64,000 nt of DNA from an uncultured Bacteroidales bacterium (GTDB taxonomy: Bacteria > Bacteroidota > Bacteroidia > Bacteroidales > JAAAOM01): the NCBI GenBank assembly GCA_964652315.1, contig CAZZBU010000001.1, positions 84,870-148,869 of the forward strand, read 5' to 3'. Of this stretch, positions 1 through 64,000 are shown in pieces. Below the pieces are notes generated by a model that had not been told where the DNA came from, searched no databases, and saw only the letters and a program-made list of their open reading frames with translations. Made by a program: the position numbers and the translations under genes. The first letter of the stretch is position 1, and each line of letters starts with the position of its first letter.

Positions 1-846
1 TACTCTTTCGAGTTCATTTTTGTCAATGATGGAAGTACAGATAAAAGTGAATCAATTATCAAAAGCCTGGTTGAATCGAATACAAATGTTGTATATCTTG
101 GGTTTTCCCGGAATTATGGTCATGAAGCAGCAATGTTGGCCGGAATTGATCATACAAATGCAGATGCGGTAATTTGTATGGATGCAGATCTGCAACATCC
201 GCCCGATTTGATCCCCAAAATAATAAGTGAATATGAAAAAGGCTTTGATATTATTCGTATGATTAGGGAAAATCGCGAGGATGGCGGACTATATAAAAAA
301 GTAACTTCAGCTGTTTTTTATTCTTTACTCAATAAAATTTCTCCGATTAGGTTTGAAAAGAATGCAAGTGATTTTTTTCTGATTTCAAAGAAAATATGCA
401 ATATTTTGAAGGGTAATTTCAGAGAGCGAACAAGATTCATTCGTGGTATTCTTCAGTTTATAGGTTTTAAACAGACCACATTGTCATTTAATTCTCCCTC
501 AAGAAATTCCGGCAAAACAAAATATTCCTTTTATAAATTATTGGTGCTGTCTTTTGATGCCATTGTTTCCTTCTCCAAATTACCTTTACATTTGGGATTA
601 ATAATTGGGATATTGTTTGCATTATTTTCATTTGGAGTTGGCATTTATTCACTCATTATGAAGCTTACCGGTGAGACACCGGCAGGGTACACAACACTTG
701 TAGTTTTGATAAGCATGGGCTTTGCTATACAATTTTTTCTGATCGGGATTATTGGAGTTTACATTGGCTACAATTTTAATGAGAGTAAGCAACGGCCGAT
801 ATATATTATCGAAGAAATCCTGAAATCAGAAAATATGAAGTACTGA
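1..846 (+). CDS. Family-2 glycosyltransferase, GtrB/ArnC/DPM1-like polyprenyl-phosphate sugar transferase (5' end outside window)
   Basis: Frame 1 is open from base 1 (YSFEFIFVNDGSTDKSE...). MDADLQHPP DxD-type motif. Two C-terminal TM helices as in GtrB-like enzymes. Confidence 0.75.
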   Translation, partial: YSFEFIFVNDGSTDKSESIIKSLVESNTNVVYLGFSRNYGHEAAMLAGIDHTNADAVICMDADLQHPPDLIPKIISEYEKGFDIIRMIRENREDGGLYKKVTSAVFYSLLNKISPIRFEKNASDFFLISKKICNILKGNFRERTRFIRGILQFIGFKQTTLSFNSPSRNSGKTKYSFYKLLVLSFDAIVSFSKLPLHLGLIIGILFALFSFGVGIYSLIMKLTGETPAGYTTLVVLISMGFAIQFFLIGIIGVYIGYNFNESKQRPIYIIEEILKSENMKY

Positions 847-864
847 TTGGGTGCTTATTCCCTT

Positions 865-1992
865 TTATGGGGACATTAAAGCGTTATAAGTGTTCTCAAT
901 AAACCCATAAGGGTAGCGATCAAAGGTTGCTTCAGTGCCAAGTAATATAATAATGTCTTGTTCAAGTATTTTTTCCTTAATATTCATTTGTTTTACCGGC
1001 TTGTTTTCAGGGTATGCCTGTCTAAAGTAGTACCAAAAGCCACCTGTATCAAAACTATTTGTTGGTAACCCCATGTTATACAGTCCCCAATAGAAGCTAT
1101 CACCAATAACCAATACTTTAGGTTTTGTAGCCGTTGAATCAGGACTCCATCGGAATTTTGGATAAGCCATTTTTGGCGAAGGCAATTGATACAGCAGGTT
1201 TAAACTATGACCGATATCGTAATCCCCTTTTTTTATATCGCCGGTGATTTCAATATCTGTGATTTCTAAGTTTATCAAATTGGTATTTCTTAAATCTTCA
1301 ACATATCTGATTAGTGAATCAGCTACTTTAACCATTCCATAATAACTCCAGTGTATGCCGTATTTGGGATAAAGCATATACCTTGATGTATCTTTGGCAT
1401 TTACAAACCATAAATTAAAGTCGATGCATGGAATATTGTTTTCCATAGCCAGTTTCTTGAAATACTGTTGATTTGTAATTTTTGCCTTTTGGTTCTGGTA
1501 TTCCTCCGGAAAATATTCAGGATAAAACGATCCCTTACCTGCTGCCAGTCCAACGATAATATCAATGCCGTGTTTTTTCAGGGAATCGCGGATAACAGCA
1601 AGTTTATCAACTTTGATTTTGATGGAATCTTTGCCCAAAAAATCAGTGCCATTATAGGCTTTAATATAATTCATTTCGTACAGGTAGTTTTCTTTACCGA
1701 CTACCACCCCGGCTGCACTTACTTTTCCAAAAAGTGAATACTGAATTTGGTTGTGCAAGCGGATTAAAAAGGGCCGGAATCCGATATTATCTTTTGTTAC
1801 CTCGGTCAGGTTGTTTTGGTAATTGCCAGCGAGCCATTCACCCAGCGATAGCGTATCTTTTTGTGTACTTACAAAATAGCCTTTTAGGTTGTTAGGTTTA
1901 AATACTTTAAATTCTCCCTGTATTGCCGGTAACACCAAAACGATGATGATTACAGCAAACAGGATTTTATATGTGTTTTGTTTCCTTTCCAT
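865..1992 (-). CDS. SGNH/AlgJ/DltD-like periplasmic acyl-transfer accessory protein
   Basis: N-terminal signal anchor. VLVIGDSFYWG (GDS block) and YGIHWSYYG motifs. Lies 5 bp downstream of the MBOAT gene on the same strand. Confidence 0.6.
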   Translation of the reverse strand: MERKQNTYKILFAVIIIVLVLPAIQGEFKVFKPNNLKGYFVSTQKDTLSLGEWLAGNYQNNLTEVTKDNIGFRPFLIRLHNQIQYSLFGKVSAAGVVVGKENYLYEMNYIKAYNGTDFLGKDSIKIKVDKLAVIRDSLKKHGIDIIVGLAAGKGSFYPEYFPEEYQNQKAKITNQQYFKKLAMENNIPCIDFNLWFVNAKDTSRYMLYPKYGIHWSYYGMVKVADSLIRYVEDLRNTNLINLEITDIEITGDIKKGDYDIGHSLNLLYQLPSPKMAYPKFRWSPDSTATKPKVLVIGDSFYWGLYNMGLPTNSFDTGGFWYYFRQAYPENKPVKQMNIKEKILEQDIIILLGTEATFDRYPYGFIENTYNALMSP

Positions 1993-1997
1993 TTATA

Positions 1998-3425
1998 CTA
2001 AAATCTGAAATATATAAAGGGATTAAAGCCTGATGATACTATATAGCTGGCTGACAGCGTTAACAGGATGACAGACATAAGTATATTCGATAAGAGTTGT
2101 CCGCTTTTATAATCTGACTTATAATAGAAATAATGTTCGGCTTTTTCCCCTAATTTAAAAAGGGTTATAAAAGAAAATATAACAGCAATGCCCAGGCTGA
2201 ATAAAAATTCGTTCTTGTTTGTTAGATTAAAGCTGTTGCCCGAAAATGAAAACATTTGTTTAATATAGGTTACCGCACTGCGTAATTCCTCCACTCTGAA
2301 AAAAACCCACCCCACAAGTGTTACAAAAAATGTAAAAGCGATGCTGATAGATTTACCGCTTTTATCGAGTATTTTTAATAAAAACAATCGGTCAAGAATG
2401 AGAAATAATCCATGAAAAGCACCCCAGATGATGAAATTCCAGGATGCCCCATGCCACAATCCACTAATCAGAAATACAATCCACAGATTAAGATATAACT
2501 TAGCCGGTGTTACCCGGTTACCTCCAAGCGGTATGTATAGGTAATCTTTCATCCACCTGCCGAGTGTAATGTGCCATCTGCGCCAGAATTCGGTGATGCT
2601 GCGCGAACGGTAAGGATTATTAAAGTTTTCAGGAAAAGTAAACCCAATCATCCGGCCAATGCCAATGGCCATATCCGAATATCCGCTGAAATCAAAATAT
2701 ATCTGCATGGCATAGCCAAGTGAAGCCATCCAGGCAGCCAAGGTGGATATCTCATCGGGTGGTATGGAATATAAGGCATCTACACCCTCACCAACACTGT
2801 TGGCAATGAGGGCTTTTTTTGCCAGCCCGATGCAAAACCGTTGAAACCCGAGAATTCTGTTTAGCAGCGTTTCATTGTTTTTCCTGTTTATTATCTGATC
2901 CGCAATGGAGTTAAACCGAATGATGGGACCGGCGATTAATTGTGGAAACATCAGAATATACACTAGATAATCCGATAGTTTATGAAGGGGCTTATGAATA
3001 TTCCGGTATACATCCACAGAATACGTGATGGATTGAAATGTGAAAAATGAAATACCAACCGGCAGGGCCACATTTGTCCAATGTATTTTATTGGCACCAG
3101 ATATTTCAAGAATGCTGTTCAAATTATCTATAAAAAAATTGAAATATTTAAAATATGCAAGAATCCCTACATTGATGAAAAGTGAAAATATGAGCAGTAT
3201 TTTTTTTGATTTTCTTTGATTTGTCCGGTGCATGGCATCAACCAAATAATAGTTTGCTGTCATTGAAGCAAGGACGAGAAAAATAAATTTAGGCGCACCC
3301 CAGGCGTAAAACAACACGCTAAATATCAAAACGATAACATTTTTTATTTTTTCCGGGCTTAGATAATATAGAATCAGAAAGAGCGGTAAAAAATAGAAAA
3401 GAAATATAACACTGCTAAATACCAT
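1998..3425 (-). CDS. MBOAT-family membrane O-acyltransferase (AlgI/DltB/PatA-like)
   Basis: Polytopic protein. WRRWHITLGRWMKDYLYIPLGGNR and GLWHGASWNFIIWG motifs, including the conserved His. Confidence 0.85.
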   Translation of the reverse strand: MVFSSVIFLFYFLPLFLILYYLSPEKIKNVIVLIFSVLFYAWGAPKFIFLVLASMTANYYLVDAMHRTNQRKSKKILLIFSLFINVGILAYFKYFNFFIDNLNSILEISGANKIHWTNVALPVGISFFTFQSITYSVDVYRNIHKPLHKLSDYLVYILMFPQLIAGPIIRFNSIADQIINRKNNETLLNRILGFQRFCIGLAKKALIANSVGEGVDALYSIPPDEISTLAAWMASLGYAMQIYFDFSGYSDMAIGIGRMIGFTFPENFNNPYRSRSITEFWRRWHITLGRWMKDYLYIPLGGNRVTPAKLYLNLWIVFLISGLWHGASWNFIIWGAFHGLFLILDRLFLLKILDKSGKSISIAFTFFVTLVGWVFFRVEELRSAVTYIKQMFSFSGNSFNLTNKNEFLFSLGIAVIFSFITLFKLGEKAEHYFYYKSDYKSGQLLSNILMSVILLTLSASYIVSSGFNPFIYFRF

Positions 3426-3578
3426 TTAATACACCTTAGTTATTTAAAAACAGCACAAATTAAATAATTATATTATTAAGTAAGGATATCCAGGTATTAT
3501 TCTTTAATGAGCGGAGCAGGCTAGCTTTATGGAATATGGTTTTTAAAAATGAATGCAACCAAATCAGTAAAATATTTA

Positions 3579-3586
3579 TAGTTTTG
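3579..3586 (+). promoter_or_regulatory. Bacteroidota -7 promoter box (TAGTTTTG, consensus TAnnTTTG)
   Basis: Exact consensus match 24 bp upstream of the ATG at 3610, in a divergent intergenic region. Confidence 0.4.
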
Positions 3587-3609
3587 TTCCACTAATTAGA
3601 ATTTACATA

Positions 3610-4509
3610 ATGGATGGGTTAAGCATTCTAATACCTGTATACAACGAAAAAGGATCCATAGAATCCACATTGGATAACATTTCCAGTGTGATGGAGTCTT
3701 CATCTATCAATTTTGAGATCATTGTCATTAACGATGGTTCTACCGACGGAACAACAGAACTGTTAAATGGAAGAAGAGATTCGGCTGATGTTAGAGTGAT
3801 TACACATTCAGTTAATAAAGGATATGGTGCTTCATTGAAGACAGGGGTAAAACATTCAAAATATACCAGCATTGCTATTACAGATGCAGATGGTACATAT
3901 CCAAATCATAAAATACCAGAGTTATATCATGAGCTGGGAACATACGACATGGTGATTGGGGCACGGGCGTTTAAGAGTTTACCTCGGAAGACCAAACCGG
4001 CAAAATGGATGATATTAAAACTGGCAAATTATATTGCAAAGGAGGATATACCGGATATCAATTCTGGGTTACGTTTGTTTCGAAAAAACTCTTTCATTCC
4101 ATTTTTACCTATTATTCCTGATGGTTTCTCCCTTACAACTACAATTACGCTAGGAATGTTGACTGGTGGTTTTGATGTAGCTTTCGTGCCAATTGAATAT
4201 TATTGCCGTGAAGGAAAATCAAAGATACAACCGATTCGCGATACTTTGCGTTTTTTGAAATTGATACTCAAAATAGGGCTTTATATTGCTCCCTTAAAGA
4301 TTTTTGTGCCCTTCGGGATTTTTGTGTTCCTATTAGGAATGTTTTGGGCGGTATTCTCATATCTTGTCCTGGGTAGATTTGCAGATACCAGTACAATTGT
4401 GATTATTATGACGTCACTTCAAATCATGCTTTTGGCATTGATTGCCGAATTAATAAACCACCGGACACAAAACTATTATAAGAAAACAGTGGATTCTTAT
4501 TCTGAATAA
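3610..4509 (+). CDS. Family-2 glycosyltransferase, polyprenyl-phosphate sugar transferase-like
   Basis: LSILIPVYNE start, VINDGSTDGT and TDADGTYP motifs. Two C-terminal TM helices. Confidence 0.8.
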   Translation: MDGLSILIPVYNEKGSIESTLDNISSVMESSSINFEIIVINDGSTDGTTELLNGRRDSADVRVITHSVNKGYGASLKTGVKHSKYTSIAITDADGTYPNHKIPELYHELGTYDMVIGARAFKSLPRKTKPAKWMILKLANYIAKEDIPDINSGLRLFRKNSFIPFLPIIPDGFSLTTTITLGMLTGGFDVAFVPIEYYCREGKSKIQPIRDTLRFLKLILKIGLYIAPLKIFVPFGIFVFLLGMFWAVFSYLVLGRFADTSTIVIIMTSLQIMLLALIAELINHRTQNYYKKTVDSYSE

Positions 4510-4513
4510 AGAT

Positions 4514-5851
4514 ATGAGTTTGCAAGGCGAAAAGCTTATTAAATCAGTAGTTAATCAGGGATTATGTACACATTGTGGAACGTGTATAGCTTTAGCCCAG
4601 GGCAAGCTTGGGATTGCATCAGATGATGAAGGGATAATTCCCAAAATAGAGGGCGATGGAATAATTGAAAATATTGTCTACGATGCTTGCCCGGGTAAAG
4701 GCTTGAATTATCCGGAACTTTTTTTACAGGTTCAGAAGAGCCTTCCTGATAATTTTATGATTGGCCCCTATCTGGAAGGATATATCGCCTATTCCAATGA
4801 TGAAAGCATTCGAAGACAGGGGGCTTCAGCCGGAATCCTTTCACATGTGTTGATTCATCTCTTAGAATCAGGAAAAATACAGGGTGCAATTGTTTGTAAA
4901 ATGGACGAAGAAAAGCCCTGGAACCCTAAAGTATATATTGCAGGTACAAAAGCAGAAATCCTTGAATCTGCTCAGAGTATCTATCAACCGGTGCCGGTTA
5001 ACCTGATTCTTAAAGATACTGCAAAGCACAAAGGTACACTGGCAATGGTCGGTTTGCCGGATCAGCTAGCTTCAATTAGATATTTACAAAAGAAGGAACA
5101 TCCATCAGTAAAAAATATCGCTTATTTAATCGGACCTTATGTGGGTATAAACATGACAGTTAGGGCTGTGCATAGTTTTATACGGTCAAATGGAGTGAAA
5201 AACCTTGACGCCATTAAATCTCTGGATTATCGGGCAGGCGAATGGCCCGGATATCTTAAAATCGTCACAAAAGACCATCGTGTGTTTAAAGCAGAAAAGT
5301 TCTATTATAATTATCTTCTACCTTTTTATGCAACAAGGCATTCCTTGTTATCAGTCGATTTTTCCAACGAACTTGCGGATATTTCGGTAGGTGACGCCTG
5401 GCATCCTGCCTTTGAAAAAGAACGGAAAGGTTTTTCTGTTGTAGTGATTCGTTCCAGTAAAGGCAGGGAGATATTTGATCAATTAAAAACTGATGCATCC
5501 ATAAATGCAGAAAAGCTGGAACCGGCAGATGTGCTCGACATGCACGGACACATGTTCGACTTCAAGAAGCGAGGGGCTTTTATCCGTATAAAATTTAGAA
5601 AGCTGTTCTTTCGGCATTGTCCTGATTACGGATATGTGCCTGAAAAGATAAGTGTTTCAAGGTATTTTGTTGAAATTTTCATTTGGGGTGTATTTCTGCT
5701 CTGTCAGAACAGAATGGCCCGTACACTGGTAAGATATATTCCTGTGAATGTTATCGGTTATGTATTTAATAAAATACGTATAGGTTGGAAATCTGTCTCT
5801 AAACCAACGAAAAGAAAAGGGATTAAAGATCAAGTGTTTCGACTAACATAA
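4514..5851 (+). CDS. Coenzyme F420 hydrogenase/dehydrogenase beta subunit-like (FrhB/FdhB family) protein
   Basis: N-terminal CTHCGTC cysteine motif. QGASAGILSHVLIHLLESGKIQGAIV and SIYQPVP N-domain signature. MVGLPDQLASIRYL C-domain signature. Confidence 0.6.
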   Translation: MSLQGEKLIKSVVNQGLCTHCGTCIALAQGKLGIASDDEGIIPKIEGDGIIENIVYDACPGKGLNYPELFLQVQKSLPDNFMIGPYLEGYIAYSNDESIRRQGASAGILSHVLIHLLESGKIQGAIVCKMDEEKPWNPKVYIAGTKAEILESAQSIYQPVPVNLILKDTAKHKGTLAMVGLPDQLASIRYLQKKEHPSVKNIAYLIGPYVGINMTVRAVHSFIRSNGVKNLDAIKSLDYRAGEWPGYLKIVTKDHRVFKAEKFYYNYLLPFYATRHSLLSVDFSNELADISVGDAWHPAFEKERKGFSVVVIRSSKGREIFDQLKTDASINAEKLEPADVLDMHGHMFDFKKRGAFIRIKFRKLFFRHCPDYGYVPEKISVSRYFVEIFIWGVFLLCQNRMARTLVRYIPVNVIGYVFNKIRIGWKSVSKPTKRKGIKDQVFRLT

Positions 5852-6714
5852 TGGGCATGCATACTAAACCAGGTAAACAATACTATTTTACATTGAAAGG
5901 AGTTTTTAAGCGTCTCAGAGAAGAATATCATTATTATACCAAACGTCCCTGGTCCCTGAGCGAAGTGGGAGCATTCTGGGACACCGTGGAAGATTACGAC
6001 GAGGTAAATGAGCAGCTATATACGTATTATCGTCGATTCACCAATTCATATCAGCTTATTCGTCCATATCTGAGGAAAGACAAATACAATTATCTTGATA
6101 TTCAGGCACGAAGTGGAAAGGGAAGTCTTTTTTGGCATCAGAAGGGAAAATTGGAAAAAGCAGTTTGCGTTGATTTTTCAGAATATCTGGCCTCATTGGC
6201 GGATCATCGACTGCAGCACACAGGTCTCTCATACCAGTCTTTATTAGTGACAGATTTACCCCTGCCATTTGAGGATAAGTCTTTCGATTTTGTTGGATTT
6301 TACGAAACAATCGAACATGTGTATGATTATAAATCTTTTACAAAGGAGTTGTCCCGTGTATTGGCTGATGACGGATTAATGATTTTAACTTGTCCTAATG
6401 TCCTTTGGGAATGGGTTCATTGGCTTACTGCCATCATTAATATTAATCACAGTGAAGGACCGCATCGGTTTTTAAGAAGGAGGGTATTGTTAAAAACGAT
6501 AAAACTTGCGAACCTGAAGGTATTAAAGGAGAATAGTACCATCTTGTTACCCTTTAATAATAAAATTTCCATTGCAATAAATGAAAAGCTTGAAAAAATG
6601 CTTCCGGAATGGATTAAGCGTCAGTTTGCACTCAGACGGACATTCATATTAACGAAGCCTTTAAATTATGAAAACATGGTTAAGGCAAATGACAAATCCG
6701 TTGAAACCTCCTGA
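5851..6714 (+). CDS. Class I SAM-dependent methyltransferase
   Basis: Rossmann-type LDIQARSGKGS motif, then FDFVGFYETIEHV and DGLMILTCPN (Methyltransf_11/23-like). Confidence 0.6.
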   Translation: MGMHTKPGKQYYFTLKGVFKRLREEYHYYTKRPWSLSEVGAFWDTVEDYDEVNEQLYTYYRRFTNSYQLIRPYLRKDKYNYLDIQARSGKGSLFWHQKGKLEKAVCVDFSEYLASLADHRLQHTGLSYQSLLVTDLPLPFEDKSFDFVGFYETIEHVYDYKSFTKELSRVLADDGLMILTCPNVLWEWVHWLTAIININHSEGPHRFLRRRVLLKTIKLANLKVLKENSTILLPFNNKISIAINEKLEKMLPEWIKRQFALRRTFILTKPLNYENMVKANDKSVETS

Positions 6715-6820
6715 GATTTTTCATACATTGGTTCAAGCAAGTGATGAAGTGGTATAAACGTTAAATAAACTGGAACTAAATCTATAAATAGTATTTTCAT
6801 TAATCAGATAAAAGTCAGGA

Positions 6821-7786
6821 GTGAAAAGAAAGTATTTGCTATATCTTATCGGAGTATCAATCTTTATAATAATATTATTTAAGATTGATTTAAAGGAGCT
6901 TTGGCAGCAAATACAATCCCTGCAGTTTGTACATTTGGTTGTAGCAGTTTTTTTACTAATTCCAATTTATTTTTTTAAGTCTCTTCGTTGGAAAACAATT
7001 TTAAATGGGTTTAATATTCCCTACCCACTAACGCAATCCATACTTACATTTACAAGCGCAAATTTCATTGCTTTTATTACCCCCGGGCGCATTGGAGAAG
7101 TGGCAAAGGCATTTTATGTGTCTGAAGATACAGGTGCTTCATTTGTAAAGGCCTTTTCAGGAATTATTGTCGACCGTGTTTTTGATATCCTGGCTTTGTT
7201 GGTTTTTAGTCTTATTGGTTCGCTGGTTTTTTTGGAGTTATATCAGTTTCCATTCTATTTTTACCTGGCAGTATTTGTTGTTATTTTGTTATCTGTAAGT
7301 GTTATACATGTTAATGTTGTGCAATTTTTTGATCAGTACTTGTTGAAGTTTTCCTGGTATAAGAAATACCTTTACCGGTATGTTTTTGTTTACATTTCTG
7401 CGGTTAAGTTGCTTAGTTTTAAAAACATGTTTCTCTCCGGGATATTAACTCTTTTGGCATATATTGTTCTTTTTTTATTAGCCAGCCAGCTTGGATACAG
7501 CCTGGGATTTACTTTTAATTTTAAACACTACATATTATTTATTTCCATTACTAATATTTTATCTTTTCTGCCAATTTCCATTGCGGGATTAGGCACAAGG
7601 GAAGCAGCTATGATTTTTTTATTTAGCTTGTTTGGTCTTCAACCTCAAAGTGCTGTTGCTTTTTCTATGTTAATATTTGCTGTATTTTATATTTTTGGTG
7701 GATTATTGGGCCTTGTTTGCTTCATTATGAAACCAGTGTCATTTCAAAAGCTTAAGTATAAACAATCTAAATCTAATGAAACTTAA
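6821..7786 (+). CDS. UPF0104 / lysylphosphatidylglycerol-synthase-TM-region-like flippase-like membrane protein
   Basis: About 8 TM helices. PGRIGEVAKA and LPISIAGLGTREAA motifs typical of the family. GTG start. Confidence 0.55.
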   Translation: MKRKYLLYLIGVSIFIIILFKIDLKELWQQIQSLQFVHLVVAVFLLIPIYFFKSLRWKTILNGFNIPYPLTQSILTFTSANFIAFITPGRIGEVAKAFYVSEDTGASFVKAFSGIIVDRVFDILALLVFSLIGSLVFLELYQFPFYFYLAVFVVILLSVSVIHVNVVQFFDQYLLKFSWYKKYLYRYVFVYISAVKLLSFKNMFLSGILTLLAYIVLFLLASQLGYSLGFTFNFKHYILFISITNILSFLPISIAGLGTREAAMIFLFSLFGLQPQSAVAFSMLIFAVFYIFGGLLGLVCFIMKPVSFQKLKYKQSKSNET

Positions 7787-9173
7787 ATTTAACTTCAGCC
7801 TTTCTAAGCTAGCAATTATAATTGTTGCGGCATTCGTCTTATTTGTACATTTTCACAGGCAGATTTATAAAGCTGAAAACCGCGTTATTTCCTGGGATGT
7901 AATATCGTATTATGCTTATCTGCCGGCTATATTTATCTACGATGACATTACCCTGAGTTTTGTAGGCGAGTACGATGGCCCGCATGATTTCATTATCTGG
8001 TATGATAAAACCGAAGAAGGCAAACGATTTTTAAGATATACCATGGGTATGGCTATCATGTATTCCCCATTCTTTGGTTTGGGACATCTTTCTGCTCATA
8101 TCCTGGAGTATGATACAGGTGGATATTCAACTCCTTATAAATTTTTTCTTCAACTGGGTGCAATAGTGTATTTTATTTTGGGTTTAATCCTACTGCGTAA
8201 AATTCTCTTGAGATATTTCAGTGAACTGGTCACTTTTATTACACTTTTGGCTGTTTCTCTAGGCACAAACGTTCTCTTTTATGCCACTTTGGAAAACACC
8301 ATGCCCCACATTCATAACTTTTTCCTCATCACCCTCTTTTTATGGTTTGCCTTAAAGTGGCATGACCATCCATCTTGGAAGAATAGTTTTTTCATTGGTG
8401 TTGTTACTGGGTTAATAACTCTGGTAAGACCATTTGACGCAATTATTGTGTTGTTTTTTATTTTTTTCAATGTCTATAACTTTAAAACATTGGGCAATAA
8501 GATATCATTCTTTTTAAGCAAATGGCCCTACATTCTGCTAATAGTAGTTACGGGTATTTTGGTTCTTTTTCCTCAGTTTTTATACTGGAAGAAAGCAACC
8601 GGACATTGGTTTTATTATACTTATGGAGTATCAGGTGGGAGTTTTTATTTTGATAACCCACAAATTATAAACGGATTGTTTAGTTTCCGTAAAGGCTGGC
8701 TAATCTACACGCCGGTTATGATTTTTGCTTTATCAGGCATGTTTTTTATAAGGAAACAAATGAAAACTTACTTTTTCTCTGTGGTTGTTTTTTTTGTTAT
8801 CCTGCTTTATTTTCTTTTCTCATGGTGGAGCTGGTGGTATGGAGGTGGCCTCAGTATACGATCACTTGTGGAATTCTATCCTGTATTTAGCATTCCATTA
8901 GCGCTAGCCATAAAAAATGTATTGACATTAAAAAAATATGCAGTGAAGATGGCTATTGGCCTTGTGTTTCTTTTTTTCTGCTTTTTAGGGTTTTTCTATA
9001 ATTTACAATATGATAAAGGGATCTTACATTACGATTCAATGACAAAGGAGGCTTATAAGGCAATTTTTTTAAAACTGAAATACCCACCTGATTACAGGGA
9101 ATTATTATGTAAACCTGATTATGAAAAAGCCAGACAGGGTATTTATATTTGTCGGCCTTTGGATAAAAAATAG
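7776..9173 (+). CDS. Polytopic membrane protein, GT-C-fold (ArnT/PMT_2-like) glycosyltransferase candidate
   Basis: 465 aa with more than 10 TM helices and the overall ArnT/PMT-like layout. Overlaps the preceding gene by 11 nt. No strict motif was verified. Confidence 0.5.
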   Translation: MKLKFNFSLSKLAIIIVAAFVLFVHFHRQIYKAENRVISWDVISYYAYLPAIFIYDDITLSFVGEYDGPHDFIIWYDKTEEGKRFLRYTMGMAIMYSPFFGLGHLSAHILEYDTGGYSTPYKFFLQLGAIVYFILGLILLRKILLRYFSELVTFITLLAVSLGTNVLFYATLENTMPHIHNFFLITLFLWFALKWHDHPSWKNSFFIGVVTGLITLVRPFDAIIVLFFIFFNVYNFKTLGNKISFFLSKWPYILLIVVTGILVLFPQFLYWKKATGHWFYYTYGVSGGSFYFDNPQIINGLFSFRKGWLIYTPVMIFALSGMFFIRKQMKTYFFSVVVFFVILLYFLFSWWSWWYGGGLSIRSLVEFYPVFSIPLALAIKNVLTLKKYAVKMAIGLVFLFFCFLGFFYNLQYDKGILHYDSMTKEAYKAIFLKLKYPPDYRELLCKPDYEKARQGIYICRPLDKK

Positions 9174-9274
9174 GAGGGCATTTTTTGGATAAATCCGGAT
9201 AAAAAATAAATGATTATCATGGATATATCCTCCCAATTTCTTCCCCATCCTTTACCGTAATATAAAAAAATTGT

Positions 9275-9282
9275 TACTTTTG
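9275..9282 (+). promoter_or_regulatory. Bacteroidota -7 promoter box (TACTTTTG)
   Basis: Exact TAnnTTTG match 60 bp upstream of the EF-G paralogue ATG. Confidence 0.45.
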
Positions 9283-9341
9283 CAACTCTTCGGTATATTG
9301 GTGCCGGAAGGGTTTAAGTCTAATAACTAATAATAAGCAAC

Positions 9342-11495
9342 ATGAAAGAGTATACTACCAAGCAAATTAACAATATTCTTTTGTGCGGGAATGCAAGCTC
9401 AGGAAAAACAACGCTGGCCGAGGCCATGTTGTTTCTTGGAGGGGTTATCGACCGCCGTGGGGATGTAACGAGTAAAAATACCGTTTCGGACTATAACGAA
9501 ATAGAACACGAAAACGGTAACTCAGTGTATTCAACCGTACTTTATACTGAATACAACAATAAAAAAATTAACATACTTGATACCCCGGGAGCAGATGATT
9601 TTGTTGGTGGACTGGTTTCTTCCCTCTCTGTTGCTGACCTGGCCGTGATGTGTATCAATGCTGCCAACGGCGTGGAGGTAGGTACTGAAATTCACAGCCG
9701 CTACACAGAAAAATTCGAAAAGCCCCAGATATTTGTTATCAACCATGTAGACTCAGAGAAGGCCAACTTTGAAAAATCCATGGAGATGCTGAAGGAACGT
9801 TTTGGCGGAAATGTGGTTGCTGCCCAGTTTCCTGTGGCTGTTGGGCAGGATTTTGATGCTGTCGTCGACCTGATAACCATGAAAATGTATAAGTATAGCG
9901 GTGATAGCGGAAAACCAGAGATAACTGATATTCCGGCTGATCAAATGGACCAGGCTGAAGAACTCAGGAACGAACTCATCGAAAAAGCTGCCGAGAGTGA
10001 TGAAAGCCTTATGGAACTGTTCTTTGAGAACGAAACCCTGACCGAGGATGAAATGCGTAAAGGCCTGAAAGCCGGTTTGCTCACCCGTGGTATTTTCCCG
10101 GTATTCTGTACTTCGGCTAAAAAGAATTTTGGCGTGGCCCGTCTCATGGAGTTTATCACCAATGTGGCACCAGCTCCTGACGAAGTACCTGCCCCAAAAG
10201 ATGTAAATGGGAACGAAGTAGCTATTGACGCTTCAGGGAGTGTGGCCCTGTTTATGTTTAAGACATCCATCGAATCCCATATCGGTGAAGTAAATTATTT
10301 CAAGGTATATTCAGGTACGGTAAAGGAAGGTATGGACCTTGTAAATGCACAGACAGCGAACAAGGAACGTTTGTCACAACTGTATGTTTCAGCCGGTAAA
10401 AAACGCGATAAAGTCTCTTCTTTTGTGGCAGGAGATATCGGAGCAGCCGTAAAACTTAAGGCTACCAAAACAAATCAGACCCTATATGCTGGTAAAGAAG
10501 TGAAATTCCCGGCCATTAATTTCCCTGAGCCAAAATTCAGAACAGCCGTTAAGCCAGTGAATGAAGGTGATGAAGAAAAACTGGGGGAAGCTCTGAACCG
10601 CATGCATGAAGAGGATCCAACCGTAATTGTTGAATATTCAAAAGAACTGCGCCAGATTATTCTTTCGGGGCAGGGAGAATACCACATCAATATCGTAAAA
10701 TGGCACCTTGATAATATTTTTAAAGTTGACATCGAATTACTTCCGCCAAGGATTCCCTACCGCGAAACCATTACAAAATTTGCACAAGCCGATTATCGGC
10801 ATAAAAAGCAGTCAGGAGGTTCTGGTCAGTTTGGAGAAGTTCATATGATTATTGAACCTTATAACGAAGGCGATAAGCCCAAGAATATGTTCAAAATCGA
10901 TGGAAAAGAAATGAAACTTTCTGTCCGTGGCGAAGAAGAACATCCTCTGTCCTGGGGCGGAAAGCTTATGTATTACAACTGTATTGTAGGTGGTTCAATT
11001 GATGCCCGTTTTATGCCTGCCATCCTCAAGGGGATTATGGAAAAAATGGAACAAGGGCCACTTACCGGTTCTTATGCACGCGATATTTCCGTGTATGTAT
11101 ATGATGGTAAAATGCACCCTGTTGACTCCAACGAAATTTCGTTTAAGCTTGCCGGTAGGAATGCCTTTAGCATGGCATTTAAAAAGGCAGGTCCAAAAAT
11201 CCTTGAGCCGGTATATGAAGTTGAGGTTTGGGTACCATCCGACCGCATGGGTGACGTAATGAGCGATCTGCAGGGACGTCGGGGTATGGTGATGGGTATG
11301 ACCAGCGAAAAAGGGTTTGAAAAAATCAAGGCAAAAGTACCCCTGGCAGAGATGAATAAATATTCTACTTCATTGAGTTCTATGACTGGCGGCCGTGCCA
11401 TGTATACCATGAAATTTGATGAGTATGCTGCCGTACCGGGCGATGTTCAGGAAGAATTGCTGAAAGCCCACGAAGCAGAACAGGATGAGGAATAG
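9342..11495 (+). CDS. Elongation factor G paralogue (EF-G2-like) with degenerate GTPase motifs
   Basis: 717 aa, collinear with EF-G domains I-V. P-loop is GNASSGKT. G3 is DTPGADDF (no His). G4 is NHVD. Confidence 0.85.
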   Translation: MKEYTTKQINNILLCGNASSGKTTLAEAMLFLGGVIDRRGDVTSKNTVSDYNEIEHENGNSVYSTVLYTEYNNKKINILDTPGADDFVGGLVSSLSVADLAVMCINAANGVEVGTEIHSRYTEKFEKPQIFVINHVDSEKANFEKSMEMLKERFGGNVVAAQFPVAVGQDFDAVVDLITMKMYKYSGDSGKPEITDIPADQMDQAEELRNELIEKAAESDESLMELFFENETLTEDEMRKGLKAGLLTRGIFPVFCTSAKKNFGVARLMEFITNVAPAPDEVPAPKDVNGNEVAIDASGSVALFMFKTSIESHIGEVNYFKVYSGTVKEGMDLVNAQTANKERLSQLYVSAGKKRDKVSSFVAGDIGAAVKLKATKTNQTLYAGKEVKFPAINFPEPKFRTAVKPVNEGDEEKLGEALNRMHEEDPTVIVEYSKELRQIILSGQGEYHINIVKWHLDNIFKVDIELLPPRIPYRETITKFAQADYRHKKQSGGSGQFGEVHMIIEPYNEGDKPKNMFKIDGKEMKLSVRGEEEHPLSWGGKLMYYNCIVGGSIDARFMPAILKGIMEKMEQGPLTGSYARDISVYVYDGKMHPVDSNEISFKLAGRNAFSMAFKKAGPKILEPVYEVEVWVPSDRMGDVMSDLQGRRGMVMGMTSEKGFEKIKAKVPLAEMNKYSTSLSSMTGGRAMYTMKFDEYAAVPGDVQEELLKAHEAEQDEE

Positions 11496-11525
11496 ATTTT
11501 TCTTACAAAATATAACATTAAAAAA

Positions 11526-11549
11526 CCCGGTAAACGACCGGGTTTTTTT
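11526..11549. terminator. Rho-independent terminator, probably bidirectional
   Basis: Stem CCCGGT, loop aaacg, stem ACCGGG. Preceded by AAAAA and followed by TTTTTTT. Sits between convergent genes. Confidence 0.75.
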
Positions 11550-11781
11550 ATGTCCATAATATATTGTCGGATTCTGGAGATGAATTTTTTCATATCTTCA
11601 TATGAACCGGGGATGACATAAATTTCAAATTCAATGAAGATGCCATAGTAGATTCGATTCACAGCTGTGGATAATTGGTTTTGTTCCAGGAGAATTTCGA
11701 TAACCTTTCTATATACCTAAGGTTAAACATATATAAGAAAACTGGTTAGGGAATATTATGGGAATCTACCTGTTAAATGCA

Positions 11782-13155
11782 TCACCGGTACAAATGAAAA
11801 AATCCGTCAAATTCCTTGTTTGGCCGCCGGTAGTTTTCTCCGTCCCATCCTGTAGCACGAATTACAAAATAGTAAACTCCGGGTGAAGCGTCCTGATTTG
11901 TGTTATTTACCTTGCCATCCCAACCAATCCAGTCACGGATATCGTTGCCCCGGAATTTATGCACCACCCTTCCCCATCTATTAAATATAGTAATTTCGAA
12001 TTCGTGGATGGATACATCATAAACCCTGAAATGGTCATTCAGCCCGTCACCATTAGGGGTGAAAAATGGCGGCGTGTGCAACTCCGATTCCGGTATTTCA
12101 ATGGTCACGCTATCCAGCGATGAGCATCCTTCTTCGCTATACGTTGTAAGGCTAATGGTATAGGGGCTTTGCTCAGGGTCATAATAAGTATACGCAATGC
12201 TGTCGGCATTATAATACGTTGTGTCCGCGGTACCATCACCAAAATTCCAAACGTACCGGTGCGCATTTTCTGACTCGGCAGGAGAGAATAAAATGGTAAA
12301 AGGGGCCGACATAGTTTCCTCATGCTGATTGTTGTAATACATGGTACCATCTTCAAAGGTTATCCACTGAGGAAGTGAATCCAGGACAGCCTTTGTGTGG
12401 ATGGTTTCGTAGTATACGGTATCGCGTTTGGTGATTCCTCCAAACTGGTCTGTAACCTGCAAATAATAATGGGTATCATCTGTTGGCGGCTCATACGTTC
12501 TGGAGCGGATTTCAGGAGAGTCATGGATGGGTATACTTATGTTGGGATTTTTTCCTGCCGGATTTGAGGTCCAGGTATAAGCTACATAAGGTGCAAAATA
12601 TAAGGTATCGAAAGTATAGCGGTTGTAATAAGTAAAGGTGTCGGTATAAACATCTGCACGCAACTCGAGGTAATCGCAGGTATAACGCGATGGAAGCAGT
12701 TGTCCGTCTTCATCCTGGTAGGTAATGCCAAATTGTTTCGACCGGAAATCATTGATGCTAAGCCAGGAAAAGGCTGTGTCAGTTTCAGTTCCATTGGTAT
12801 ATATTACAGCATAACCACCTTCTTCTGAAGCAGGCAGGAAAGAAGTGGATACGGCATTTTCCGTTTTCAAGGCTGTGCCAAAATCAATTCCAGGCAGCGT
12901 CTGACTGTACGCGTACCATGTGAAGTTCCAATTTGGGGTGCCATCCGGGCTTTCAATGTTCAACTGATAATTGCCTGTTTGATGGTGTTGTACGACGATA
13001 ATGGAATCTTCCGGGTAGTTGATGCTGAATCCCTCATTATACCGGGTGGATAGTTTTGTAACTTCGTCAGGGGAATATATTTGCGCATTAGTATGGGCAT
13101 TTAGTAATAGTAACCCAATGATAATACCGGTTTTGATTAACTTCAATTGATTCAT
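11782..13155 (-). CDS. Secreted protein with PKD-like domain and T9SS type-B C-terminal sorting domain
   Basis: Signal peptide ending in NAQ. YVWNFGDGT PKD motif. C-terminal FTPNGDGLNDHF...FNRWG...WDGK...GVYYFVI sorting domain. Confidence 0.8.
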   Translation of the reverse strand: MNQLKLIKTGIIIGLLLLNAHTNAQIYSPDEVTKLSTRYNEGFSINYPEDSIIVVQHHQTGNYQLNIESPDGTPNWNFTWYAYSQTLPGIDFGTALKTENAVSTSFLPASEEGGYAVIYTNGTETDTAFSWLSINDFRSKQFGITYQDEDGQLLPSRYTCDYLELRADVYTDTFTYYNRYTFDTLYFAPYVAYTWTSNPAGKNPNISIPIHDSPEIRSRTYEPPTDDTHYYLQVTDQFGGITKRDTVYYETIHTKAVLDSLPQWITFEDGTMYYNNQHEETMSAPFTILFSPAESENAHRYVWNFGDGTADTTYYNADSIAYTYYDPEQSPYTISLTTYSEEGCSSLDSVTIEIPESELHTPPFFTPNGDGLNDHFRVYDVSIHEFEITIFNRWGRVVHKFRGNDIRDWIGWDGKVNNTNQDASPGVYYFVIRATGWDGENYRRPNKEFDGFFHLYR

Positions 13156-13372
13156 TAACAGCAGAAAATTTTTTATTTATTATATAACTGTTTATCCTAA
13201 TAAAATATTTTAAAATGGTGGAATTCCATTTTAGTTTTTTGGTAAAAAATCTCAATTTAAAAATAATGCTGACTAAATTAGTTAAAAGTGGTGCAATCAG
13301 AAAACTTTCAATTCGAAAAAACAGACTTTCCACGATTGCTTTTCCTTATCTTTATCCGTCAAAACTTAGTTT

Positions 13373-14152
13373 ATGGATTTATCAGAAACGCATTATTCGT
13401 CACAAATTCGCCATCCATGGGAGCTGGCCCGCGTGGATGTTATTAGAAATCTATTAAATACAGCTGTTTCAAAACCTCAGCAGGAACTAAATATTGTTGA
13501 TGTGGGCTGTGGTGATGTTTTTTTTCTTTCTAAAATGCAGGATGACTATCCACAGGCAACTTTATTCGGAGTGGATGTTGCTTTTACAGGTGTGATAAAA
13601 TCAAGGTTGCATGCAGAATACCCGGACTTGAAAGTTGAATTAAAGGAAGATATTCAGGAGGTCCCACTGGATAAAACCAATCCGGCACACCTCGTGTTTT
13701 TGCTTGATGTGATTGAGCATATTGACGATGATGAAGACTTTTTAAAACAACTTCTTGCTCAACCCTATATCACAGAAGACACTCATATTGTCATTACAGT
13801 GCCTGCTTTTCAAAAGCTGTATACAAGTCATGATGATATTCTTGGTCATTACCGGCGGTACAACATTAAATCCCTACTAGAGGTCATAGATAGGGCAGGA
13901 CTTAAATGCAAACTCCAGGGTTACTTTTTTGCCTCCCTGGCCCTGGCCCGTGCAATGGAGGTGGTATCCGAAAAGATGCTGCGGACTAAAAAGCAGCATA
14001 CCGATGTCGGAACATGGGATAAAGGCAGGGGGTTGACAAGAATGGTGTATTCTATTTTAATGTTTGATTTTTATGTCAGCCGGTTTTTTCGTATACTTGG
14101 AATACGATTACCCGGATTATCAAATTATGCTATATGTCAAAAACGTGTATAA
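13373..14152 (+). CDS. Class I SAM-dependent methyltransferase
   Basis: IVDVGCGDVFFL motif I. FLLDVIEHIDDD motif. Confidence 0.6.
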   Translation: MDLSETHYSSQIRHPWELARVDVIRNLLNTAVSKPQQELNIVDVGCGDVFFLSKMQDDYPQATLFGVDVAFTGVIKSRLHAEYPDLKVELKEDIQEVPLDKTNPAHLVFLLDVIEHIDDDEDFLKQLLAQPYITEDTHIVITVPAFQKLYTSHDDILGHYRRYNIKSLLEVIDRAGLKCKLQGYFFASLALARAMEVVSEKMLRTKKQHTDVGTWDKGRGLTRMVYSILMFDFYVSRFFRILGIRLPGLSNYAICQKRV

Positions 14153-14868
14153 TTGTTCCATGCTATAATGAAGCAACCCGCCTGGAAACAGGGGCTTTTA
14201 ACAATTACCTGCAAGAGACAAAGGATGTCTCTTTATGTTTTGTTGATGATGGAAGTACGGATAGTACTGTTGAGTTAATTACAAAATTGCAGCAAACATT
14301 CCCGGAAAAGGTGTATTTGAAAAGGCTTGAAACCAATCAGGGCAAAGCAAGTGCGGTACGTGAGGGCATGCTCGAAATGGATAAAAACCATGATTTTGAT
14401 TACCTTGGATACCTGGATGCCGATTTGGCTACTGATCTGGAATCCATGGATAAAATTATTCGGTTTGCAGAGGCTCATCCGGCATACGATTATCTGATGG
14501 GTGCACGCATCAGCAGGCTTGGTGCATCCATTTACCGGAATCGTATAAGGCACTACTTTGGAAGGATATTTGCCACCATGGCCAGCAGCATGCTTGATTT
14601 ATCGGTTTATGATACACAATGTGGTGCCAAACTAATGAAAAATGAAATTGTACAGGAGCTTTTCCGCAAGCCATTCATATCACGATGGTTGTTCGATGTA
14701 GAGCTTTTGTTTCGCTATAAAAAATACACCGCCTACTTTGATAAACCTTTTGCTGTATATGAATACCCGCTAAACAGATGGATGGAGATGGGGCATACCC
14801 GCATCAAACCCAAGGATTTTGTGTTTGTACCTTTTGAACTGCTGCGTATAGCTAGGAAATATAAGTAG
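14134..14868 (+). CDS. Family-2 glycosyltransferase (soluble, dolichyl-phosphate glucosyltransferase-like)
   Basis: CIIVPCYNEA, FVDDGSTDST and YLDADLAT motifs. Overlaps the upstream methyltransferase by 19 nt. Confidence 0.75.
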   Translation: MSKTCIIVPCYNEATRLETGAFNNYLQETKDVSLCFVDDGSTDSTVELITKLQQTFPEKVYLKRLETNQGKASAVREGMLEMDKNHDFDYLGYLDADLATDLESMDKIIRFAEAHPAYDYLMGARISRLGASIYRNRIRHYFGRIFATMASSMLDLSVYDTQCGAKLMKNEIVQELFRKPFISRWLFDVELLFRYKKYTAYFDKPFAVYEYPLNRWMEMGHTRIKPKDFVFVPFELLRIARKYK

Positions 14869-14993
14869 TTATGTTGGACGCAGAGCTGCGCTAAGATTTA
14901 ATGAAGAAAATGTAAGCCGAATACGCAAAGATTCGCTAAGATTATTAAAGAAACACAAAAAATAATAATATATACCCAAATAAAATACGTAAA

Positions 14994-15164
14994 ATGACTG
15001 AGAACGAGATTTCAAATAAAATAATTGGTTATGCAATTGATGTCCATAAGTTAGTTGGCACGGGACTGCTAGAATCCGGTTATCAAAAGTGTCTGGAATA
15101 TGAATTGATCAATCATGGTTTTAGGGTTAAATCAGTGTTGCCACAATTTGTAAATAATTTATGA
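14994..15164 (+). pseudogene. Truncated GxxExxY-family (PD-(D/E)XK-like) gene remnant, 56 codons
   Basis: Translation is MTENEISNKIIGYAIDVHKLVGTGLLESGYQKCLEYELINHGFRV..., which contains the GLLESGY motif. It stops after about 45% of the usual family length of roughly 125 aa. Confidence 0.7.
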
Positions 15165-15166
15165 TA

Positions 15167-15174
15167 TAACTTTG
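15167..15174 (+). promoter_or_regulatory. Candidate -7 promoter box (TAACTTTG) inside the right arm of the cassette
   Basis: Exact TAnnTTTG match 53 bp upstream of the ATG at 15227. Confidence 0.3.
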
Positions 15175-15226
15175 CGTAACTCAGCGAATACTTCGCGCAA
15201 CTCTGCGTAATACAAAAAACATTCAT

Positions 15227-15670
15227 ATGAAGAAAAACATCTCCTCCCGGCGAAAATTTATGCGTATCATGACCGCTGCCTTGCCAGCATCATTTCTTGC
15301 TAATTTTTCCGTAAACGCTTCATCAGCAAAATCACCCATGAAAAAAGTGGACGGTACCTTTCGTCATCATGTGTATTTCTGGCTGAAAAATCCGGATAGC
15401 AAAGAGGACCGAAAGCTGTTTATGAAAAACCTCACCAACTTCTTAAAAGAGGTAGAAGTAATCCTTTCTGTGCATGTGGGCGAACCAGCCGGCACACCTC
15501 GTGATGTGGTTGACAACAGCTATCAGTACGATCTGCTTGTAAACTTTAAAAACAAAGAAGACCAGGACATTTACCAGGAACATCCGGCACATATAAAATT
15601 TGTTGATGATACTGCGCACCTCTGGGCAAAAGTACAGGTGTACGATTCCATTTCGGTCTGGCCGGAGTAA
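15227..15670 (+). CDS. Dabb-family (stress-responsive alpha/beta barrel) protein with twin-arginine signal
   Basis: SRRKFMRIMTAAL Tat-type signal. FRHHVYFWLKNP...YQEHPAHIKFV Dabb signature. Confidence 0.7.
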   Translation: MKKNISSRRKFMRIMTAALPASFLANFSVNASSAKSPMKKVDGTFRHHVYFWLKNPDSKEDRKLFMKNLTNFLKEVEVILSVHVGEPAGTPRDVVDNSYQYDLLVNFKNKEDQDIYQEHPAHIKFVDDTAHLWAKVQVYDSISVWPE

Positions 15671-15748
15671 CCTTTGTTTCAGTCATTTTAATTTGTGTTT
15701 TGACATTTATTTGTCATTTGTTTTTTGTTACTTGGTGTTTTCTCACCA

Positions 15749-16405
15749 ATGGTAGATTTTATGGATATTGTACCCCGAACAGCAAACTATATAAAAAAGG
15801 AACTGCAGGGCGAAGGCACCGGTCACGACTGGTGGCATGTGGAGCGGGTTTGGAAATCCGCCAAAACGATTGCCAGGAGCGAAAATGCCAATCTGCTTGT
15901 GGTTGAACTTGGTGCGCTGCTTCATGATATAGCCGACCATAAATTTCATAACGGTGATGATACCATTGGCCCAAAAATGGCCCGCCAGTGGTTGGAACAA
16001 AACGGTCAGCCCCGGGACATCATTGAAGCTGTGGAACATATCGTGGAGCATGTGTCCTTCAAAGGCGCCGGTGTAGAAAACCCCATGCAGTCCCTTGAAG
16101 GAAAAATTGTGCAGGATGCCGATCGCCTCGATGCCATGGGCGCCATAGGCATTGCACGGACCTTTGCTTATGGAGGCAGTAAAAACAGGGAGATATACAA
16201 TCCCAATATTAAACCGGAACTTCATCAAACTTTTGATGCCTACAAAAAAAGCACCGCTCCAACCATCAATCATTTTTACGAAAAGCTTTTATTGCTGAAA
16301 GATGGCATGTATACCCAAACCGGAAAAAAGATGGCCGAAGAACGCCACCGCTTTATGGAGGAATACCTGCAACGTTTTTATGGGGAGTGGGAAGGAGAAT
16401 GGTAA
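15749..16405 (+). CDS. HD-domain phosphohydrolase (YedJ-like)
   Basis: GHDWWHVERV and LLHDIADHK HD motifs. QDADRLDAMGAIGIAR motif. The start is ambiguous (ATG at 15749 or 15761; the track's ORF opens at TTG 15725). Confidence 0.75.
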   Translation: MVDFMDIVPRTANYIKKELQGEGTGHDWWHVERVWKSAKTIARSENANLLVVELGALLHDIADHKFHNGDDTIGPKMARQWLEQNGQPRDIIEAVEHIVEHVSFKGAGVENPMQSLEGKIVQDADRLDAMGAIGIARTFAYGGSKNREIYNPNIKPELHQTFDAYKKSTAPTINHFYEKLLLLKDGMYTQTGKKMAEERHRFMEEYLQRFYGEWEGEW

Positions 16406-16476
16406 TTGGAAACTCAAAGCAGGAAACAAAACTTAAGTCAAAATCCATGGGATTTTAGCAGTTGACATTAAGGTAT

Positions 16477-16612
16477 TTTTCGCAGGTGGCTGCAGATATT
16501 TTCGCAGAATTAGGCAGAAGCGTTTGATTATGATATGATGTTTATGTGAGATTAACGCCGTTAGCGATCCTCAGCGTATTCTTTTGCGAGAACAACCGAT
16601 CCTCTGAGAGAA
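16477..16612. repeat. Cargo-less copy of the CGCAG/CTGCG-unit inverted-repeat element
   Basis: Left arm has four 11-bp units (TTTTCGCAGGT GGCTGCAGATA TTTTCGCAGAA TTAGGCAGAAG). Right arm units (GTTAGCGATC CTCAGCGTATT CTTTTGCGAGAA ... CTCTGAGAGAA) match unit for unit with the right arm at 15171-15210. Confidence 0.45.
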
Positions 16613-16626
16613 ACACGTAATAATTT

Positions 16627-18291
16627 TTAAAACTGAAAATAAATAAACGGCTGCAAATCTGCTGAAACAGACTGGTAAATAATAAATACAACTACGGCGG
16701 AGATGAGGATTTTTGCCCAGATGGGTGTACCAATGAACCAGTCGCGGTACCAGACTTTTGTTCTTTCTGGCAGCCAGTGTACAATAAGTCCGAAGGCCAT
16801 CACAAGGAACACTTTATAATAAGCGCCTATCATGGTCGGTACATTTGCCCAGTCGAAGTTGCCAAACACCTGATTCAGTAAATCATATGTACCCTGCATG
16901 GTTTCACCGCGGAACCAGATGCGCGTAAAGGTGATGAACGTAAAGGTGAAAAATATTTTCCAGGTATTGGCCAGCCAGTGGGTGCTGTGTTCGTAGGGGC
17001 TTACCTTACGCCAGAATTTATACACGACCAGCCCCAGTCCGTTTAAACCGCCCCAAAGCACAAAGGTCCAGCTTGAGCCGTGCCATAAACCGCCCAGCAG
17101 CATGGTCATCATCAGGTTGATGTTGGTGGATACCGTGAGTTTCATTCCCGGAAAAATGCGCGTCAATAGATAAATTACCAAAATGGCACCTCCAAAAATG
17201 GGAAACAGCCATAGATTACCAGCCAGAAGAACGATAAAAGTAAGAATCACCCCCAGGCTAATGTAAGTAAACGCACTGCCACCGCGGTTGCCACCCATAG
17301 GGATGTACAGGTAATCCTTTAGCCACGATGACAAGGACATGTGCCAGCGTTTCCAGAATTCACCCACGTTTTTGGCTTTGTACGGTGAGTTGAAGTTTTT
17401 GGGCAAGTGAAAGCCCATGAGCAGGGCCACGCCAATGGCGATATCCGTATATCCTGAAAAGTCGCAATAGACCTGCAATGAATATCCATACAGTCCCATC
17501 AGGTTTTCAAAACCCGAATAGGATGCCGGATTGGCAAATACACGGTCGATGAGGTTGACCGCAATATAATCACCCACAAACATTTTCTTCATCAACCCCT
17601 TAAGAATAAGGTACATGGCCAGCCCAAATTCCTCCATGCTCAGCGAGTAATTTTTGTATAACTGGGGAATAAAATCCGCTGCCCGCACAATAGGACCGGC
17701 AACAAGCTGGGGGAAGAACGACACATAAAAGCCGAAATCAAGCAGGTTACGGACAGGTTCCACCTTATCGCGGTACACATCAATGGAATAGCTGATGGTC
17801 TGAAAAGTAAAAAAAGAGATGCCAACCGGTGGCAGGATTTGCACAATATCGAAATGCGTGCCCAGCAGCAGGTTCGACCACTTGGCAGCATGAGTAACCA
17901 CTTCGAGGTTGGTTTCAAAGATGGTGTTTATGGTGGTGGTGAAAAAATAATCGTATTTGAAAAAACCAAGGACCGAAAGGTTGAGAAAAATGCTTAGTGC
18001 AAGCCAGAGCTTTTTGGTGAGTCTTTTTTGTGATCCGTAGATGGCCTGCCCGATGTAAAAATCCGTAACTGTGGAGAAGAGCAGGATAAAGAAAAACATC
18101 CCACCGGTTTTGTAGTAAAAGAAAAGGCTTATAAGGAAAAGGTAACCGTTGCGTAAAGATTTATTCTTATATATAAAGGAATAAAACAAGAGTACGACAG
18201 CAAAAAAGGCCCAAAAGAAGAACTGTGTAAAAATTAGCGGCTTCTCCGGGTTGAAGAAAAGAATGTCTTTTATGTGCTGCAGGAGGTCCAT
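16627..18291 (-). CDS. MBOAT-family membrane O-acyltransferase (PatA/AlgI-like)
   Basis: WKRWHMSLSSWLKDYLYIPMGGNRG and GGLWHGSSWTFVLWG motifs. Polytopic. Confidence 0.85.
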   Translation of the reverse strand: MDLLQHIKDILFFNPEKPLIFTQFFFWAFFAVVLLFYSFIYKNKSLRNGYLFLISLFFYYKTGGMFFFILLFSTVTDFYIGQAIYGSQKRLTKKLWLALSIFLNLSVLGFFKYDYFFTTTINTIFETNLEVVTHAAKWSNLLLGTHFDIVQILPPVGISFFTFQTISYSIDVYRDKVEPVRNLLDFGFYVSFFPQLVAGPIVRAADFIPQLYKNYSLSMEEFGLAMYLILKGLMKKMFVGDYIAVNLIDRVFANPASYSGFENLMGLYGYSLQVYCDFSGYTDIAIGVALLMGFHLPKNFNSPYKAKNVGEFWKRWHMSLSSWLKDYLYIPMGGNRGGSAFTYISLGVILTFIVLLAGNLWLFPIFGGAILVIYLLTRIFPGMKLTVSTNINLMMTMLLGGLWHGSSWTFVLWGGLNGLGLVVYKFWRKVSPYEHSTHWLANTWKIFFTFTFITFTRIWFRGETMQGTYDLLNQVFGNFDWANVPTMIGAYYKVFLVMAFGLIVHWLPERTKVWYRDWFIGTPIWAKILISAVVVFIIYQSVSADLQPFIYFQF

Positions 18292-18350
18292 ATGTTATTG
18301 CTGATGCTTATTTTTCATTTTGCGAATATAATGGATTTTATTAGCATTGG

Positions 18351-18399
18351 GCAGGGAGCATGGTGCATGGAGCAGGGAGCAAAGGGTATAGAGAAGCTC
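18351..18399. repeat. Heptad repeat array (7 x 7 bp, GCAnGGA-type)
   Basis: Units are GCAGGGA GCATGGT GCATGGA GCAGGGA GCAAAGG GTATAGA GAAGCTC. Confidence 0.7.
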
Positions 18400-18517
18400 C
18401 TATCAACAAAAAAAATACTTTTACCGGGATTAGTTTTTTCTTGAAAACGCGCTGTAATTAATTGTATCATGCTTAAATAATTTTGCCTAATAATATTAAT
18501 ATCTTGTAATTCAGGTA

Positions 18518-18886
18518 CTATTTTGCGTTGTTTAAAAGATATTTTCTAAAATTGGTGATTCGAGAACTTAAAATCTGCAATCTTTCGAAGAGGCTTTGGC
18601 GTGTATGATCCAATAAAAGATTTCTACGTTCTAGTAGAATGAGCATGTTAGCACATTCGAAGATTGACTTCCTGGCAATAACAAGGAAATTTGCAAAACC
18701 TTTATTTGAAAAAGAACCGCTTCCTTCCGCGATATTATTTGAAATGCTTAAGGCAGCTCCACGAAGCTGTTCACCAAACCGGTATAATTTTTTATTGCTA
18801 ATATCATCAGCGATATTAAACATTTCATCAGCAAGAACAATTCTATCTTGCCATATAGTTAAATCCTCAAATCTGAATTGTTTCAT
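18518..18886 (-). CDS. Four-helix-bundle protein (23S rRNA intervening-sequence protein family; Avd-like fold)
   Basis: 122 aa. FEDLTIWQ...QLRGAALSISNNIAEGSG...F.NFL.IA.GS..E family signature. Confidence 0.85.
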   Translation of the reverse strand: MKQFRFEDLTIWQDRIVLADEMFNIADDISNKKLYRFGEQLRGAALSISNNIAEGSGSFSNKGFANFLVIARKSIFECANMLILLERRNLLLDHTRQSLFERLQILSSRITNFRKYLLNNAK

Positions 18887-18930
18887 GGTTATTTATTTTA
18901 GTTTATCAAAATTATAATCTCAAAATCGAT

Positions 18931-19007
18931 ACCCTATTCCCTTCGCTCCTTGCTGCATATTCCAAGCCCTCTACTCTCTATTCTCTGCCCCATGCATGCC
19001 CTTTGCC
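18931..19007. repeat. Heptad repeat array (11 x 7 bp), inverted relative to 18351-18399
   Basis: Units are ACCCTAT TCCCTTC GCTCCTT GCTGCAT ATTCCAA GCCCTCT ACTCTCT ATTCTCT GCCCCAT GCATGCC CTTTGCC. The array overlaps the last 9 codons of the SGNH gene. Confidence 0.7.
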
Positions 19008-20273
19008 CACTGTCTTTTGCTTTTCCAGATGTTGCCCATAAGCCTTGAGTATTGCATTATGCAGCAGGTCCGCCTTAAACATATACCCCTTCCATGTAAA
19101 ATGTATCTTGTCATAACGTGCCAGGCCAAAACGGTACCAGACGAAAATGGAGTTTAATCCTCCCATGATTTCATAAAAATCCCAGATGCCGGCATTATAC
19201 TCCTCGGCCAGTTCATAAATTACCTGCTGTATTTTTGCCGTGTTTTTATTGATGTATTTCCGGTACAAATAGCTATCGTTTGGAACAGTAAGCAACAGTG
19301 CTGTATTGGGTGCCGCCTTCAGAATGTTTTGAATGAGGGTATCGTAATTCTGTTTGTATACATCCCGGTCGAACCGGCGGGTGTTTCCGTCGTTGGTACC
19401 AATGGAAATTACTACCATATCCGGCTGAACAGCTTTAAGATGAGGCACGAAAAGTTCACTTTTCAGGTAGGAGGGAAGGCTGGCACCGTTAATGCCAATG
19501 GCGTGATATACCAGGCCCGGATCATCAGTCAACAATTCAATTCCGTATAGCTGAAAATAATGTTGGGTACTGTCAATTTGAAGCATTTGCAGCTTAAGCG
19601 TGTCGGTATAATCCCTTAAAGTAAACTCCGAATATCCCAGTTCCTCATTGACCCACATGGAATTAACATTATGAATTGGTGAGGGAATGACCATGTAGCT
19701 TTGCGTATCTATTTCATGATACACCCGTACCCGGTTAAAGTCATAATGTTCCAAAGAATCAATATTCAGGATTATGGTTATCGTGGCCTCCTTGTCAGTC
19801 GTTCGTCCAGTGATACCGGTTAGTCCCAGTTTCAGGTTGTTGATGTTCTGCACGCTCCGCCTGGTTTGCCATTCACCGGTAAACATTCCCTTGTAGTTGG
19901 CGGGATTGTTGGTTTTGGCCATACGGTAAGGGAAAAGTACCCCCCTTCCCCCATTGCCACCGGGCATTATATGTTGCAGGCGTTGCCTGAGCCTGTGGGT
20001 ATATATATCGGCCTGGATATGAGAACCTCCGAGGTGGACAACATTTAATCGTCCTTCGCCTTTAAAGTTGATGCTGTCGTAGCCATTGAAAAATCGCTCA
20101 AAGGCCAGGGAGTCACCAGGAAACTTAATGATGTTTTTTTTATAATGCACAAAATCGTAATACGGCAGGTCAAGCGGGTAATCCGGTGCAAACGGCTGCT
20201 GACCAATTGCTGTATATGAGGTTATAATAATCAGAAATATGGTATTTATCTTTTTAGGAAAACTAAATATCAT
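18978..20273 (-). CDS. SGNH/GDSL-family hydrolase or acyltransferase (PatB/Ape-like candidate)
   Basis: Signal peptide. VVHLGGSHIQ (block I-like), ISIGTNDG (block III) and DKIHFT (block V DxxH) motifs. Confidence 0.7.
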   Translation of the reverse strand: MIFSFPKKINTIFLIIITSYTAIGQQPFAPDYPLDLPYYDFVHYKKNIIKFPGDSLAFERFFNGYDSINFKGEGRLNVVHLGGSHIQADIYTHRLRQRLQHIMPGGNGGRGVLFPYRMAKTNNPANYKGMFTGEWQTRRSVQNINNLKLGLTGITGRTTDKEATITIILNIDSLEHYDFNRVRVYHEIDTQSYMVIPSPIHNVNSMWVNEELGYSEFTLRDYTDTLKLQMLQIDSTQHYFQLYGIELLTDDPGLVYHAIGINGASLPSYLKSELFVPHLKAVQPDMVVISIGTNDGNTRRFDRDVYKQNYDTLIQNILKAAPNTALLLTVPNDSYLYRKYINKNTAKIQQVIYELAEEYNAGIWDFYEIMGGLNSIFVWYRFGLARYDKIHFTWKGYMFKADLLHNAILKAYGQHLEKQKTVGKGHAWGRE

Positions 20274-20309
20274 ATTAAATTAATTGCATTATATATTCTA
20301 TTCTAAATT

Positions 20310-20489
20310 GCTATTTAAATGTTAATAGCATTTTGCACCTATGCACCTTTGCAAGCCATTTCCATTTCAAACTCTTTCGGCGTCTTTGCGTCTTTGCGAG
20401 CCATTTCCATTTCAAACTCTTTCGGCGTCTTTGCGTCTTTGCGAGCCATTTCTGCTTCAAGCCTTTTTAGCGCCTTTGCGTTCACTCCT
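20310..20489. repeat. 45-bp tandem repeat, 4 copies (2 identical central copies, 2 degenerate flanking copies)
   Basis: GCCATTTCCATTTCAAACTCTTTCGGCGTCTTTGCGTCTTTGCGA occurs at 20355-20399 and identically at 20400-20444. Diverged copies are at 20310-20354 and 20445-20489. Confidence 0.9.
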
Positions 20490-21954
20490 AATTCACCCCC
20501 TTCACATACTCATTATACTCATACATCAGTGCATTATAAAACATTTCAGCTACGATGCGGGCACCCCGGTAATTGAAATGTACAAAATCAGTTGATGCCA
20601 GCGATGGTTGTGCAAACACCCAGCTGGGCATGCTGTTGACGCCGCCCATGGCTTCGAACATATCCCAGTATCCTGCTCCCGATTCCAGGGCTGCTTTTTT
20701 TAAGGCATCCCTTACTTTTACCAGGTTTGGGTGGGTGATGTATTTGTTTCCTTCTTTTACCGACATATCTGCAGGACCAATGACGATTATCGGTACATTG
20801 GGCAGTATTTCGTGTAACAAACTCAATTGATTCGAAAACCAGCGTTGATAGATGGCGTGGTTCCTGATATATGGCACAACATTCCCTCCAAACTGCAGGA
20901 TTAAAAGTTTTGGGTTGAGTTTTTTATACATGGCCTTAAGTAGTTCCCGGTTTGTTTTGGTAAATTCAAGGCCCGAGCTTCCACGCAATGCAATGTTATC
21001 CATAGCCAGTCCTGTTTCGCTGTCAAGGGCAATGCCATATATTTCCGGACTGTGGCTGCTGCTGAATCGTATTTCAAGGTTTCTTACAGCCGAATCCATC
21101 GTCCAGGAAAGCACTTTAAGTCCTTTTTGGGTTGGTATGACATCAGCGTCAATCAGCTCGTTCTCAGCATAAAACTCCACCATCAGAGGGGTGCGGATAT
21201 TTCCCAGAAAAAGTTCGCATTTTTCAATATCCCTCACCGACCGGTAGGATTGAATGGCTTCTTCCAAAAGTATCGAAGCCTCGTATGTTGCTGTGTCAGG
21301 TTGAATACTATCCGGCATATAAGGTGTAAACTGCGAGAAACTGGCCAGGGCACCGTATCTGCTATGCATGATGGTGGTGTCTCTGTTGCCATATAAGGTG
21401 TGCCTGTGCCAGTCGCCAAGGTTTGTTTGCTTAATGGAATACTGCCAGTCATAAGGCTGTACTGCTGATATTAATCCGGGCCCTGAGCCGCCAAACTGCC
21501 GCTGTAATTTGTTTCGGATGAAAGCGGTCATCCGGTCACTTTCAATCTGACTGTCACCATAGTGCATGATGCGGATATGCTTGTTATTTTTCGGCAGGGC
21601 AGCAATGCTTCTGAAAAAAGGTTTTAGCAATGATCGCTCCCCTTTTGGAAACTCCATATGATGGATTTGTTTTTTTAGGAGCTGAGCATTAGCACGCACA
21701 GTGTCAAAACCTATCTCCCCGTAATCTTCCTCTAAAGCAAGCAACAGGGTATCGCCAAATTCCTCACTTTGGTCGATAATGTCTGAGATATCTGCATATT
21801 CGATGGTGTCCTGACTAAAAAAATCTTTTGCTGTGGGAAATTTCAGGCTGAAATTATCCGTTACCCGGATGCCGTCCTCCGGAAAATATAACAGTACCAC
21901 AAGGAGCAGCAGAAATACTGAAAGAAAAAACTGTAATGTTTTTTGCGGCTTCAT
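20488..21954 (-). CDS. SGNH/GDSL-family esterase or acyltransferase (PatB/Ape-like candidate)
   Basis: N-terminal signal anchor. IMHYGDSQIE (block I), LQFGGNVV (block III) and TDFVHFN (block V) motifs. Confidence 0.7.
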   Translation of the reverse strand: MKPQKTLQFFLSVFLLLLVVLLYFPEDGIRVTDNFSLKFPTAKDFFSQDTIEYADISDIIDQSEEFGDTLLLALEEDYGEIGFDTVRANAQLLKKQIHHMEFPKGERSLLKPFFRSIAALPKNNKHIRIMHYGDSQIESDRMTAFIRNKLQRQFGGSGPGLISAVQPYDWQYSIKQTNLGDWHRHTLYGNRDTTIMHSRYGALASFSQFTPYMPDSIQPDTATYEASILLEEAIQSYRSVRDIEKCELFLGNIRTPLMVEFYAENELIDADVIPTQKGLKVLSWTMDSAVRNLEIRFSSSHSPEIYGIALDSETGLAMDNIALRGSSGLEFTKTNRELLKAMYKKLNPKLLILQFGGNVVPYIRNHAIYQRWFSNQLSLLHEILPNVPIIVIGPADMSVKEGNKYITHPNLVKVRDALKKAALESGAGYWDMFEAMGGVNSMPSWVFAQPSLASTDFVHFNYRGARIVAEMFYNALMYEYNEYVKGVN

Positions 21955-22026
21955 AATATGCTTGGCCTGAAGGGGATATTATCTGTTAAAGATAAACTTC
22001 AGCATATCAGGCCAGTATCAAATCCA

Positions 22027-23616
22027 TTAATTGATGTTTTTAATTTTTAATTTTTGTCCGGGGCGAATGCTTTCACCGTAGTTAATGCCATTCCATCGCA
22101 TGATGTCGGCATCAGATATGTCCGGATATTTCCTTGCTATTTCCCAGAGGGTGTCTCCGCTTCGCACGGTGTATTCGGTGTAATCATCACCCAAATCGCT
22201 GCCGCTGCTGACGGGTTTTGCGGTGTTCGAAGCCACTGTTGTACCCACCATTTGCTGCTTTTCAGCAAAAGACATAGCATCAATCTTACTTAACGCATCC
22301 GCCTTACCTTTATGCACATAAATGGTGAGTTTCTGACCGGCACGGATGAGGTTCCTGCGGATATTGTTCCAGTACCTCAAATCGCTTTGCCTTACACCAT
22401 ACCATGATGCAATAAACCCAACATTATCACCTGGCTTAACTGTATAAGTAAGCTTTGTATGATTTTTTGTGGGAGGGTTGGGTACATAACCCGCTGAGGT
22501 ATATGCGGCAGGGCTTACAACTTTATTTGGGTTGAAATATATAGTATCATTGTAAGTAAAGATGGAATCCTGAAGGTCAATAAAATTCGATGTTTCTTCA
22601 ACCGGTATCTTCAGGGCCAGGGACATTGATTTTCCGGGGATGATATCGCGTCGGTATTGCGGGTTCATATCGCGCAACATTTCAAGCGGAATGCCTAAGA
22701 CGTTCGAAACCTGTTCCAAATGCAAATCTTCGTTAATCATAATGGTGTCAGTTGCCAGCGGCAGATTAACAGGTTTCGGCTTCAGGTTATGCTCCTTGTA
22801 ATAATGCATTACGTAAGTGGCTGCAATATATGCCGGTACATGCCCACGGGTTTCACGGGGCAGGTAGTAATAAATATCCCAGTAATTGCGTTTTCCGCCT
22901 GAGCGGCGTATGGCTTTGTTTACATTTCCCGGCCCACAATTGTAAGCAGCAATCACCAGGATCCAGTCGCCATAGATGCGATACAAATCCCTGGCAAATC
23001 GTGCTGCCGCATGTGTAGATTTAATCGGGTCACGCCGTTCATCAACATAGGAGTTAACAGTGAGGCCATAGAGCTTGCCAGTGCCATACATAAACTGCCA
23101 AAGGCCCACAGCACGTGCACGGGATAAGGCCCTTGGGTTCAGTGCCGATTCAATAATGGCCATATATTTCATCTCGTTGGGCACATCATAGTAATCAAAA
23201 ATGTCATCAAAAATCGGGAAATAATAATCAGCCAGCCCAAGCATTATCCCCACCTGCTCCCTGCGTTTTTTTGTATATGCTTCAATATAGTTGCGCACAA
23301 TGCGGTTAAAGGATAACTCCACTACTGATGGAATGCGTGAGAGTCTTTCGATGTAAACCGAATCAGGGAATTCAGGCACAATGGTGTCTTGTTCGAGAAT
23401 GTCCACCATATTTGTAGTATCAGAGTCGATAGCCTGCTGAATGTGCCATAAATTTAACAGGCTGTCGAGATTTTCTTCAAAATTATTGACAACCGGTTCA
23501 TCTTTTATATCGTCTCTTACTGAAATGGTTGAATCAGTCCTGGTTGTATCCTGAGCATTTACTGATTGTAAAAATAACGGCACAAACATGTACCAAATCA
23601 AATGTAATTTCCTCAT
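22027..23616 (-). CDS. MltD-like lytic transglycosylase with two C-terminal LysM domains
   Basis: SLT core IIESALNP...AVGLWQFMYGTG...AAYNCGPGNV. Two LysM repeats (YTVKPGDNVGFIASWYG..., YTVRSGDTLWEIARKY...). Confidence 0.85.
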   Translation of the reverse strand: MRKLHLIWYMFVPLFLQSVNAQDTTRTDSTISVRDDIKDEPVVNNFEENLDSLLNLWHIQQAIDSDTTNMVDILEQDTIVPEFPDSVYIERLSRIPSVVELSFNRIVRNYIEAYTKKRREQVGIMLGLADYYFPIFDDIFDYYDVPNEMKYMAIIESALNPRALSRARAVGLWQFMYGTGKLYGLTVNSYVDERRDPIKSTHAAARFARDLYRIYGDWILVIAAYNCGPGNVNKAIRRSGGKRNYWDIYYYLPRETRGHVPAYIAATYVMHYYKEHNLKPKPVNLPLATDTIMINEDLHLEQVSNVLGIPLEMLRDMNPQYRRDIIPGKSMSLALKIPVEETSNFIDLQDSIFTYNDTIYFNPNKVVSPAAYTSAGYVPNPPTKNHTKLTYTVKPGDNVGFIASWYGVRQSDLRYWNNIRRNLIRAGQKLTIYVHKGKADALSKIDAMSFAEKQQMVGTTVASNTAKPVSSGSDLGDDYTEYTVRSGDTLWEIARKYPDISDADIMRWNGINYGESIRPGQKLKIKNIN

Positions 23617-23649
23617 CAGGCCTCCTTTTTTTTAAAAAAATCAAAGATA

Positions 23650-24234
23650 TTAAAAATTGAAACTAAATGTTAAGCCCGTAGCTGGCATGACTGTGGTAAG
23701 TTGCGGGGTTACCGAGGGCGTTATTTTCATGGTCAAATCCTGATCAATATCAAAGGTTAAAAAATGTGCGCTGATGTTCGCCTCAATGATGTTCAGCATG
23801 TAATAGCCCGCTAAAATAATAATACTCATCTCCAGGTACCGGCGGTAATACTCCCTTCCATTTTGTAAATTCCTAAGGTTAAGCTCACGGGGTACAAGTG
23901 GATTGTATCCTTCAAGATTGATGTATGATGAATTGTCCGGATTTTCAGTATAATAATCGCGATAAGCTATGCGATACTTATTGTAGTTATCGTTATTATA
24001 CCAGATGAAATATCCGATCACTCCAAATCCAATGTATACAATAGGTGCTTTCCAGTATTGACGATTGTATATCTGCCCCAATCCTGGCAATGCTGCTGAA
24101 TAGAGCATGGCTTTACGAGGTGAGTGCAAGGCGATTTTAGCGGTATCGGCCTTGTATTTTTTTTGTGCTTCGCATGGTACTAATACCATAAACAATAAAA
24201 CAGCCGGTACGATGAAATATCTATTCTTCAACAC
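23650..24234 (-). CDS. DUF5683-family protein
   Basis: SAALPGLGQIYNRQYWKAPIVYIGFG signature. Conserved position after parB in Bacteroidota. Confidence 0.7.
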   Translation of the reverse strand: MLKNRYFIVPAVLLFMVLVPCEAQKKYKADTAKIALHSPRKAMLYSAALPGLGQIYNRQYWKAPIVYIGFGVIGYFIWYNNDNYNKYRIAYRDYYTENPDNSSYINLEGYNPLVPRELNLRNLQNGREYYRRYLEMSIIILAGYYMLNIIEANISAHFLTFDIDQDLTMKITPSVTPQLTTVMPATGLTFSFNF

Positions 24235-24352
24235 AATATCAATCTTAAAAATTCATCCAAACGTACATAATATTTTTGGAGTAAGTCAATACAGCATACA
24301 AAAATTATGCATAAATAGCCATAGTCGATGAATAATGGATCAGAAAAAAAGA

Positions 24353-25258
24353 TTACCTGTCAAGAATCCCCATGATTCTCTCCAAATCTTCATCAGACTT
24401 GAATGGAATAACGATTTTACCGGTACCGTTATTGCTTCGTTTAAATTCAATTTTTGTATTGAAAAAATCCGTTAGATGAGATTTTAAATCCTCGTACTCT
24501 TTAGTGTGCTCTGTTTGAGGCTCTTTTGGCTGGGGAGGATGTTCTTTCCGGTCCTTGAGTTTTCGCACCAGTTCCTCGGTTTTACGTACGGAAAGCTCAT
24601 CGCTGATGATTTTTTTATATGCTTCCAGTTGAATTTCCGGGTCTTCTACAGTAATGATAGTCCGGGCGTGTCCCATGCTGAGGCTACCTTCCTGTATTCC
24701 CTTTTGAATCAACGGCGGAAGTTTAAGCAGGCGCAGGTAATTGGATACGGTGGCCCTGTTTTTTCCAACCCTCGAACTAACCACTTCCTGAGTGAGGTCA
24801 CATTCTTCGATCAGCCGCTGATAACTAAGCGCTATTTCAATGGCATCAAGGTCTTCACGCTGTATGTTTTCAACCAGTGCCATCTCAATCATTGACTGGT
24901 CGTTGGCTTCACGGATATAGGCAGGAATCTGCCCCAAACCGGCAATTTTAGCTGCCCGCAAACGGCGTTCACCGGTGATTAGCTGATATTTTTTATCGTT
25001 AAGCTTGCGAACAGAGATGGGTTGAATGATGCCCAGTTCTTTAATTGATTCGGCAAGTTCATTCAGGGCTACTTCATCAAATACCGAACGTGGTTGATAG
25101 GGGTTAACCTCAATTTCTTCGAGGGCTACTTCCCGAACCGTGTTGGTAGGATCATCAACTACATCGGTATGCAGTTTTTCCTTGTGCCCGGATTTATTCT
25201 CCTCATGGTTTTCAATGAGTGCACCTAAACCCCTTCCAAGTGCATTTTTTTTTGCCAT
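24353..25258 (-). CDS. parB: Chromosome partitioning protein ParB
   Basis: LGRGLGALI start, QPRSVFDE, GERRLRAAK (arginine patch) and an HTH region. Confidence 0.9.
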   Translation of the reverse strand: MAKKNALGRGLGALIENHEENKSGHKEKLHTDVVDDPTNTVREVALEEIEVNPYQPRSVFDEVALNELAESIKELGIIQPISVRKLNDKKYQLITGERRLRAAKIAGLGQIPAYIREANDQSMIEMALVENIQREDLDAIEIALSYQRLIEECDLTQEVVSSRVGKNRATVSNYLRLLKLPPLIQKGIQEGSLSMGHARTIITVEDPEIQLEAYKKIISDELSVRKTEELVRKLKDRKEHPPQPKEPQTEHTKEYEDLKSHLTDFFNTKIEFKRSNNGTGKIVIPFKSDEDLERIMGILDR

Positions 25259-25262
25259 TGAT

Positions 25263-26066
25263 TTATTCCTCTATAATTTTTTCTGTGTTGCTAATTTTAG
25301 TTTCGTCATTCTTTTGAAGAATTTCACGTGCCAGATTCAAATAATTGATGGCGCCTTTTGATTCTGCATCATAAAGCACCACTGGCTTACCAAAGCTTGG
25401 TGCTTCGCTGAGTTTAATGTTTCGCTGAATAATGGTTTCAAAAACCATCATCTGGAAGTGTTTTTTCACTTCTTCCACCACCTGGTTCGAGAGCCGAAGT
25501 CGTGGGTCATACATGGTTAGGATGAACCCTTCAATTTCGAGGGATGGATTCAGCCGTCCCTGTATAATTTTGATGGTATTCAGCAGTTTACCCAATCCTT
25601 CAAGCGCAAAATACTCACACTGCACCGGTATGGCAACAGAATGTGCTGCTGTTAATGCATTTACAGTTATCAGGCCCAGGGAAGGGCTACAGTCAATCAG
25701 GATATAATCATACTCCTTTTTGATTTTGCTGATGACATTATGCAGCATTTTTTCCCGTTCAGGCATGTTGAGCATCTCAATCTCAGCCCCTACCAGGTCA
25801 ATATGCGAGGGTATCAGATCCATTCCTTCTATTTCTGTGTTTAGAATGATGTCATTCGGATCAATATCATCAACGAGGCATTCGTAAATGCTCGTGTTAA
25901 TGCTACGTACATCAAATCCGGTACCTGAAGTGGCATTGGCCTGCGGATCGGCATCAATAAGTAACACTTTTTTCTCTAAAACGGCCAGGCTGCCGGCCAG
26001 ATTTATTGCTGTAGTTGTTTTTCCAACTCCACCTTTCTGATTTGCTAGCGCAATAATTTTTGTCAT
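25263..26066 (-). CDS. parA: Chromosome partitioning ATPase ParA/Soj
   Basis: Deviant Walker A NQKGGVGKTTT. IDADPQANAT motif. ATG at 26066 is preferred over the TTG at 26075. Confidence 0.9.
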   Translation of the reverse strand: MTKIIALANQKGGVGKTTTAINLAGSLAVLEKKVLLIDADPQANATSGTGFDVRSINTSIYECLVDDIDPNDIILNTEIEGMDLIPSHIDLVGAEIEMLNMPEREKMLHNVISKIKKEYDYILIDCSPSLGLITVNALTAAHSVAIPVQCEYFALEGLGKLLNTIKIIQGRLNPSLEIEGFILTMYDPRLRLSNQVVEEVKKHFQMMVFETIIQRNIKLSEAPSFGKPVVLYDAESKGAINYLNLAREILQKNDETKISNTEKIIEE

Positions 26067-26357
26067 AAAAGCCAAAAAATTTATGGTAAATAGGTTTACA
26101 AGTATAACTATTATTTCTGAAACCGCTCCAAAATTACAATTTATGCCTGTACCTAATTTTTAACAATGGACAGTTTTGTAAACAATATATTTGTAGTTAT
26201 CAACACTTTATTAACAATTGAATCATAATCGATTGTAATGCAGGTATTTGTAATTACACTCAAGGGGTCTTTAAGCCGAGGTTATTAACAATCCGATCAC
26301 TAGTATTAATCTGTTGATTTATAAGATCGTGGCGTTATTGTTTTGATAGTCAGATTA

Positions 26358-27482
26358 TTATTTTAAGGCATGGAGTTCATCTGTGATGTCTATCTCATAC
26401 AGCACCGGCCAGTACTTACCTGTTACAAATAAGTGACCGGTTTCCGCATTATATGCAATGCCGTTTAATACATTATCTTTGTTTCGCCGAAGATTTTTTG
26501 GAACAAGATTGCTAAGATTGAGCTTTGCCAGCACTTTGCCCGTTGCCGGATCAATAACTACTATGAAATCTTCTCCCCAGATATTAGCAAATACCATATC
26601 ATGAATGTATTCGAGTTCGTTCAGATAAGTAACCATTCCCTTGTTATCATATACAACTATCTGATCGGTTTGGGTGAAATATTCAGGTTCGAGAAAATAC
26701 AAACGGGCAGTGCCGTCGCTGAGAATAAATTGGTCACCGTCAAAGGTTAGTCCCCAACCTTCTTTGGTGTCATAATAAATCTTTTGTAGCTGCGTGAATG
26801 TGGTTTTGTCATAAATAAATCCAACCTGCTCCTTCCATGTCAATTGAAAGATTTTATCGTTGTAAATGGCAATACCCTCTCCAAAAAACTCGCTGCCGAT
26901 ATCGAGGATGCTAATAATTTCTCCTGTTTCGGGCTTGATTTTTCGCAACGATGATTTTCCATACTGACCTGTGCTTTCATATAAAAACCCGTCATCATAA
27001 ATTAATCCCTGAATAAAAGCTTTTTCATCATGAGGAAAAGTATTGACCAGGCGATAGTTTAATTCTTTGGGAACGATATCGCTCAACATCGTAACATTTA
27101 CAGTGGCCGGTTCTTTAATTGAATCGCCGTAATAAGCAAGAAACCTCAGTCTGTTTTGACCGAGGCTGGCATTGGTGCTTTTCCATGTCAACGACAGATC
27201 ATCTTCGAACTTGCGTATCCTTTCATTATCTTTCAAAAGAACTACTGAATCCGGCCTTAAATCTGATTTTTTTAATTCAAGTTCAATGTCCACCTGCTCT
27301 CCAAGCGTGAAGACTGCGTCCTTTGAGGGTTGTATAATCCTGAGGTTATCAATCCGGGGAGCACGTGATTCGGCTTCAGTAGCTGGTCTTTTTTTCTCAG
27401 GACTGGTACAATAAGTAGCGGTATATAAAAGTACCACCATCAGGGGATGCACAAAAAAAAATCGGAAAATTGACGCTTTCAC
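26358..27482 (-). CDS. Glutaminyl-peptide cyclotransferase (beta-propeller type) with an N-terminal extra domain
   Basis: [27 protein letters not shown] and EGWGLTFDG signatures of plant/bacterial-type glutamine cyclotransferase. Confidence 0.75.
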   Translation of the reverse strand: [374 protein letters not shown]

Positions 27483-27532
27483 AGGAATAAGGGGTTTATA
27501 GATTAATATACGATAAATTTATTGATAATCAG

Positions 27533-27955
27533 TTATTTAAACAGACTTTTTATCCTGTTTCCTACTGACTTATTGGTTTTAACCAGACTGTCATACTCAA
27601 AGGTAGGGGAGTCCTGTTTATCAGGATTTAAAATCTGCCAAATCTCACTCCATCCCAGGAAACCACCAACATTCCTGTCATCAATAAATACATCTGCATC
27701 TATTTTTCTTGAAACAGATTCTTCATACACTTCTTCGGGATAACTTGCATTGACAGCGTAAAATTCCAATCCTTTGGACCGGCAGAACTCCACCGCTTCA
27801 TCAAGTTCTTTTCCGGCCCTGAAGGTCCATAGGATTAATTGATGGCCCTGTCTTTCCAAAGCCTTGAGCGTGTCAAAAGCAAAGAGCAACTCTTCGCCTA
27901 TTTCGGGGTATCTGTGTTCTACTATCGTCCCGTCAAAATCAACGGCTATTTTCAT
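27533..27955 (-). CDS. Small HAD-superfamily-like hypothetical protein
   Basis: MKIAVDFDGTIV (DxDGT motif I) and DVFIDDR near the C-terminus. Confidence 0.5.
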   Translation of the reverse strand: MKIAVDFDGTIVEHRYPEIGEELLFAFDTLKALERQGHQLILWTFRAGKELDEAVEFCRSKGLEFYAVNASYPEEVYEESVSRKIDADVFIDDRNVGGFLGWSEIWQILNPDKQDSPTFEYDSLVKTNKSVGNRIKSLFK

Positions 27956-28141
27956 TTTATTTTCTTTTATTTTCTATTCAACTTCATCATCAGCTATAAA
28001 AATAGTAATAATATGGTTTCTGAACACAAAAGCCAAAGATTTTAAATATTGATTTTTATTTTTATCTTTAGTCCTTCGGTAATGGATGATTTTGAATTAT
28101 CATTATTTCAATTTATAGTGATTTTAACTATATAATTTATT

Positions 28142-28897
28142 ATGAAACAAAAAAGTTCAATCGTGAAGCAAATTCCTAACTTACTTACATCAATTAATAT
28201 CTTAATAGGTTGCATTGCCATTACCCTGGCTTTTCAGAATAACGTATTAACGGCAAGTTATCTGATTTTTCTTGCTGCATTCATTGATTTTCTGGATGGT
28301 TTTATGGCCAGGAAACTTAATGCCATCTCTGATTTTGGGAAAGTGCTGGATTCCCTTGCCGATGTGATAAGTTTTGGCGTAACACCAGCAGTGATTATGT
28401 ACCGGATGTTGAATATGGCCCTTACCAATCAAAATCCCACCTTTAGTGAGGAAACGGCCACCCTCCTTGATAACGTGAATTTATATGGGGCTTATCTTTT
28501 GGTCGTATTTGCGGCTATCAGGCTTGCAAGGTTTTCCACAAGCGAATCCGATGGCCGTTTTTTTGTTGGATTGCCAACCCCGGCCATGGCTATAACAATA
28601 GCGGCCGTTGCCATTTTATTCCAGGAAACGGACAGCAATAACCTCAGGGAGATTATTCTAAACAACTATTTTTTAATCACCATCACACTTATTTTGTCTT
28701 TGTTGATGGTTTCGCATCTGAAAATGTTTTCCCTTAAATTTGAAAACCTGAGTTTTCAAGACAATGCCATTCGATATATCTTTCTTATCCTGGCCGTGTT
28801 CCTTTTAATTCCATTTCGTTTTTCTGGAATTCTGCTTGTGATGTTGCTTTACATTCTTATTTCGGTTGTAAATGCCCTGTTTGTAAAGTCCAGATGA
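28142..28897 (+). CDS. pssA: CDP-diacylglycerol--serine O-phosphatidyltransferase
   Basis: CDP-alcohol phosphatidyltransferase motif DFLDGFMARK...GKVLDSLADVISFG. Polytopic. Confidence 0.8.
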   Translation: MKQKSSIVKQIPNLLTSINILIGCIAITLAFQNNVLTASYLIFLAAFIDFLDGFMARKLNAISDFGKVLDSLADVISFGVTPAVIMYRMLNMALTNQNPTFSEETATLLDNVNLYGAYLLVVFAAIRLARFSTSESDGRFFVGLPTPAMAITIAAVAILFQETDSNNLREIILNNYFLITITLILSLLMVSHLKMFSLKFENLSFQDNAIRYIFLILAVFLLIPFRFSGILLVMLLYILISVVNALFVKSR

Positions 28898-29157
28898 GAA
28901 AACCTCATTGCTTCCACATTATTATTTTGTTGTATTGATGAGGTTTATCCCTGTCAGGTGGGCGGATATAGATGACAGAATAATTTGGAAATTAATTAGA
29001 ATCCTTCCGCCCTTCAAAATCACCTTTTAATAGTACGTTTGCTTTACATTTTGTGATACATGCCCGACGGGTATATTTTCTCCGGGAAACATTTATAAAA
29101 GTTATTTGTTTGAGAAATGAAATATAAGTTTTTTTAAACAGAATAACTATATTTATC

Positions 29158-29988
29158 ATGTATAAAAGTGCAATAGCCAATATATTACCTATATCCGGAA
29201 TAAAAAAGTTGAGCAGATATTTAACCATAGGGTTCGTTCTTGTTTTATTTTCGACAATCCTCTTTGCTGAAGAGGAGGAGTTGGAAGTAGGAATTGTGGA
29301 AAATCTGAATGAAACCATACCCGGCTCAATACGGCTCCTTAACGAAGATGGACGGACAGTAACCCTTACTGATATTATCGATAAACCCACCGTAATTTCT
29401 CTGGTTTATTACCGTTGCCCTGGAATATGCAGTCCTCTGATGGATGGCATTGCCAATGTAATGGATAGAACCGATTTGATTCCCGGCAAGGATTATCAGG
29501 TTTTAACAATTAGTTTTGATCCTCGCGAATCCATCGATCTCGCCCTGAAAAAGAAGATGAATTATATGGGTTTGGTCAATAAAAAGGAAGCCATTGATAC
29601 AGGCTGGACTTTTTATGTTTCCGACAGTGCCAACATTGCACAATTAACCCAGGCTGTTGGTTTCAGATACAAACAAACCGGCAATGACTTTTTACATTCA
29701 GGCACTTTGATTTTTCTTAGTCCGGATGGAAAAATCACCCGCTACCTCAATGGCACTCAATTCCTTCCCTTTGAATTTAAAATGGCTTTGCTAGAAACAT
29801 CCAGAGGACAGACCGGGCCTACTATTAATAAGGTATTGCAGTATTGCTATTCTTATGACCCCAAAGGTCAGACTTATGTGTTAAACATCACACGGGTTGC
29901 AGGTACGCTCATTATGATTCTTGCACTTGCCGTATTTTTGTATTTAGTGTTAAAACCAGTGTTTTCAAGAAAATTATCAACGAATTAG
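29158..29988 (+). CDS. SCO1/SenC-family copper chaperone
   Basis: Thioredoxin-fold CPGIC (CxxxC) motif and a downstream His region. First gene of the oxidase operon. Confidence 0.8.
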   Translation: MYKSAIANILPISGIKKLSRYLTIGFVLVLFSTILFAEEEELEVGIVENLNETIPGSIRLLNEDGRTVTLTDIIDKPTVISLVYYRCPGICSPLMDGIANVMDRTDLIPGKDYQVLTISFDPRESIDLALKKKMNYMGLVNKKEAIDTGWTFYVSDSANIAQLTQAVGFRYKQTGNDFLHSGTLIFLSPDGKITRYLNGTQFLPFEFKMALLETSRGQTGPTINKVLQYCYSYDPKGQTYVLNITRVAGTLIMILALAVFLYLVLKPVFSRKLSTN

Positions 29989-30006
29989 TGTATAAATATT
30001 GATTAA

Positions 30007-31620
30007 ATGAGTAACCAGAAACAGGACGGAGTAAAACCAAACTACCTCGAACATAAGGGTAAGTATAAAGGGATATTCGGATGGATTTTCTCTACCGATC
30101 ATAAACGCATAGGATTATTATATCTTTATTCCATCATGGTATTCTTCTCGGTGGGTGCCATTTTGGGACTTTTAATGAAGCTGGAATTAATAGCACCGGG
30201 AAAAACTATCATGGATGCCCAGACCTATAACGGTGTTTTTACCCTGCATGGCATTATTATGATTTTTTTAATTGTCATCCCCGGATTACCTGCGGTCTTT
30301 GGTAACTTTTTTCTTCCCATTATGATAGGAGCAAAAGATGTTGCTTTTCCGCGATTAAACCTGCTTTCATGGTGGGTATATATGGTTGGGGCTATTGTGG
30401 CGTTGACCTCACAATTCTTAAGTGGAGGGCCACCTGATACCGGATGGACCTTTTATGCTCCATACAGTTTTAAAACCGGTACCAATATGCTGCCGGCAGT
30501 TTTAGGTGCTTTTATTCTTGGGTTCTCATCCATCCTTACCGGGCTCAATTTCATTGTGACCATGCATCGCATGCGTGCCCCGGGCATGGGATGGCTTAAA
30601 ATGCCCCTTTTTCCCTGGACCCTTTACGGTACTGCATGGATACAATTGCTGGCCACCCCGGTTGTTGGTATTACCCTTCTTATGATTGTAGCAGAACGCA
30701 CATTGAACATCGGTTTTTTTGACCCGGCCCTTGGAGGTGATCCCGTGCTTTACCAGCATCTTTTTTGGATTTATTCTCATCCGGCAGTTTACATTATGAT
30801 TTTACCGGCTATGGGAGTGATATCAGAGATATTGCCCACCTTTGCACGTAAAACTATTTTTGGCTATAAAGCACTGATTGTATCTACCATGGCCATTGCA
30901 TTTGTGGGATACCTGGTTTGGGGGCACCACATGTTTACTGCAGGAATGAGCGGTACAGCCCAATTTGCTTTTTCGTTCCTGACTTTTCTTGTGGCCATTC
31001 CTTCGGCCATAAAAGTATTTAACTGGATATCTACATTATACAAGGGATCCATACAGTTTGGAACTCCCTTATACTGGGCAGCTTCATTTATTTTTGTATT
31101 TATGGTTGGGGGTTTATCCGGACTTGTGTTGGGTTCACTTGCTACCAATGTGCATGTTCATGATACAGCCTTTGTTGTGGCACACTTCCATTTTATTGTA
31201 TTTGGTGGGGTTGGATATGCTTTTTTTGCTGCCATTCATTACTGGTTTCCAAAAATTTTCGGAAGGATGTACGATTCCGGATGGGCCAATACAGGTTGGC
31301 TGGTCTTCTTTATAGGATTTTTATCCCTTTATACGCCAATGTTCTATTTGGGTATTGCCGGGATGCCGCGAAGGTATTTTGATTATCTGCCACAATTCCA
31401 TGGGGCAAATATACTCTCATCTCTGGGTGCTATTTTTATGATCTTCGGGTTAATTATCATTATTGCAAACCTCATACGTTCATCAAAACATGGTGAGATA
31501 GCTCCTACAGATCCATGGGGTGGCAGAACGCTGGAATGGAGTGTGCCCAGTCCGCCTCCCTTGGAGAATTATGAGGAAATACCACGAATTACGCGAGGGC
31601 CGTATGATTATAAGGACTAA
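30007..31620 (+). CDS. ctaD: Cytochrome c oxidase subunit I (A2-type)
   Basis: Twelve-TM haem-copper oxidase. WFFGHP-equivalent FWIYSHPAVY (YS motif) and HHMF, HFHF motifs. Confidence 0.95.
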   Translation: MSNQKQDGVKPNYLEHKGKYKGIFGWIFSTDHKRIGLLYLYSIMVFFSVGAILGLLMKLELIAPGKTIMDAQTYNGVFTLHGIIMIFLIVIPGLPAVFGNFFLPIMIGAKDVAFPRLNLLSWWVYMVGAIVALTSQFLSGGPPDTGWTFYAPYSFKTGTNMLPAVLGAFILGFSSILTGLNFIVTMHRMRAPGMGWLKMPLFPWTLYGTAWIQLLATPVVGITLLMIVAERTLNIGFFDPALGGDPVLYQHLFWIYSHPAVYIMILPAMGVISEILPTFARKTIFGYKALIVSTMAIAFVGYLVWGHHMFTAGMSGTAQFAFSFLTFLVAIPSAIKVFNWISTLYKGSIQFGTPLYWAASFIFVFMVGGLSGLVLGSLATNVHVHDTAFVVAHFHFIVFGGVGYAFFAAIHYWFPKIFGRMYDSGWANTGWLVFFIGFLSLYTPMFYLGIAGMPRRYFDYLPQFHGANILSSLGAIFMIFGLIIIIANLIRSSKHGEIAPTDPWGGRTLEWSVPSPPPLENYEEIPRITRGPYDYKD

Positions 31621-31652
31621 CGTTATTTCATAACCGATTAAACTAAGCTTTT

Positions 31653-32276
31653 ATGTCGCAGCAAGCATCAGCGCAAGTACATATTGAACACCGTGATGAT
31701 ACCGCCTCGAAGATTGGCATGTGGTTGTTTATTTTCACAGAGTTGTTGCTTTTTGGTGGTTTGTTTATTGTCTATTCTGTTTACAGGTATGAGTATTCAA
31801 CAGCTTTTCATTTGGCTGGTCAGGAACTGTCCGTTACCATGGGTACCATTAATACCATTGTGCTCCTTATTAGCAGCATGAGCATTGCCATGTCGACAAC
31901 AGCAATTCGCCGGGGAGAAATAAAACGTACTGTTGCTTTACTCGGAGTAACCTTGGTTCTTGCTCTGGTGTTTATGGTTAACAAATATTTTGAGTGGTCC
32001 GGAAAAATTGAACATGGATTATTCCCTGGTTCATCTGTTTTACAAGACTTCGGACAGGGAGATACTTTGTTTTTTGGTTTGTATTTTTTCATGACAGGCC
32101 TGCATGCCCTGCATATCATCGTGGGTATTGTGTTTATTGCAGTGATTATGGTAAAGGTTATGAAGGAACAGATAAATCAGGATTATAACATACAACTCGA
32201 AAATGCCGGATTATACTGGCATCTGGTCGACTTAATCTGGATATTTCTGTTTCCGCTTTTTTATCTCATTGCCTGA
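31653..32276 (+). CDS. ctaE: Cytochrome c oxidase subunit III
   Basis: Five-TM layout. FFMTGLHALHIIVG and YWHLVDLIWIFLFPLFY signatures. Confidence 0.85.
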   Translation: MSQQASAQVHIEHRDDTASKIGMWLFIFTELLLFGGLFIVYSVYRYEYSTAFHLAGQELSVTMGTINTIVLLISSMSIAMSTTAIRRGEIKRTVALLGVTLVLALVFMVNKYFEWSGKIEHGLFPGSSVLQDFGQGDTLFFGLYFFMTGLHALHIIVGIVFIAVIMVKVMKEQINQDYNIQLENAGLYWHLVDLIWIFLFPLFYLIA

Positions 32277-32304
32277 AAATACATTTAATTAATACTTATG
32301 TTTT

Positions 32305-32592
32305 ATGTCAAATAACGAAAAACATCATACAGTAAGTTACCGGACTTATTTTTATGTTTTATTGGGTTTATTGATGCTTACAGGCCTGTCGGTTGCTGTA
32401 ACCCGCGTGGATCTTGGAGGAATGCCTGTTTTTGTTGCCCTGTTGCTGGCATCATTGAAATCAGTACTGGTATTGGTTTATTTTATGCATCTTAAGTTTG
32501 ATAATAAGCTTTATGCTATCATGGTTGGGCTTGTTCTGGCTGTTTTCGTCATTGTTGTGGTCATTACATTTTTGGATTATACTTACAGGTAA
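32305..32592 (+). CDS. Prokaryotic cytochrome c oxidase subunit IV family protein
   Basis: 95 aa, three TM helices, HHTVSYRTY start typical of COX4_pro. Operon position after subunit III. Confidence 0.7.
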   Translation: MSNNEKHHTVSYRTYFYVLLGLLMLTGLSVAVTRVDLGGMPVFVALLLASLKSVLVLVYFMHLKFDNKLYAIMVGLVLAVFVIVVVITFLDYTYR

Positions 32593-32614
32593 CATATTAA
32601 CGTGATATTAAACT

Positions 32615-33550
32615 ATGTATTCTAACGCTTCAAATTTTGTTAAAGATGTTGATACGGCTTTTGCAGTCATCTTTATCGTTACCCTTTTTTTCCTTGTTTC
32701 CCTTACCGGAGTGCTCATATACTTTTTGGTAAAATACCGGGAAAAGAAAAATCCAACACCCACACAAATTGAAGGAAATACTACCTTGGAGCTTGTCTGG
32801 ACCTTTATACCCCTTTTAATTGTGATGGGCATGTTTTATTTTGGATGGACCGGATGGAAACCAATGCGTTCTAAACCACCGAAAGATTCCATGAATATTA
32901 AGACTACTGCACGCATGTGGAGTTGGGATTTTGAATATGAAAACGGTAGACGTACGGATACCCTTTATGTACCGCAAGGGAAATCTGTTGCCTTGCAACT
33001 CGATGCCCTTGACGTGATCCACAGCCTTTATATCCCCGCTTTCAGGGTAAAGCAGGATATGGTTCCCGGCAGGGAAGATCAGATGTGGTTTATTGCTAAC
33101 AGCCCGGGGAAATATGATTTATTCTGTACGGAATATTGCGGGTTAAGACATTCTTACATGTATACTTCTGTTGTTGTGATGCCGCCTGATGAATTTGAGA
33201 AATGGTACACAGACACAACAACTGTGGCCAGGGGTGAAGAAGCTGCCACACCCACAGCAGCCGGCCGGCAGATTGTGCAACGCCTGGGGTGCAATGCATG
33301 TCATTCTACTGACGGATCAAGACTTGTCGGGCCCACCTTTAAAGGAATATTTGGGAAAGAAGAAACTGTGATTACAGACGGAAACGAACGCACTATTACC
33401 GTGGATGAGGAATACATTAAACGCTCGATACTTGAACCCAATGCTGATGTTGTGGAGGGGTTTAATAAAGGACTTATGCTCTCTTACAAGGATCAGTTAA
33501 CGGAGGAAGAGCTGAACCAGGTGGTTGAATATTTAAAAACAATTGAGTGA
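32615..33550 (+). CDS. ctaC: Cytochrome c oxidase subunit II with fused C-terminal cytochrome c domain (caa3-type)
   Basis: Two N-terminal TM helices. CuA site HSLYIP...CTEYCGLRHSYM. Haem c motif CNACHS. Confidence 0.9.
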   Translation: MYSNASNFVKDVDTAFAVIFIVTLFFLVSLTGVLIYFLVKYREKKNPTPTQIEGNTTLELVWTFIPLLIVMGMFYFGWTGWKPMRSKPPKDSMNIKTTARMWSWDFEYENGRRTDTLYVPQGKSVALQLDALDVIHSLYIPAFRVKQDMVPGREDQMWFIANSPGKYDLFCTEYCGLRHSYMYTSVVVMPPDEFEKWYTDTTTVARGEEAATPTAAGRQIVQRLGCNACHSTDGSRLVGPTFKGIFGKEETVITDGNERTITVDEEYIKRSILEPNADVVEGFNKGLMLSYKDQLTEEELNQVVEYLKTIE

Positions 33551-33618
33551 GGCGACCGGTCATTAAAATGTACATTATTTTAGTTTTGACCAAATGTTCG
33601 GCTTAAATGAAGAAAGCA

Positions 33619-33650
33619 AAAAATGGGGCTGAAAAAGTAACCCCATTTTT
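33619..33650. terminator. Bidirectional rho-independent terminator
   Basis: AAAAATGGGG, a 12-nt loop, then CCCCATTTTT, between convergent genes. Confidence 0.65.
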
Positions 33651-33656
33651 AGGTTG

Positions 33657-34370
33657 TTATAAATTGTCTGTTGTCCAGTTCGTTGTATTCTCTAATTCTC
33701 CGGTGTCATCATAGGTGGTGTAGTATCCACTTCCATCACTGTTCCATACAAACTCATAAACCGGAACGTTGTTCTCGAAATACTTTGCATAACCCGAATC
33801 ATCCGGACTACCTTTTATTTCCAGGTTGAATCCATCCTCAGAGTTTGACCAACTCAGGACAACGCTATCATCGCCCAATATTTCCCAGTTATACTCGTAG
33901 ATGAAATTGCCTGTTGTACTTTCGGTGTAATCATACACCCTTAGCCATCCGCTTGAACCGTCCTTTTGTTGTTCAGCAGAGATATAGTCTACCCTGCCGT
34001 TCCCAAAATCAACATCCATTTCCCACCCGTAGGTGTTCGAAGTTTCGGTGTAGTTTAACCATACTGATTGGCCTCCGTTGGTCCAAAAATAAACGCCATC
34101 GTCATATTCAGCACCTTCAACAGGATCAAAATACGCAAAATAAGAGTTGATGCTTTTTATTTGCGCAACATAGGCACTTACCTGAAGGGCATACCAGGTT
34201 TGTGAATTAGCAAGGTTTTCAGGCACATTAATCTCGTCAAGTTTGCTTTGAATTTCAGGCGAAACTACTTCGGGCGGTTTGTTGTTATCGTCGTCCTCAT
34301 CTTTCGAACATCCTGTAATGATAACCAACCCGAATAAAAACATGAATGAAATGCGCAATAAATGTTTCAT
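33657..34370 (-). CDS. Lipoprotein, probably surface-exposed (function unknown)
   Basis: Lipobox VIITG-C (Cys21, nt 34308-34310) followed by SKDEDDD. Rich in W, Y, N and G residues. Confidence 0.7.
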   Translation of the reverse strand: MKHLLRISFMFLFGLVIITGCSKDEDDDNNKPPEVVSPEIQSKLDEINVPENLANSQTWYALQVSAYVAQIKSINSYFAYFDPVEGAEYDDGVYFWTNGGQSVWLNYTETSNTYGWEMDVDFGNGRVDYISAEQQKDGSSGWLRVYDYTESTTGNFIYEYNWEILGDDSVVLSWSNSEDGFNLEIKGSPDDSGYAKYFENNVPVYEFVWNSDGSGYYTTYDDTGELENTTNWTTDNL

Positions 34371-34538
34371 AATTGTACTGATTTAATAATGATAATTTGA
34401 CAAATAAAGATAGCAAAAATTTGTACATACCACGTGATAACAAAAAGGTTGGATTATTAATAGAATAATGAGCTTTCCATGAGCATATTATCATTCATCT
34501 CTCAGAAGGCGATGAAAATAAACCTCAGACCAAAAATA

Positions 34539-35186
34539 TCAGAAAACATAGCCAATGGAAACACTTGCTGTTAACAAGCTACCCGGGCCATACGTTTTCC
34601 ATCTGAGATTATCCGAAAAAAACTCCCAGGAATCATTTACATCGCGCCGGTAAGTCCTGTCATTGGTTGAAACAGTCCTTGGCAGCAATCTGGATAGCGA
34701 TTGTAGACCAAGGGAAAAATCAAAAACAATATTTTTAAATTGTTCCGTACACCCCAAATTTAAAGCCCCTCCCAATGCAAAAAAGTTTTTTTGGAGTTTC
34801 AGGTTACCCTGTTCCTGAGAAACATAGTTTACATCAGCGGTGAAATATCCACCTCCAAGGTTATACTGGATGTATGAATTATGAAAGCCCGGCAAGAAAT
34901 TAAATTTTTTGAAATGCACAAATGCTTTTATCCCCGAAGGTGGTTCATAAAGCAATAATGTAATGGCTGAAGAGGCATTCCAGTAAGCATGGATGTTCAT
35001 TCCCAGGAAGCCGTATTGATTAACCCTGCTGTCAATGGAAAATATCGTCCTGCTGTTTAAAAATGGTTTCAGAGGAGTTACACTAATTATTGTACCATGG
35101 TTATTAAAAACAGTGCTATCCTGTGATTTTAAATTTAGGCAGATTAATGCAATTGTTGTGATTATTAAAAAACGTTTCATATACAT
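34539..35186 (-). CDS. Predicted outer-membrane beta-barrel protein, paralogue A (function unknown)
   Basis: Signal peptide. Alternating amphipathic strands. C-terminal ...SIGYVF (terminal Phe). Shares TPLKPF, ALGG, SLGxQxLxRxLP and GPG motifs with the next gene. Confidence 0.5.
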   Translation of the reverse strand: MYMKRFLIITTIALICLNLKSQDSTVFNNHGTIISVTPLKPFLNSRTIFSIDSRVNQYGFLGMNIHAYWNASSAITLLLYEPPSGIKAFVHFKKFNFLPGFHNSYIQYNLGGGYFTADVNYVSQEQGNLKLQKNFFALGGALNLGCTEQFKNIVFDFSLGLQSLSRLLPRTVSTNDRTYRRDVNDSWEFFSDNLRWKTYGPGSLLTASVSIGYVF

Positions 35187-35208
35187 GGTTTAATTGTTTT
35201 TGTGCCAT

Positions 35209-35880
35209 TTAAAAATTATAGTATACTGTGAAAGACAAATCAATCATCTTTCCGGGACCATTTCTGTACCATAAATGATTGTCGGAGAATTCCGACGTAC
35301 CTGCCTTATACAATGTGTATTCCTGTCCATTGTGGTTAATGCGTTTGGGTAATATCCTTGGCAGGCATTGATACCCCAGGCTTACATTCATTGATATTTT
35401 TCCTGCAGTGTATTGGTATCCGCCTTCGACCATTCCACCAAGCGCCATAAAATTTTCCCGACGGGATATTTTTTCATATATTGTATAACTGTCAGCCTGA
35501 TTTGCATAGGACACCATTTGTGAAAATAAACCACCGCCAAAGTTTAATTGCGTATAAAAACCCTGAAGGTTATATGTGGCTGAATGCATCCTGATGTGTA
35601 CATACAACCTGAATCCATAATCTTCCGGGTCGTAAAACACAATTTCAGATGGGGTGTAATTTTTAAATATTCGGTAGAAGGTGATATTTGTACCCCAGCT
35701 ATGTGTTTTGTTTCTGTGGGTAAGAATGGAAGCACGCAATTCATTTTTAAAAAACGGCTTCAACGGAGTAATACCAAGGGTAACTTTTCTATCCTCCCGA
35801 AGCTCTTGTCCTGATAATTGTGTTCCGGTGAACACAAAAAACAAAAAGGTTGTATAAAACAGTTTTCCTATATGTCGCAT
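35209..35880 (-). CDS. Predicted outer-membrane beta-barrel protein, paralogue B (function unknown)
   Basis: Start moved to ATG 35880 (MRHIGKLFYTTFLFFVF signal peptide). C-terminal ...TVYYNF. Paralogous to 34539-35186. Confidence 0.5.
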   Translation of the reverse strand: MRHIGKLFYTTFLFFVFTGTQLSGQELREDRKVTLGITPLKPFFKNELRASILTHRNKTHSWGTNITFYRIFKNYTPSEIVFYDPEDYGFRLYVHIRMHSATYNLQGFYTQLNFGGGLFSQMVSYANQADSYTIYEKISRRENFMALGGMVEGGYQYTAGKISMNVSLGYQCLPRILPKRINHNGQEYTLYKAGTSEFSDNHLWYRNGPGKMIDLSFTVYYNF

Positions 35881-36193
35881 CGTTCTTCGGATTGTTTCAA
35901 TAAGTAAATATAAATCATTTTTGAATTGAATGTATTTCTTATGGTTTATGTACCAATGGAATCTGTTGCTTTGTAACAAAACTCATGGTTTTCAATGTTA
36001 TATTGCCTCAAATTTGCTAGGTTTTTATGTATTATATATATTATATTATGTAATGGAATCTATCAAAGAAGTATATCATTTATATCAACTCAATAAGTAT
36101 CTGAAAAGCAATATGGTAAAGGGTTTTTGATTTGAAATGGGTGAAAAAAAGAAATAATTTACAGCAACTTATTGTTTTTGAAAAAAAATCCCT

Positions 36194-36201
36194 TACCTTT
36201 G
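36194..36201 (+). promoter_or_regulatory. Bacteroidota -7 promoter box (TACCTTTG) of the str/S10/spc/alpha superoperon
   Basis: Exact TAnnTTTG match 43 bp upstream of the rpsL ATG, at the end of a 363-bp AT-rich spacer. Confidence 0.55.
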
Positions 36202-36243
36202 CGAACCGATTTTACAAACAGATTTATATAATTAACTGATTAT

Positions 36244-36618
36244 ATGCCGACAATATCACAGCTTGTAAGAAAAGGACGGAACCGTCTCGAGGAAAAGAGT
36301 AAAGCTCCGGCACTCGATTCTTGTCCTCAACGTAGAGGTGTTTGTGTACGTGTTTACACAACAACACCTAAAAAGCCAAATTCTGCAATGCGTAAGGTGG
36401 CCAGGGTTCGTCTTACAAACGGTAAAGAAGTAAATGCTTACATTCCGGGTGAAGGACATAACCTTCAGGAGCACTCCATTGTATTGATTCGTGGCGGTAG
36501 GGTTAAAGACTTACCTGGTGTGCGCTACCACTTGATTCGTGGTGCACTCGATACAGCCGGAGTCGATGGAAGAACTCAACGTAGATCAAAATATGGTACT
36601 AAGCGGCCGAAAAAATAA
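36244..36618 (+). CDS. rpsL: 30S ribosomal protein S12
   Basis: [12 protein letters not shown]...[15 protein letters not shown], universally conserved sequence. Confidence 0.97.
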
Positions 36619-36638
36619 CAAGAAATTGAAGCGTTGAT

Positions 36639-37115
36639 ATGAGAAAGTCAAAACCAAAGAAAAGAATACTGTTACCAGATCCAAAGTTTAATGATACATT
36701 GGTAACACAATTTGTAAATAATCTGATGTTGCAAGGTAAGAAAAGCATTTCTTATGGCATTTTTTACGATGCGATGGAGATTGTTAGTAAGAAAATGAAA
36801 GATTCTGAAGAGGCGCCCCTTGATATATGGAAAAAGGCACTCGAGAATGTTACCCCTCAGGTAGAGGTGAAGAGCCGCCGTGTCGGTGGTGCTACTTTCC
36901 AGGTTCCCATGGAAGTTCGTGCAAGCCGGAAAGTATCTATCAGCATGAAAAACCTGATTCTTTTTGCCCGTAAACGCGCAGGTAGAAGCATGAGCGAACG
37001 TCTTGCCGCTGAAATAATAGCAGCTTACAACGGTGAAGGTGGTGCATTTAAGAAAAAAGAAGATACACATAGAATGGCAGAAGCAAACAAAGCGTTTGCG
37101 CATTTCAGATTCTAA
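36639..37115 (+). CDS. rpsG: 30S ribosomal protein S7
   Basis: LPDPKFND...[16 protein letters not shown] signature. Follows rpsL. Confidence 0.97.
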
Positions 37116-37181
37116 GTGGTTTATTGAGATACATACGAGATTATTAAATTATAGTTGCTAGCTGATAATTAGTGTTTTAAA

Positions 37182-39287
37182 ATGAGTTTAAAGTATACCA
37201 GAAATATTGGTATTATGGCACATATTGATGCCGGTAAAACCACAACAACAGAAAGAATTCTGTTTTATACCGGTATCACCCATAAGATAGGCGAAGTTCA
37301 CGACGGTGCTGCTACCATGGATTGGATGGTTCAAGAACAGGAAAGGGGCATCACCATTACCTCAGCTGCAACAACCACCTTTTGGAAATATAACGATCAG
37401 CAATATAAAGTTAACATCATTGATACTCCCGGTCACGTTGATTTTACCGTGGAAGTAGAGCGTTCATTGCGCGTACTTGATGGTGCTATTGCTGTTTTTT
37501 GTGCTGTAGGTGGTGTCGAACCGCAATCAGAAACTGTATGGCGTCAGGCCAATAAATATAATGTACCCCGATTAGCGTTCGTTAATAAGATGGACCGTAC
37601 CGGGGCCGATTTCTTCAGTGTTGTTAATCAAATTCAGGATAAGCTCGGGGCAAATCCGGTTCCCATTCAAATACCTATTGGCTCAGAAGAAAACTTTTCG
37701 GGTATTGTCGACCTGATTGAGCGTAAAGCCATTGTTTGGGTTGAAGACGAAACCCTTGGAATGAAGTACGAATACCGCGAGATACCGGAAGATATGTTAG
37801 ATGAAACCGAGGAATGGCGCGAGAAGCTAATCGAAGCTGTTTGTGTTTCCGATGAAGAATTACTCGAGCGTTTCCTCGAAAACAGAGATTCAATAACAGT
37901 TGAAGAGTTTATGGAGGCTACCAGAAAGGCTACCATTAACATGGAAATTGTTCCTGTGCTTTGTGGTTCTGCATTTAAAAACAAAGGTGTTCAACGCCTG
38001 CTTGATGCTGTTACGGCTTTATTACCGAGTCCATTGGATGTTGGTTCAGTAAAAGGCATTGATCCTAAAACGGATAATGAAGCAGAAAGGAAACCTGAGC
38101 AATCAGAACCGCTTTCAGCCCTGGCTTTTAAAATTGCTACCGACCCCTATGTCGGACGCCTGGTTTATCTCAGAGTATATTCCGGTATATTAAAGTCTGG
38201 CAGTCAGGTGTTTAACCCCAGAACTGGTAAAAAGGAACGGATTTCCAGAATTTACCAAATGCACGCAAACAAGCAGAATCCCAAAGAAGAAATTTTTGCA
38301 GGAGATATATGTGCCGGTGTTGGATTTAAAGATCTCAAAACCGGAGATACCTTATGTGATATAGACAAGCCAATTTCCCTTGAAACCATGAGTTTCCCGG
38401 AGCCTGTAATTAGCGTTGCAATTGAACCTAAAACACAGAAGGATCTTGATAAGCTGGGCAGTGCTTTGGCAAAACTAGCCGAGGAGGATCCTACATTCCA
38501 GGTGAAAACAGACGATACTACCGGTCAGACAGTGATAAGCGGAATGGGAGAACTACACCTTGAGATTCTCGTTGACCGCCTTAAGCGCGAGTTTAAAGTA
38601 GAATGCAATCAGGGTGCACCACAGGTAGCTTACAAAGAAGCGCTGTTATCAACTCTTGATCATCGCGAAGTATTTAAGAAACAAACTGGTGGCCGTGGTA
38701 AATTTGCAGATATCAGCATTGAAATCGGACCGGCAGACGAAGGTGTGGCAGGTCTTCAATTTGTTGATGCAATTAAAGGTGGTAATATTCCACGTGAATA
38801 CATTCCTTCGGTTGAAAAAGGATTCAAAGAAGCAATGGCTAACGGTCCGCTGGCCGGATATCCGGTTGATAATCTTAAGGTTACACTTAAAGATGGGTCA
38901 TACCATCCGGTTGATTCTGATCAGTTGTCCTTCGAGATTTGTGCCAAACAGGCTTTCCGTGCTGCGGCTAAAAAAACCAAAGCAGTATTGCTCGAGCCGG
39001 TAATGGCAGCCGAAGTTGTTACACCCGAAGAATATATGGGCGATATTATTTCTGATTTTAACCGCCGCCGTGGTAAGGTTGAAGGTATGGAATCCAAAGC
39101 TGGTGCACGCGTTATTAAAGCACATGTGCCCCTGGCAGAAAAATTCGGATATGTTACCGTATTGCGTACCATCACATCGGGCCGTGCCACTTCAACAATG
39201 GAATTTTCTCATTATGAAGAAGTGCCAGAAAACATTGCCACGGAAATCATTGAAAAAATACACGGAAAAAAAGTAGCAAATTCTTAA
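37182..39287 (+). CDS. fusA: Elongation factor G (canonical)
   Basis: [17 protein letters not shown] and NKMD motifs are all intact. Lies between rpsG and rpsJ. Confidence 0.97.
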
Positions 39288-39302
39288 TATAATAAGTTAC
39301 TG

Positions 39303-39608
39303 ATGAGCCAGAAAATAAGAATTAAATTAAAGTCTTACGACCACAATCTCGTCGATAAATCAGCTGAGAAGATTGTTAAGACTGTTAAAACTACAGGTGC
39401 TGTGGTGAGTGGGCCAATACCGCTACCTACCCATAAAAAGATCTATACTGTATTGCGGTCGCCATTTGTTAACAAAAAATCGCGCGAACAATTTCAGTTA
39501 AGTTCATTTAAACGATTATTAGATATCTACAGTTCAACTCCGAAAACCATCGATGCATTGATGAAGCTTGAATTACCAAGCGGTGTTGAGGTAGAGATTA
39601 AAGTATGA
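39303..39608 (+). CDS. rpsJ: 30S ribosomal protein S10
   Basis: [11 protein letters not shown]...GPIPLPT signature. Confidence 0.97.
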
Positions 39609-39629
39609 TAACTTATAAATGTTAGAACA

Positions 39630-40259
39630 ATGCCAGGACTAATTGGGAAAAAAGTTGGAATGACGTCCATCTTCGATGAGAACGGGAAAAATGTAGCCTG
39701 TACGGTTATCGAGGCTGGTCCCTGTGTGATTACACAGGTCAAAACCCCTGAACAGGATGGCTATTCAGCTATTCAGATGGCTTTTGATGAAAAGAAAGAA
39801 AAGCATAGCACAAAAGCGATGCAAGGGCATTTTAAGAAAGCTGGCACCAGCCCCAAACGTTTTGTTAAAGAGCTTAAGGGATTTGTTAAAGATTGGAAGA
39901 TTGGTGATCAAATTTCCCTCGATTATTTTAAGGATGATGTCTTTGTTGATGTATCAGGAACCACCAAAGGGAAAGGTTTTCAGGGCGTAGTTAAACGTCA
40001 CGGATTTAGTGGTGTAAACGATGCAACACACGGACAGCATAACCGTAATCGTGCACCAGGTTCTCTTGGGGCGTCCTCTTATCCATCCAGAGTTTTTAAA
40101 GGGATGCGTATGGCCGGACGCGATGGTGGTAGCAGTGTGAAAAAACTGAACCTGAAAATAGAAAAGATCATTTATGAACATAACCTGATGATCGTCCGGG
40201 GCGCTGTTCCGGGTGCAAACGGTTCGTATGTTGTTGTAGAAAGTCCTGAAAGGGTTTAA
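39630..40259 (+). CDS. rplC: 50S ribosomal protein L3
   Basis: [13 protein letters not shown]...[13 protein letters not shown] signature. Confidence 0.97.
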
Positions 40260-40271
40260 AAATAATATAAA

Positions 40272-40895
40272 ATGGAACTAGCAGTATTAAATATCGCTGG
40301 AGAAGATACTGGCAAAAAAGTTGAGCTAAAGGAGGCAATTTTTGGCCTTACGCCTAACGATCATGCCATTTACCTTGACGTGAAGCAATACCTTGCCAAT
40401 CAAAGGCAGGGAACCCACAAGACCAAAGAACGCAGTGAGGTACAGGGGAGCACTAAGAAAATTAAGCGTCAAAAGGGAACAGGTACTGCACGCGCAGGCG
40501 CCATCACTTCTCCGATTTTTCGCGGAGGTGGAACAGTTTTTGGTCCACGCCCAAGAGATTATCGCTTTAAACTGAATAAAAAAGTTAAAAGACTGGCCCG
40601 GTATTCAGCGCTTAGTTATAAAGCAAAAGCTGATGCAATTAAAGTAATAGAAGATTTCAACCTGGAGGCACCAAAGACAAAAGAATACATTTCTATTGCA
40701 GATAAGCTTCAGGTAAACGATAAAAAATCATTGCTCGTTCTGAGTGAGCCTAATCGTAACATTAGTTTGTCTACTCGAAATCTTAAAAATACCATGGTAC
40801 GAACAGTCTCTGAACTGACGACCTACGATATTATGAACGCTTCAGCGGTTCTGTTTTTCGAAAGTTCAATCAAAACGTTACAGAATAACGACTAA
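40272..40895 (+). CDS. rplD: 50S ribosomal protein L4
   Basis: [12 protein letters not shown]...[13 protein letters not shown] signature. Confidence 0.95.
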
Positions 40896-40906
40896 AAAGA
40901 GTAACA

Positions 40907-41197
40907 ATGGAAGTTTTAGTAAAGCCCCTAGTAACCGAAAAAATGACAGCTCAGGCCGATTCCCTGAACCGGTATGGATTTGTTGTCAATAAAAGGGCCA
41001 ACAAGATTCAGATCAAGAAGGCTGTTGAAGAGCTTTACGGTGTAAATGTAGCGGAGATTAACACCATGATCTATGGTGGTAAACGTAAAAGCCGCTATAC
41101 CAAAACCGGTATTATAAGTGGTAAATCACCTGCTTATAAAAAAGCGATTGTTACGTTGGTAGAAGGAGAATCAATTGATTTTTATAGCAATATCTAA
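40907..41197 (+). CDS. rplW: 50S ribosomal protein L23
   Basis: PLVTEK...[10 protein letters not shown] signature and operon position. Confidence 0.95.
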
Positions 41198-41202
41198 TAA
41201 AC

Positions 41203-42033
41203 ATGGCTGTAAGAAAATTAAAACCTGTAACACCAGGGCAAAGACATAAGATAATCAGTACTTTTAGTGAGATAACGAAATCAACACCTGAAAAGTCACT
41301 GTTAAAACCTCTGAAAAAATCCGGAGGACGGAATAACGCCGGTAAAATGACAGTACGTCAAATAGGTGGTGGTCATAAACGTCGATATCGTGTCATAGAT
41401 TTTGTGCGCGATAAGGATCAGGTACCCGGAGTGGTCCAGTCCATAGAATATGATCCAAACCGTACAGCACGTATTGCGCTGGTGCAGTATGAAGATGGTG
41501 AAAAAAGGTATATCATTGCCCCCAACGGATTGAAGGTTGGACAACAAATTCTTTCCGGAAGCAAGATTGCCCCTGAAATTGGAAATACCTTATTTCTTTC
41601 GGATATTCCACTAGGTACCATCATTCATAACATCGAATTACGTCCTGGGCAGGGTGGTGTAATGGCCAGAAGTGCAGGAGCTTATGCTCAACTCACTTCT
41701 CGCGATGGAAAATACGCCATCATTAAATTGCCATCCGGAGAATCGCGCATGGTACTTATTACCTGCAAGGCTACCATTGGTACAGTCTCTAACTCTGACC
41801 ATGGGATTGAACGTGCCGGTAAAGCTGGTAAAAGCCGGTGGTTAGGCCGACGTCCAAGAGTACGTGGTGTGGCTATGAACCCGGTAGATCACCCAATGGG
41901 TGGTGGTGAAGGCCGCGCTTCCGGTGGGCATCCGCGTAACCGCAAAGGATTGCCTGCTAAGGGCTTCAAAACCCGCTCAAAGAAGAAGGCTTCAGAGAAG
42001 TATATCATAGAAAGAAGAAAGTCTAAAAAATAA
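41203..42033 (+). CDS. rplB: 50S ribosomal protein L2
   Basis: GGGHKRRYR...[18 protein letters not shown] signature. Confidence 0.97.
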
Positions 42034-42048
42034 ATCTAATTCTTCATC

Positions 42049-42315
42049 ATGAGTAGATCGCTTAAAAAAGGACCTTTTATCGATTATAAACTCGAGAAAC
42101 GAGTGGTTGAGATGAATGAGTCAAATAAAAAATCGGTAGTAAAAACCTGGTCACGTCGTTCAGTGATTTCTCCTGACTTCGTTGGTCATACCATTGCCGT
42201 ACATAATGGAAATAAATTCATACCTGTTTATGTAACAGAAAACATGGTGGGTCATAAGCTGGGTGAGTTTGCTCCAACACGTACCTTCAGAGGTCATAGT
42301 GGAAACAGGAAATAA
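42049..42315 (+). CDS. rpsS: 30S ribosomal protein S19
   Basis: SLKKGPF...[23 protein letters not shown] signature. Confidence 0.97.
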
Positions 42316-42343
42316 CAAATTTCGATAAATAACTTGTAGAACA

Positions 42344-42769
42344 ATGGGTGCAAGAAAAAGAATATCAGCAGAAAAGCTAAAAGAAGCGCGGAAGTCGAAA
42401 TATTACGCTGTGCTGCGTAACTGTCCGACATCCCCTCGCAAAATGCGCCTTGTCATTGATTTAATTCGTGGCATGGAAGTAAACCGCGCACTGGATGTGT
42501 TAAAATTTAACTCAAAAGAAGCATCACGCGCCGTTGAGAAGCTTTTACTTTCAGCAATTGCAAACTGGCAAAGCAAAAACGAAGGCGCCAGAATTGAAGA
42601 AAGTAACCTGGTTGTTAAGGAAGCCTTTGTTGATGGCGGACGCACTCTCAAGCGCATTCAACCTGCACCACAAGGCAGGGCCCATCGGATTCGTAAACGC
42701 TCGAACCACGTTACATTGGTGCTCGATAGCTTGGAAGCTGATAGTAATAATGAAGAACAAACAAATTAA
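42344..42769 (+). CDS. rplV: 50S ribosomal protein L22
   Basis: [14 protein letters not shown]...[16 protein letters not shown] signature. Confidence 0.95.
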
Positions 42770-42775
42770 GCTTTA

Positions 42776-43483
42776 ATGGGACAAAAAGTTAATCCAATAG
42801 GAAACAGGTTAGGCATCATTAAAGGATGGGACTCTAACTGGTTTGGTGGAAAAAAGTATTCTGATAAAATTGTTGAAGATTACAAAATCCGCGAGTATCT
42901 GAATGCTCGTCTTGCAAAAGCCAGCATTTCCAAGATTATTATTGAACGGACACTGAAGCTTATCACTGTAACAGTGAATACAGCACGTCCTGGTATAATT
43001 ATCGGAAAAGGCGGTCAGGAAGTTGACAAGCTTAAAGAAGAATTGAAAAACATCACCAAAAAAGAAGTCCAGATCAACATCTTTGAGGTAAAACGTCCTG
43101 AGCTTGATGCAACCATTGTTGCCAACAATATAGCACGCCAGATTGAAGGAAAGATATCTTATCGCCGTGCCATTAAAATGGCCATTGCTTCAACAATGCG
43201 TATGGGCGCAGAAGGAATTAAGGTATTGATTTCAGGTCGTTTGGGTGGTGCCGAAATGGCCCGGACAGAGACTTACAAAGAAGGCCGTATTCCGCTTCAC
43301 ACCCTGCGTGCCGATGTCGATTATGCATTAGCAGAAGCACTTACCAAAGTTGGACTTATTGGTGTAAAAGTGTGGATTTGTAACGGAGAAGTTTATGGAA
43401 AACGCGATTTATCACCCAATGTTGGAGTGAAATCCACAAAACCTAAAACAGGAGGTGGATTTAAAAAGCGCAGAAAACAATAA
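42776..43483 (+). CDS. rpsC: 30S ribosomal protein S3
   Basis: [13 protein letters not shown]...[10 protein letters not shown] signature. Confidence 0.97.
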
Positions 43484-43516
43484 TATCTTTAATTGCTTCA
43501 GGTAAATTTTTAAACA

Positions 43517-43936
43517 ATGTTACAACCGAAGAAAACAAAATACAGAAGACGGCAGAAAGGCAGAATGAAAGGTAACGCACAGCGGGGCAATCAGCTGGCA
43601 TTCGGTTCATTCGGAATCAAAGTGTTAGAATCTCACTGGATTACCGGCCGTCAGATTGAGGCTATGCGTCAGGCAGTAACACGTTATATGAAACGTGAAG
43701 GACAAATCTGGATACGGATTTTCCCGGACAAGCCCATTACCAAAAAACCTGCTGAAGTACGTATGGGTAAAGGTAAAGGTGCCCCCGAAGGATTTGTGGC
43801 ACCTGTAACTCCCGGCCGTATTGTTCTGGAGATAGAAGGAGTTCCTTTTGAAGTAGCAAAAGAAGCCTTGCGCCTTGGTGCACAGAAATTGCCGGTAACT
43901 ACAAAATTTATTGTACGACGCGATTTTGTTGAATAA
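43517..43936 (+). CDS. rplP: 50S ribosomal protein L16
   Basis: [11 protein letters not shown]...[10 protein letters not shown] signature. Confidence 0.97.
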
Positions 43937-43966
43937 TGTACATGAAACATTGAAAGCTTGAATACC

Positions 43967-44173
43967 ATGAAAAATTCAGAAGTACGGGAACTAGGAACAA
44001 ACGAGATTATTGAGCGGATAGAAAATGAACAGGCATTTCTCTTAAAGCAAAAGATGAATCATGCGGTTTCACCCCTGGATAATCCTCAGAAAATAATGGA
44101 AACCCGTAAAAATGTTGCGAGGCTGAAAACTGAACTCAGAAAACGCGAAATAGAAGAAAACAAGAATAAGTAA
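43967..44173 (+). CDS. rpmC: 50S ribosomal protein L29
   Basis: [14 protein letters not shown]... sequence. ATG at 43967 is preferred over the upstream TTG at 43958. Confidence 0.9.
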
Positions 44174-44182
44174 TTTATTGCC

Positions 44183-44443
44183 ATGGAAAACAAAAGGAAC
44201 CTCAGAAAAGAACGTATAGGTGTGGTAATAAGCAATAAAATGGACAAGTCCATTACCATCGCTGTAAGGACCAAGGTTAAGCACCCGATTTACGGTAAAT
44301 TCGTAAATAAGACCTCTAAGTTCATGGCGCACGACGATAAAAACGATTGCAATATCGGTGATACAGTGCGTATAATGGAGACTCGTCCATTAAGCAAAAA
44401 CAAAAGTTGGAGATTAGTTGAAATTATTGAAAGAGCTAAATAA
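44183..44443 (+). CDS. rpsQ: 30S ribosomal protein S17
   Basis: [17 protein letters not shown]...HPIYGK signature. Confidence 0.95.
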
Positions 44444-44445
44444 TC

Positions 44446-44811
44446 ATGATACAACAAGAAAGTAGATTAGCTGTAGCCGACAATAGCGGTGCCAAGGAAG
44501 TACTTTGTATCCGGGTGCTGGGCGGTACCGGCAAACGATATGCCAGCGTTGGCGATCTGGTTGTGGTTAGTGTAAAAAGCGCCATGCCCTCCGGTGAGGT
44601 AAAAAAAGGTACAGTTTCAAAAGCGGTTGTTGTGCGCACAAAAAAAGAAATCCGCCGTACTGATGGTTCATACATCAGGTTTGATGAAAACGCAGTGGTA
44701 CTGCTGAATAATGTCGGAGAAATCAGAGGTACACGTATTTTTGGTCCCGTTGCCAGGGAATTGCGCGATAACTATATGAAAATTATATCATTAGCTCCTG
44801 AAGTACTATAA
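44446..44811 (+). CDS. rplN: 50S ribosomal protein L14
   Basis: [18 protein letters not shown] signature. Confidence 0.97.
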
Positions 44812-44830
44812 CTTATTAATCCTTACTTCG

Positions 44831-45154
44831 ATGCAAAAGAAATTACATATTAAAAAAGGCGATACAGTATTGGTCCTTACCGGAGAATCAAGAGGACAGC
44901 AGGGACGCGTCCTTGATGTTGTCCGTGATAAAGACCGCGCCATTGTTGAAGGCGTAAATATGGTCTCAAAGCATACAAAGCCCAATGCCCAGTATCCCAA
45001 TGGTGGAATTATCAAGAAAGAAGCCCCGATACATATTTCAAATCTTATGGTGGTTGATCCTTCTTCAGGCGAACCATCGCGCATCGGTCGCAAGCTTTCT
45101 GATAACGGTAAATTAGTACGCTATTCTAAAAAATCAGGGGAGGAAATTAAGTAA
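44831..45154 (+). CDS. rplX: 50S ribosomal protein L24
   Basis: [23 protein letters not shown] motif. Its stop overlaps the rplE ATG (TAATG). Confidence 0.95.
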
Positions 45155-45711
45155 TGGAATACATGCCTAATTTGAAGCAAAAATATAGAGAGGAAATCGT
45201 TCCTGCTTTATTCAAAAACTTCGGTTATAAATCAATAATGGAAGTGCCTCGCCTTGAAAAAATCGTTATCAATCAAGGTGTTGGGCAGGCTGTTGCTGAT
45301 AAGAAGCTGGTAGATGTGGCCCAGGAAGAACTCACACGCATTGCCGGGCAAAAAGCCGTTCAGACCGTATCAAAAAAGGACGTTTCCAACTTTAAACTAC
45401 GAAGAAACATGCCAATTGGGGTGAAAGTTACACTTCGTCAGGCAAAAATGTATGAATTCCTTGAGCGGCTAATTAATGTATCCCTGCCCCGCATCCGCGA
45501 TTTTAATGGGATTACAACCAAATTCGACGGACGTGGGAATTATACATTAGGGATCACGGAACAGATTATTTTCCCGGAAATAGATATTGACAAGATTACC
45601 AAGATTCTCGGAATGGAAATTACTTTTGTGACCACTGCCCAAACCGATGAAGAAGGATTTGCATTGTTAAAAGAATTTGGGTTACCCTTTAAAAATACAA
45701 AAAAGAAGTAG
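45154..45711 (+). CDS. rplE: 50S ribosomal protein L5
   Basis: [16 protein letters not shown]...RDFNG signature. Confidence 0.97.
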
Positions 45712-45714
45712 ATT

Positions 45715-45984
45715 ATGGCAAAAGAATCCATGAAAGCCCGTGAGGTTAAACGTCAGAAAATGGTTGACCGTTATGCCGAAAAAAGGGCAAAACTGAAAGC
45801 AGAAGGTGATTACGTTGGACTAAGCCGTCTTCCACGGAACTCGAATCCTATCCGGTTGCACAACCGGTGTAAACTTACAGGCCGTCCAAAAGGATATATG
45901 CGCCAGTTTGGTATTTCGAGGATTACCTTCAGAGAAATGGCTTCTGCAGGTTTAATACCAGGAGTGAAGAAAGCAAGTTGGTAA
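45715..45984 (+). CDS. rpsN: 30S ribosomal protein S14 (long, zinc-independent form)
   Basis: [13 protein letters not shown]...[19 protein letters not shown]. No CxxC pairs. Confidence 0.95.
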
Positions 45985-46030
45985 CCAGGAGAAAGATAGA
46001 GAAAACAGTCAATTATATATTTGAAGCAAA

Positions 46031-46426
46031 ATGACAGATTCAATTGCAGATTATTTGACACGCATCAGGAATGCCATCATGGCTAAACACAGGGTTGTTG
46101 AGATTCCTGCATCAAATATTAAAAGGGATATGACCAAGATCCTTTATGAAAAAGGGTATATCCTGAGCTACAAGTTTATTGATGATGGAGTACAAGGAGT
46201 TATTAAAATTGCCCTGAAATACGATCCTGAGACAAAAAAGCCTGCTATAAAAGAAATTAGCAGGGTAAGCAAGCCTGGATTGCGTAAATACGCAAATCAT
46301 CAAAACTTGCCCAGGGTTCTCAACGGACTTGGTATTGCCATCATATCAACCTCTAAAGGGGTGATGACAGATAAAGAGGCCAAGAAAGAGAATGTTGGCG
46401 GCGAAGTATTATGTTACGTATATTAA
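46031..46426 (+). CDS. rpsH: 30S ribosomal protein S8
   Basis: [15 protein letters not shown] signature. Confidence 0.97.
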
Positions 46427-46428
46427 AC

Positions 46429-46434
46429 AGGAGG
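46429..46434 (+). promoter_or_regulatory. Shine-Dalgarno-like AGGAGG upstream of rplF
   Basis: Perfect AGGAGG 8 nt upstream of ATG 46443. The other start regions I read in this operon are A/T-rich and have no SD. Confidence 0.4.
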
Positions 46435-46442
46435 ATTTTTCA

Positions 46443-46997
46443 ATGTCACGGATAGGAAATTTACCCATATCAATTCCAAACGGGGTCACAGTTACTGTTG
46501 ACAAGGACAACCTGGTCACCGTGAAAGGACCTAAGGGAGAACTTACGCAGAAAGTGGATGTTGATATTACCATATCGGTAGAAGAAGACCAGGTATTGGT
46601 CAAGCGTCCTTCTGAACAAAAACGGCATAAAGCCATGCACGGACTCTACCGTTCACTTATCAATAACATGGTAGTTGGTGTATCAGATGGTTATACCATC
46701 AAACAGGAACTGGTAGGTGTTGGTTACCGTGCCGAGTCAAAAGGACAGGTGCTTGAAATGAGCCTTGGTTATTCACATGACATTCATATTCAGCTTCCGC
46801 CCGAAATTAAAGTGGAGGCCGTTACAGAAAAACGTAGCAATCCGGTAATTACCCTTACCAGCTCCGACAAACAATTGATTGGTCATGTTGCTGCGAAAAT
46901 CCGTTCACTTCGTCCGCCAGAACCATATAAAGGAAAAGGTATCCGGTTTGTGGGTGAACAACTTAGAAGAAAAGCTGGTAAAACTGCAAGTGCATAA
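46443..46997 (+). CDS. rplF: 50S ribosomal protein L6
   Basis: [12 protein letters not shown] start is typical of L6. The upstream in-frame extension in the ORF track overlaps rpsH. Confidence 0.95.
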
Positions 46998-47017
46998 CCT
47001 GGTTAATAATTAAAAAG

Positions 47018-47374
47018 ATGAGTTTATCTAAATTACAAAGAAGACAAAGGATAAAGCGTCGCATCAGGAAAACTGTTTCCGGTACAAAAGAAACACCACG
47101 GTTTTCTGTATATAGAAGCAACAAAGCTATCTACGTTCAACTGATCGACGATAAAGAAGGTAAAACATTGCTTTCTGTATCATCCCTGAACAAAGAAATA
47201 GCAGATAAAGAGGGTTCAAAAACCGAAATAGCCGAAATGGTAGGCAAACTTGCCGCCGAAAAAACCAAGGAACTTGGAATTTCAACTGTTGTTTTTGACC
47301 GGAATGGTTATCTTTATCACGGAAGAGTAAAAAAACTTGCTGATGCCGCAAGACAAGGAGGTTTAAAATTTTAA
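47018..47374 (+). CDS. rplR: 50S ribosomal protein L18
   Basis: [10 protein letters not shown]...[19 protein letters not shown] signature. Confidence 0.95.
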
Positions 47375-47383
47375 CATTACAAT

Positions 47384-47899
47384 ATGGCAACAAGTATTAG
47401 AAAAGTTAAGACTAGCGATTTAGAACTAAAAGACCGTTTGGTTAGCATCCAACGTGTTACCAAGGTGACCAAAGGGGGTAGAACTTTTAGTTTCTCGGCT
47501 ATTGTAGTGGTTGGAAATGAAGACGGCATTGTAGGTTATGGCCTCGGTAAAGCAAATGAAGTAACCACAGCTATCTCCAAAGGCGTTGAAGATGCTAAAA
47601 AGAATCTGATTAAAGTGCCCATTATCAACGGTACAATCCCTCATGTACAATATGCCAAATATGGTGGTGCCAATGTATTTATTAAGCCTGCCTCCAGTGG
47701 TACCGGAGTTAAAGCCGGTGGTGCCATGCGTGCAGTATTGGAAAGTGTTGGGGTAAAAGATGTTCTGGCAAAATCAAAAGGTTCATCGAACCCGCATAAC
47801 CTGGTGAAAGCTACATTTGAAGCTTTACTCGAACTACGCGATGCTTATACCGTTGCCCAACATCGCCGTATTAGCCTTGATCAAGTATTTAATGGATAA
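47384..47899 (+). CDS. rpsE: 30S ribosomal protein S5
   Basis: [22 protein letters not shown] signature. Confidence 0.97.
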
Positions 47900-47918
47900 T
47901 ATTATATAGTTTAGAGCA

Positions 47919-48098
47919 ATGGCAAAAGTTAAAATTACATATACCAAAAGCAAAATTGGAAGTACAGAACGCCAGAAGAGGACCATTGAAGCACTGGGTC
48001 TGGGTAAACTCAACAGCAGTGTTGAAGTAGAAGGTACCCCACAGGTTTTGGGTATGATACGCAAAGTGAATCATTTAGTGAAAGTAGAAGAAATTTAA
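47919..48098 (+). CDS. rpmD: 50S ribosomal protein L30
   Basis: 59-aa ORF, below the track cutoff: [38 protein letters not shown]... Lies between rpsE and rplO. Confidence 0.9.
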
Positions 48099-48120
48099 TC
48101 ATTTAATTTGCCCTATAGAT

Positions 48121-48567
48121 ATGGACTTAAGCAATCTTAGACCGGCAAGCGGGTCAGTAAGAAATAACAAGCGGGTTGGCAGAGGCCAGGGTTCCGGCCG
48201 TGGAGGTACATCAACCCGTGGTCACAAAGGTGCAAAATCTCGTTCAGGTTATAGCAAAAAAGTTGGTTTTGAAGGTGGACAAATGCCTTTACAACGCCGT
48301 ATACCCAAATACGGATTTAAGAACATTAACCGTAAGGAATACAAAGGCATCAATATAAGTACCCTTCAGGCCCTGGCTGAAAAACGCAATATTTCATCCA
48401 TTGATGTTGAAACCCTGGTGAGCGCCGGCTTGGTATCAAAAAACGAGTTGGTTAAAATACTCGGAAATGGTGAACTTACTACCAAACTGGAGGTAAAGGC
48501 ACACGCATTTTCAAAGTCAGCCATTGAAGCGATTGAAGCACAACAAGGAACCGCTGAAAAAATTTAA
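48121..48567 (+). CDS. rplO: 50S ribosomal protein L15
   Basis: LSNLRPA.GS...RVGRGQGSGRGGTSTRGHKG signature. Confidence 0.95.
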   Translation: MDLSNLRPASGSVRNNKRVGRGQGSGRGGTSTRGHKGAKSRSGYSKKVGFEGGQMPLQRRIPKYGFKNINRKEYKGINISTLQALAEKRNISSIDVETLVSAGLVSKNELVKILGNGELTTKLEVKAHAFSKSAIEAIEAQQGTAEKI

Positions 48568-48571
48568 GTAG

Positions 48572-49906
48572 ATGAGAAGATTTATTGAAACTATAAAGAA
48601 CATCTATAAGATCGAAGACCTGCGTCAGCGCATTGGTTATACACTTGGTATCTTATTAATTTACCGGCTTGGATCATTTATCACCCTGCCAGGGGTTGAT
48701 CCCAATCAGCTGAGTGCATTAAAGGAACAAACCAGTGACGGTGTTCTCGGTCTGTTGGATATGTTTTCGGGAGGTGCATTTTCGCAGGCTTCCATTTTTG
48801 CATTAGGTATAATGCCATACATTTCTGCATCCATTGTGGTGCAGTTGCTCGGAATCGCTATTCCTTATTTCCAGCGCCTGCAGCGCGAAGGTGAAAGCGG
48901 ACGCCGGAAAATCAATCAGATTACCCGTTATCTTACCATGGGTATCCTTTTGGTTCAGGCTCCAAGTTACCTGGTTAACCTCAGCGTGCAGCTTCCGGCA
49001 TCGGCATTTGTACTAGATGGCTTGTTCTTTAAAGTTTCATCCGTTATTATACTCACCTCAGGCACCATGTTTGTAATGTGGCTGGGTGAAAAAATTACCG
49101 ATAAAGGTATTGGAAACGGGATTTCACTTATCATTATGATCGGGATTATCGCCATGTTTCCGCAAGCAATTATTTTTGAATTCCAGGGACGTCTTGGAGA
49201 TCTTGGAGGTGGCCTGATTGCCTTCCTGATCGAATTATTAATCCTGTTTCTGGTATTTATGATAAGCATCCTGCTTGTACAGGGTACCCGCAGAATTCCG
49301 GTACAATATGCAAAACGTATTGTTGGAAACCGTCAGTATGGTGGTGTCCGCCAGTATATTCCTTTAAAAGTGAATGCTGCCGGTGTGATGCCAATCATTT
49401 TTGCACAGGCCATTATGATGTTCCCGCTAATGTTTTTCAGCAGGTTTGACGCAACTACCGGTTTGGCCACTGCCTTTCGTTTTGATGGTTTCTGGTACAA
49501 TTTTACCTTTGCACTTTTAATTATTGCATTTACATATTTTTACACCGCCATTACCATTAATCCAACGCAGATGGCCGAGGATATGAAAAAGAATGGCGGA
49601 TTCATACCAGGAGTTAAGCCTGGCAGAAGAACAGTGGAGTTTCTTGATACCGTAATGTCGAGAATTACCCTGCCCGGGTCCATCTTTTTGGCTATCGTGG
49701 CTATCCTGCCGGCTTTTGCGATGCAGGCAAACGTCAACGATCAGTTTGCCCAGTTTTTCGGAGGTACATCCCTGCTGATTATGGTTGGTGTGGTTCTGGA
49801 TACATTGCAGCAAATCGAAAGTCACCTGCTCATGCGCCATTATGATGGTCTGACTAAGACCGGACGCATTAAAGGCCGTGCAGGAGGAACCGCTGCAGCA
49901 ATATAA
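48572..49906 (+). CDS. secY: Preprotein translocase subunit SecY
   Basis: Ten-TM layout. GIMPYISASIVVQLL and GGFIPGVKPG signatures. Confidence 0.97.
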   Translation: MRRFIETIKNIYKIEDLRQRIGYTLGILLIYRLGSFITLPGVDPNQLSALKEQTSDGVLGLLDMFSGGAFSQASIFALGIMPYISASIVVQLLGIAIPYFQRLQREGESGRRKINQITRYLTMGILLVQAPSYLVNLSVQLPASAFVLDGLFFKVSSVIILTSGTMFVMWLGEKITDKGIGNGISLIIMIGIIAMFPQAIIFEFQGRLGDLGGGLIAFLIELLILFLVFMISILLVQGTRRIPVQYAKRIVGNRQYGGVRQYIPLKVNAAGVMPIIFAQAIMMFPLMFFSRFDATTGLATAFRFDGFWYNFTFALLIIAFTYFYTAITINPTQMAEDMKKNGGFIPGVKPGRRTVEFLDTVMSRITLPGSIFLAIVAILPAFAMQANVNDQFAQFFGGTSLLIMVGVVLDTLQQIESHLLMRHYDGLTKTGRIKGRAGGTAAAI

Positions 49907-49937
49907 ATTAATATTAATAACTGAATTTCGTTCTTTG

Positions 49938-50714
49938 ATGGCAGTATACTCAGCTGAAGAAATTGAATTAATTCGGGAAAACAACATCCTTGTTTCACGA
50001 ACCTTAGCTGAAGTAGCCAAGATTATTGCACCAGGTGTTACCACCAATGAGCTCGACAAGGTGGCAGAAACATTCATCCGCGACCATGGCGCAGTACCGG
50101 GTTTCTTAGGGTATCGTGGTTTTCCAAAGTCCCTGTGTACCTCGGTCAACAGTCAGGTTGTACACGGTATTCCTTCAGATTATGAACTTCAGGAAGGAGA
50201 TATTGTTTCTGTTGATTGTGGTACTTATAAAAACGGTTTCTATGGAGATTCGGCCTATACTTTTGTTGTTGGACCAGTTTCCCGGGTAGTTCAACAATTA
50301 CTTGATGTAACCAAAGCTTCCCTTTTTGAGGCTGTAAAACTGGCAGTAAACGGAAAAAGGGTCGGCGATATCGGTTTTGCCGTTCAAAATTATTGCGAAA
50401 CGGCCGGTTACTCCGTTGTACGGGAGCTTGTTGGGCACGGATTAGGTAAAAATATGCATGAATCACCCGAAGTACCGAACTATGGAAGGAGGGGAAGCGG
50501 GCCTAAGTTGAAAAAAGGGTCTGTTATTTGCATAGAGCCAATGATTAACCTGGGCCGAAAAGAAATTAAGCAAGAGTCGGACGGTTGGACCATTACGACA
50601 CTGGATAAAAGCGTTTCGGCCCATTTCGAACTGGCAGTTGCTATCGGTGATGAAACACCGGATGTGTTATCGACTTTTAATTATATTGAAGAAGTATTAG
50701 AAAAGAAAGGATAA
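49938..50714 (+). CDS. map: Type I methionine aminopeptidase
   Basis: VHGIP, DIVSVDCG, VGHGLG and EPM metal-ligand motifs. ATG at 49938 is preferred over the GTG at 49878, which overlaps secY. Confidence 0.93.
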   Translation: MAVYSAEEIELIRENNILVSRTLAEVAKIIAPGVTTNELDKVAETFIRDHGAVPGFLGYRGFPKSLCTSVNSQVVHGIPSDYELQEGDIVSVDCGTYKNGFYGDSAYTFVVGPVSRVVQQLLDVTKASLFEAVKLAVNGKRVGDIGFAVQNYCETAGYSVVRELVGHGLGKNMHESPEVPNYGRRGSGPKLKKGSVICIEPMINLGRKEIKQESDGWTITTLDKSVSAHFELAVAIGDETPDVLSTFNYIEEVLEKKG

Positions 50715-50717
50715 TTT

Positions 50718-50936
50718 ATGGCAAAGCAACCTTCTATTGAGCAGGATGGTACAATTACGGAAGCATTATCAAATGCAATGTTCCGGGTAGAACTGGAAAA
50801 CGGGCATGTGATTACAGCTCATATTTCCGGTAAAATGCGCATGCATTACATTAAAATATTGCCTGGTGACAAGGTGAAAGTAGAAATGTCGCCTTATGAT
50901 TTGACAAAAGGAAGAATAACATTTAGATATAAATAA
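50718..50936 (+). CDS. infA: Translation initiation factor IF-1
   Basis: [30 protein letters not shown] signature. Confidence 0.97.
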
Positions 50937-50943
50937 TAAAACG

Positions 50944-51060
50944 ATGAAGGTACGAGCATCTGTAAAAAAGCGTAGCGCTGACTGTAAAATCGTCAGAAGA
51001 AAAGGGAAACTTTATGTGATCAACAAAAAGAATCCTAAGTTTAAACAACGGCAAGGTTAA
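50944..51060 (+). CDS. rpmJ: 50S ribosomal protein L36
   Basis: 38-aa ORF, below the track cutoff: [38 protein letters not shown]. Confidence 0.9.
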
Positions 51061-51084
51061 AAATAATATTTAATTAATAACGAT

Positions 51085-51462
51085 ATGGCTAGAATCGTTG
51101 GTGTAGATTTACCCAAGAACAAAAGAGGAGAAGTAGGCCTCACCTATATTTATGGAATTGGCAGAAGTAAAGCAGCTACTATCCTGTCCAAGGCAAAAGT
51201 AGACAAAGACATCAAAGTACAGGACTGGACAGATGATCAGGTTGCTGCTATCCGTAAAGTCATTAACGAACAACTGACTGTTGAAGGTGAACTCCGTTCA
51301 GAGGTTCAGTTGAATATTAAACGATTGATGGATATCGGTTGCTACCGTGGTGTGCGTCATCGTATTGGACTTCCTACCCGTGGACAGCATACAAAAAACA
51401 ATGCCCGTACACGTAAAGGAAAGAAAAAAACTATTGCAAATAAAAAGAAAGCAACTAAATAA
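51085..51462 (+). CDS. rpsM: 30S ribosomal protein S13
   Basis: [10 protein letters not shown]...GLTYIYGIG signature. Confidence 0.97.
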
Positions 51463-51473
51463 GGGTTGAAATC

Positions 51474-51863
51474 ATGGCAAAGAAAACAGGTAGTTCAAGA
51501 AAAAGAGTAGTAAAAGTTGAACCAGTAGGGCAGGCTCATGTACATGCCTCTTTTAACAATATAATTATTTCCCTTACAAACAACAGCGGTCAGGTTATTT
51601 CCTGGGGATCCGCCGGAAAAATGGGTTTCCGTGGTTCCAAGAAAAATACTCCTTATGCAGCTCAAATGGCTGCTGAAACTTGTGCCAAAGTAGCTTATGA
51701 CCTTGGTCTGCGCAAAGTAAAAGCTTTTGTCAAAGGACCAGGTTCAGGTAGGGAATCAGCCATTCGTACCATTCATGCACAGGGTATTGAAGTTACTGAA
51801 ATTGTTGACGTAACCCCATTACCACATAATGGCTGCCGGCCACCAAAAAGGAGAAGAGTATAA
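51474..51863 (+). CDS. rpsK: 30S ribosomal protein S11
   Basis: [15 protein letters not shown]...[14 protein letters not shown] signature. Confidence 0.97.
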
Positions 51864-51891
51864 GAATTTAATCTGATAAAATTATCATTCG

Positions 51892-52500
51892 ATGGCAAGA
51901 TATATTGGACCAAAAAGTAAAATAGCTAGAAAATTTGGTGATCCCATTTACGGTTCAGACAAATACTTTGAAAAAAAGAACTATCCCCCTGGAATGCACG
52001 GGGCTAATAAACGTAGAAGAAAACAATCAGAATACGGCGTTCAGCTTCAGGAAAAGCAGAAGGCAAAATATACCTATGGCGTGTTGGAACGTCAATTCCT
52101 GAACCTGTTTAAAAAAGCTTCACGCAGTAAAGGGGTTACCGGTGAAGTGTTGCTTCAACTACTTGAAGCCCGCCTGGATAATGTTGTATACCGACTGGGC
52201 ATTGCACCAACCAGGGCCGGTGCCCGTCAGTTGGTTTCGCATCGTCACATCACGGTGAACAATGAAGTAGTGAATATCCCATCTTACTCGGTTCGTCCTG
52301 GTGATATTATCGGCGTTCGCGAAAAGTCCAAGTCACTGGAGGTTATTACAAACTCGCTGGAAGGTGTTGGCCGTTCGCAAACACCCTGGCTTGAATGGGA
52401 CGCTTCACAAATGGCGGGTAAATTTGTTGCACGTCCTGAACGTGAAGAAATACCTGAAAATATCAAAGAACAATTAATCGTAGAATTGTACTCTAAATAA
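51892..52500 (+). CDS. rpsD: 30S ribosomal protein S4
   Basis: [16 protein letters not shown]...[13 protein letters not shown] signature. Confidence 0.97.
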
Positions 52501-52508
52501 TAATATTT

Positions 52509-53501
52509 ATGGCAATTTTAGCTTTTCAAAAACCTGACAAGGTCATCATGCTTGAGGCCGACGATAACTCTGGTAAATTTGAGTTTCGTCCGCTGGAGCC
52601 AGGTTATGGCATCACTGTCGGGAATGCCCTTCGCAGAATTCTATTATCCTCTCTTGAAGGTTATGCAATAACCACTGTGAAATTTGAGGGAGTTGAGCAT
52701 GAATTCAGCACCATAACCGGTGTGGTTGAAGATGTTACCGATATTGTACTGAACCTCAAACAGGTCAGGTTTAAGAAAATCATAGAAGACGTCAACGACG
52801 AAAAAATCGTTGCAACAATCTCCGGTCAGGAAACATTCACCGCCGGCGATCTTAATAAATTCCTTAGTGGTTTTGAAGTACTGAATCCTGATTTGGTCAT
52901 CTGCAATATGGAGTCAGCGGTTAAGCTGCAAGTTGAAATATCTATCAACAAAGGACGTGGGTATGTTCCGGCAGAAGAGAACAAACCACTGGATCACGAA
53001 TTTGGCCTGATAGCTATCGATTCCATCTTCACACCCATCAGAAACGTGCGATATTCAGTTGAAAACTATCGTGTTGAGCAAAAAACCGATTATGAAAAAC
53101 TGATCATTGAAATTGATACCGACGGTTCAATACATCCAAAGGATGCACTGAAAGAAGCAGCAAAAATTCTGATTTATCACTTCATGTTGTTCTCCGATGA
53201 GAAGATTACCCTCGACTCCGAAGATAGCATGGCAAATGAAGAATTTGATGAAGAAGTACTGCACATGCGCCAGCTTCTGAAGACCAAACTGGTAGATCTG
53301 GATCTTTCTGTCAGGGCACTTAACTGCCTTAAGGCTGCTGAAGTGGAAACCCTGGGTGATTTGGTTAAGTTCAACAAGAGTGATTTACTTAAGTTCCGTA
53401 ACTTCGGTAAAAAATCCCTTACTGAACTTGATGAACTGCTCGACAACATGAATCTTTCATTCGGAATGGATGTTAGTAAGTACAAGCTTGATAAAGAGTA
53501 A
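52509..53501 (+). CDS. rpoA: DNA-directed RNA polymerase subunit alpha
   Basis: [21 protein letters not shown] signature. C-terminal domain [12 protein letters not shown]. Confidence 0.97.
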
Positions 53502-53554
53502 TGTAGATTATTGGATGTTATCAGCTGATAATTAATCCGGAAACAGAAAAAGAA

Positions 53555-54229
53555 ATGAGACATAGAAAAAACTTTAATCATCTGAGTAGAAAAAGCGCGC
53601 ACCGCAAAGCTATGTTAGCCAATATGGCTACTTCCCTGATTATTCATAAGCGGATTAGCACCACAACTGCTAAGGCAAAAGCGCTGAAGATGTACATTGA
53701 GCCGCTGATTACAAAATCAAAAGAAGATACTACACATTCGCGCAGGGTTGTATTTAGCTACCTTAAAAATAAGGATGCTGTTTCAGAACTTTTCAGGGAT
53801 GTATCTGTGAAGATTGCCAACCGTCCAGGGGGATATACCCGTATTCTTAAAACCGGGACCCGCTTAGGTGATAATGCCGATATGTGTATTATTGAGTTGG
53901 TTGATTATAATGAAGGCTTACTGGCTGCTAAAGAAGAATCTAAAGAAGCTACAGGTAAGCGCCGAAGAAGAAGAAGAGGTTCTGGATCCGGAAGTAAGGA
54001 ACAGGCTGAAACCCAGGAAACAAATGCTGCTGCTGAACAAACCAATGAAGTAAAGGAAGAAGATGTAGCTAAAGATGCTGAGGTAGTTGAAGAAAAGCCT
54101 AAGGCAGATGCTGCCGCTGATGCAAAAGAAGAAACATCGGCTAAAGCTGAGACCAGGGAAGAACCTAACGATGAAAAAAGCGCTGAAGAACCAAAAAATG
54201 AAGATACTTCTGAGGAAGAAAAAAAGTAA
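53555..54229 (+). CDS. rplQ: 50S ribosomal protein L17 with a long low-complexity acidic/lysine C-terminal tail
   Basis: [29 protein letters not shown] core. About 105 extra residues rich in E, K and A after residue 120. Confidence 0.95.
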
Positions 54230-54269
54230 GATTAATAAGTAATTAACATTATTATAATGTTCTGTGAAA

Positions 54270-54311
54270 GGGATAAAGATTATTTTTAAAAGCTTTATCC
54301 CTTTTTGTTTT
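54270..54311 (+). terminator. Rho-independent terminator ending the ribosomal superoperon
   Basis: GGGATAAAG, a 14-nt loop, CTTTATCCC, then TTTTTGTTTT. Confidence 0.7.
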
Positions 54312-54324
54312 CATATCAGAATAG

Positions 54325-55638
<1,314 letters not shown>

Positions 55639-55671
55639 TTCGTAAGAATAATTTAGTCATATAACTCATGA

Positions 55672-55707
55672 ATAGGGTGTGTACCAGGGTATACACCCTA
55701 TTTTTTA
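55672..55707 (+). terminator. Rho-independent terminator after eno
   Basis: 12-bp stem ATAGGGTGTGTA / TATACACCCTAT (one G-U pair), loop CCAGGG, then TTTTTTATTT. Confidence 0.75.
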
Positions 55708-55776
55708 TTTAGAAGTGCATTAAACTTTTAGCATATTTAAATGTTAAAATAGATAAATAAATTAAAGCGAGTTACT

Positions 55777-57102
55777 ATGCCAAACTTGAAGGATAAATTA
55801 CGTGAAAAAATTGAAACCTGGCGGCCCAGAACAGAAAAGTTGGTCCATGACTATTCTGATGTAGTTGTCGATAATGTCACCATTGGTCAGATCATCGGAG
55901 GTATGCGTGGACTTAAGTGTCTGGTAACCGATATATCCTATCTTGATCCGAATGAAGGTATTCGTTATCGTGGCTATACGCTTCCTGAGGTATTCAAGAA
56001 ACTTCCCAAAGCCGATGGTGGTGAGATGCCTTGTATTGAAGGGCTTTTTTATCTGTTGTTGACTGGTGATATCCCCACAGATTCAGAAGCACAGGATGTG
56101 GGTGATGAGTTCAGAAAAAGAAGGATTTTACCGCGTTATGTGTATGAGGTGATTGATGCTTTTCCATCCAACTCCCATCCTATGGCCATATTCAGTACGG
56201 CTATTCTTACCATGCACCGCGAATCATTTTTCTCTAAAAAGTATCAGGCTGGCATACCAAAAACCGAATTCTGGGATCCAATGTATGAAGATACATTGAA
56301 CCTGTTGGCAAAATTACCCGAGATAGGAGCTTATATTTATGCTAAACTTTACCGCGACGGCAAACGCATCCAATCTAACCCAAACCTCGATTTTGGAGGC
56401 AATTTTGCCCACATGATGGGTATTCCTGCTCCTTATGATGATGTTGCGCGCATGCATTTTATTCTTCATAGCGATCACGAAAGTGGCAATGTAAGTGCGC
56501 ATACAGGTCACCTGGTCGCAAGTACCCTGTCCGATATTTATCTTTCAATATCTGCAATGATAAATGGGCTTGCAGGTCCACTGCACGGACTGGCAAATCA
56601 GGAAGTTCTGCGTTGGCTGCATGAACTTATGAGCCGCATGGGAGGAAAAAAACCTACTGAAAACGAACTGCAGCAGTTTGTATGGGATACACTGAATGCC
56701 GGACAGTTGATACCGGGCTTTGGACATGCGGTGCTTCGAAAAACAGATCCCCGGTATTCAATACAGCGCGATTTCAGCCTGAAACACCTGAAAGGCGATT
56801 TGCTGTTCGAATATGTGGATATGCTGTTCCAGGTGGTACCACCAATTTTGAAGGAACATGGGAAGGCAAAAAATCCATGGCCGAATGTTGATGCTCATTC
56901 CGGAGCAATTCAATGGCATTATGGAGTTAAGCAATATGATTTTTACACGGTGCTATTCGGCATTGGCCGTGCTATTGGTATCTCTGCAAATATCATCTGG
57001 GACAGAGCCCTTGGTTATCCGCTTGAACGCCCAAAATCACTGACAACAGATATGTTGGAAAAAATTGTTGAAAAAGCAACGGCAAAGGCTAAATCCGCAT
57101 AA
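55777..57102 (+). CDS. gltA: Citrate synthase
   Basis: GMRG...LHSDHE..NVSAHT...GPLHG.AN...PGFGHAVLR..DPR catalytic signatures. Confidence 0.93.
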   Translation: MPNLKDKLREKIETWRPRTEKLVHDYSDVVVDNVTIGQIIGGMRGLKCLVTDISYLDPNEGIRYRGYTLPEVFKKLPKADGGEMPCIEGLFYLLLTGDIPTDSEAQDVGDEFRKRRILPRYVYEVIDAFPSNSHPMAIFSTAILTMHRESFFSKKYQAGIPKTEFWDPMYEDTLNLLAKLPEIGAYIYAKLYRDGKRIQSNPNLDFGGNFAHMMGIPAPYDDVARMHFILHSDHESGNVSAHTGHLVASTLSDIYLSISAMINGLAGPLHGLANQEVLRWLHELMSRMGGKKPTENELQQFVWDTLNAGQLIPGFGHAVLRKTDPRYSIQRDFSLKHLKGDLLFEYVDMLFQVVPPILKEHGKAKNPWPNVDAHSGAIQWHYGVKQYDFYTVLFGIGRAIGISANIIWDRALGYPLERPKSLTTDMLEKIVEKATAKAKSA

Positions 57103-57144
57103 GATTTTTAGGTTAATCCTGACATAAATTTTGTAATTTTATGA

Positions 57145-57175
57145 AGTGAGGAAAAGTTCCCTCACTTTTTTTTTG
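57145..57175 (+). terminator. Rho-independent terminator after gltA
   Basis: AGTGAGG, a loop, CCTCACT, followed by a 9-T run. Confidence 0.7.
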
Positions 57176-57180
57176 AGACC

Positions 57181-59088
57181 ATGGCATATCAATCATTGCA
57201 AGATTTTATTCATCAGCTTGAGAAAGAAGATGAACTTGTCCGTATACAGTCCTTTGTTGATCCGGTACTTGAGATTACCGAAATTACTGATCGGGTAAGC
57301 AAAAGCCGGAATGGAGGCAAGGCATTATTGTTTGAAAACACAGGGACCGGTTTCCCTTTGCTTATCAATGCGTTTGGCTCCGAAAAAAGAGTCTCCAGGG
57401 CATTAGGGGCTTCCAATCTGGATGAAATAGGCCGACGCATCAGTAAGCTGTTTCAATCCCTGATGAGTCCAAAACAAGGCTTAATGGATAAGTTGAAATT
57501 ATTGCCTTTGTTGTCCGAAATGAGCAGTTGGATGCCAAAGGTCAGAAGCGGTAGAGGAGCCTGTCAGGAGATTATTATGGAGAAACCGGATCTTTCACTC
57601 CTCCCCATACTTAAATGCTGGCCTTCGGATGGAGGCCGATTCATCACCCTGCCCATGGTCGTAACAAAAGACGCGGAAAGCGGAGTACGAAATGTTGGGA
57701 TGTACAGGATGCAGGTATTTGAAAAAAACGTTACAGGGATGCACTGGCACAGACATAAAGTAGGGGCCAGGCATTTTCTGCAATATAAAGCGCTGAATAG
57801 AAAGATGCCTGTTGCGGTGGCTTTGGGAGGCGACCCGGCACATATCTATGCCGCTACTGCTCCTTTGCCTGATAATATTGATGAATTTATGCTTTCCGGA
57901 TTCCTTCGTCAAAAAAAAGTCGAACTGGTTAAGGCAATTACCCAGGATATTGAAGTTCCGGCCGATGCAGATTTTATTATTGAGGGCTATATTGATCCGG
58001 AAGAGGATTTTCTGTATGAAGGACCTTTTGGAGATCATACCGGATTTTATTCCCTCGAGGATTATTTTCCGGCATTTCACGTGACCTGTATCACCCACAG
58101 AAAAAAAGCTGTCTATCCGGCTACAATCGTAGGGATACCGCCCCAGGAAGATGCCTGGATGGCAAAAGCCACTGAACGGATTTTTTTGAATCCCATCCGT
58201 TTTGCCATAGCACCTGAAATTACCGATATGCACATGCCCGATGAAGGCGTTGCCCATAACCTGACCCTGGTGAAAATTGATAAAACTTATCCCGGACAGG
58301 CACAAAAAGTTGCCCATGCATTATGGGGAGCTGGGCAAATGATGTTTAACAAGGTGATGGTGATTACAGATAAAAATATACCCCTGTCAAACACAAAAAA
58401 CCTGATACATGCACTCATCAGGGAATTTAACCCCCTTACCGATTTGTTTTTTAATACCGGCCCGCTGGATATTCTGGATCATAGTAGCAATGAGCCGGCT
58501 TTTGGAGGTAAACTGGGGATTAATTGTACGCAACAAATGACAGAAGAAAAAGGTTGGCAGCAACAGCAAATTGTGCACACCGTGAATCCGGGAAAGAAAA
58601 AGGCAATCCGGCAGGAAGCCCCTTTTCAAACACTGTACGATCAATTATTGAAGGATGGGATTCCCATAAGGTGGTTCGGCCTTGAGAAAGATGGAAATAA
58701 AAAGGAAAATATAGACATAGTTGCACTTGGAGATGAATTTGAAATGTTTGATGCAAAAATCAACATCATAATTGATACAGAGATAATTACTCAAAATATT
58801 TCCTTGTTAGTATGGATAACCCTGGCTAATATCGACCCTGTGAGGGATTGTATGGTTTTTAAAAATAATGATAAGGCAACCCTTGTAATCGATGCCAGAA
58901 GAAAAAGCAAGTATGCCAATAATTTTTACCGTAAATGGCCCAACTATGTTGCCTCTGATCCGTACACCATTCAAAAAATAAATGACAAGTGGACACAGTT
59001 GGGATTGGGAGAACGTGTTGCTTCTCCTTCAGAAGAAATTCTTTCATGGGGATTCGGCACTGCACCAGTAATTCCGGACAAAGATTGA
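57181..59088 (+). CDS. UbiD-family decarboxylase (menaquinone-biosynthesis-decarboxylase-like), long form
   Basis: LQDFIHQLEKEDELVRI start. NVGMYRMQV, ALGGDP and GPFGDHTGFY motifs of UbiD. No ubiX in the window. Confidence 0.8.
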   Translation: MAYQSLQDFIHQLEKEDELVRIQSFVDPVLEITEITDRVSKSRNGGKALLFENTGTGFPLLINAFGSEKRVSRALGASNLDEIGRRISKLFQSLMSPKQGLMDKLKLLPLLSEMSSWMPKVRSGRGACQEIIMEKPDLSLLPILKCWPSDGGRFITLPMVVTKDAESGVRNVGMYRMQVFEKNVTGMHWHRHKVGARHFLQYKALNRKMPVAVALGGDPAHIYAATAPLPDNIDEFMLSGFLRQKKVELVKAITQDIEVPADADFIIEGYIDPEEDFLYEGPFGDHTGFYSLEDYFPAFHVTCITHRKKAVYPATIVGIPPQEDAWMAKATERIFLNPIRFAIAPEITDMHMPDEGVAHNLTLVKIDKTYPGQAQKVAHALWGAGQMMFNKVMVITDKNIPLSNTKNLIHALIREFNPLTDLFFNTGPLDILDHSSNEPAFGGKLGINCTQQMTEEKGWQQQQIVHTVNPGKKKAIRQEAPFQTLYDQLLKDGIPIRWFGLEKDGNKKENIDIVALGDEFEMFDAKINIIIDTEIITQNISLLVWITLANIDPVRDCMVFKNNDKATLVIDARRKSKYANNFYRKWPNYVASDPYTIQKINDKWTQLGLGERVASPSEEILSWGFGTAPVIPDKD

Positions 59089-59141
59089 TTGCCCACATCT
59101 GTTGGTTAAAATCCGAATTATTGTTATATTAGCTGTACTTC

Positions 59142-62100
59142 ATGAAACTAAGCATTCAAATACTCGCATTTATCCTGTTTACTTCAGGTAGATTGTTATT
59201 TGGAATTGACGACGATGATTTTGAGTATTATACCATTGTGGATGGATTGTCGCAATCTTCCATTACATGCGTATTTAATGATTCGGAAGGGTATTTATGG
59301 GTGGGTACACAGGACGGTTTAAACCTCTATGATGGTTATGAATTTGAAATATTCAGAAAACAACCCTATGACACCACATCAATATCCAACAACAGCATCT
59401 TTACCATCTACGAAGACAGCAAGGGAATAATATGGATTGGTACACAAAACGGATTAAACAAGTTTAATAAACGAACACGTAGTTTTACATCTTACCTGGT
59501 AAATACTGATGGGAGCAGCAATCCTGACAACAATACCATATATGCCATACATGAAACAACTGACGGAACCTTATGGTTGAAAACCCTGGATTCGTTCCTT
59601 TCCTTTAACCCTGAAAACAGAACTTATAATTCACTTCGCTTATTTAACGATCCCTCAACCTTGGTTCAGGGGACCAATAACTTTGCTATCATTGAGCAAG
59701 ACACGAATAAATTGTGGGTTGGGACTAAAGACGGGCTTTATTTTGTTGATTTGAAAACCGTTGAGGTAACACGTTATACTCACAGCAGTAGGGATCCCCA
59801 AAGCCTGAGTGATGATAAGGTGCGTGCTCTATACCTTGATGATAAGAATAATCTTTGGATAGGTACAAGTGATGGCCTGAATATGTTTAACACCGGGGAG
59901 AATAGTTTCACCCGGTATTATCTTTCTGAAAGCAAAGAGTTTAACCTTAGTAATACCATAAACTTCATATATCCTTTTGATAGTCTGAATCTGGTAATTG
60001 GTACAACTCATGGGTTAGGCACATTCAACAGAAAAACAAAAACAATCACACAGCAATGGGTTTTTTCAGACAATCAACAGGCATACCGTAATGATTATTT
60101 TTCCTCAATTGTCATTGACCAGGCTGATATTATGTGGTTAGGAACCTACAGGGGACTGATTAAAAAAGACCTGAAACCAAAAAAATTCAAATTAATTAAT
60201 GAAGATAATAATCCGATACCCGGGGTTACAAGTTATGATATTGCTTCAATTTATGTAGATGATGAAGAAAACCTGTGGCTGGGCACCTGGGGCGATGGGT
60301 TGAATATTATTTCACCGCATGGAAAAGTTACCACTTACACCTCTACTAATTCCTATCGTGCCCGTAGAATCAGGAATGATTTTGTACATGTATTACACCA
60401 GGATAATACCGGTAAACTTTGGATGGGATCCCAGAATGGACTATCCGTTTATAACAACCGACAATTTGTGGATGTATGCAGAATATACCCATGGCTGGCA
60501 TGTGATGCGTTCGACGAGCATATCATTTATGAATTGTTCAATTTTTCTGAGGAGGAACATTGGGTTGCAAGCAATCATGGGTTAATTATCATTGATACAA
60601 AAAAGAAACACCTGGAGCGGCATAACAGGTTCCTATACAACAACAAGCCAATTATATTTGGATCGGTATATTCCATTAAGAGGGATGACGCAGGTATGAT
60701 ATGGCTTGGAACAGATAATGGATTGCTGAAATTAACGGAAGAATTGACCGTTGAAGATCATTATTACCACAACGCTGAGCATGAAACCAATCGCATTAGT
60801 GGGAATAATATCTATTCCCTGTTAAATACAAAAGACGGTACCCTATGGGCAGGGACCGGTTCGGGGTTGAACATGTTTCAAAAAGACAAAAACCAGTTCA
60901 GGGTTTACTCCGAACGCGACGGATTGCCAAATAATTTGATATACGAAATGCACGAAGACCGGAAAGGACATTTGTGGATTTCAACCAACAGGGGGCTGGC
61001 TCAGTTTTTACCGGAAGAACAACGCTTTTATAGCTATGATCTGCATGACGGTTTGCAAAACTACGAATACAACCTTGGAGCTTCCTTTGAAACAAAGGAC
61101 GGGAAGCTTTATTTTGGAGGGATTTCAGGTCTGAATGTTTTTTATCCGGACTCCATAGAATTAAATACACATAAACCCAAAGCAGTAATCACTGCAATAG
61201 AAGAAGTAAACCAGCAAGGTGTTAGACCATTAGTACCATCTCCAGAGAATGTAGTACACATAAATTCAAGATCGTTGCTGAATATCCGGTTTTCTGCGCT
61301 TGATTTTACACTGCCTGAAAAAAATCTTTATAAATATAAAATTCTTCAAAACGGAAACGAACAACAATGGATTGAGCTTGGGAATAAGCACGAAGCAACC
61401 TTTCACGGGCTCGATCCCGGAACATACAAATTGATAATCAGTGGCTCGAATAACGATCAGGTTTGGAACGAAGATGAACCTGCCGTAATTAATATCGAAG
61501 TGAGCACACCGGTGTGGGAATCGCCTCTGGCGTATGTCGTTTACACACTAATTGTAGTTTTACTGATTTACATTTTCTTTCGCTACCGTACCCGTACCCT
61601 GCGCCAGCTAAACAAAGAATATAAGGAAAGGGAGCGCATCAGCCGGCAGGTAGCCAAACAGAAAGAGGAGTTGACCCTGAAAAATAAAAATATAACCGAT
61701 AGCATTAACTATGCTAAACGAATCCAGGAGGCCATGATGCCTTCGAAATCTTTGTTTAAAAAGTATATTCCTGAATCTTTTGTCTTACACATGCCCAAAG
61801 ACATTGTCAGCGGCGATTTTTACTGGATACATAAAAAAGGCGATAAAACATTTGTGGCGGCAGTGGACTGTACCGGCCACGGTGTGCCAGGAGCTTTTAT
61901 GTCGATAATTGGCTTTGAACTCTTCAGGAAAATTACCAACATACAAGGCATAGAAGAACCCGCCAGCATTTTAAATACGCTGAATGAAGATTTTGCCGAG
62001 GTATTTAAGGATGTTACGGACTTTACCCTGCGCGATGGTATGGACATAGCCTTTTGCGTTATTGATAAGAAGAATAAACAACTGGAATACGCCGGGGCTT

Positions 62101-62456
62101 TTAACCCGTTATACCTTATTCGGGATAATAAAATCAGCGAATTAAAAGGCGACAGGTTCTCTGTGGGCATTGAAACAAGCGAAGTGATTGATGCCCCCCG
62201 TAAATTCAAAAATCATCTGGTTCAGCTCGAAGACGATGATATCATATTTATTTTTTCAGATGGTTATGCCGACCAGTTTGGCGGGCCCGAAGGGAAGAAG
62301 TATAAATACCGACGTTTCAGGCACTTATTGCTCACCGTACACAAATTACCCATGGACCTGCAACATGATCTTCTGAAAAAAAGCATTCTTGACTGGAAAG
62401 ATGAACTTGACCAGGTTGATGACATCCTGGTGATTGGATTCAAACCCTGTAAATAA
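59142..62456 (+). CDS. Sensor protein: periplasmic two-component-regulator propeller repeats + Y_Y_Y domain + TM helix + cytoplasmic SpoIIE/PP2C phosphatase
   Basis: Many W.GT..GL repeats. YKYKILQNGNEQQWIELG Y_Y_Y motif. TM helix LAYVVYTLIVVLLIYIFF. PP2C motifs SGDFYW, VDCTGHGVPGAFMS and FSDGYADQFGG. Confidence 0.8.
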   Translation: MKLSIQILAFILFTSGRLLFGIDDDDFEYYTIVDGLSQSSITCVFNDSEGYLWVGTQDGLNLYDGYEFEIFRKQPYDTTSISNNSIFTIYEDSKGIIWIGTQNGLNKFNKRTRSFTSYLVNTDGSSNPDNNTIYAIHETTDGTLWLKTLDSFLSFNPENRTYNSLRLFNDPSTLVQGTNNFAIIEQDTNKLWVGTKDGLYFVDLKTVEVTRYTHSSRDPQSLSDDKVRALYLDDKNNLWIGTSDGLNMFNTGENSFTRYYLSESKEFNLSNTINFIYPFDSLNLVIGTTHGLGTFNRKTKTITQQWVFSDNQQAYRNDYFSSIVIDQADIMWLGTYRGLIKKDLKPKKFKLINEDNNPIPGVTSYDIASIYVDDEENLWLGTWGDGLNIISPHGKVTTYTSTNSYRARRIRNDFVHVLHQDNTGKLWMGSQNGLSVYNNRQFVDVCRIYPWLACDAFDEHIIYELFNFSEEEHWVASNHGLIIIDTKKKHLERHNRFLYNNKPIIFGSVYSIKRDDAGMIWLGTDNGLLKLTEELTVEDHYYHNAEHETNRISGNNIYSLLNTKDGTLWAGTGSGLNMFQKDKNQFRVYSERDGLPNNLIYEMHEDRKGHLWISTNRGLAQFLPEEQRFYSYDLHDGLQNYEYNLGASFETKDGKLYFGGISGLNVFYPDSIELNTHKPKAVITAIEEVNQQGVRPLVPSPENVVHINSRSLLNIRFSALDFTLPEKNLYKYKILQNGNEQQWIELGNKHEATFHGLDPGTYKLIISGSNNDQVWNEDEPAVINIEVSTPVWESPLAYVVYTLIVVLLIYIFFRYRTRTLRQLNKEYKERERISRQVAKQKEELTLKNKNITDSINYAKRIQEAMMPSKSLFKKYIPESFVLHMPKDIVSGDFYWIHKKGDKTFVAAVDCTGHGVPGAFMSIIGFELFRKITNIQGIEEPASILNTLNEDFAEVFKDVTDFTLRDGMDIAFCVIDKKNKQLEYAGAFNPLYLIRDNKISELKGDRFSVGIETSEVIDAPRKFKNHLVQLEDDDIIFIFSDGYADQFGGPEGKKYKYRRFRHLLLTVHKLPMDLQHDLLKKSILDWKDELDQVDDILVIGFKPCK

Positions 62457-62596
62457 TATTTAAAAAAACGGATTGTGATCCCTGTAACGATGTGGTGTTT
62501 CGAAGGTTTGTTTCATAAGAGGAAGGAATTTGCGAACAAAGTGTTTATGATATCAGACTTCCGTTTTTATGCTTAACCAACTCTTTGTTTGATGTG

Positions 62597-64000
62597 CTAT
62601 CTGGGTTGTTCAACCAGCTTTCGCATTTTTTGTATCAAAACATCAATCTGAAAGGGTTTGCTGATGTAATCATTCATTCCGGCTGCCAGGCATGATTCTT
62701 TGTCACCGGCAAGTGCATTGGCGGTTATGGCAATAATGGGAGTTTGTATGTTGCTGCTTACCTCCAACTCACGTATTTTTCTTGTGGAAACTATGCCATC
62801 CATGACAGGCATTTGAATATCCATTAGAATAATATCGTATTTTGAAGTCCCGAATTTATCGAGCGCTTCTTTTCCGTTATTGGCAACATCAATATTCTTA
62901 ACCACCTTTTTGAGGCTTAGAATAACAATTTTTTGATTGATGAGGTTGTCTTCAACAAGCAGAACATTGGCATCCGACAGGTTTACCGAAGGACTTGATT
63001 TTGGTGAGGCCCCGGGCTCTACCATGCGCTGTGACATGCTGCTTTTTCCTGGTTTGACAAATTTTAGCGTAAAAGAAAAGGAGGTGGTCTGGCCATCTGA
63101 TTTTATATCAAGTCTGCTATTGTTCAATTTCAGAATTTTCTTGGCGATGGTCAGGTCGCATTGCGGAATATCTTCAATGATTAATTCAGGGTTAATTTCT
63201 GTCATCACAGGTTTAATGTTATGTTCCGTTATATCTTCTTTAGAAAAGGGCAGGGCATTATCGCTGTTAATCGTGGTTTTTACCACAATATGGTTGTCCG
63301 ATTTGGTTACGTAGTCCATTTTCACCGTAATGGAGATGTGTTCATTGTTCAATCCGTGATCCACAATATTCTCAATAATGTTCAGGAAAATCTGTTTTAT
63401 CCGGATAGGATCAGCATGAACAAATTCTTCATCCAGCTTATTTTCGGCATTAAAGGTAATCGTTGATTTTTCAGAGTATTGTTCTTCAAGAATATTCAGC
63501 GAGGTTTTAATTGTTGATATAAGGTTGAAGTTACGCTGGCTTGAGGCTGTGGAAGTAAATTCAACATTGGTTACTTTAACTATGTTGTTTACCACATTTA
63601 CCAGGGTAGTTGTGGAAGCCATAATGGTTTCCATCAGTTCTTTCTGACTGTCATTAAGTTCTGATTCCTTCACCAGGTTAGATATTACCATGATGTTATT
63701 CAAAGGAGTACGAATCTGGTGAGACAATTTTGAGATAAATCCGTCCTTGGTTTTGCAGTCGGTTTGGAGTGCATCTATTTGGTTTTTATGGTGGCGATAA
63801 TGAATCAGGCTTACCTCTTCAAATAAAAAATACAATCCAACTATCAGCAGGTAGAAACCACCGGCTTCCAGCAAATGAAGGCCGTTGATGGCAGGAAATG
63901 CTGCATACAGGTTTTTACCGGCTGCTATCAATCCCATGATTACCAGAAGATATACGACACTTATAATGCTTCCCTGGCGGTTACCTTTTAAAGGCAACAC
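62597..64000 (-). CDS. Hybrid sensor histidine kinase / response regulator (N-terminus may lie beyond window end); ATP-binding boxes degenerate
   Basis: TM segments. H-box SHQIRTPLN. N-box-like LNIIENIVDH. C-terminal receiver domain (VEDN, LMDIQMP, AITA, SKP). Confidence 0.8.
   Translation of the reverse strand: MLPLKGNRQGSIISVVYLLVIMGLIAAGKNLYAAFPAINGLHLLEAGGFYLLIVGLYFLFEEVSLIHYRHHKNQIDALQTDCKTKDGFISKLSHQIRTPLNNIMVISNLVKESELNDSQKELMETIMASTTTLVNVVNNIVKVTNVEFTSTASSQRNFNLISTIKTSLNILEEQYSEKSTITFNAENKLDEEFVHADPIRIKQIFLNIIENIVDHGLNNEHISITVKMDYVTKSDNHIVVKTTINSDNALPFSKEDITEHNIKPVMTEINPELIIEDIPQCDLTIAKKILKLNNSRLDIKSDGQTTSFSFTLKFVKPGKSSMSQRMVEPGASPKSSPSVNLSDANVLLVEDNLINQKIVILSLKKVVKNIDVANNGKEALDKFGTSKYDIILMDIQMPVMDGIVSTRKIRELEVSSNIQTPIIAITANALAGDKESCLAAGMNDYISKPFQIDVLIQKMRKLVEQPR

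Follow-up and report, generated by a model that had tools for sequence, protein, structure and literature searches.

The origin and mobility of the intervening sequences (IVSs) of rRNA have been standing questions since about 1990. Many Bacteroidota, Cyanobacteria and other bacteria carry, in each genome, dozens of members of two protein families – the four-helix-bundle (4HB; S23p/Avd-like) proteins and the GxxExxY proteins – and to our knowledge neither family has an assigned function. Several kinds of repeat and cassette are also well described. REP/BIME elements and REPINs are short imperfect palindromes, intergenic and multi-copy, arranged in tandem or in alternation and accompanied by a RAYT transposase. 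Integron cassettes are small, promoter-less, co-oriented genes served by an upstream promoter and associated with an imperfect-palindrome site, and the STRR sequences of cyanobacteria are heptanucleotide simple-sequence repeats.

In the Coxiella IVS, a 4HB reading frame occupies the loop above a 28-bp stem, which RNase III cuts, and the reading frames of rRNA IVSs are sometimes decaying (PMC4990558). GxxExxY belongs to the PD-(D/E)XK nuclease superfamily (PMC3424549). Heptanucleotide repeats, including the long simple sequence repeats (LSSRs) of Mrazek 2007 and TAACTGA repeats, are described as direct arrays without cargo genes (PMC4679880). Avd, a pentameric barrel resembling S23 ribosomal proteins, is an accessory protein of diversity-generating systems (DGRs), whose RNAs have been screened for putative 'Avd-binding stem-loops' (10.1101/2023.10.23.563531).

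Here, we analyse a 64-kb stretch of DNA from an uncultured Bacteroidales bacterium (the window) in which 4HB and GxxExxY genes lie within repeat-bearing spacers. The pairing of a gene with its cognate arrays holds in most of the copies sampled and apparently represents an undescribed kind of cassette related to rRNA IVSs; no description of such cassettes was found in the open literature searched.

Four repeat-bearing spacers in the window

Repeats are present in four intergenic spacers, at 14869-15226 (locus A), 16406-16626 (locus B), 18292-18977 (locus C) and 20274-20487 (locus D), as described in an earlier note on this DNA. A scan of all 64 kb confines repeats to these four spacers at 14.9-20.5 kb, in agreement with the note's view that the other spacers are ordinary, and clusters of the repeat motifs are absent from the rest of the window. 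The loci fall within seven consecutive spacers out of 63, for which the chance probability is ~0.002. The SLT-GDSL-GDSL-MBOAT operon is conserved in ~80 relatives, and because the orthologous spacers there are short (usually 20-120 nt), the repeat-bearing spacers are insertions, as had been supposed.

Among the window ORFs scanned, a set that excludes the ribosomal-protein genes, there is no transposase family, no integrase and, as the note had remarked, no visible recombinase. The flanked genes match PF05635 and PF13366. Neither rRNA nor any other Rfam family was matched in 14.5-20.9 kb, and neither cargo protein matched a PADLOC defence model. A search for short G+C-rich stems followed by a T-run gave five terminator-like sites at 14-21 kb, none of which lies within an array.

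Two of the loci enclose small genes, as previously noted. Locus C contains an intact 4HB gene of 122 aa on the minus strand (18518-18886), a member of the 23S rRNA IVS protein family that matches PF05635 over its full length (E 1e-24), TIGR02436 (E 2e-23) and the structure 2GSC (XCC0516; E 1e-9). The cassette separates a GDSL hydrolase gene from the MBOAT gene, and its 4HB gene is co-oriented with the GDSL-MBOAT operon. The downstream arm (18340-18395, minus strand) consists of 7-nt units, C-rich on the sense (minus) strand, with a TRF period of 7 at 18343-18381, and forms an inverted repeat with 18967-18996; the upstream arm (18925-19006, minus strand) consists of 7-nt units that are G-rich on the sense strand and are the inverse of the downstream array. 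In the predicted minimum-energy fold, 18340-18395 pairs with 18925-18976 in a closing stem of ~45 bp (z -3.0). The upstream arm also overlaps the GDSL gene (18978-20273), covering its stop codon and last ~9 codons, an example of how arrays can lengthen host reading frames.

Locus A contains a truncated GxxExxY (PDDEXK_3) gene of 56 aa on the plus strand (14994-15164), co-directional with the flanking GT2 and Dabb genes. Only the N-terminal third is present: the match to PF13366 (E 4.6e-10) extends over profile positions 2-44 of 117 only. TIGR04256 is also matched, and the deposited record for the ORF is MFW5657560.1, 'GxxExxY protein'. The upstream arm (14878-14943, plus strand) has two pairs of CGCnnAG ('R') units, at 14879 and 14889 and at 14924 and 14934, and the downstream arm (15168-15213, plus strand) has four CTnnGCG ('L') units with a period of 10-11, at 15170, 15180, 15191 and 15201. 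The upstream arm is predicted to pair in RNA with 15185-15214 (z -2.25), and locus A may well be a decayed GxxExxY cassette. The earlier description of the spacers as periodic is thus right about the repeats and incomplete about their arrangement, the arrays around A and C being inverted pairs.

Loci B and D carry arrays without cargo. Locus B (16476-16612, no strand assigned) lies where the HD and MBOAT genes converge and is a decayed R-L pair, made up of a GCAG chain and CTnnGCG-like units. The four GCAG motifs at 16482, 16492, 16504 and 16514 (to 16517) form the sole such chain in the window, none having arisen in 300 shuffles, and the degenerate CTnnGCG-like units lie at 16561-16610. It is the weakest of the four loci, with nothing returned by TRF or by a general repeat search; an R array lies in the same place, downstream of MBOAT, in L003. 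Locus D (20334-20487, minus strand) begins where the upstream GDSL gene ends, at its stop codon, and is built of sense-strand 8-nt CGCAAAGA units. TRF reports a 45-nt unit present 2.4 times at 20347-20452 (98% identity), which itself contains 8-nt GCGTCTTT / CTTTGCG sub-units, and 8-nt R units of this type also flank a GxxExxY gene in L182. A complementary arm is absent from locus D, and neither B nor D folds better than shuffled sequence. Both are arrays of the GxxExxY type, and they may well have lost, or never had, a gene.

Cargo genes and arms in relatives

We compared 64 related metagenome genes, picked by similarity to the window's 4HB gene, with 116 control genes on the same contigs. 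A period-7 array is present on at least one side of 36/64 4HB genes and 12/116 controls (p 6.6e-11); when periods of 7 or 14 are counted, arrays lie upstream of 44/64 and downstream of 38/64 4HB genes, and overall their density is ~11-fold higher within 260 nt of such a gene. The unit is RGRGCWN, with ~4 units per arm and a core in which three positions are G (93%), G (95%) and C (88%). Heptamer arrays also occur away from these genes: 34/129 in the metagenome loci lack a 4HB gene, and none of the 24 strong arrays in 1.4 Mb from relatives, 22 of them heptameric, has a 4HB gene beside it.

The two arms of a 4HB locus are matched to one another. Alignment of the upstream flank with the reverse-complemented downstream flank gives a median score of 29 for 4HB genes and 18 for controls (p 8e-17), both arms have an identical consensus unit at 21% of 4HB loci and in 4.4% of cross-locus pairs, and in 19/75 loci, against an expectation of 5.8 (p 3e-7), the locus's own arm outscores 12 foreign ones. 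The arms are only ~81% complementary. Their mismatches show no G:U excess (90 G:U and 110 A:C) and sense and antisense duplex energies do not differ, so that the arms do not distinguish pairing selected in RNA from pairing selected in DNA or merely inherited.

The 4HB genes follow the transcription of their hosts, with the same orientation as the upstream neighbour in 66/68 cases and as the downstream neighbour in 58/65, and fewer of them (5/82) than of the controls (21/128) have the Bacteroidetes -7 promoter motif upstream. They are under purifying selection, with dN/dS of 0.02-0.04 between orthologous copies. Array length differs by two units between ~99% identical strains, and wherever identical cargo proteins were found they had the same genomic context, giving no sign of recent movement.

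R units (CRCNNAG) are found within 100 nt upstream in 11/11 independent GxxExxY loci, a sample that is small and biased toward truncated copies, amounting to 28 in all where 1.0 would be expected (p 9e-31). Downstream, the same 11 loci have 19 L units, against 0.7 expected; the window and L003 served to define the R/L motif, which was then counted in the other nine. In relatives, cargo-less hairpins made of the units seen in the window fold strongly (z -2.1 to -6.6).

Arm type therefore follows cargo family, and the census of arm-cargo co-occurrence proposed in the earlier note gives a very strong association in both the 4HB and the GxxExxY sets. The note's single loose class of elements separates into two: 4HB genes go with 7-nt RGRGCWN units and GxxExxY genes with CRCNNAG/CTNNGYG units, locus C being of the first type and loci A, B and D of the second. 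Nor is the supposed 10-11 bp period constant, locus D having a period of 8. Because arrays of the same motif families differ in period (7, 8 or 10-11), the note's argument from helical-repeat phasing fails; the arrays may still bind a protein, given the conserved core of their units. A link of the cargo families to rRNA IVSs is borne out in the literature for 4HB; for GxxExxY no such link was found in the literature searched.

Comparison with described elements

The ORF-bearing 23S rRNA IVSs of Leptospira, Coxiella, Brucella and Xanthomonas share with locus C, alone among the four loci, the S23p / PF05635 ORF family, and the position of the ORF in the loop of a terminal-inverted-repeat stem recurs in the predicted fold of locus C. 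Transcription within the host transcript is probably a further shared property, and decay of the ORF in some copies is another. The rRNA IVSs are hosted by helix 25 or 45 of 23S rRNA, whereas locus C lies in the spacer of a protein-coding operon; their arm is a unique 28-bp repeat, and here it is an array of 7-nt units with a conserved core. They are excised by RNase III, as the present cassettes might be by analogy, and here there is a second cargo family, GxxExxY, with arms of its own.

REP/BIME-RAYT systems likewise combine short imperfect palindromes in intergenic spacers with a small gene flanked by matching repeats. As for copy number, hairpins of the present units are multi-copy within single contigs, and the window has three GxxExxY-type loci. 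The REP-associated gene encodes a Y1/HuH transposase, in place of which the present cassettes carry a gene for a four-helix bundle or a PD-(D/E)XK protein, with many copies per genome, and REP is one palindrome of 20-40 nt, in contrast to arms of 7-11-nt periodic units. Heptanucleotide LSSRs share intergenic tandem 7-nt arrays of variable copy number in Bacteroidota and Cyanobacteria, and the present arrays have the 5-11-nt tandem unit and variable copy number that define an LSSR. LSSRs are described without cargo, and here the arrays are inverted, co-adapted pairs around a specific gene family; membership of this descriptive class leaves the inverted pairing and the cargo specificity unexplained.

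The parallel with DGR Avd lies in its described likeness to S23 proteins and in its partnership with a structured RNA in which upstream and downstream segments pair (10.1101/2023.10.23.563531). DGRs have a reverse transcriptase, a template repeat and a variable repeat, none of which lies near these cassettes, and the window's 4HB matches the IVS-type family. Integron cassettes resemble them in being promoter-less, co-oriented small genes with an imperfect-palindrome site; integrons have an integrase and attI, neither of which is present here, where the gene has repeats at both ends, and their cassettes are stacked at one platform rather than scattered in housekeeping operons.

Proposed explanation and alternatives

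Our best explanation, held with about even confidence, is that two related kinds of cassette embedded in operons, of rRNA-IVS type and with cargo-specific arms, account for the four loci, as members or as relics. Each cassette would plausibly consist of one small gene without a promoter, set between two complementary arrays of a family-specific short unit. The 4HB kind, of which locus C is an intact example, has ~4 RGRGCWN units (period 7) upstream and their complement downstream; the GxxExxY kind has CRCNNAG upstream and CTNNGYG downstream or in adjacent hairpins, with a period of 8-11.

The layout of the cassettes, their status as insertions, their co-orientation with the host, the match of arm to cargo, the variable array length and the selection on 4HB are observations; RNA processing, protein binding and a mode of spread we infer as follows. 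Read-through from the host operon would transcribe the cassette, and its two arms would pair to form a long imperfect stem closing off the cargo, as in a 4HB-encoding 23S rRNA IVS. RNase III could cleave this stem, again as in the 23S rRNA IVS, and the host transcript would stay functional despite the insertion. The encoded protein would recognise the conserved unit core as its cognate site; unit slippage would let arrays grow and shrink, and recombination between arrays may spread or remove cassettes.

A bolder version is less likely: that 4HB and GxxExxY, two very large paralogous families, are each the protein half of a hitherto unrecognised, self-contained element whose other half is the inverted pair of its own recognition-unit arrays, which the protein binds or cuts, controlling or propagating the cassette. 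Hairpin arrays would be the substrate of a GxxExxY nuclease, and ~4-5 heptamer units the site engaged by a toroidal 4HB pentamer; classical rRNA IVSs would be copies that chanced into rRNA.

The gene-plus-array design offers a testable handle on cargo function and rRNA IVS origin, names the arrays as nucleic-acid partners for binding and cleavage assays, and leads one to expect processing sites of RNase III type within ordinary operons. That annotators find these genes wedged in cas, cell-wall and housekeeping operons is accounted for as well; in Flavobacterium columnare, for instance, gmk and nadD have a 4HB gene between them.

Less probable, and the likeliest of the alternatives, is that these are DNA-level mobile elements of foldback-transposon or homing type, with arrays as terminal repeats or homology arms: the GxxExxY nuclease would cut array hairpins, the gene being copied into other arrays by repair, and 4HB cassettes would use a trans factor. 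In their inversion and cargo specificity the arms recall the ends of transposons, and their mismatches carry no RNA-strand signal; GxxExxY, from a nuclease superfamily (PMC3424549), is encoded in hairpin loops or between hairpins, and cargo-less hairpins are multi-copy in single contigs (tandem in L175, four copies in L114). However, identical proteins were never seen at two different sites, the sampled GxxExxY copies are mostly pseudogenes, and the better conserved cargo is 4HB, for which no catalytic activity is known. The array boundaries are fuzzy, and no target-site duplication came to light at them. A transposon would also not be expected to follow host transcription with near-absolute co-orientation unless selection filters insertions.

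It is improbable that the arrays are instead host regulatory sites, at which phased or multimeric binding of the cargo or a host factor would control the translation or stability of neighbours, with incidental complementarity. Such sites would fit the cores G.GC (4HB) and C.C..AG (GxxExxY), conserved across very diverse loci, the ~4 units per arm beside the homopentameric 4HB relative XCC0516, the R arrays that stop a few nucleotides short of the GxxExxY start codon or follow MBOAT, in L003 as in the window, and the heptamer repeats by start codons proposed as regulator sites in other bacteria (PMC4679880). They would not fit the inconstant period, on which helical phasing fails, or the locus-specific complementarity of arms, which binding alone does not require; and the arrays go with the cargo into unrelated operons, not with particular host genes.

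Ordinary slippage-prone simple repeats or REP-like terminators spread independently of genes, the case raised against itself by the earlier note, are very improbable, for although array length is polymorphic, heptamers predominate among the relatives' strong arrays away from 4HB genes and heptanucleotides are reported to be the commonest long simple repeat class in most bacterial genomes (Mrazek 2007, as summarised in PMC4679880), the arrays have no terminator-like stem and T-run, both censuses argue strongly for an extreme concentration around cargo genes, the arms are inverted and co-adapted, and the type of unit tracks the cargo family.

Repeat loci and their setting

All four repeat-bearing spacers claimed in the earlier note are real and were found at the sequence level, with no motif clusters outside them in the rest of the 64 kb, and they fall inside seven consecutive spacers (P about 0.002). 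Locus A (14869-15226) has an upstream arm of four CGCnnAG units (14879-14940) and a downstream arm of four CTnnGCG units inverted relative to it (15170-15207), and encloses a 56-aa ORF, deposited as MFW5657560.1, whose match to the PD-(D/E)XK-like GxxExxY family (PF13366/TIGR04256) is confined to the N-terminal third of the profile. Locus C (18292-18977) carries, on the operon strand, an intact 122-aa gene of the four-helix-bundle (4HB) family PF05635/TIGR02436 – the protein family of 23S rRNA intervening sequences (IVSs) – with heptamer arrays at 18343-18395 and about 18925-19006 as arms. Locus D (20274-20487) consists of 2.4 copies of a 45-nt unit, composed in turn of 8-nt repeats, CGCAAAGA on the sense strand. 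Locus B (16406-16626) is the weakest of the four, with four GCAG at spacings of 10, 12 and 10 and degenerate CTnnGCG units; its GCAG chain is the only one in the window and arose in 0 of 300 shuffles. When folded as operon-strand RNA, the two arms of locus A base-pair (z -2.25) and those of locus C close off the gene with a stem of about 45 bp (z -3.0); folds of loci B and D are not better than shuffles. The upstream heptamer array of locus C also encodes the tail of the GDSL gene, GKGHAWGRE* (last ~9 codons, 18978-19006, minus strand), and because the tails of GDSL orthologues are unrelated to it, the array has become part of the host reading frame.

The window, part of a Bacteroidota metagenome-assembled genome, has a G+C content of 40% and is identical to the comparison loci L001 and L002, hence there is no polymorphism among the three. 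Its first part (0-23 kb) carries genes for glycosyltransferases and methyltransferases, for two MBOAT acyltransferases and their SGNH/GDSL partners, and for a transglycosylase of the SLT-LysM type; beyond 23 kb come parAB, genes for cytochrome oxidase, and housekeeping genes, enolase and citrate synthase among them. We take 36.2-53.5 kb to be ribosomal-protein operons, and the profile scan there covered L17 only; neither transposase, integrase nor reverse transcriptase is present among the ORFs scanned. The hotspot is preceded, at a distance of 13 kb, by a second MBOAT gene paired with an AlgX-like SGNH gene (865-3425), with ordinary spacers. The window also contains an EF-G-like gene of 717 aa (9342-11495), a 701-aa ORF outside the profile scan (37182-39287) at the usual fusA position, and three consecutive minus-strand ORFs of 237, 215 and 223 aa (33657-35880) without Pfam matches at E 1e-5.

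Corresponding spacers in related genomes

Eighty relatives were fetched with the MBOAT protein (Bacteroidales, Draconibacterium, Maribellus and others; 58-80% identity), most of which keep the order SLT-GDSL2-GDSL1-MBOAT, with spacers usually of 20-120 nt, whereas those of the window measure 686 and 214 nt. These short spacers within the same gene order indicate that the window repeat loci are insertions. The closest relative, L003 (80% identity), has a different truncated GxxExxY gene in its GDSL2-GDSL1 spacer with CTCAGCG/CGCAGAG hairpin arrays on its flanks, and a CGCNGAG array directly after the MBOAT stop, at the position of locus B; short-period arrays without cargo are also present in the corresponding spacers of several more relatives, and the spacers of this operon are thus recurrent array sites.

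Five Draconibacterium and Maribellus relatives (L057 8582-8671, L070 8592-8658, L058, L067 and L068) have GTTCAGR heptamer arrays of up to ~13 units in one orientation in the GDSL2-GDSL1 spacer, with neither a cargo gene nor a complementary arm, and these may overlap the N-terminus annotated for the GDSL gene that follows. In a 75%-identical relative (L011, 9700-9900) the GDSL1-MBOAT spacer contains two arrays, one of G-rich heptamers (GGGAATA-type) and one of the 6-nt unit GGCAGW, without a 4HB gene; this represents either a cassette relic or an independent array at the site of locus C. An insertion of ~540 nt in the MBOAT genes of L072, L075 and L081 was rejected as a cassette, being an in-frame hydrophobic membrane-type segment where it was read (L072 11290-11915).

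Arm and cargo types

A metagenome scan with the window 4HB protein yielded 80 loci in unrelated gene contexts (48-74% identity), and by eye nearly every 4HB gene is preceded by an array of purine- and G-rich heptamers and followed by the complementary array. Period 7 is best on at least one side of 36 of 64 4HB genes versus 12 of 116 controls of the same contigs (p 6.6e-11), arrays of period 7 or 14 lie upstream of 44 and downstream of 38 of the 64, and arrays within 260 nt of a 4HB gene are about 11-fold denser than in the remaining sequence. Alignment of upstream with reverse-complemented downstream sequence gives a median score of 29, versus 18 for controls (p 8e-17), and the arms of one locus match each other beyond family-level likeness. 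The unit is R-G-R-G-C-W-N, with three core positions 88-95% conserved and the last two variable; divergent subfamilies have other heptamers (e.g. GTGATGA/TCATCAC round L101 3409-3777). Arms have a median of 4 units, with about 41 nt between the upstream arm and the start codon and about 23 nt between the stop codon and the downstream arm, and are G-rich upstream and C-rich downstream in 34/42; strains of ~99% identity differ in one array by two units.

4HB genes share the orientation of the upstream neighbour in 66/68 and of the downstream neighbour in 58/65, and the Bacteroidetes -7 promoter motif is seldom present upstream of them, so that the motif scan leaves a promoter of the cassette's own unsupported. 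In the cultured Flavobacterium columnare a 4HB gene is situated between gmk and nadD (PMC5524665). Orthologous copies in conserved context have dN/dS values of 0.02-0.04, showing that the protein is kept by selection; a PDB search with it returned only XCC0516, which is uncharacterised. One orthologous copy (L135; flanks as in L100, L111 and L109) has an in-frame stop at about 5100-5110, while its neighbours show strong purifying selection.

Used singly as a query, the 56-aa GxxExxY fragment retrieved only itself, and homologues were obtained from an alignment of it with the L003 fragment. In all 11 independent loci (window A, L003, L163, L165, L175, L182, L191, L201, L202, L204 and L205) C[GA]CNNAG (R) units lie within 100 nt upstream of the start (28 in total, 1.0 expected), often as the 3′ half of an L-loop-R hairpin, and CTNNG[CT]G (L) units lie downstream in 6/10 (19 in total, 0.7 expected); in L175 the gene sits in a hairpin loop and has tandem hairpins to either side of it. 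L182 and locus D have a period of 8, and in the other loci it is 10-11. From these common R and L units loci A, B and D are assigned to the GxxExxY array type, and locus C is of the 4HB type. Arm type thus tracks cargo family, and the single loosely related class proposed in the earlier note is split by cargo, while its view of inserted spacers with no recombinase holds among the scanned ORFs.

Each GxxExxY copy that was inspected shares the orientation of at least its upstream neighbour, and most copies are truncated or frameshifted. The best 120 matches to the N-terminal profile (P0002-P0120) are 36-98 aa each, versus 116-117 positions in the family model, and where the DNA was read the remainder of the gene continues in another frame or past a stop; decayed copies seem to be very common, with two ORFs often annotated for one gene. 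Viral contigs, scanned three times, gave 0, 0 and 1 loci, so this clade is essentially absent from them, and a PDB search found no structures.

Mechanism and alternatives

In ORF-bearing IVSs of 23S rRNA, terminal repeats pair into a stem that RNase III cuts and whose loop contains a 4HB gene (PMC4990558). Locus C has the same protein family and a closing stem but lacks the third defining feature, a site in rRNA, and is therefore called IVS-like rather than an IVS. From this shared anatomy, the most likely way in which a cassette avoids harm to its host operon is that it would be transcribed by read-through from that operon, the arms would pair into a stem enclosing the cargo, and the stem would be processed, sparing the operon. 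This reading is tempered by a wobble/strand test for RNA-level selection, in which arm mismatches have no sense-strand G:U bias (90 vs 110), and by sense duplexes not significantly more stable than antisense duplexes. It is tempered also by the conserved core and cargo-specific units, which pairing does not need and which point instead to putative recognition of the arrays by the encoded protein. In a study of DGRs, the Avd pentamer is described as S23-like, and DGR RNAs were screened for putative Avd-binding stem-loops (10.1101/2023.10.23.563531).

The missing strand bias leaves some room for a foldback or homing element acting at the DNA level, in which GxxExxY would be the nuclease, and we consider this unlikely, though the foremost of the alternatives; identical cargo proteins were always found at the same genomic site, giving no sign of recent transposition. 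That these are host regulatory arrays is doubtful, and plain simple repeats are very improbable, as the census of arrays against cargo speaks strongly against ordinary repeats independent of cargo, the outcome that the earlier note had itself set against its proposal.

Intrinsic terminators were rejected, with no terminator-like site inside any array, as was CRISPR, the periods being 7-11 nt without spacers. Rfam gave no families in the window region or five related loci (the single match is a chance microRNA), and PADLOC gave no matches. REP/RAYT systems have a transposase and integrons an integrase, whereas the window loci have neither. Heptamer tandem repeats in general (PMC4679880), 4HB genes wedged in cas operons (PMC3936711) and 4HB genes in CPR rRNA insertions have been noted before; the gene-plus-inverted-array design and its cargo specificity were not found described in the literature searched, mostly open-access with few subscription journals.

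Compound arrays occur in L096 (about 4270-4430), L098 (downstream of 3205) and L092 (1754-1789), where a tandem unit of ~40 nt is itself made up of CTTTTGT units, the two-level design of locus D. In one metagenome contig (L114), GGAAGTG-type and ACATCCC heptamers make up a hairpin without cargo that is present in four copies within 7.6 kb (3850-3910, 4490-4544, 7290-7356 and 7402-7425), and its spread looks REP-like.

What the first reader, a model, noticed from the sequence alone, without database searches (positions are those of the whole stretch)
18351..19007. Four-helix-bundle (rRNA-IVS-family) gene bracketed by inverted 7-bp repeat arrays inside an mRNA operon
Seen in sequence. The 122-aa four-helix-bundle ORF (18518-18886, minus strand) sits between the second SGNH gene and the MBOAT gene of a co-directional operon. 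Two arrays of 7-bp units in opposite orientation flank it. The left array is 18351-18399 (GCAGGGA GCATGGT GCATGGA GCAGGGA GCAAAGG GTATAGA GAAGCTC). The right array is 18931-19007 (ACCCTAT TCCCTTC GCTCCTT GCTGCAT ATTCCAA GCCCTCT ACTCTCT ATTCTCT GCCCCAT GCATGCC CTTTGCC). The reverse complement of the right array contains AGCAAGGAGCGAAGGGAATAGGGTAT, compared with AGCAGGGAGCAAAGGGTAT on the left. It also contains GGGCAAAGGGCATGCATGGGGCAG, compared with GGGCAGGGAGCATGGTGCATGGAGCAG on the left. The two arrays could therefore pair imperfectly in the transcript. The right array extends into the SGNH ORF, whose last 9 codons (GKGHAWGRE, nt 18981-19007) are array sequence. Established knowledge. This protein family is named for ORFs inside 23S rRNA intervening sequences, which are excised by RNase III at a stem formed by flanking inverted repeats. 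Inference. This is an IVS-like, stem-bracketed gene cassette inserted into a protein-coding operon. It may be a mobile or selfish cassette, and its stem could create an RNase III processing site that uncouples MBOAT expression from the upstream SGNH genes.
Basis: partly seen in the sequence, partly recalled or inferred. Interest (0 to 1): 0.6.

Follow-up and report, generated by a model that had tools for sequence, protein, structure and literature searches.

The report
Heptamer-bracketed four-helix-bundle gene cassette
A small gene of the "rRNA intervening-sequence protein" family, bracketed by two mirror-image arrays of 7-base repeats, has been inserted between two genes of a cell-envelope operon; the same package recurs in many Bacteroidota and Cyanobacteria and appears to be a largely undescribed kind of selfish gene cassette.

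Summary
Window 18518-18886(-) encodes a PF05635/TIGR02436 four-helix-bundle (4HB) protein. Two opposed 7-nt-periodic arrays flank it (18931-19012 and 18343-18399). They pair in the predicted transcript fold.

The cassette is a lineage-specific insert. In 46 of 57 orthologous SLT-SGNH-SGNH-MBOAT operons the SGNH2|MBOAT gap is -14 to +55 nt, against 686 nt here. None of the 80 related loci carries a 4HB gene.

The architecture is general. Of 68 non-redundant homologue loci, lag 7 is the dominant period in 53 upstream and 48 downstream flanks. The G-rich arm lies upstream in 67 of 68. Heptamer-periodic stretches are about 160-fold enriched over background. The two arms co-vary in sequence. Divergent 4HB subfamilies, a Riemerella isolate and four cyanobacterial plasmids show the same layout with unrelated heptamers. 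Near-identical cassettes sit in different contexts, and homology breaks at the outer array edges. Arrays differ by multiples of 7 nt between strains. The protein is under purifying selection (dN/dS about 0.08).

The Coxiella 23S IVS, which RNase III cleaves, also carries variable heptameric repeats. The IVS-like cassette reading is therefore supported. RNase III processing in mRNA remains inferred, and a G·U-wobble test gave no RNA-specific signal.

The parts
18931..19012 (-). It is G-rich on the transcribed strand and has 7-nt periodicity. It overlaps the last 9 codons and the stop codon of the upstream SGNH gene.
   Evidence: Lag-7 identity is 0.51 against 0.31+-0.05 for shuffles. It pairs with 18343-18399 in the MFE fold and in the duplex calculation. 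Inverted-repeat pairs I1, I2, I6 and I7 link the two arms.
18887..18930 (-). AT-rich leader between the 5' arm and the 4HB start codon. It contains one match to the Bacteroidetes -7 box (TAATTTTG, 18907-18914).
   Evidence: Sequence read. The motif lies at -28 relative to the ATG. Only three distinct cassettes in the sample (this lineage, L119, L133) have such a match, which I estimate to be about the chance number. The sigma-70-type promoter scan is at chance level.
18518..18886 (-). The 122-aa four-helix-bundle protein gene (PF05635 / TIGR02436; the S23p / Avd-like fold).
   Evidence: Family matches. PDB sequence matches: 2GSC at E 1e-9, profile 1e-14; 2RLD at 7e-5. AF2 model pLDDT 95. Foldseek TM-scores: 0.87 to 2GSC, 0.82 to 2RLD, 0.80 to Avd 4DWL. 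Homologues have a median dN/dS of 0.08.
18400..18517 (-). AT-rich spacer between the 4HB stop codon and the 3' arm. The stretch 18460-18504 is a 71%-identical direct copy of the region around the 4HB start (18876-18920). It may be a vestige of a second cassette gene.
   Evidence: Direct repeat D1; sequence. Degenerate 4HB remnants are seen inside cassettes elsewhere (L095, L161).
18343..18399 (-). It is C-rich on the transcribed strand, built of GCNNNGR units on the + strand, and length-polymorphic.
   Evidence: TRF finds period 7 with 5.6 copies. Lag-7 identity is 0.62 against 0.30+-0.06. A 99%-identical MAG contig (L083) has a 21-nt (3x7) deletion here.
18978..20273 (-). Upstream host gene, the second SGNH/GDSL hydrolase. 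Its variable C-terminal tail runs into the 5' arm.
   Evidence: Pfam matches. Orthologue C-termini diverge after ...LKAYxNHL.
16627..18291 (-). Downstream host gene, the MBOAT O-acyltransferase. It starts 51 nt after the 3' arm.
   Evidence: Pfam and NCBIfam matches. In 46 of 57 orthologous operons it starts -14 to +55 nt from the SGNH2 stop.

Best explanation
The segment 18343-19012 is one copy of a widespread cassette: [G-rich heptamer array] - short AT-rich leader - four-helix-bundle (PF05635) gene - [C-rich heptamer array complementary to the first].

Shown here:
- The cassette was inserted in this lineage into the normally tight SGNH2|MBOAT junction of a conserved envelope operon.
- It lies in the sense orientation.
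- Cassettes of this type usually lack a recognisable promoter of their own.
- The protein is kept by purifying selection.
- The arrays turn over quickly in steps of 7 nt while the two arms stay complementary.

Inferred:
- The cassette is transcribed as part of the operon RNA.
- There the two arms zip into a long, register-tolerant imperfect duplex that loops out the 4HB ORF, as in 23S rRNA intervening sequences that carry the same gene.
- This duplex is the natural substrate of RNase III. Cleavage would release the 4HB mRNA and split the operon transcript into an SGNH part and an MBOAT part, each capped by half a stem.

The element behaves as a selfish, IVS-like passenger. The role of the Avd-like pentameric protein is most plausibly binding of the repeat arms or of the RNA, but this is not established.
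For: Insertion:
- The gap is 686 nt here. It is -14 to +55 nt in 46 of 57 orthologous operons, and no 4HB gene occurs in the 80 related loci.
- The same cassette is present in a 99%-identical MAG (L083) and in three short Logan contigs (L001, L002, L084).

Pairing:
- The MFE fold joins the two arms.
- The arm-arm duplex has z -4.7.

Generality in 68 non-redundant homologue loci:
- Lag 7 is the best period in 53 upstream and 48 downstream flanks, against 7 of 67 coding controls.
- G exceeds C upstream in 67 of 68, and C exceeds G downstream in 55 of 68.
- Heptamer-periodic stretches number 121.6 per 100 kb in the flanks, against 0.77 per 100 kb in 910 kb of background.

Arm co-variation:
- The variable triplet of the unit is shared between arms in 34 of 45 loci, against 18.8 expected. 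The maximum in 2000 permutations is 29.
- The local complement score is 34.4 within a locus, 23.4 across loci and 21.7 in direct orientation.

Same layout with unrelated units:
- It is seen in most of 11 divergent 4HB ORFs.
- It is seen in Riemerella between the Fe-S accessory gene and sufB.
- It is seen on 4 of 6 cyanobacterial plasmids, including inserts in cas operons.

Discrete unit: 88-96%-identical cassettes have different neighbours, and homology ends at the outer array edges.

Slippage: indels of 21, 35 and 42 nt occur within arrays.

Dependence on host transcription:
- The upstream neighbour is co-directional in 63 of 66 loci, the downstream one in 57 of 62, and both in 45 of 49.
- The spacer between the upstream array and the ATG is mostly a few tens of nucleotides.
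- The -7 box occurs at roughly the number I estimate for chance.

Protein: dN/dS is 0.08, and the fold matches XCC0516, BT_0352 and Avd.

Precedent: the Coxiella 23S IVS has an S23p ORF, a 28-bp terminal stem, RNase III excision and 2-3 variable GACAGAT repeats, with the 5' cut at the first repeat (PMC4990558).
Against: There are no transcript data.
- Mismatches between arms show no excess of G·U over A·C (75 against 92, n.s.). RNA-level selection is therefore not demonstrated. The test is weak because the array register is ambiguous.
- Arm complementarity could be maintained at the DNA level by template switching between inverted repeats.
- The window's arms are imperfect (72-82% complementary) and unequal in length (82 against 57 nt). 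The stem has a large internal loop.
- This particular copy has a TAATTTTG -7-like box 20 nt before the ATG. An internal promoter would give a transcript that lacks the 5' arm, and this cannot be excluded.
- Some cassettes show only one arm (L086/L089).
Confidence: 0.55

Rival explanations
1. DNA-level element. The inverted heptamer arrays are the recombinogenic or mobile termini of the cassette, acting through hairpin, cruciform or slipped-strand DNA, or simply as homology for recombination. They mediate its insertion, excision or shuffling between loci. RNA pairing is incidental.
For: - Homology between near-identical cassettes in different contexts ends exactly at the outer array edges.
- Orphan arms and gene-less heptamer hairpins occur at operon junctions (L011, L028, L031, L057/58/70).
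- Indels come in multiples of 7.
- There is no G·U bias.
- In the first look-ups, several contigs ended within about 100-320 nt after the 4HB gene.
Against: - No transposase, integrase, HUH enzyme or reverse transcriptase adjoins the cassette in the window, and none appeared among the called genes of the first look-ups, apart from one IS110 gene in L089.
- No target-site duplication is visible.
- The strict sense orientation within operons and the usual lack of a promoter are not required by a DNA-only role.
- No relatives occur in 2.9 M viral contigs.
Confidence: 0.25
2. Protein-binding arrays. The heptamers are reiterated binding sites for the pentameric 4HB protein, an Avd-like nucleic-acid binder. 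The cassette would then be an autoregulated or self-packaging RNP, and the 7-nt period would reflect the protein's footprint.
For: - Period 7 is invariant across subfamilies and phyla while the unit sequence is free.
- The protein is strongly conserved.
- Its fold matches Avd, which works inside an RNA-protein complex (PDB 4DWL and 8UBE; PMC10053308).
Against: - Near-identical proteins flank different units, and different proteins share units. This argues against sequence-specific recognition.
- No binding data exist for any stand-alone member.
- Avd is not known to read heptamers (my own knowledge).
Confidence: 0.15
3. Coincidence. The arrays are ordinary low-complexity intergenic sequence unrelated to the gene. 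Alternatively, they are the inverted repeats of an invertible DNA switch.
For: Simple repeats do occur elsewhere in the window.
Against: - Heptamer-periodic stretches are about 160-fold enriched next to 4HB genes.
- The arms co-vary.
- The G-rich arm is upstream of the gene in 67 of 68 loci. An invertible segment would show both orientations.
- No recombinase gene adjoins the cassette.
Confidence: 0.02

Closest known systems
23S (and 16S) rRNA intervening sequences carrying an S23p/PF05635 ORF (Leptospira, Coxiella, Xanthomonas, CPR bacteria)
   Same: - The same protein family, encoded in sense orientation within a host transcript.
- Terminal inverted repeats enclose the ORF in a stem-loop.
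- In Coxiella there are tandem heptameric repeats before the ORF that vary in number between strains, and an RNase III cut at the first repeat (PMC4990558; bioRxiv 2024.02.27.582315).
   Different: - The host transcript here is an mRNA operon, not rRNA. None of the roughly 80 homologue loci lies next to rRNA motifs.
- Both arms are themselves heptamer arrays of very variable sequence.
- The ORF is under strong purifying selection, whereas the Coxiella ORF is decaying.
Correia/NEMIS elements of Neisseria (my own knowledge, not checked in a paper here)
   Same: Inverted-repeat elements inserted within operons and co-transcribed. They fold into hairpins that RNase III cleaves, changing mRNA stability. 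This is the best functional analogue for what the arms would do in an mRNA.
   Different: Correia elements are about 100-155-bp non-coding MITEs with a fixed sequence and a TA target duplication. The element here carries a conserved protein gene, and its arms are free-sequence heptamer arrays.
Avd, the accessory protein of diversity-generating retroelements
   Same: The four-helix-bundle fold (TM 0.80/0.90, rmsd 1.7 A to 4DWL). PF05635 is described as Avd-like (PMC10053308).
   Different: No reverse transcriptase or TR/VR pair lies next to the gene. Sequence identity is 12%, and a sequence profile does not reach Avd.
Heptanucleotide tandem repeats of Cyanobacteria, Beggiatoaceae and some Bacteroidetes (TAACTGA arrays, PMC4679880; STRR repeats, my own knowledge)
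   Same: Intergenic arrays of 7-nt units with variable copy number, in the same phyla and often just upstream of start codons. One cassette here has more than 25 TAACAGT-type units (L169).
   Different: Those arrays were described as direct repeats of a fixed unit. No link was made to PF05635 genes or to a complementary partner array.
Integron gene cassettes
   Same: A promoterless ORF plus an imperfect-hairpin-forming recombination sequence, expressed from a host promoter and found in many contexts.
   Different: An integron cassette has one attC site downstream of the ORF, not two opposed arrays. No intI, attI or cassette array is present here.

Membership tests
PF05635 / TIGR02436 four-helix-bundle (S23p) protein family | The sequence matches the family HMM above the curated cut-off. 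| tested here: met
   PF05635 at 87.2 bits (cut-off 33.8). TIGR02436 at 82.5 bits (cut-off 24).
PF05635 / TIGR02436 four-helix-bundle (S23p) protein family | A four-helix-bundle fold like XCC0516 (2GSC) and BT_0352 (2RLD). | tested here: met
   AF2 model with pLDDT 95 and four long helices. Foldseek TM 0.87 and 0.82, rmsd 1.3-1.6 A.
PF05635 / TIGR02436 four-helix-bundle (S23p) protein family | Homopentameric toroid assembly. | not tested
   Only a monomer was modelled. 2GSC and 2RLD each have five chains.
rRNA intervening sequence (IVS) | Inserted in a helix of a 23S or 16S rRNA gene. | tested here: not met
   It lies between two protein-coding genes. No rRNA signature motifs occur in any fetched locus.
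rRNA intervening sequence (IVS) | Terminal inverted repeats form a stem that encloses the element or its ORF. | tested here: met
   Arm complementarity is also seen across the family.
rRNA intervening sequence (IVS) | The ORF is in sense orientation to the host transcript and has no promoter of its own. | tested here: inconclusive
   Sense orientation is met (family-wide). For the family, promoter motifs occur at about the number I estimate for chance. This copy, however, has one -7-box match.
rRNA intervening sequence (IVS) | Excised from the transcript by RNase III. | not testable with these tools
   This needs RNA end-mapping or an rnc mutant. It has been shown for the Coxiella IVS in vitro (PMC4990558).
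Diversity-generating retroelement (Avd as accessory gene) | An adjacent reverse transcriptase and a template/variable repeat pair. | tested here: not met
   The neighbours are SGNH, MBOAT and SLT genes. The only repeats are the heptamer arrays.
Invertible DNA switch | A segment flanked by inverted repeats is found in both orientations, with a site-specific recombinase nearby. | tested here: not met
   The G-rich arm is upstream of the gene in 67 of 68 loci. No recombinase gene adjoins the cassette.
Integron gene cassette | A single attC downstream of the ORF, with intI/attI and tandem cassettes. | tested here: not met
   Two opposed arrays flank a single gene. No integrase is found within the operon.
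Anti-phage defence or phage gene | A match to PADLOC or PHROGs models, or presence on viral contigs. | tested here: not met
   No PADLOC hit, no PHROGs hit and no relatives in viral contigs.

The most novel reading that the evidence does not exclude
PF05635 cassettes would be a cross-phylum family of non-autonomous mobile gene cassettes whose ends are free-sequence, register-tolerant heptamer 'zippers'. The Avd-like pentamer would bind these arms and recruit a host enzyme to copy or move the cassette, for example a DGR or group II intron reverse transcriptase, or a structure-specific nuclease. rRNA IVSs, the 4HB inserts in cas operons, and part of the orphan heptanucleotide arrays of Cyanobacteria and Bacteroidota would then all be products of this one element.
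Probability: 0.15. Interest if true: 0.85.

Novelty: new variant of a known kind. Interest (0 to 1): 0.7.

Why it matters
PF05635 is one of the commonest uncharacterised small-protein families in Bacteroidota and Cyanobacteria. It is the family of the DGR protein Avd, and it is known mainly from rRNA intervening sequences.

This work shows that stand-alone copies are discrete cassettes with a conserved, sequence-independent architecture: period 7, complementary arms and fixed polarity. That gives the family its first testable molecular handle. It also connects rRNA IVSs, the 4HB inserts seen between cas genes, and unexplained heptanucleotide arrays.

There are practical consequences:
- The arrays create spurious C- or N-terminal extensions of neighbouring ORFs. 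Examples are the last 9 codons of the SGNH gene here and the start of the 700-aa ORF in L085.
- Several contigs in the first look-ups ended shortly after the 4HB gene, so the arrays may cause assembly breaks.
- The arms may alter operon expression by creating double-stranded RNA.

Tried and rejected
- Rfam scan of 18200-19100 at E<=10: only chance-level hits.
- PADLOC and PHROGs: no hit.
- Viral-contig scan: no relatives.
- G·U against A·C mismatch asymmetry as an RNA-level signature: 75 against 92, no support.
- All-against-all RNAduplex comparison: timed out. It was replaced by local alignment and per-locus duplexes. The per-locus duplexes discriminate poorly because long flanks allow large loops, although the paired test gives p 5e-12.
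- Bacteroidetes -7 box search: 4 of 79 sampled flank sets, two of which are copies of the window's own cassette. I estimate this to be about the chance number.
- Sigma-70 promoter and terminator scan: at chance.
- Invertible-switch idea: rejected by the arm polarity.
- The roughly 540-nt 'insertion' in MBOAT of L072, L075 and L081: an in-frame protein extension, not a cassette.
- Literature: five full-text searches found no paper linking PF05635 genes to flanking inverted heptamer arrays. The nearest is the remark on heptameric repeats in the Coxiella IVS.
- No target-site duplication could be defined, because the closest empty site (L003, 80% MBOAT identity) is too diverged.
Full report
**What is in the window**

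The minus-strand ORF 18518-18886 encodes a 122-aa protein. It matches PF05635 (23S_rRNA_IVP, 87 bits) and TIGR02436 ('four helix bundle protein', 82.5 bits). An AlphaFold model built on 36 homologues is a confident four-helix bundle (pLDDT 95). Its best structural matches are XCC0516 (2GSC, TM 0.87), BT_0352 (2RLD, TM 0.82) and Avd of the Bordetella phage DGR (4DWL, TM 0.80/0.90, rmsd 1.7 A, 12% identity).

The gene lies between a second SGNH/GDSL hydrolase gene (18978-20273) and an MBOAT gene (16627-18291). An SLT/LysM transglycosylase gene and a first SGNH gene lie upstream, and all are on the minus strand.

The two flanking arrays are real:
- TRF finds the left one (period 7, 5.6 copies).
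- Lag-7 self-identity is 0.62 (18343-18399) and 0.51 (18931-19012). Shuffles give about 0.30, and 0 of 2000 reach the observed value.
- The arms are opposed in composition: G24/C8 against G9/C35.
- The last nine SGNH codons (GKGHAWGRE) and the stop codon lie in the right array.
- Folding the minus-strand RNA 19030-18320 pairs the two arrays around the ORF (z -2.8).
- The arm-arm duplex is -63.7 kcal/mol, against -41.6+-4.7 for a shuffled partner.

The stem is imperfect. The 5' arm is about 25 nt longer than the 3' arm and bulges out.

**It is an insertion**

A scan of one genome per species with the MBOAT protein returned 80 loci from Bacteroidales, Marinilabiliales-type and Flavobacteriales genomes. 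The order SLT-SGNH1-SGNH2-MBOAT is widely conserved.
- In 57 loci where both genes could be placed, the SGNH2|MBOAT distance is -14 to +55 nt in 46. It is 686 nt in the window.
- The larger gaps hold other things: a TonB-type outer-membrane gene, a HAD phosphatase gene, a sulfotransferase-like ORF, or non-coding sequence.
- An iterated profile search found no 4HB gene in any of the 80 loci.
- The only contigs that share the cassette are a 99%-identical MAG contig (L083, same synteny) and three short Logan contigs (L001, L002, L084).

So empty sites are the rule, and the cassette is a derived feature of this lineage. The conserved core of SGNH2 ends at ...LKAYxNHL and is followed by variable tails in all orthologues. 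The array-encoded tail therefore costs nothing conserved.

**The architecture is general**

This is the main result. Close homologues of the protein (50-77% identity) occur in unrelated contexts. In L085 the gene is preceded by GGGCGAA-type heptamers and followed by their reverse complement (GCCCTCA, GCCCTTC and similar).

In 68 non-redundant metagenomic loci:
- Lag 7 is the dominant period in 53 upstream and 48 downstream flanks, against 7 of 67 control coding segments.
- The most periodic upstream stretch has G>C in 67 of 68 loci. The downstream one has C>G in 55 of 68.
- A GCNNNRR-unit array in sense orientation precedes the gene in 53 loci, and its complement follows in 50. Both are present in 45.
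- A sequence-agnostic count of heptamer-periodic stretches gives 121.6 per 100 kb in 4HB flanks, against 0.77 per 100 kb in 910 kb of related genomes without 4HB genes.

The unit sequence differs from locus to locus (ACA, ATG, GAA, TCA, GCA and others), but the two arms of a locus agree:
- The variable triplet is shared between arms in 34 of 45 loci, against 18.8 expected when arms are permuted among loci (maximum 29 in 2000 permutations).
- The local complement score is 34.4 within a locus, against 23.4 across loci and 21.7 in direct orientation.

Independent samples show the same layout with unrelated units:
- Eleven divergent 4HB ORFs of other subfamilies happen to lie in the same loci, and most of them show it. 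Unit pairs include GTGGTGA/TCACCAC, GAGAATT/AATTCTC, GAATGTA/TACATTC and AATTGTT/AACAGTT, the last with more than 25 copies.
- The 4HB gene between the Fe-S accessory gene and sufB of a Riemerella anatipestifer isolate is flanked by GGTTYAA and TTRAACC arrays.
- Four of six cyanobacterial plasmid copies also show it. They are Nostoc (GGGAAAA; GTCAGGA), Anabaena sp. 90 between cas6 and cas4 (GGTGACA/TGTCACC), and Picosynechococcus between cmr2 and cmr3 (GGAGATA/TATCTCC).

Period 7, arm complementarity and a G-rich 5' arm are therefore the conserved features. The unit sequence is not conserved.

**Behaviour of the cassette**

1. The arrays change by whole heptamers. There is a 21-nt indel in the window's 3' arm between strains, a 35-nt indel between L086 and L089, and a 42-nt indel in L150.
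2. The unit is discrete. Five cassettes with 88-96% identical genes from different metagenomes have different upstream genes, and one also has a different downstream gene. Homology begins at the outer edge of the 5' array and ends at the outer edge of the 3' array.
3. Some insertion sites are shared by diverged genomes. At the HlyD|ABC junction (L122, L165, L133) the arrays differ in unit composition yet remain complementary. I also read the cysD|cysN and efflux-gene sites as shared, from the flanking sequences.
4. Orphan arms and gene-less heptamer hairpins occur at junctions of this very operon in other genomes (L011, L028, L031, L057/58/70). The window has an orphan purine-rich repeat between the two SGNH genes.
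5. The cassettes sit in sense orientation within gene strings. The upstream neighbour is co-directional in 63 of 66 loci, the downstream one in 57 of 62, and both in 45 of 49.
6. The leader between the 5' arm and the ATG is mostly a few tens of nucleotides and AT-rich. The Bacteroidetes -7 box occurs at about the number I estimate for chance. The window's own copy is one of the few with a match (TAATTTTG, 18907-18914).
7. The protein is under strong purifying selection (median dN/dS 0.08 over 97 pairs).
8. No relatives occur on viral contigs, and there are no defence-system or phage-family matches.

**Link to known biology**

PF05635 proteins are functionally uncharacterised and Avd-like (PMC10053308). 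They are encoded in 16S/23S intervening sequences (bioRxiv 2024.02.27.582315) and have been noticed between cas genes (PMC3936711).

The Coxiella burnetii 23S IVS carries an S23p ORF. It is closed by a 28-bp stem of terminal inverted repeats, and RNase III cleaves it in vitro. It has two or three tandem heptameric repeats (GACAGAT) before the ORF, whose number varies between strains, and the 5' RNase III cut falls at the first repeat (PMC4990558).

The window's cassette shares each of these features except the rRNA host. I found no paper that describes the inverted heptamer arrays as a general property of PF05635 genes, or that describes such cassettes in mRNA operons. Heptanucleotide direct repeats in Beggiatoaceae, Cyanobacteria and a few Bacteroidetes were described without this link (PMC4679880). 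Rfam has no matching family.

**Mechanism**

Shown here:
- insertion into the operon;
- sense orientation;
- the usual lack of a promoter;
- predicted long-range pairing;
- co-varying arms;
- heptamer slippage;
- a conserved protein.

Inferred: the operon transcript reads through the cassette, and the arms form a long imperfect duplex whose repeated nature tolerates any register. RNase III cuts such a duplex, as it does in rRNA IVSs. This would release the 4HB mRNA and separate the SGNH and MBOAT parts of the message.

I put about 0.55 on this model. Against it:
- The arm mismatches show no excess of G·U over A·C (75 against 92).
- DNA-level template switching could keep the arms complementary.
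- This copy may have an internal promoter.

The main rival (0.25) is that the arrays act as DNA termini for recombination or mobility, which fits the sharp homology edges and the orphan arms. A second rival, not exclusive of the others (0.15), is that the heptamers are reiterated binding sites of the pentameric protein. That would explain the fixed period. Chance, or an invertible switch, is excluded by the enrichment, the co-variation and the polarity.

**Verdict**

It remains unproven as to RNase III processing and expression uncoupling.

This is a new variant of a known kind: an IVS-type element living in mRNA operons, with free-sequence heptamer arms. The window's copy is one ordinary member of that class. 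The interest lies in the class.

Noticed in passing
window 14869-15217: A truncated GxxExxY (TIGR04256) ORF, 14994-15164(+), is bracketed by its own inverted repeats (14869-14895 / 15191-15217, 27 nt, 78% complementary). A 21-nt tandem repeat lies at 15169-15213. This is a second, different stem-bracketed small-gene cassette in the same window.
   Followed up: partly
window 20347-20452: A 45-nt tandem repeat (2.4 copies, 98% identical) lies in the SGNH1|SGNH2 spacer. It is purine-rich on the transcribed strand and ends in GCAAAGG/GCATAGG-type units. It is an orphan array with no partner arm and no gene.
   Followed up: partly
window 18460-18504 vs 18876-18920: A 45-nt direct repeat (71% identity) copies the region around the 4HB start codon into the spacer after the 4HB stop. 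It may be a vestige of a second, degraded cassette gene.
   Followed up: no
L011 5700-5900; L028 3220-3329; L057/L058/L070 ~4590-4660: Orphan heptamer arrays lie at junctions of the same operon in other genomes. L011 has a G-rich array at SGNH2|MBOAT. In L028 a CCCAGCA/CCCAGTA array forms the C-terminal tail of SGNH2 at the MBOAT start. L057, L058 and L070 have GTTCAGR arrays at SGNH1|SGNH2.
   Followed up: partly
L028 ~445-505; L031 ~3200-3280: Gene-less hairpins built entirely of heptamers (GCCATTA GCTATTG ... GCCAATG GCTAATA) lie in the SLT|SGNH1 spacer.
   Followed up: no
L003 4110-4580: The SGNH1|SGNH2 gap of the closest genome holds a truncated GxxExxY gene flanked by CTCTGCGG/CTCAGCG-type inverted repeats.
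   Followed up: no
L161 ~2380-2500: The gene upstream of the cassette is a truncated second 4HB gene. It stops at its conserved NIAEG motif (GCCGAGGGC), exactly where the heptamer array begins. The motif's codons themselves fit the GCNNNGR unit.
   Followed up: no
L122, L165, L133 (first ~60 nt after the 4HB stop): A small gene-less heptamer hairpin is nested between the 4HB stop and the 3' arm. It is conserved in three genomes at the same HlyD|ABC-transporter junction.
   Followed up: no
L176 (Anabaena sp. 90 pANA02), L177 (Picosynechococcus PCC 7003): 4HB cassettes with heptamer arms are inserted between cas6 and cas4 and between cmr2 and cmr3. This may explain the reported 'association' of 23S_rRNA_IVP genes with CRISPR-Cas loci as passenger insertions.
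   Followed up: partly
L169 473-1270: A divergent 4HB gene is flanked by more than 25 copies of TAACAGT/AACTGTT-type units. These resemble the TAACTGA arrays reported in Beggiatoaceae, Cyanobacteria and Bacteroidetes.
   Followed up: no
L072, L075, L081 (MBOAT gene): The MBOAT orthologue carries an in-frame insertion of about 175 aa after residue 431, rich in hydrophobic residues.
   Followed up: partly
L085 4385-4500: The called 700-aa ORF downstream of the cassette begins inside the C-rich 3' arm (MSLAFRYLLSALCTSRFALSPQPSALSP...). This is probably a spurious N-terminal extension caused by the array.
   Followed up: no
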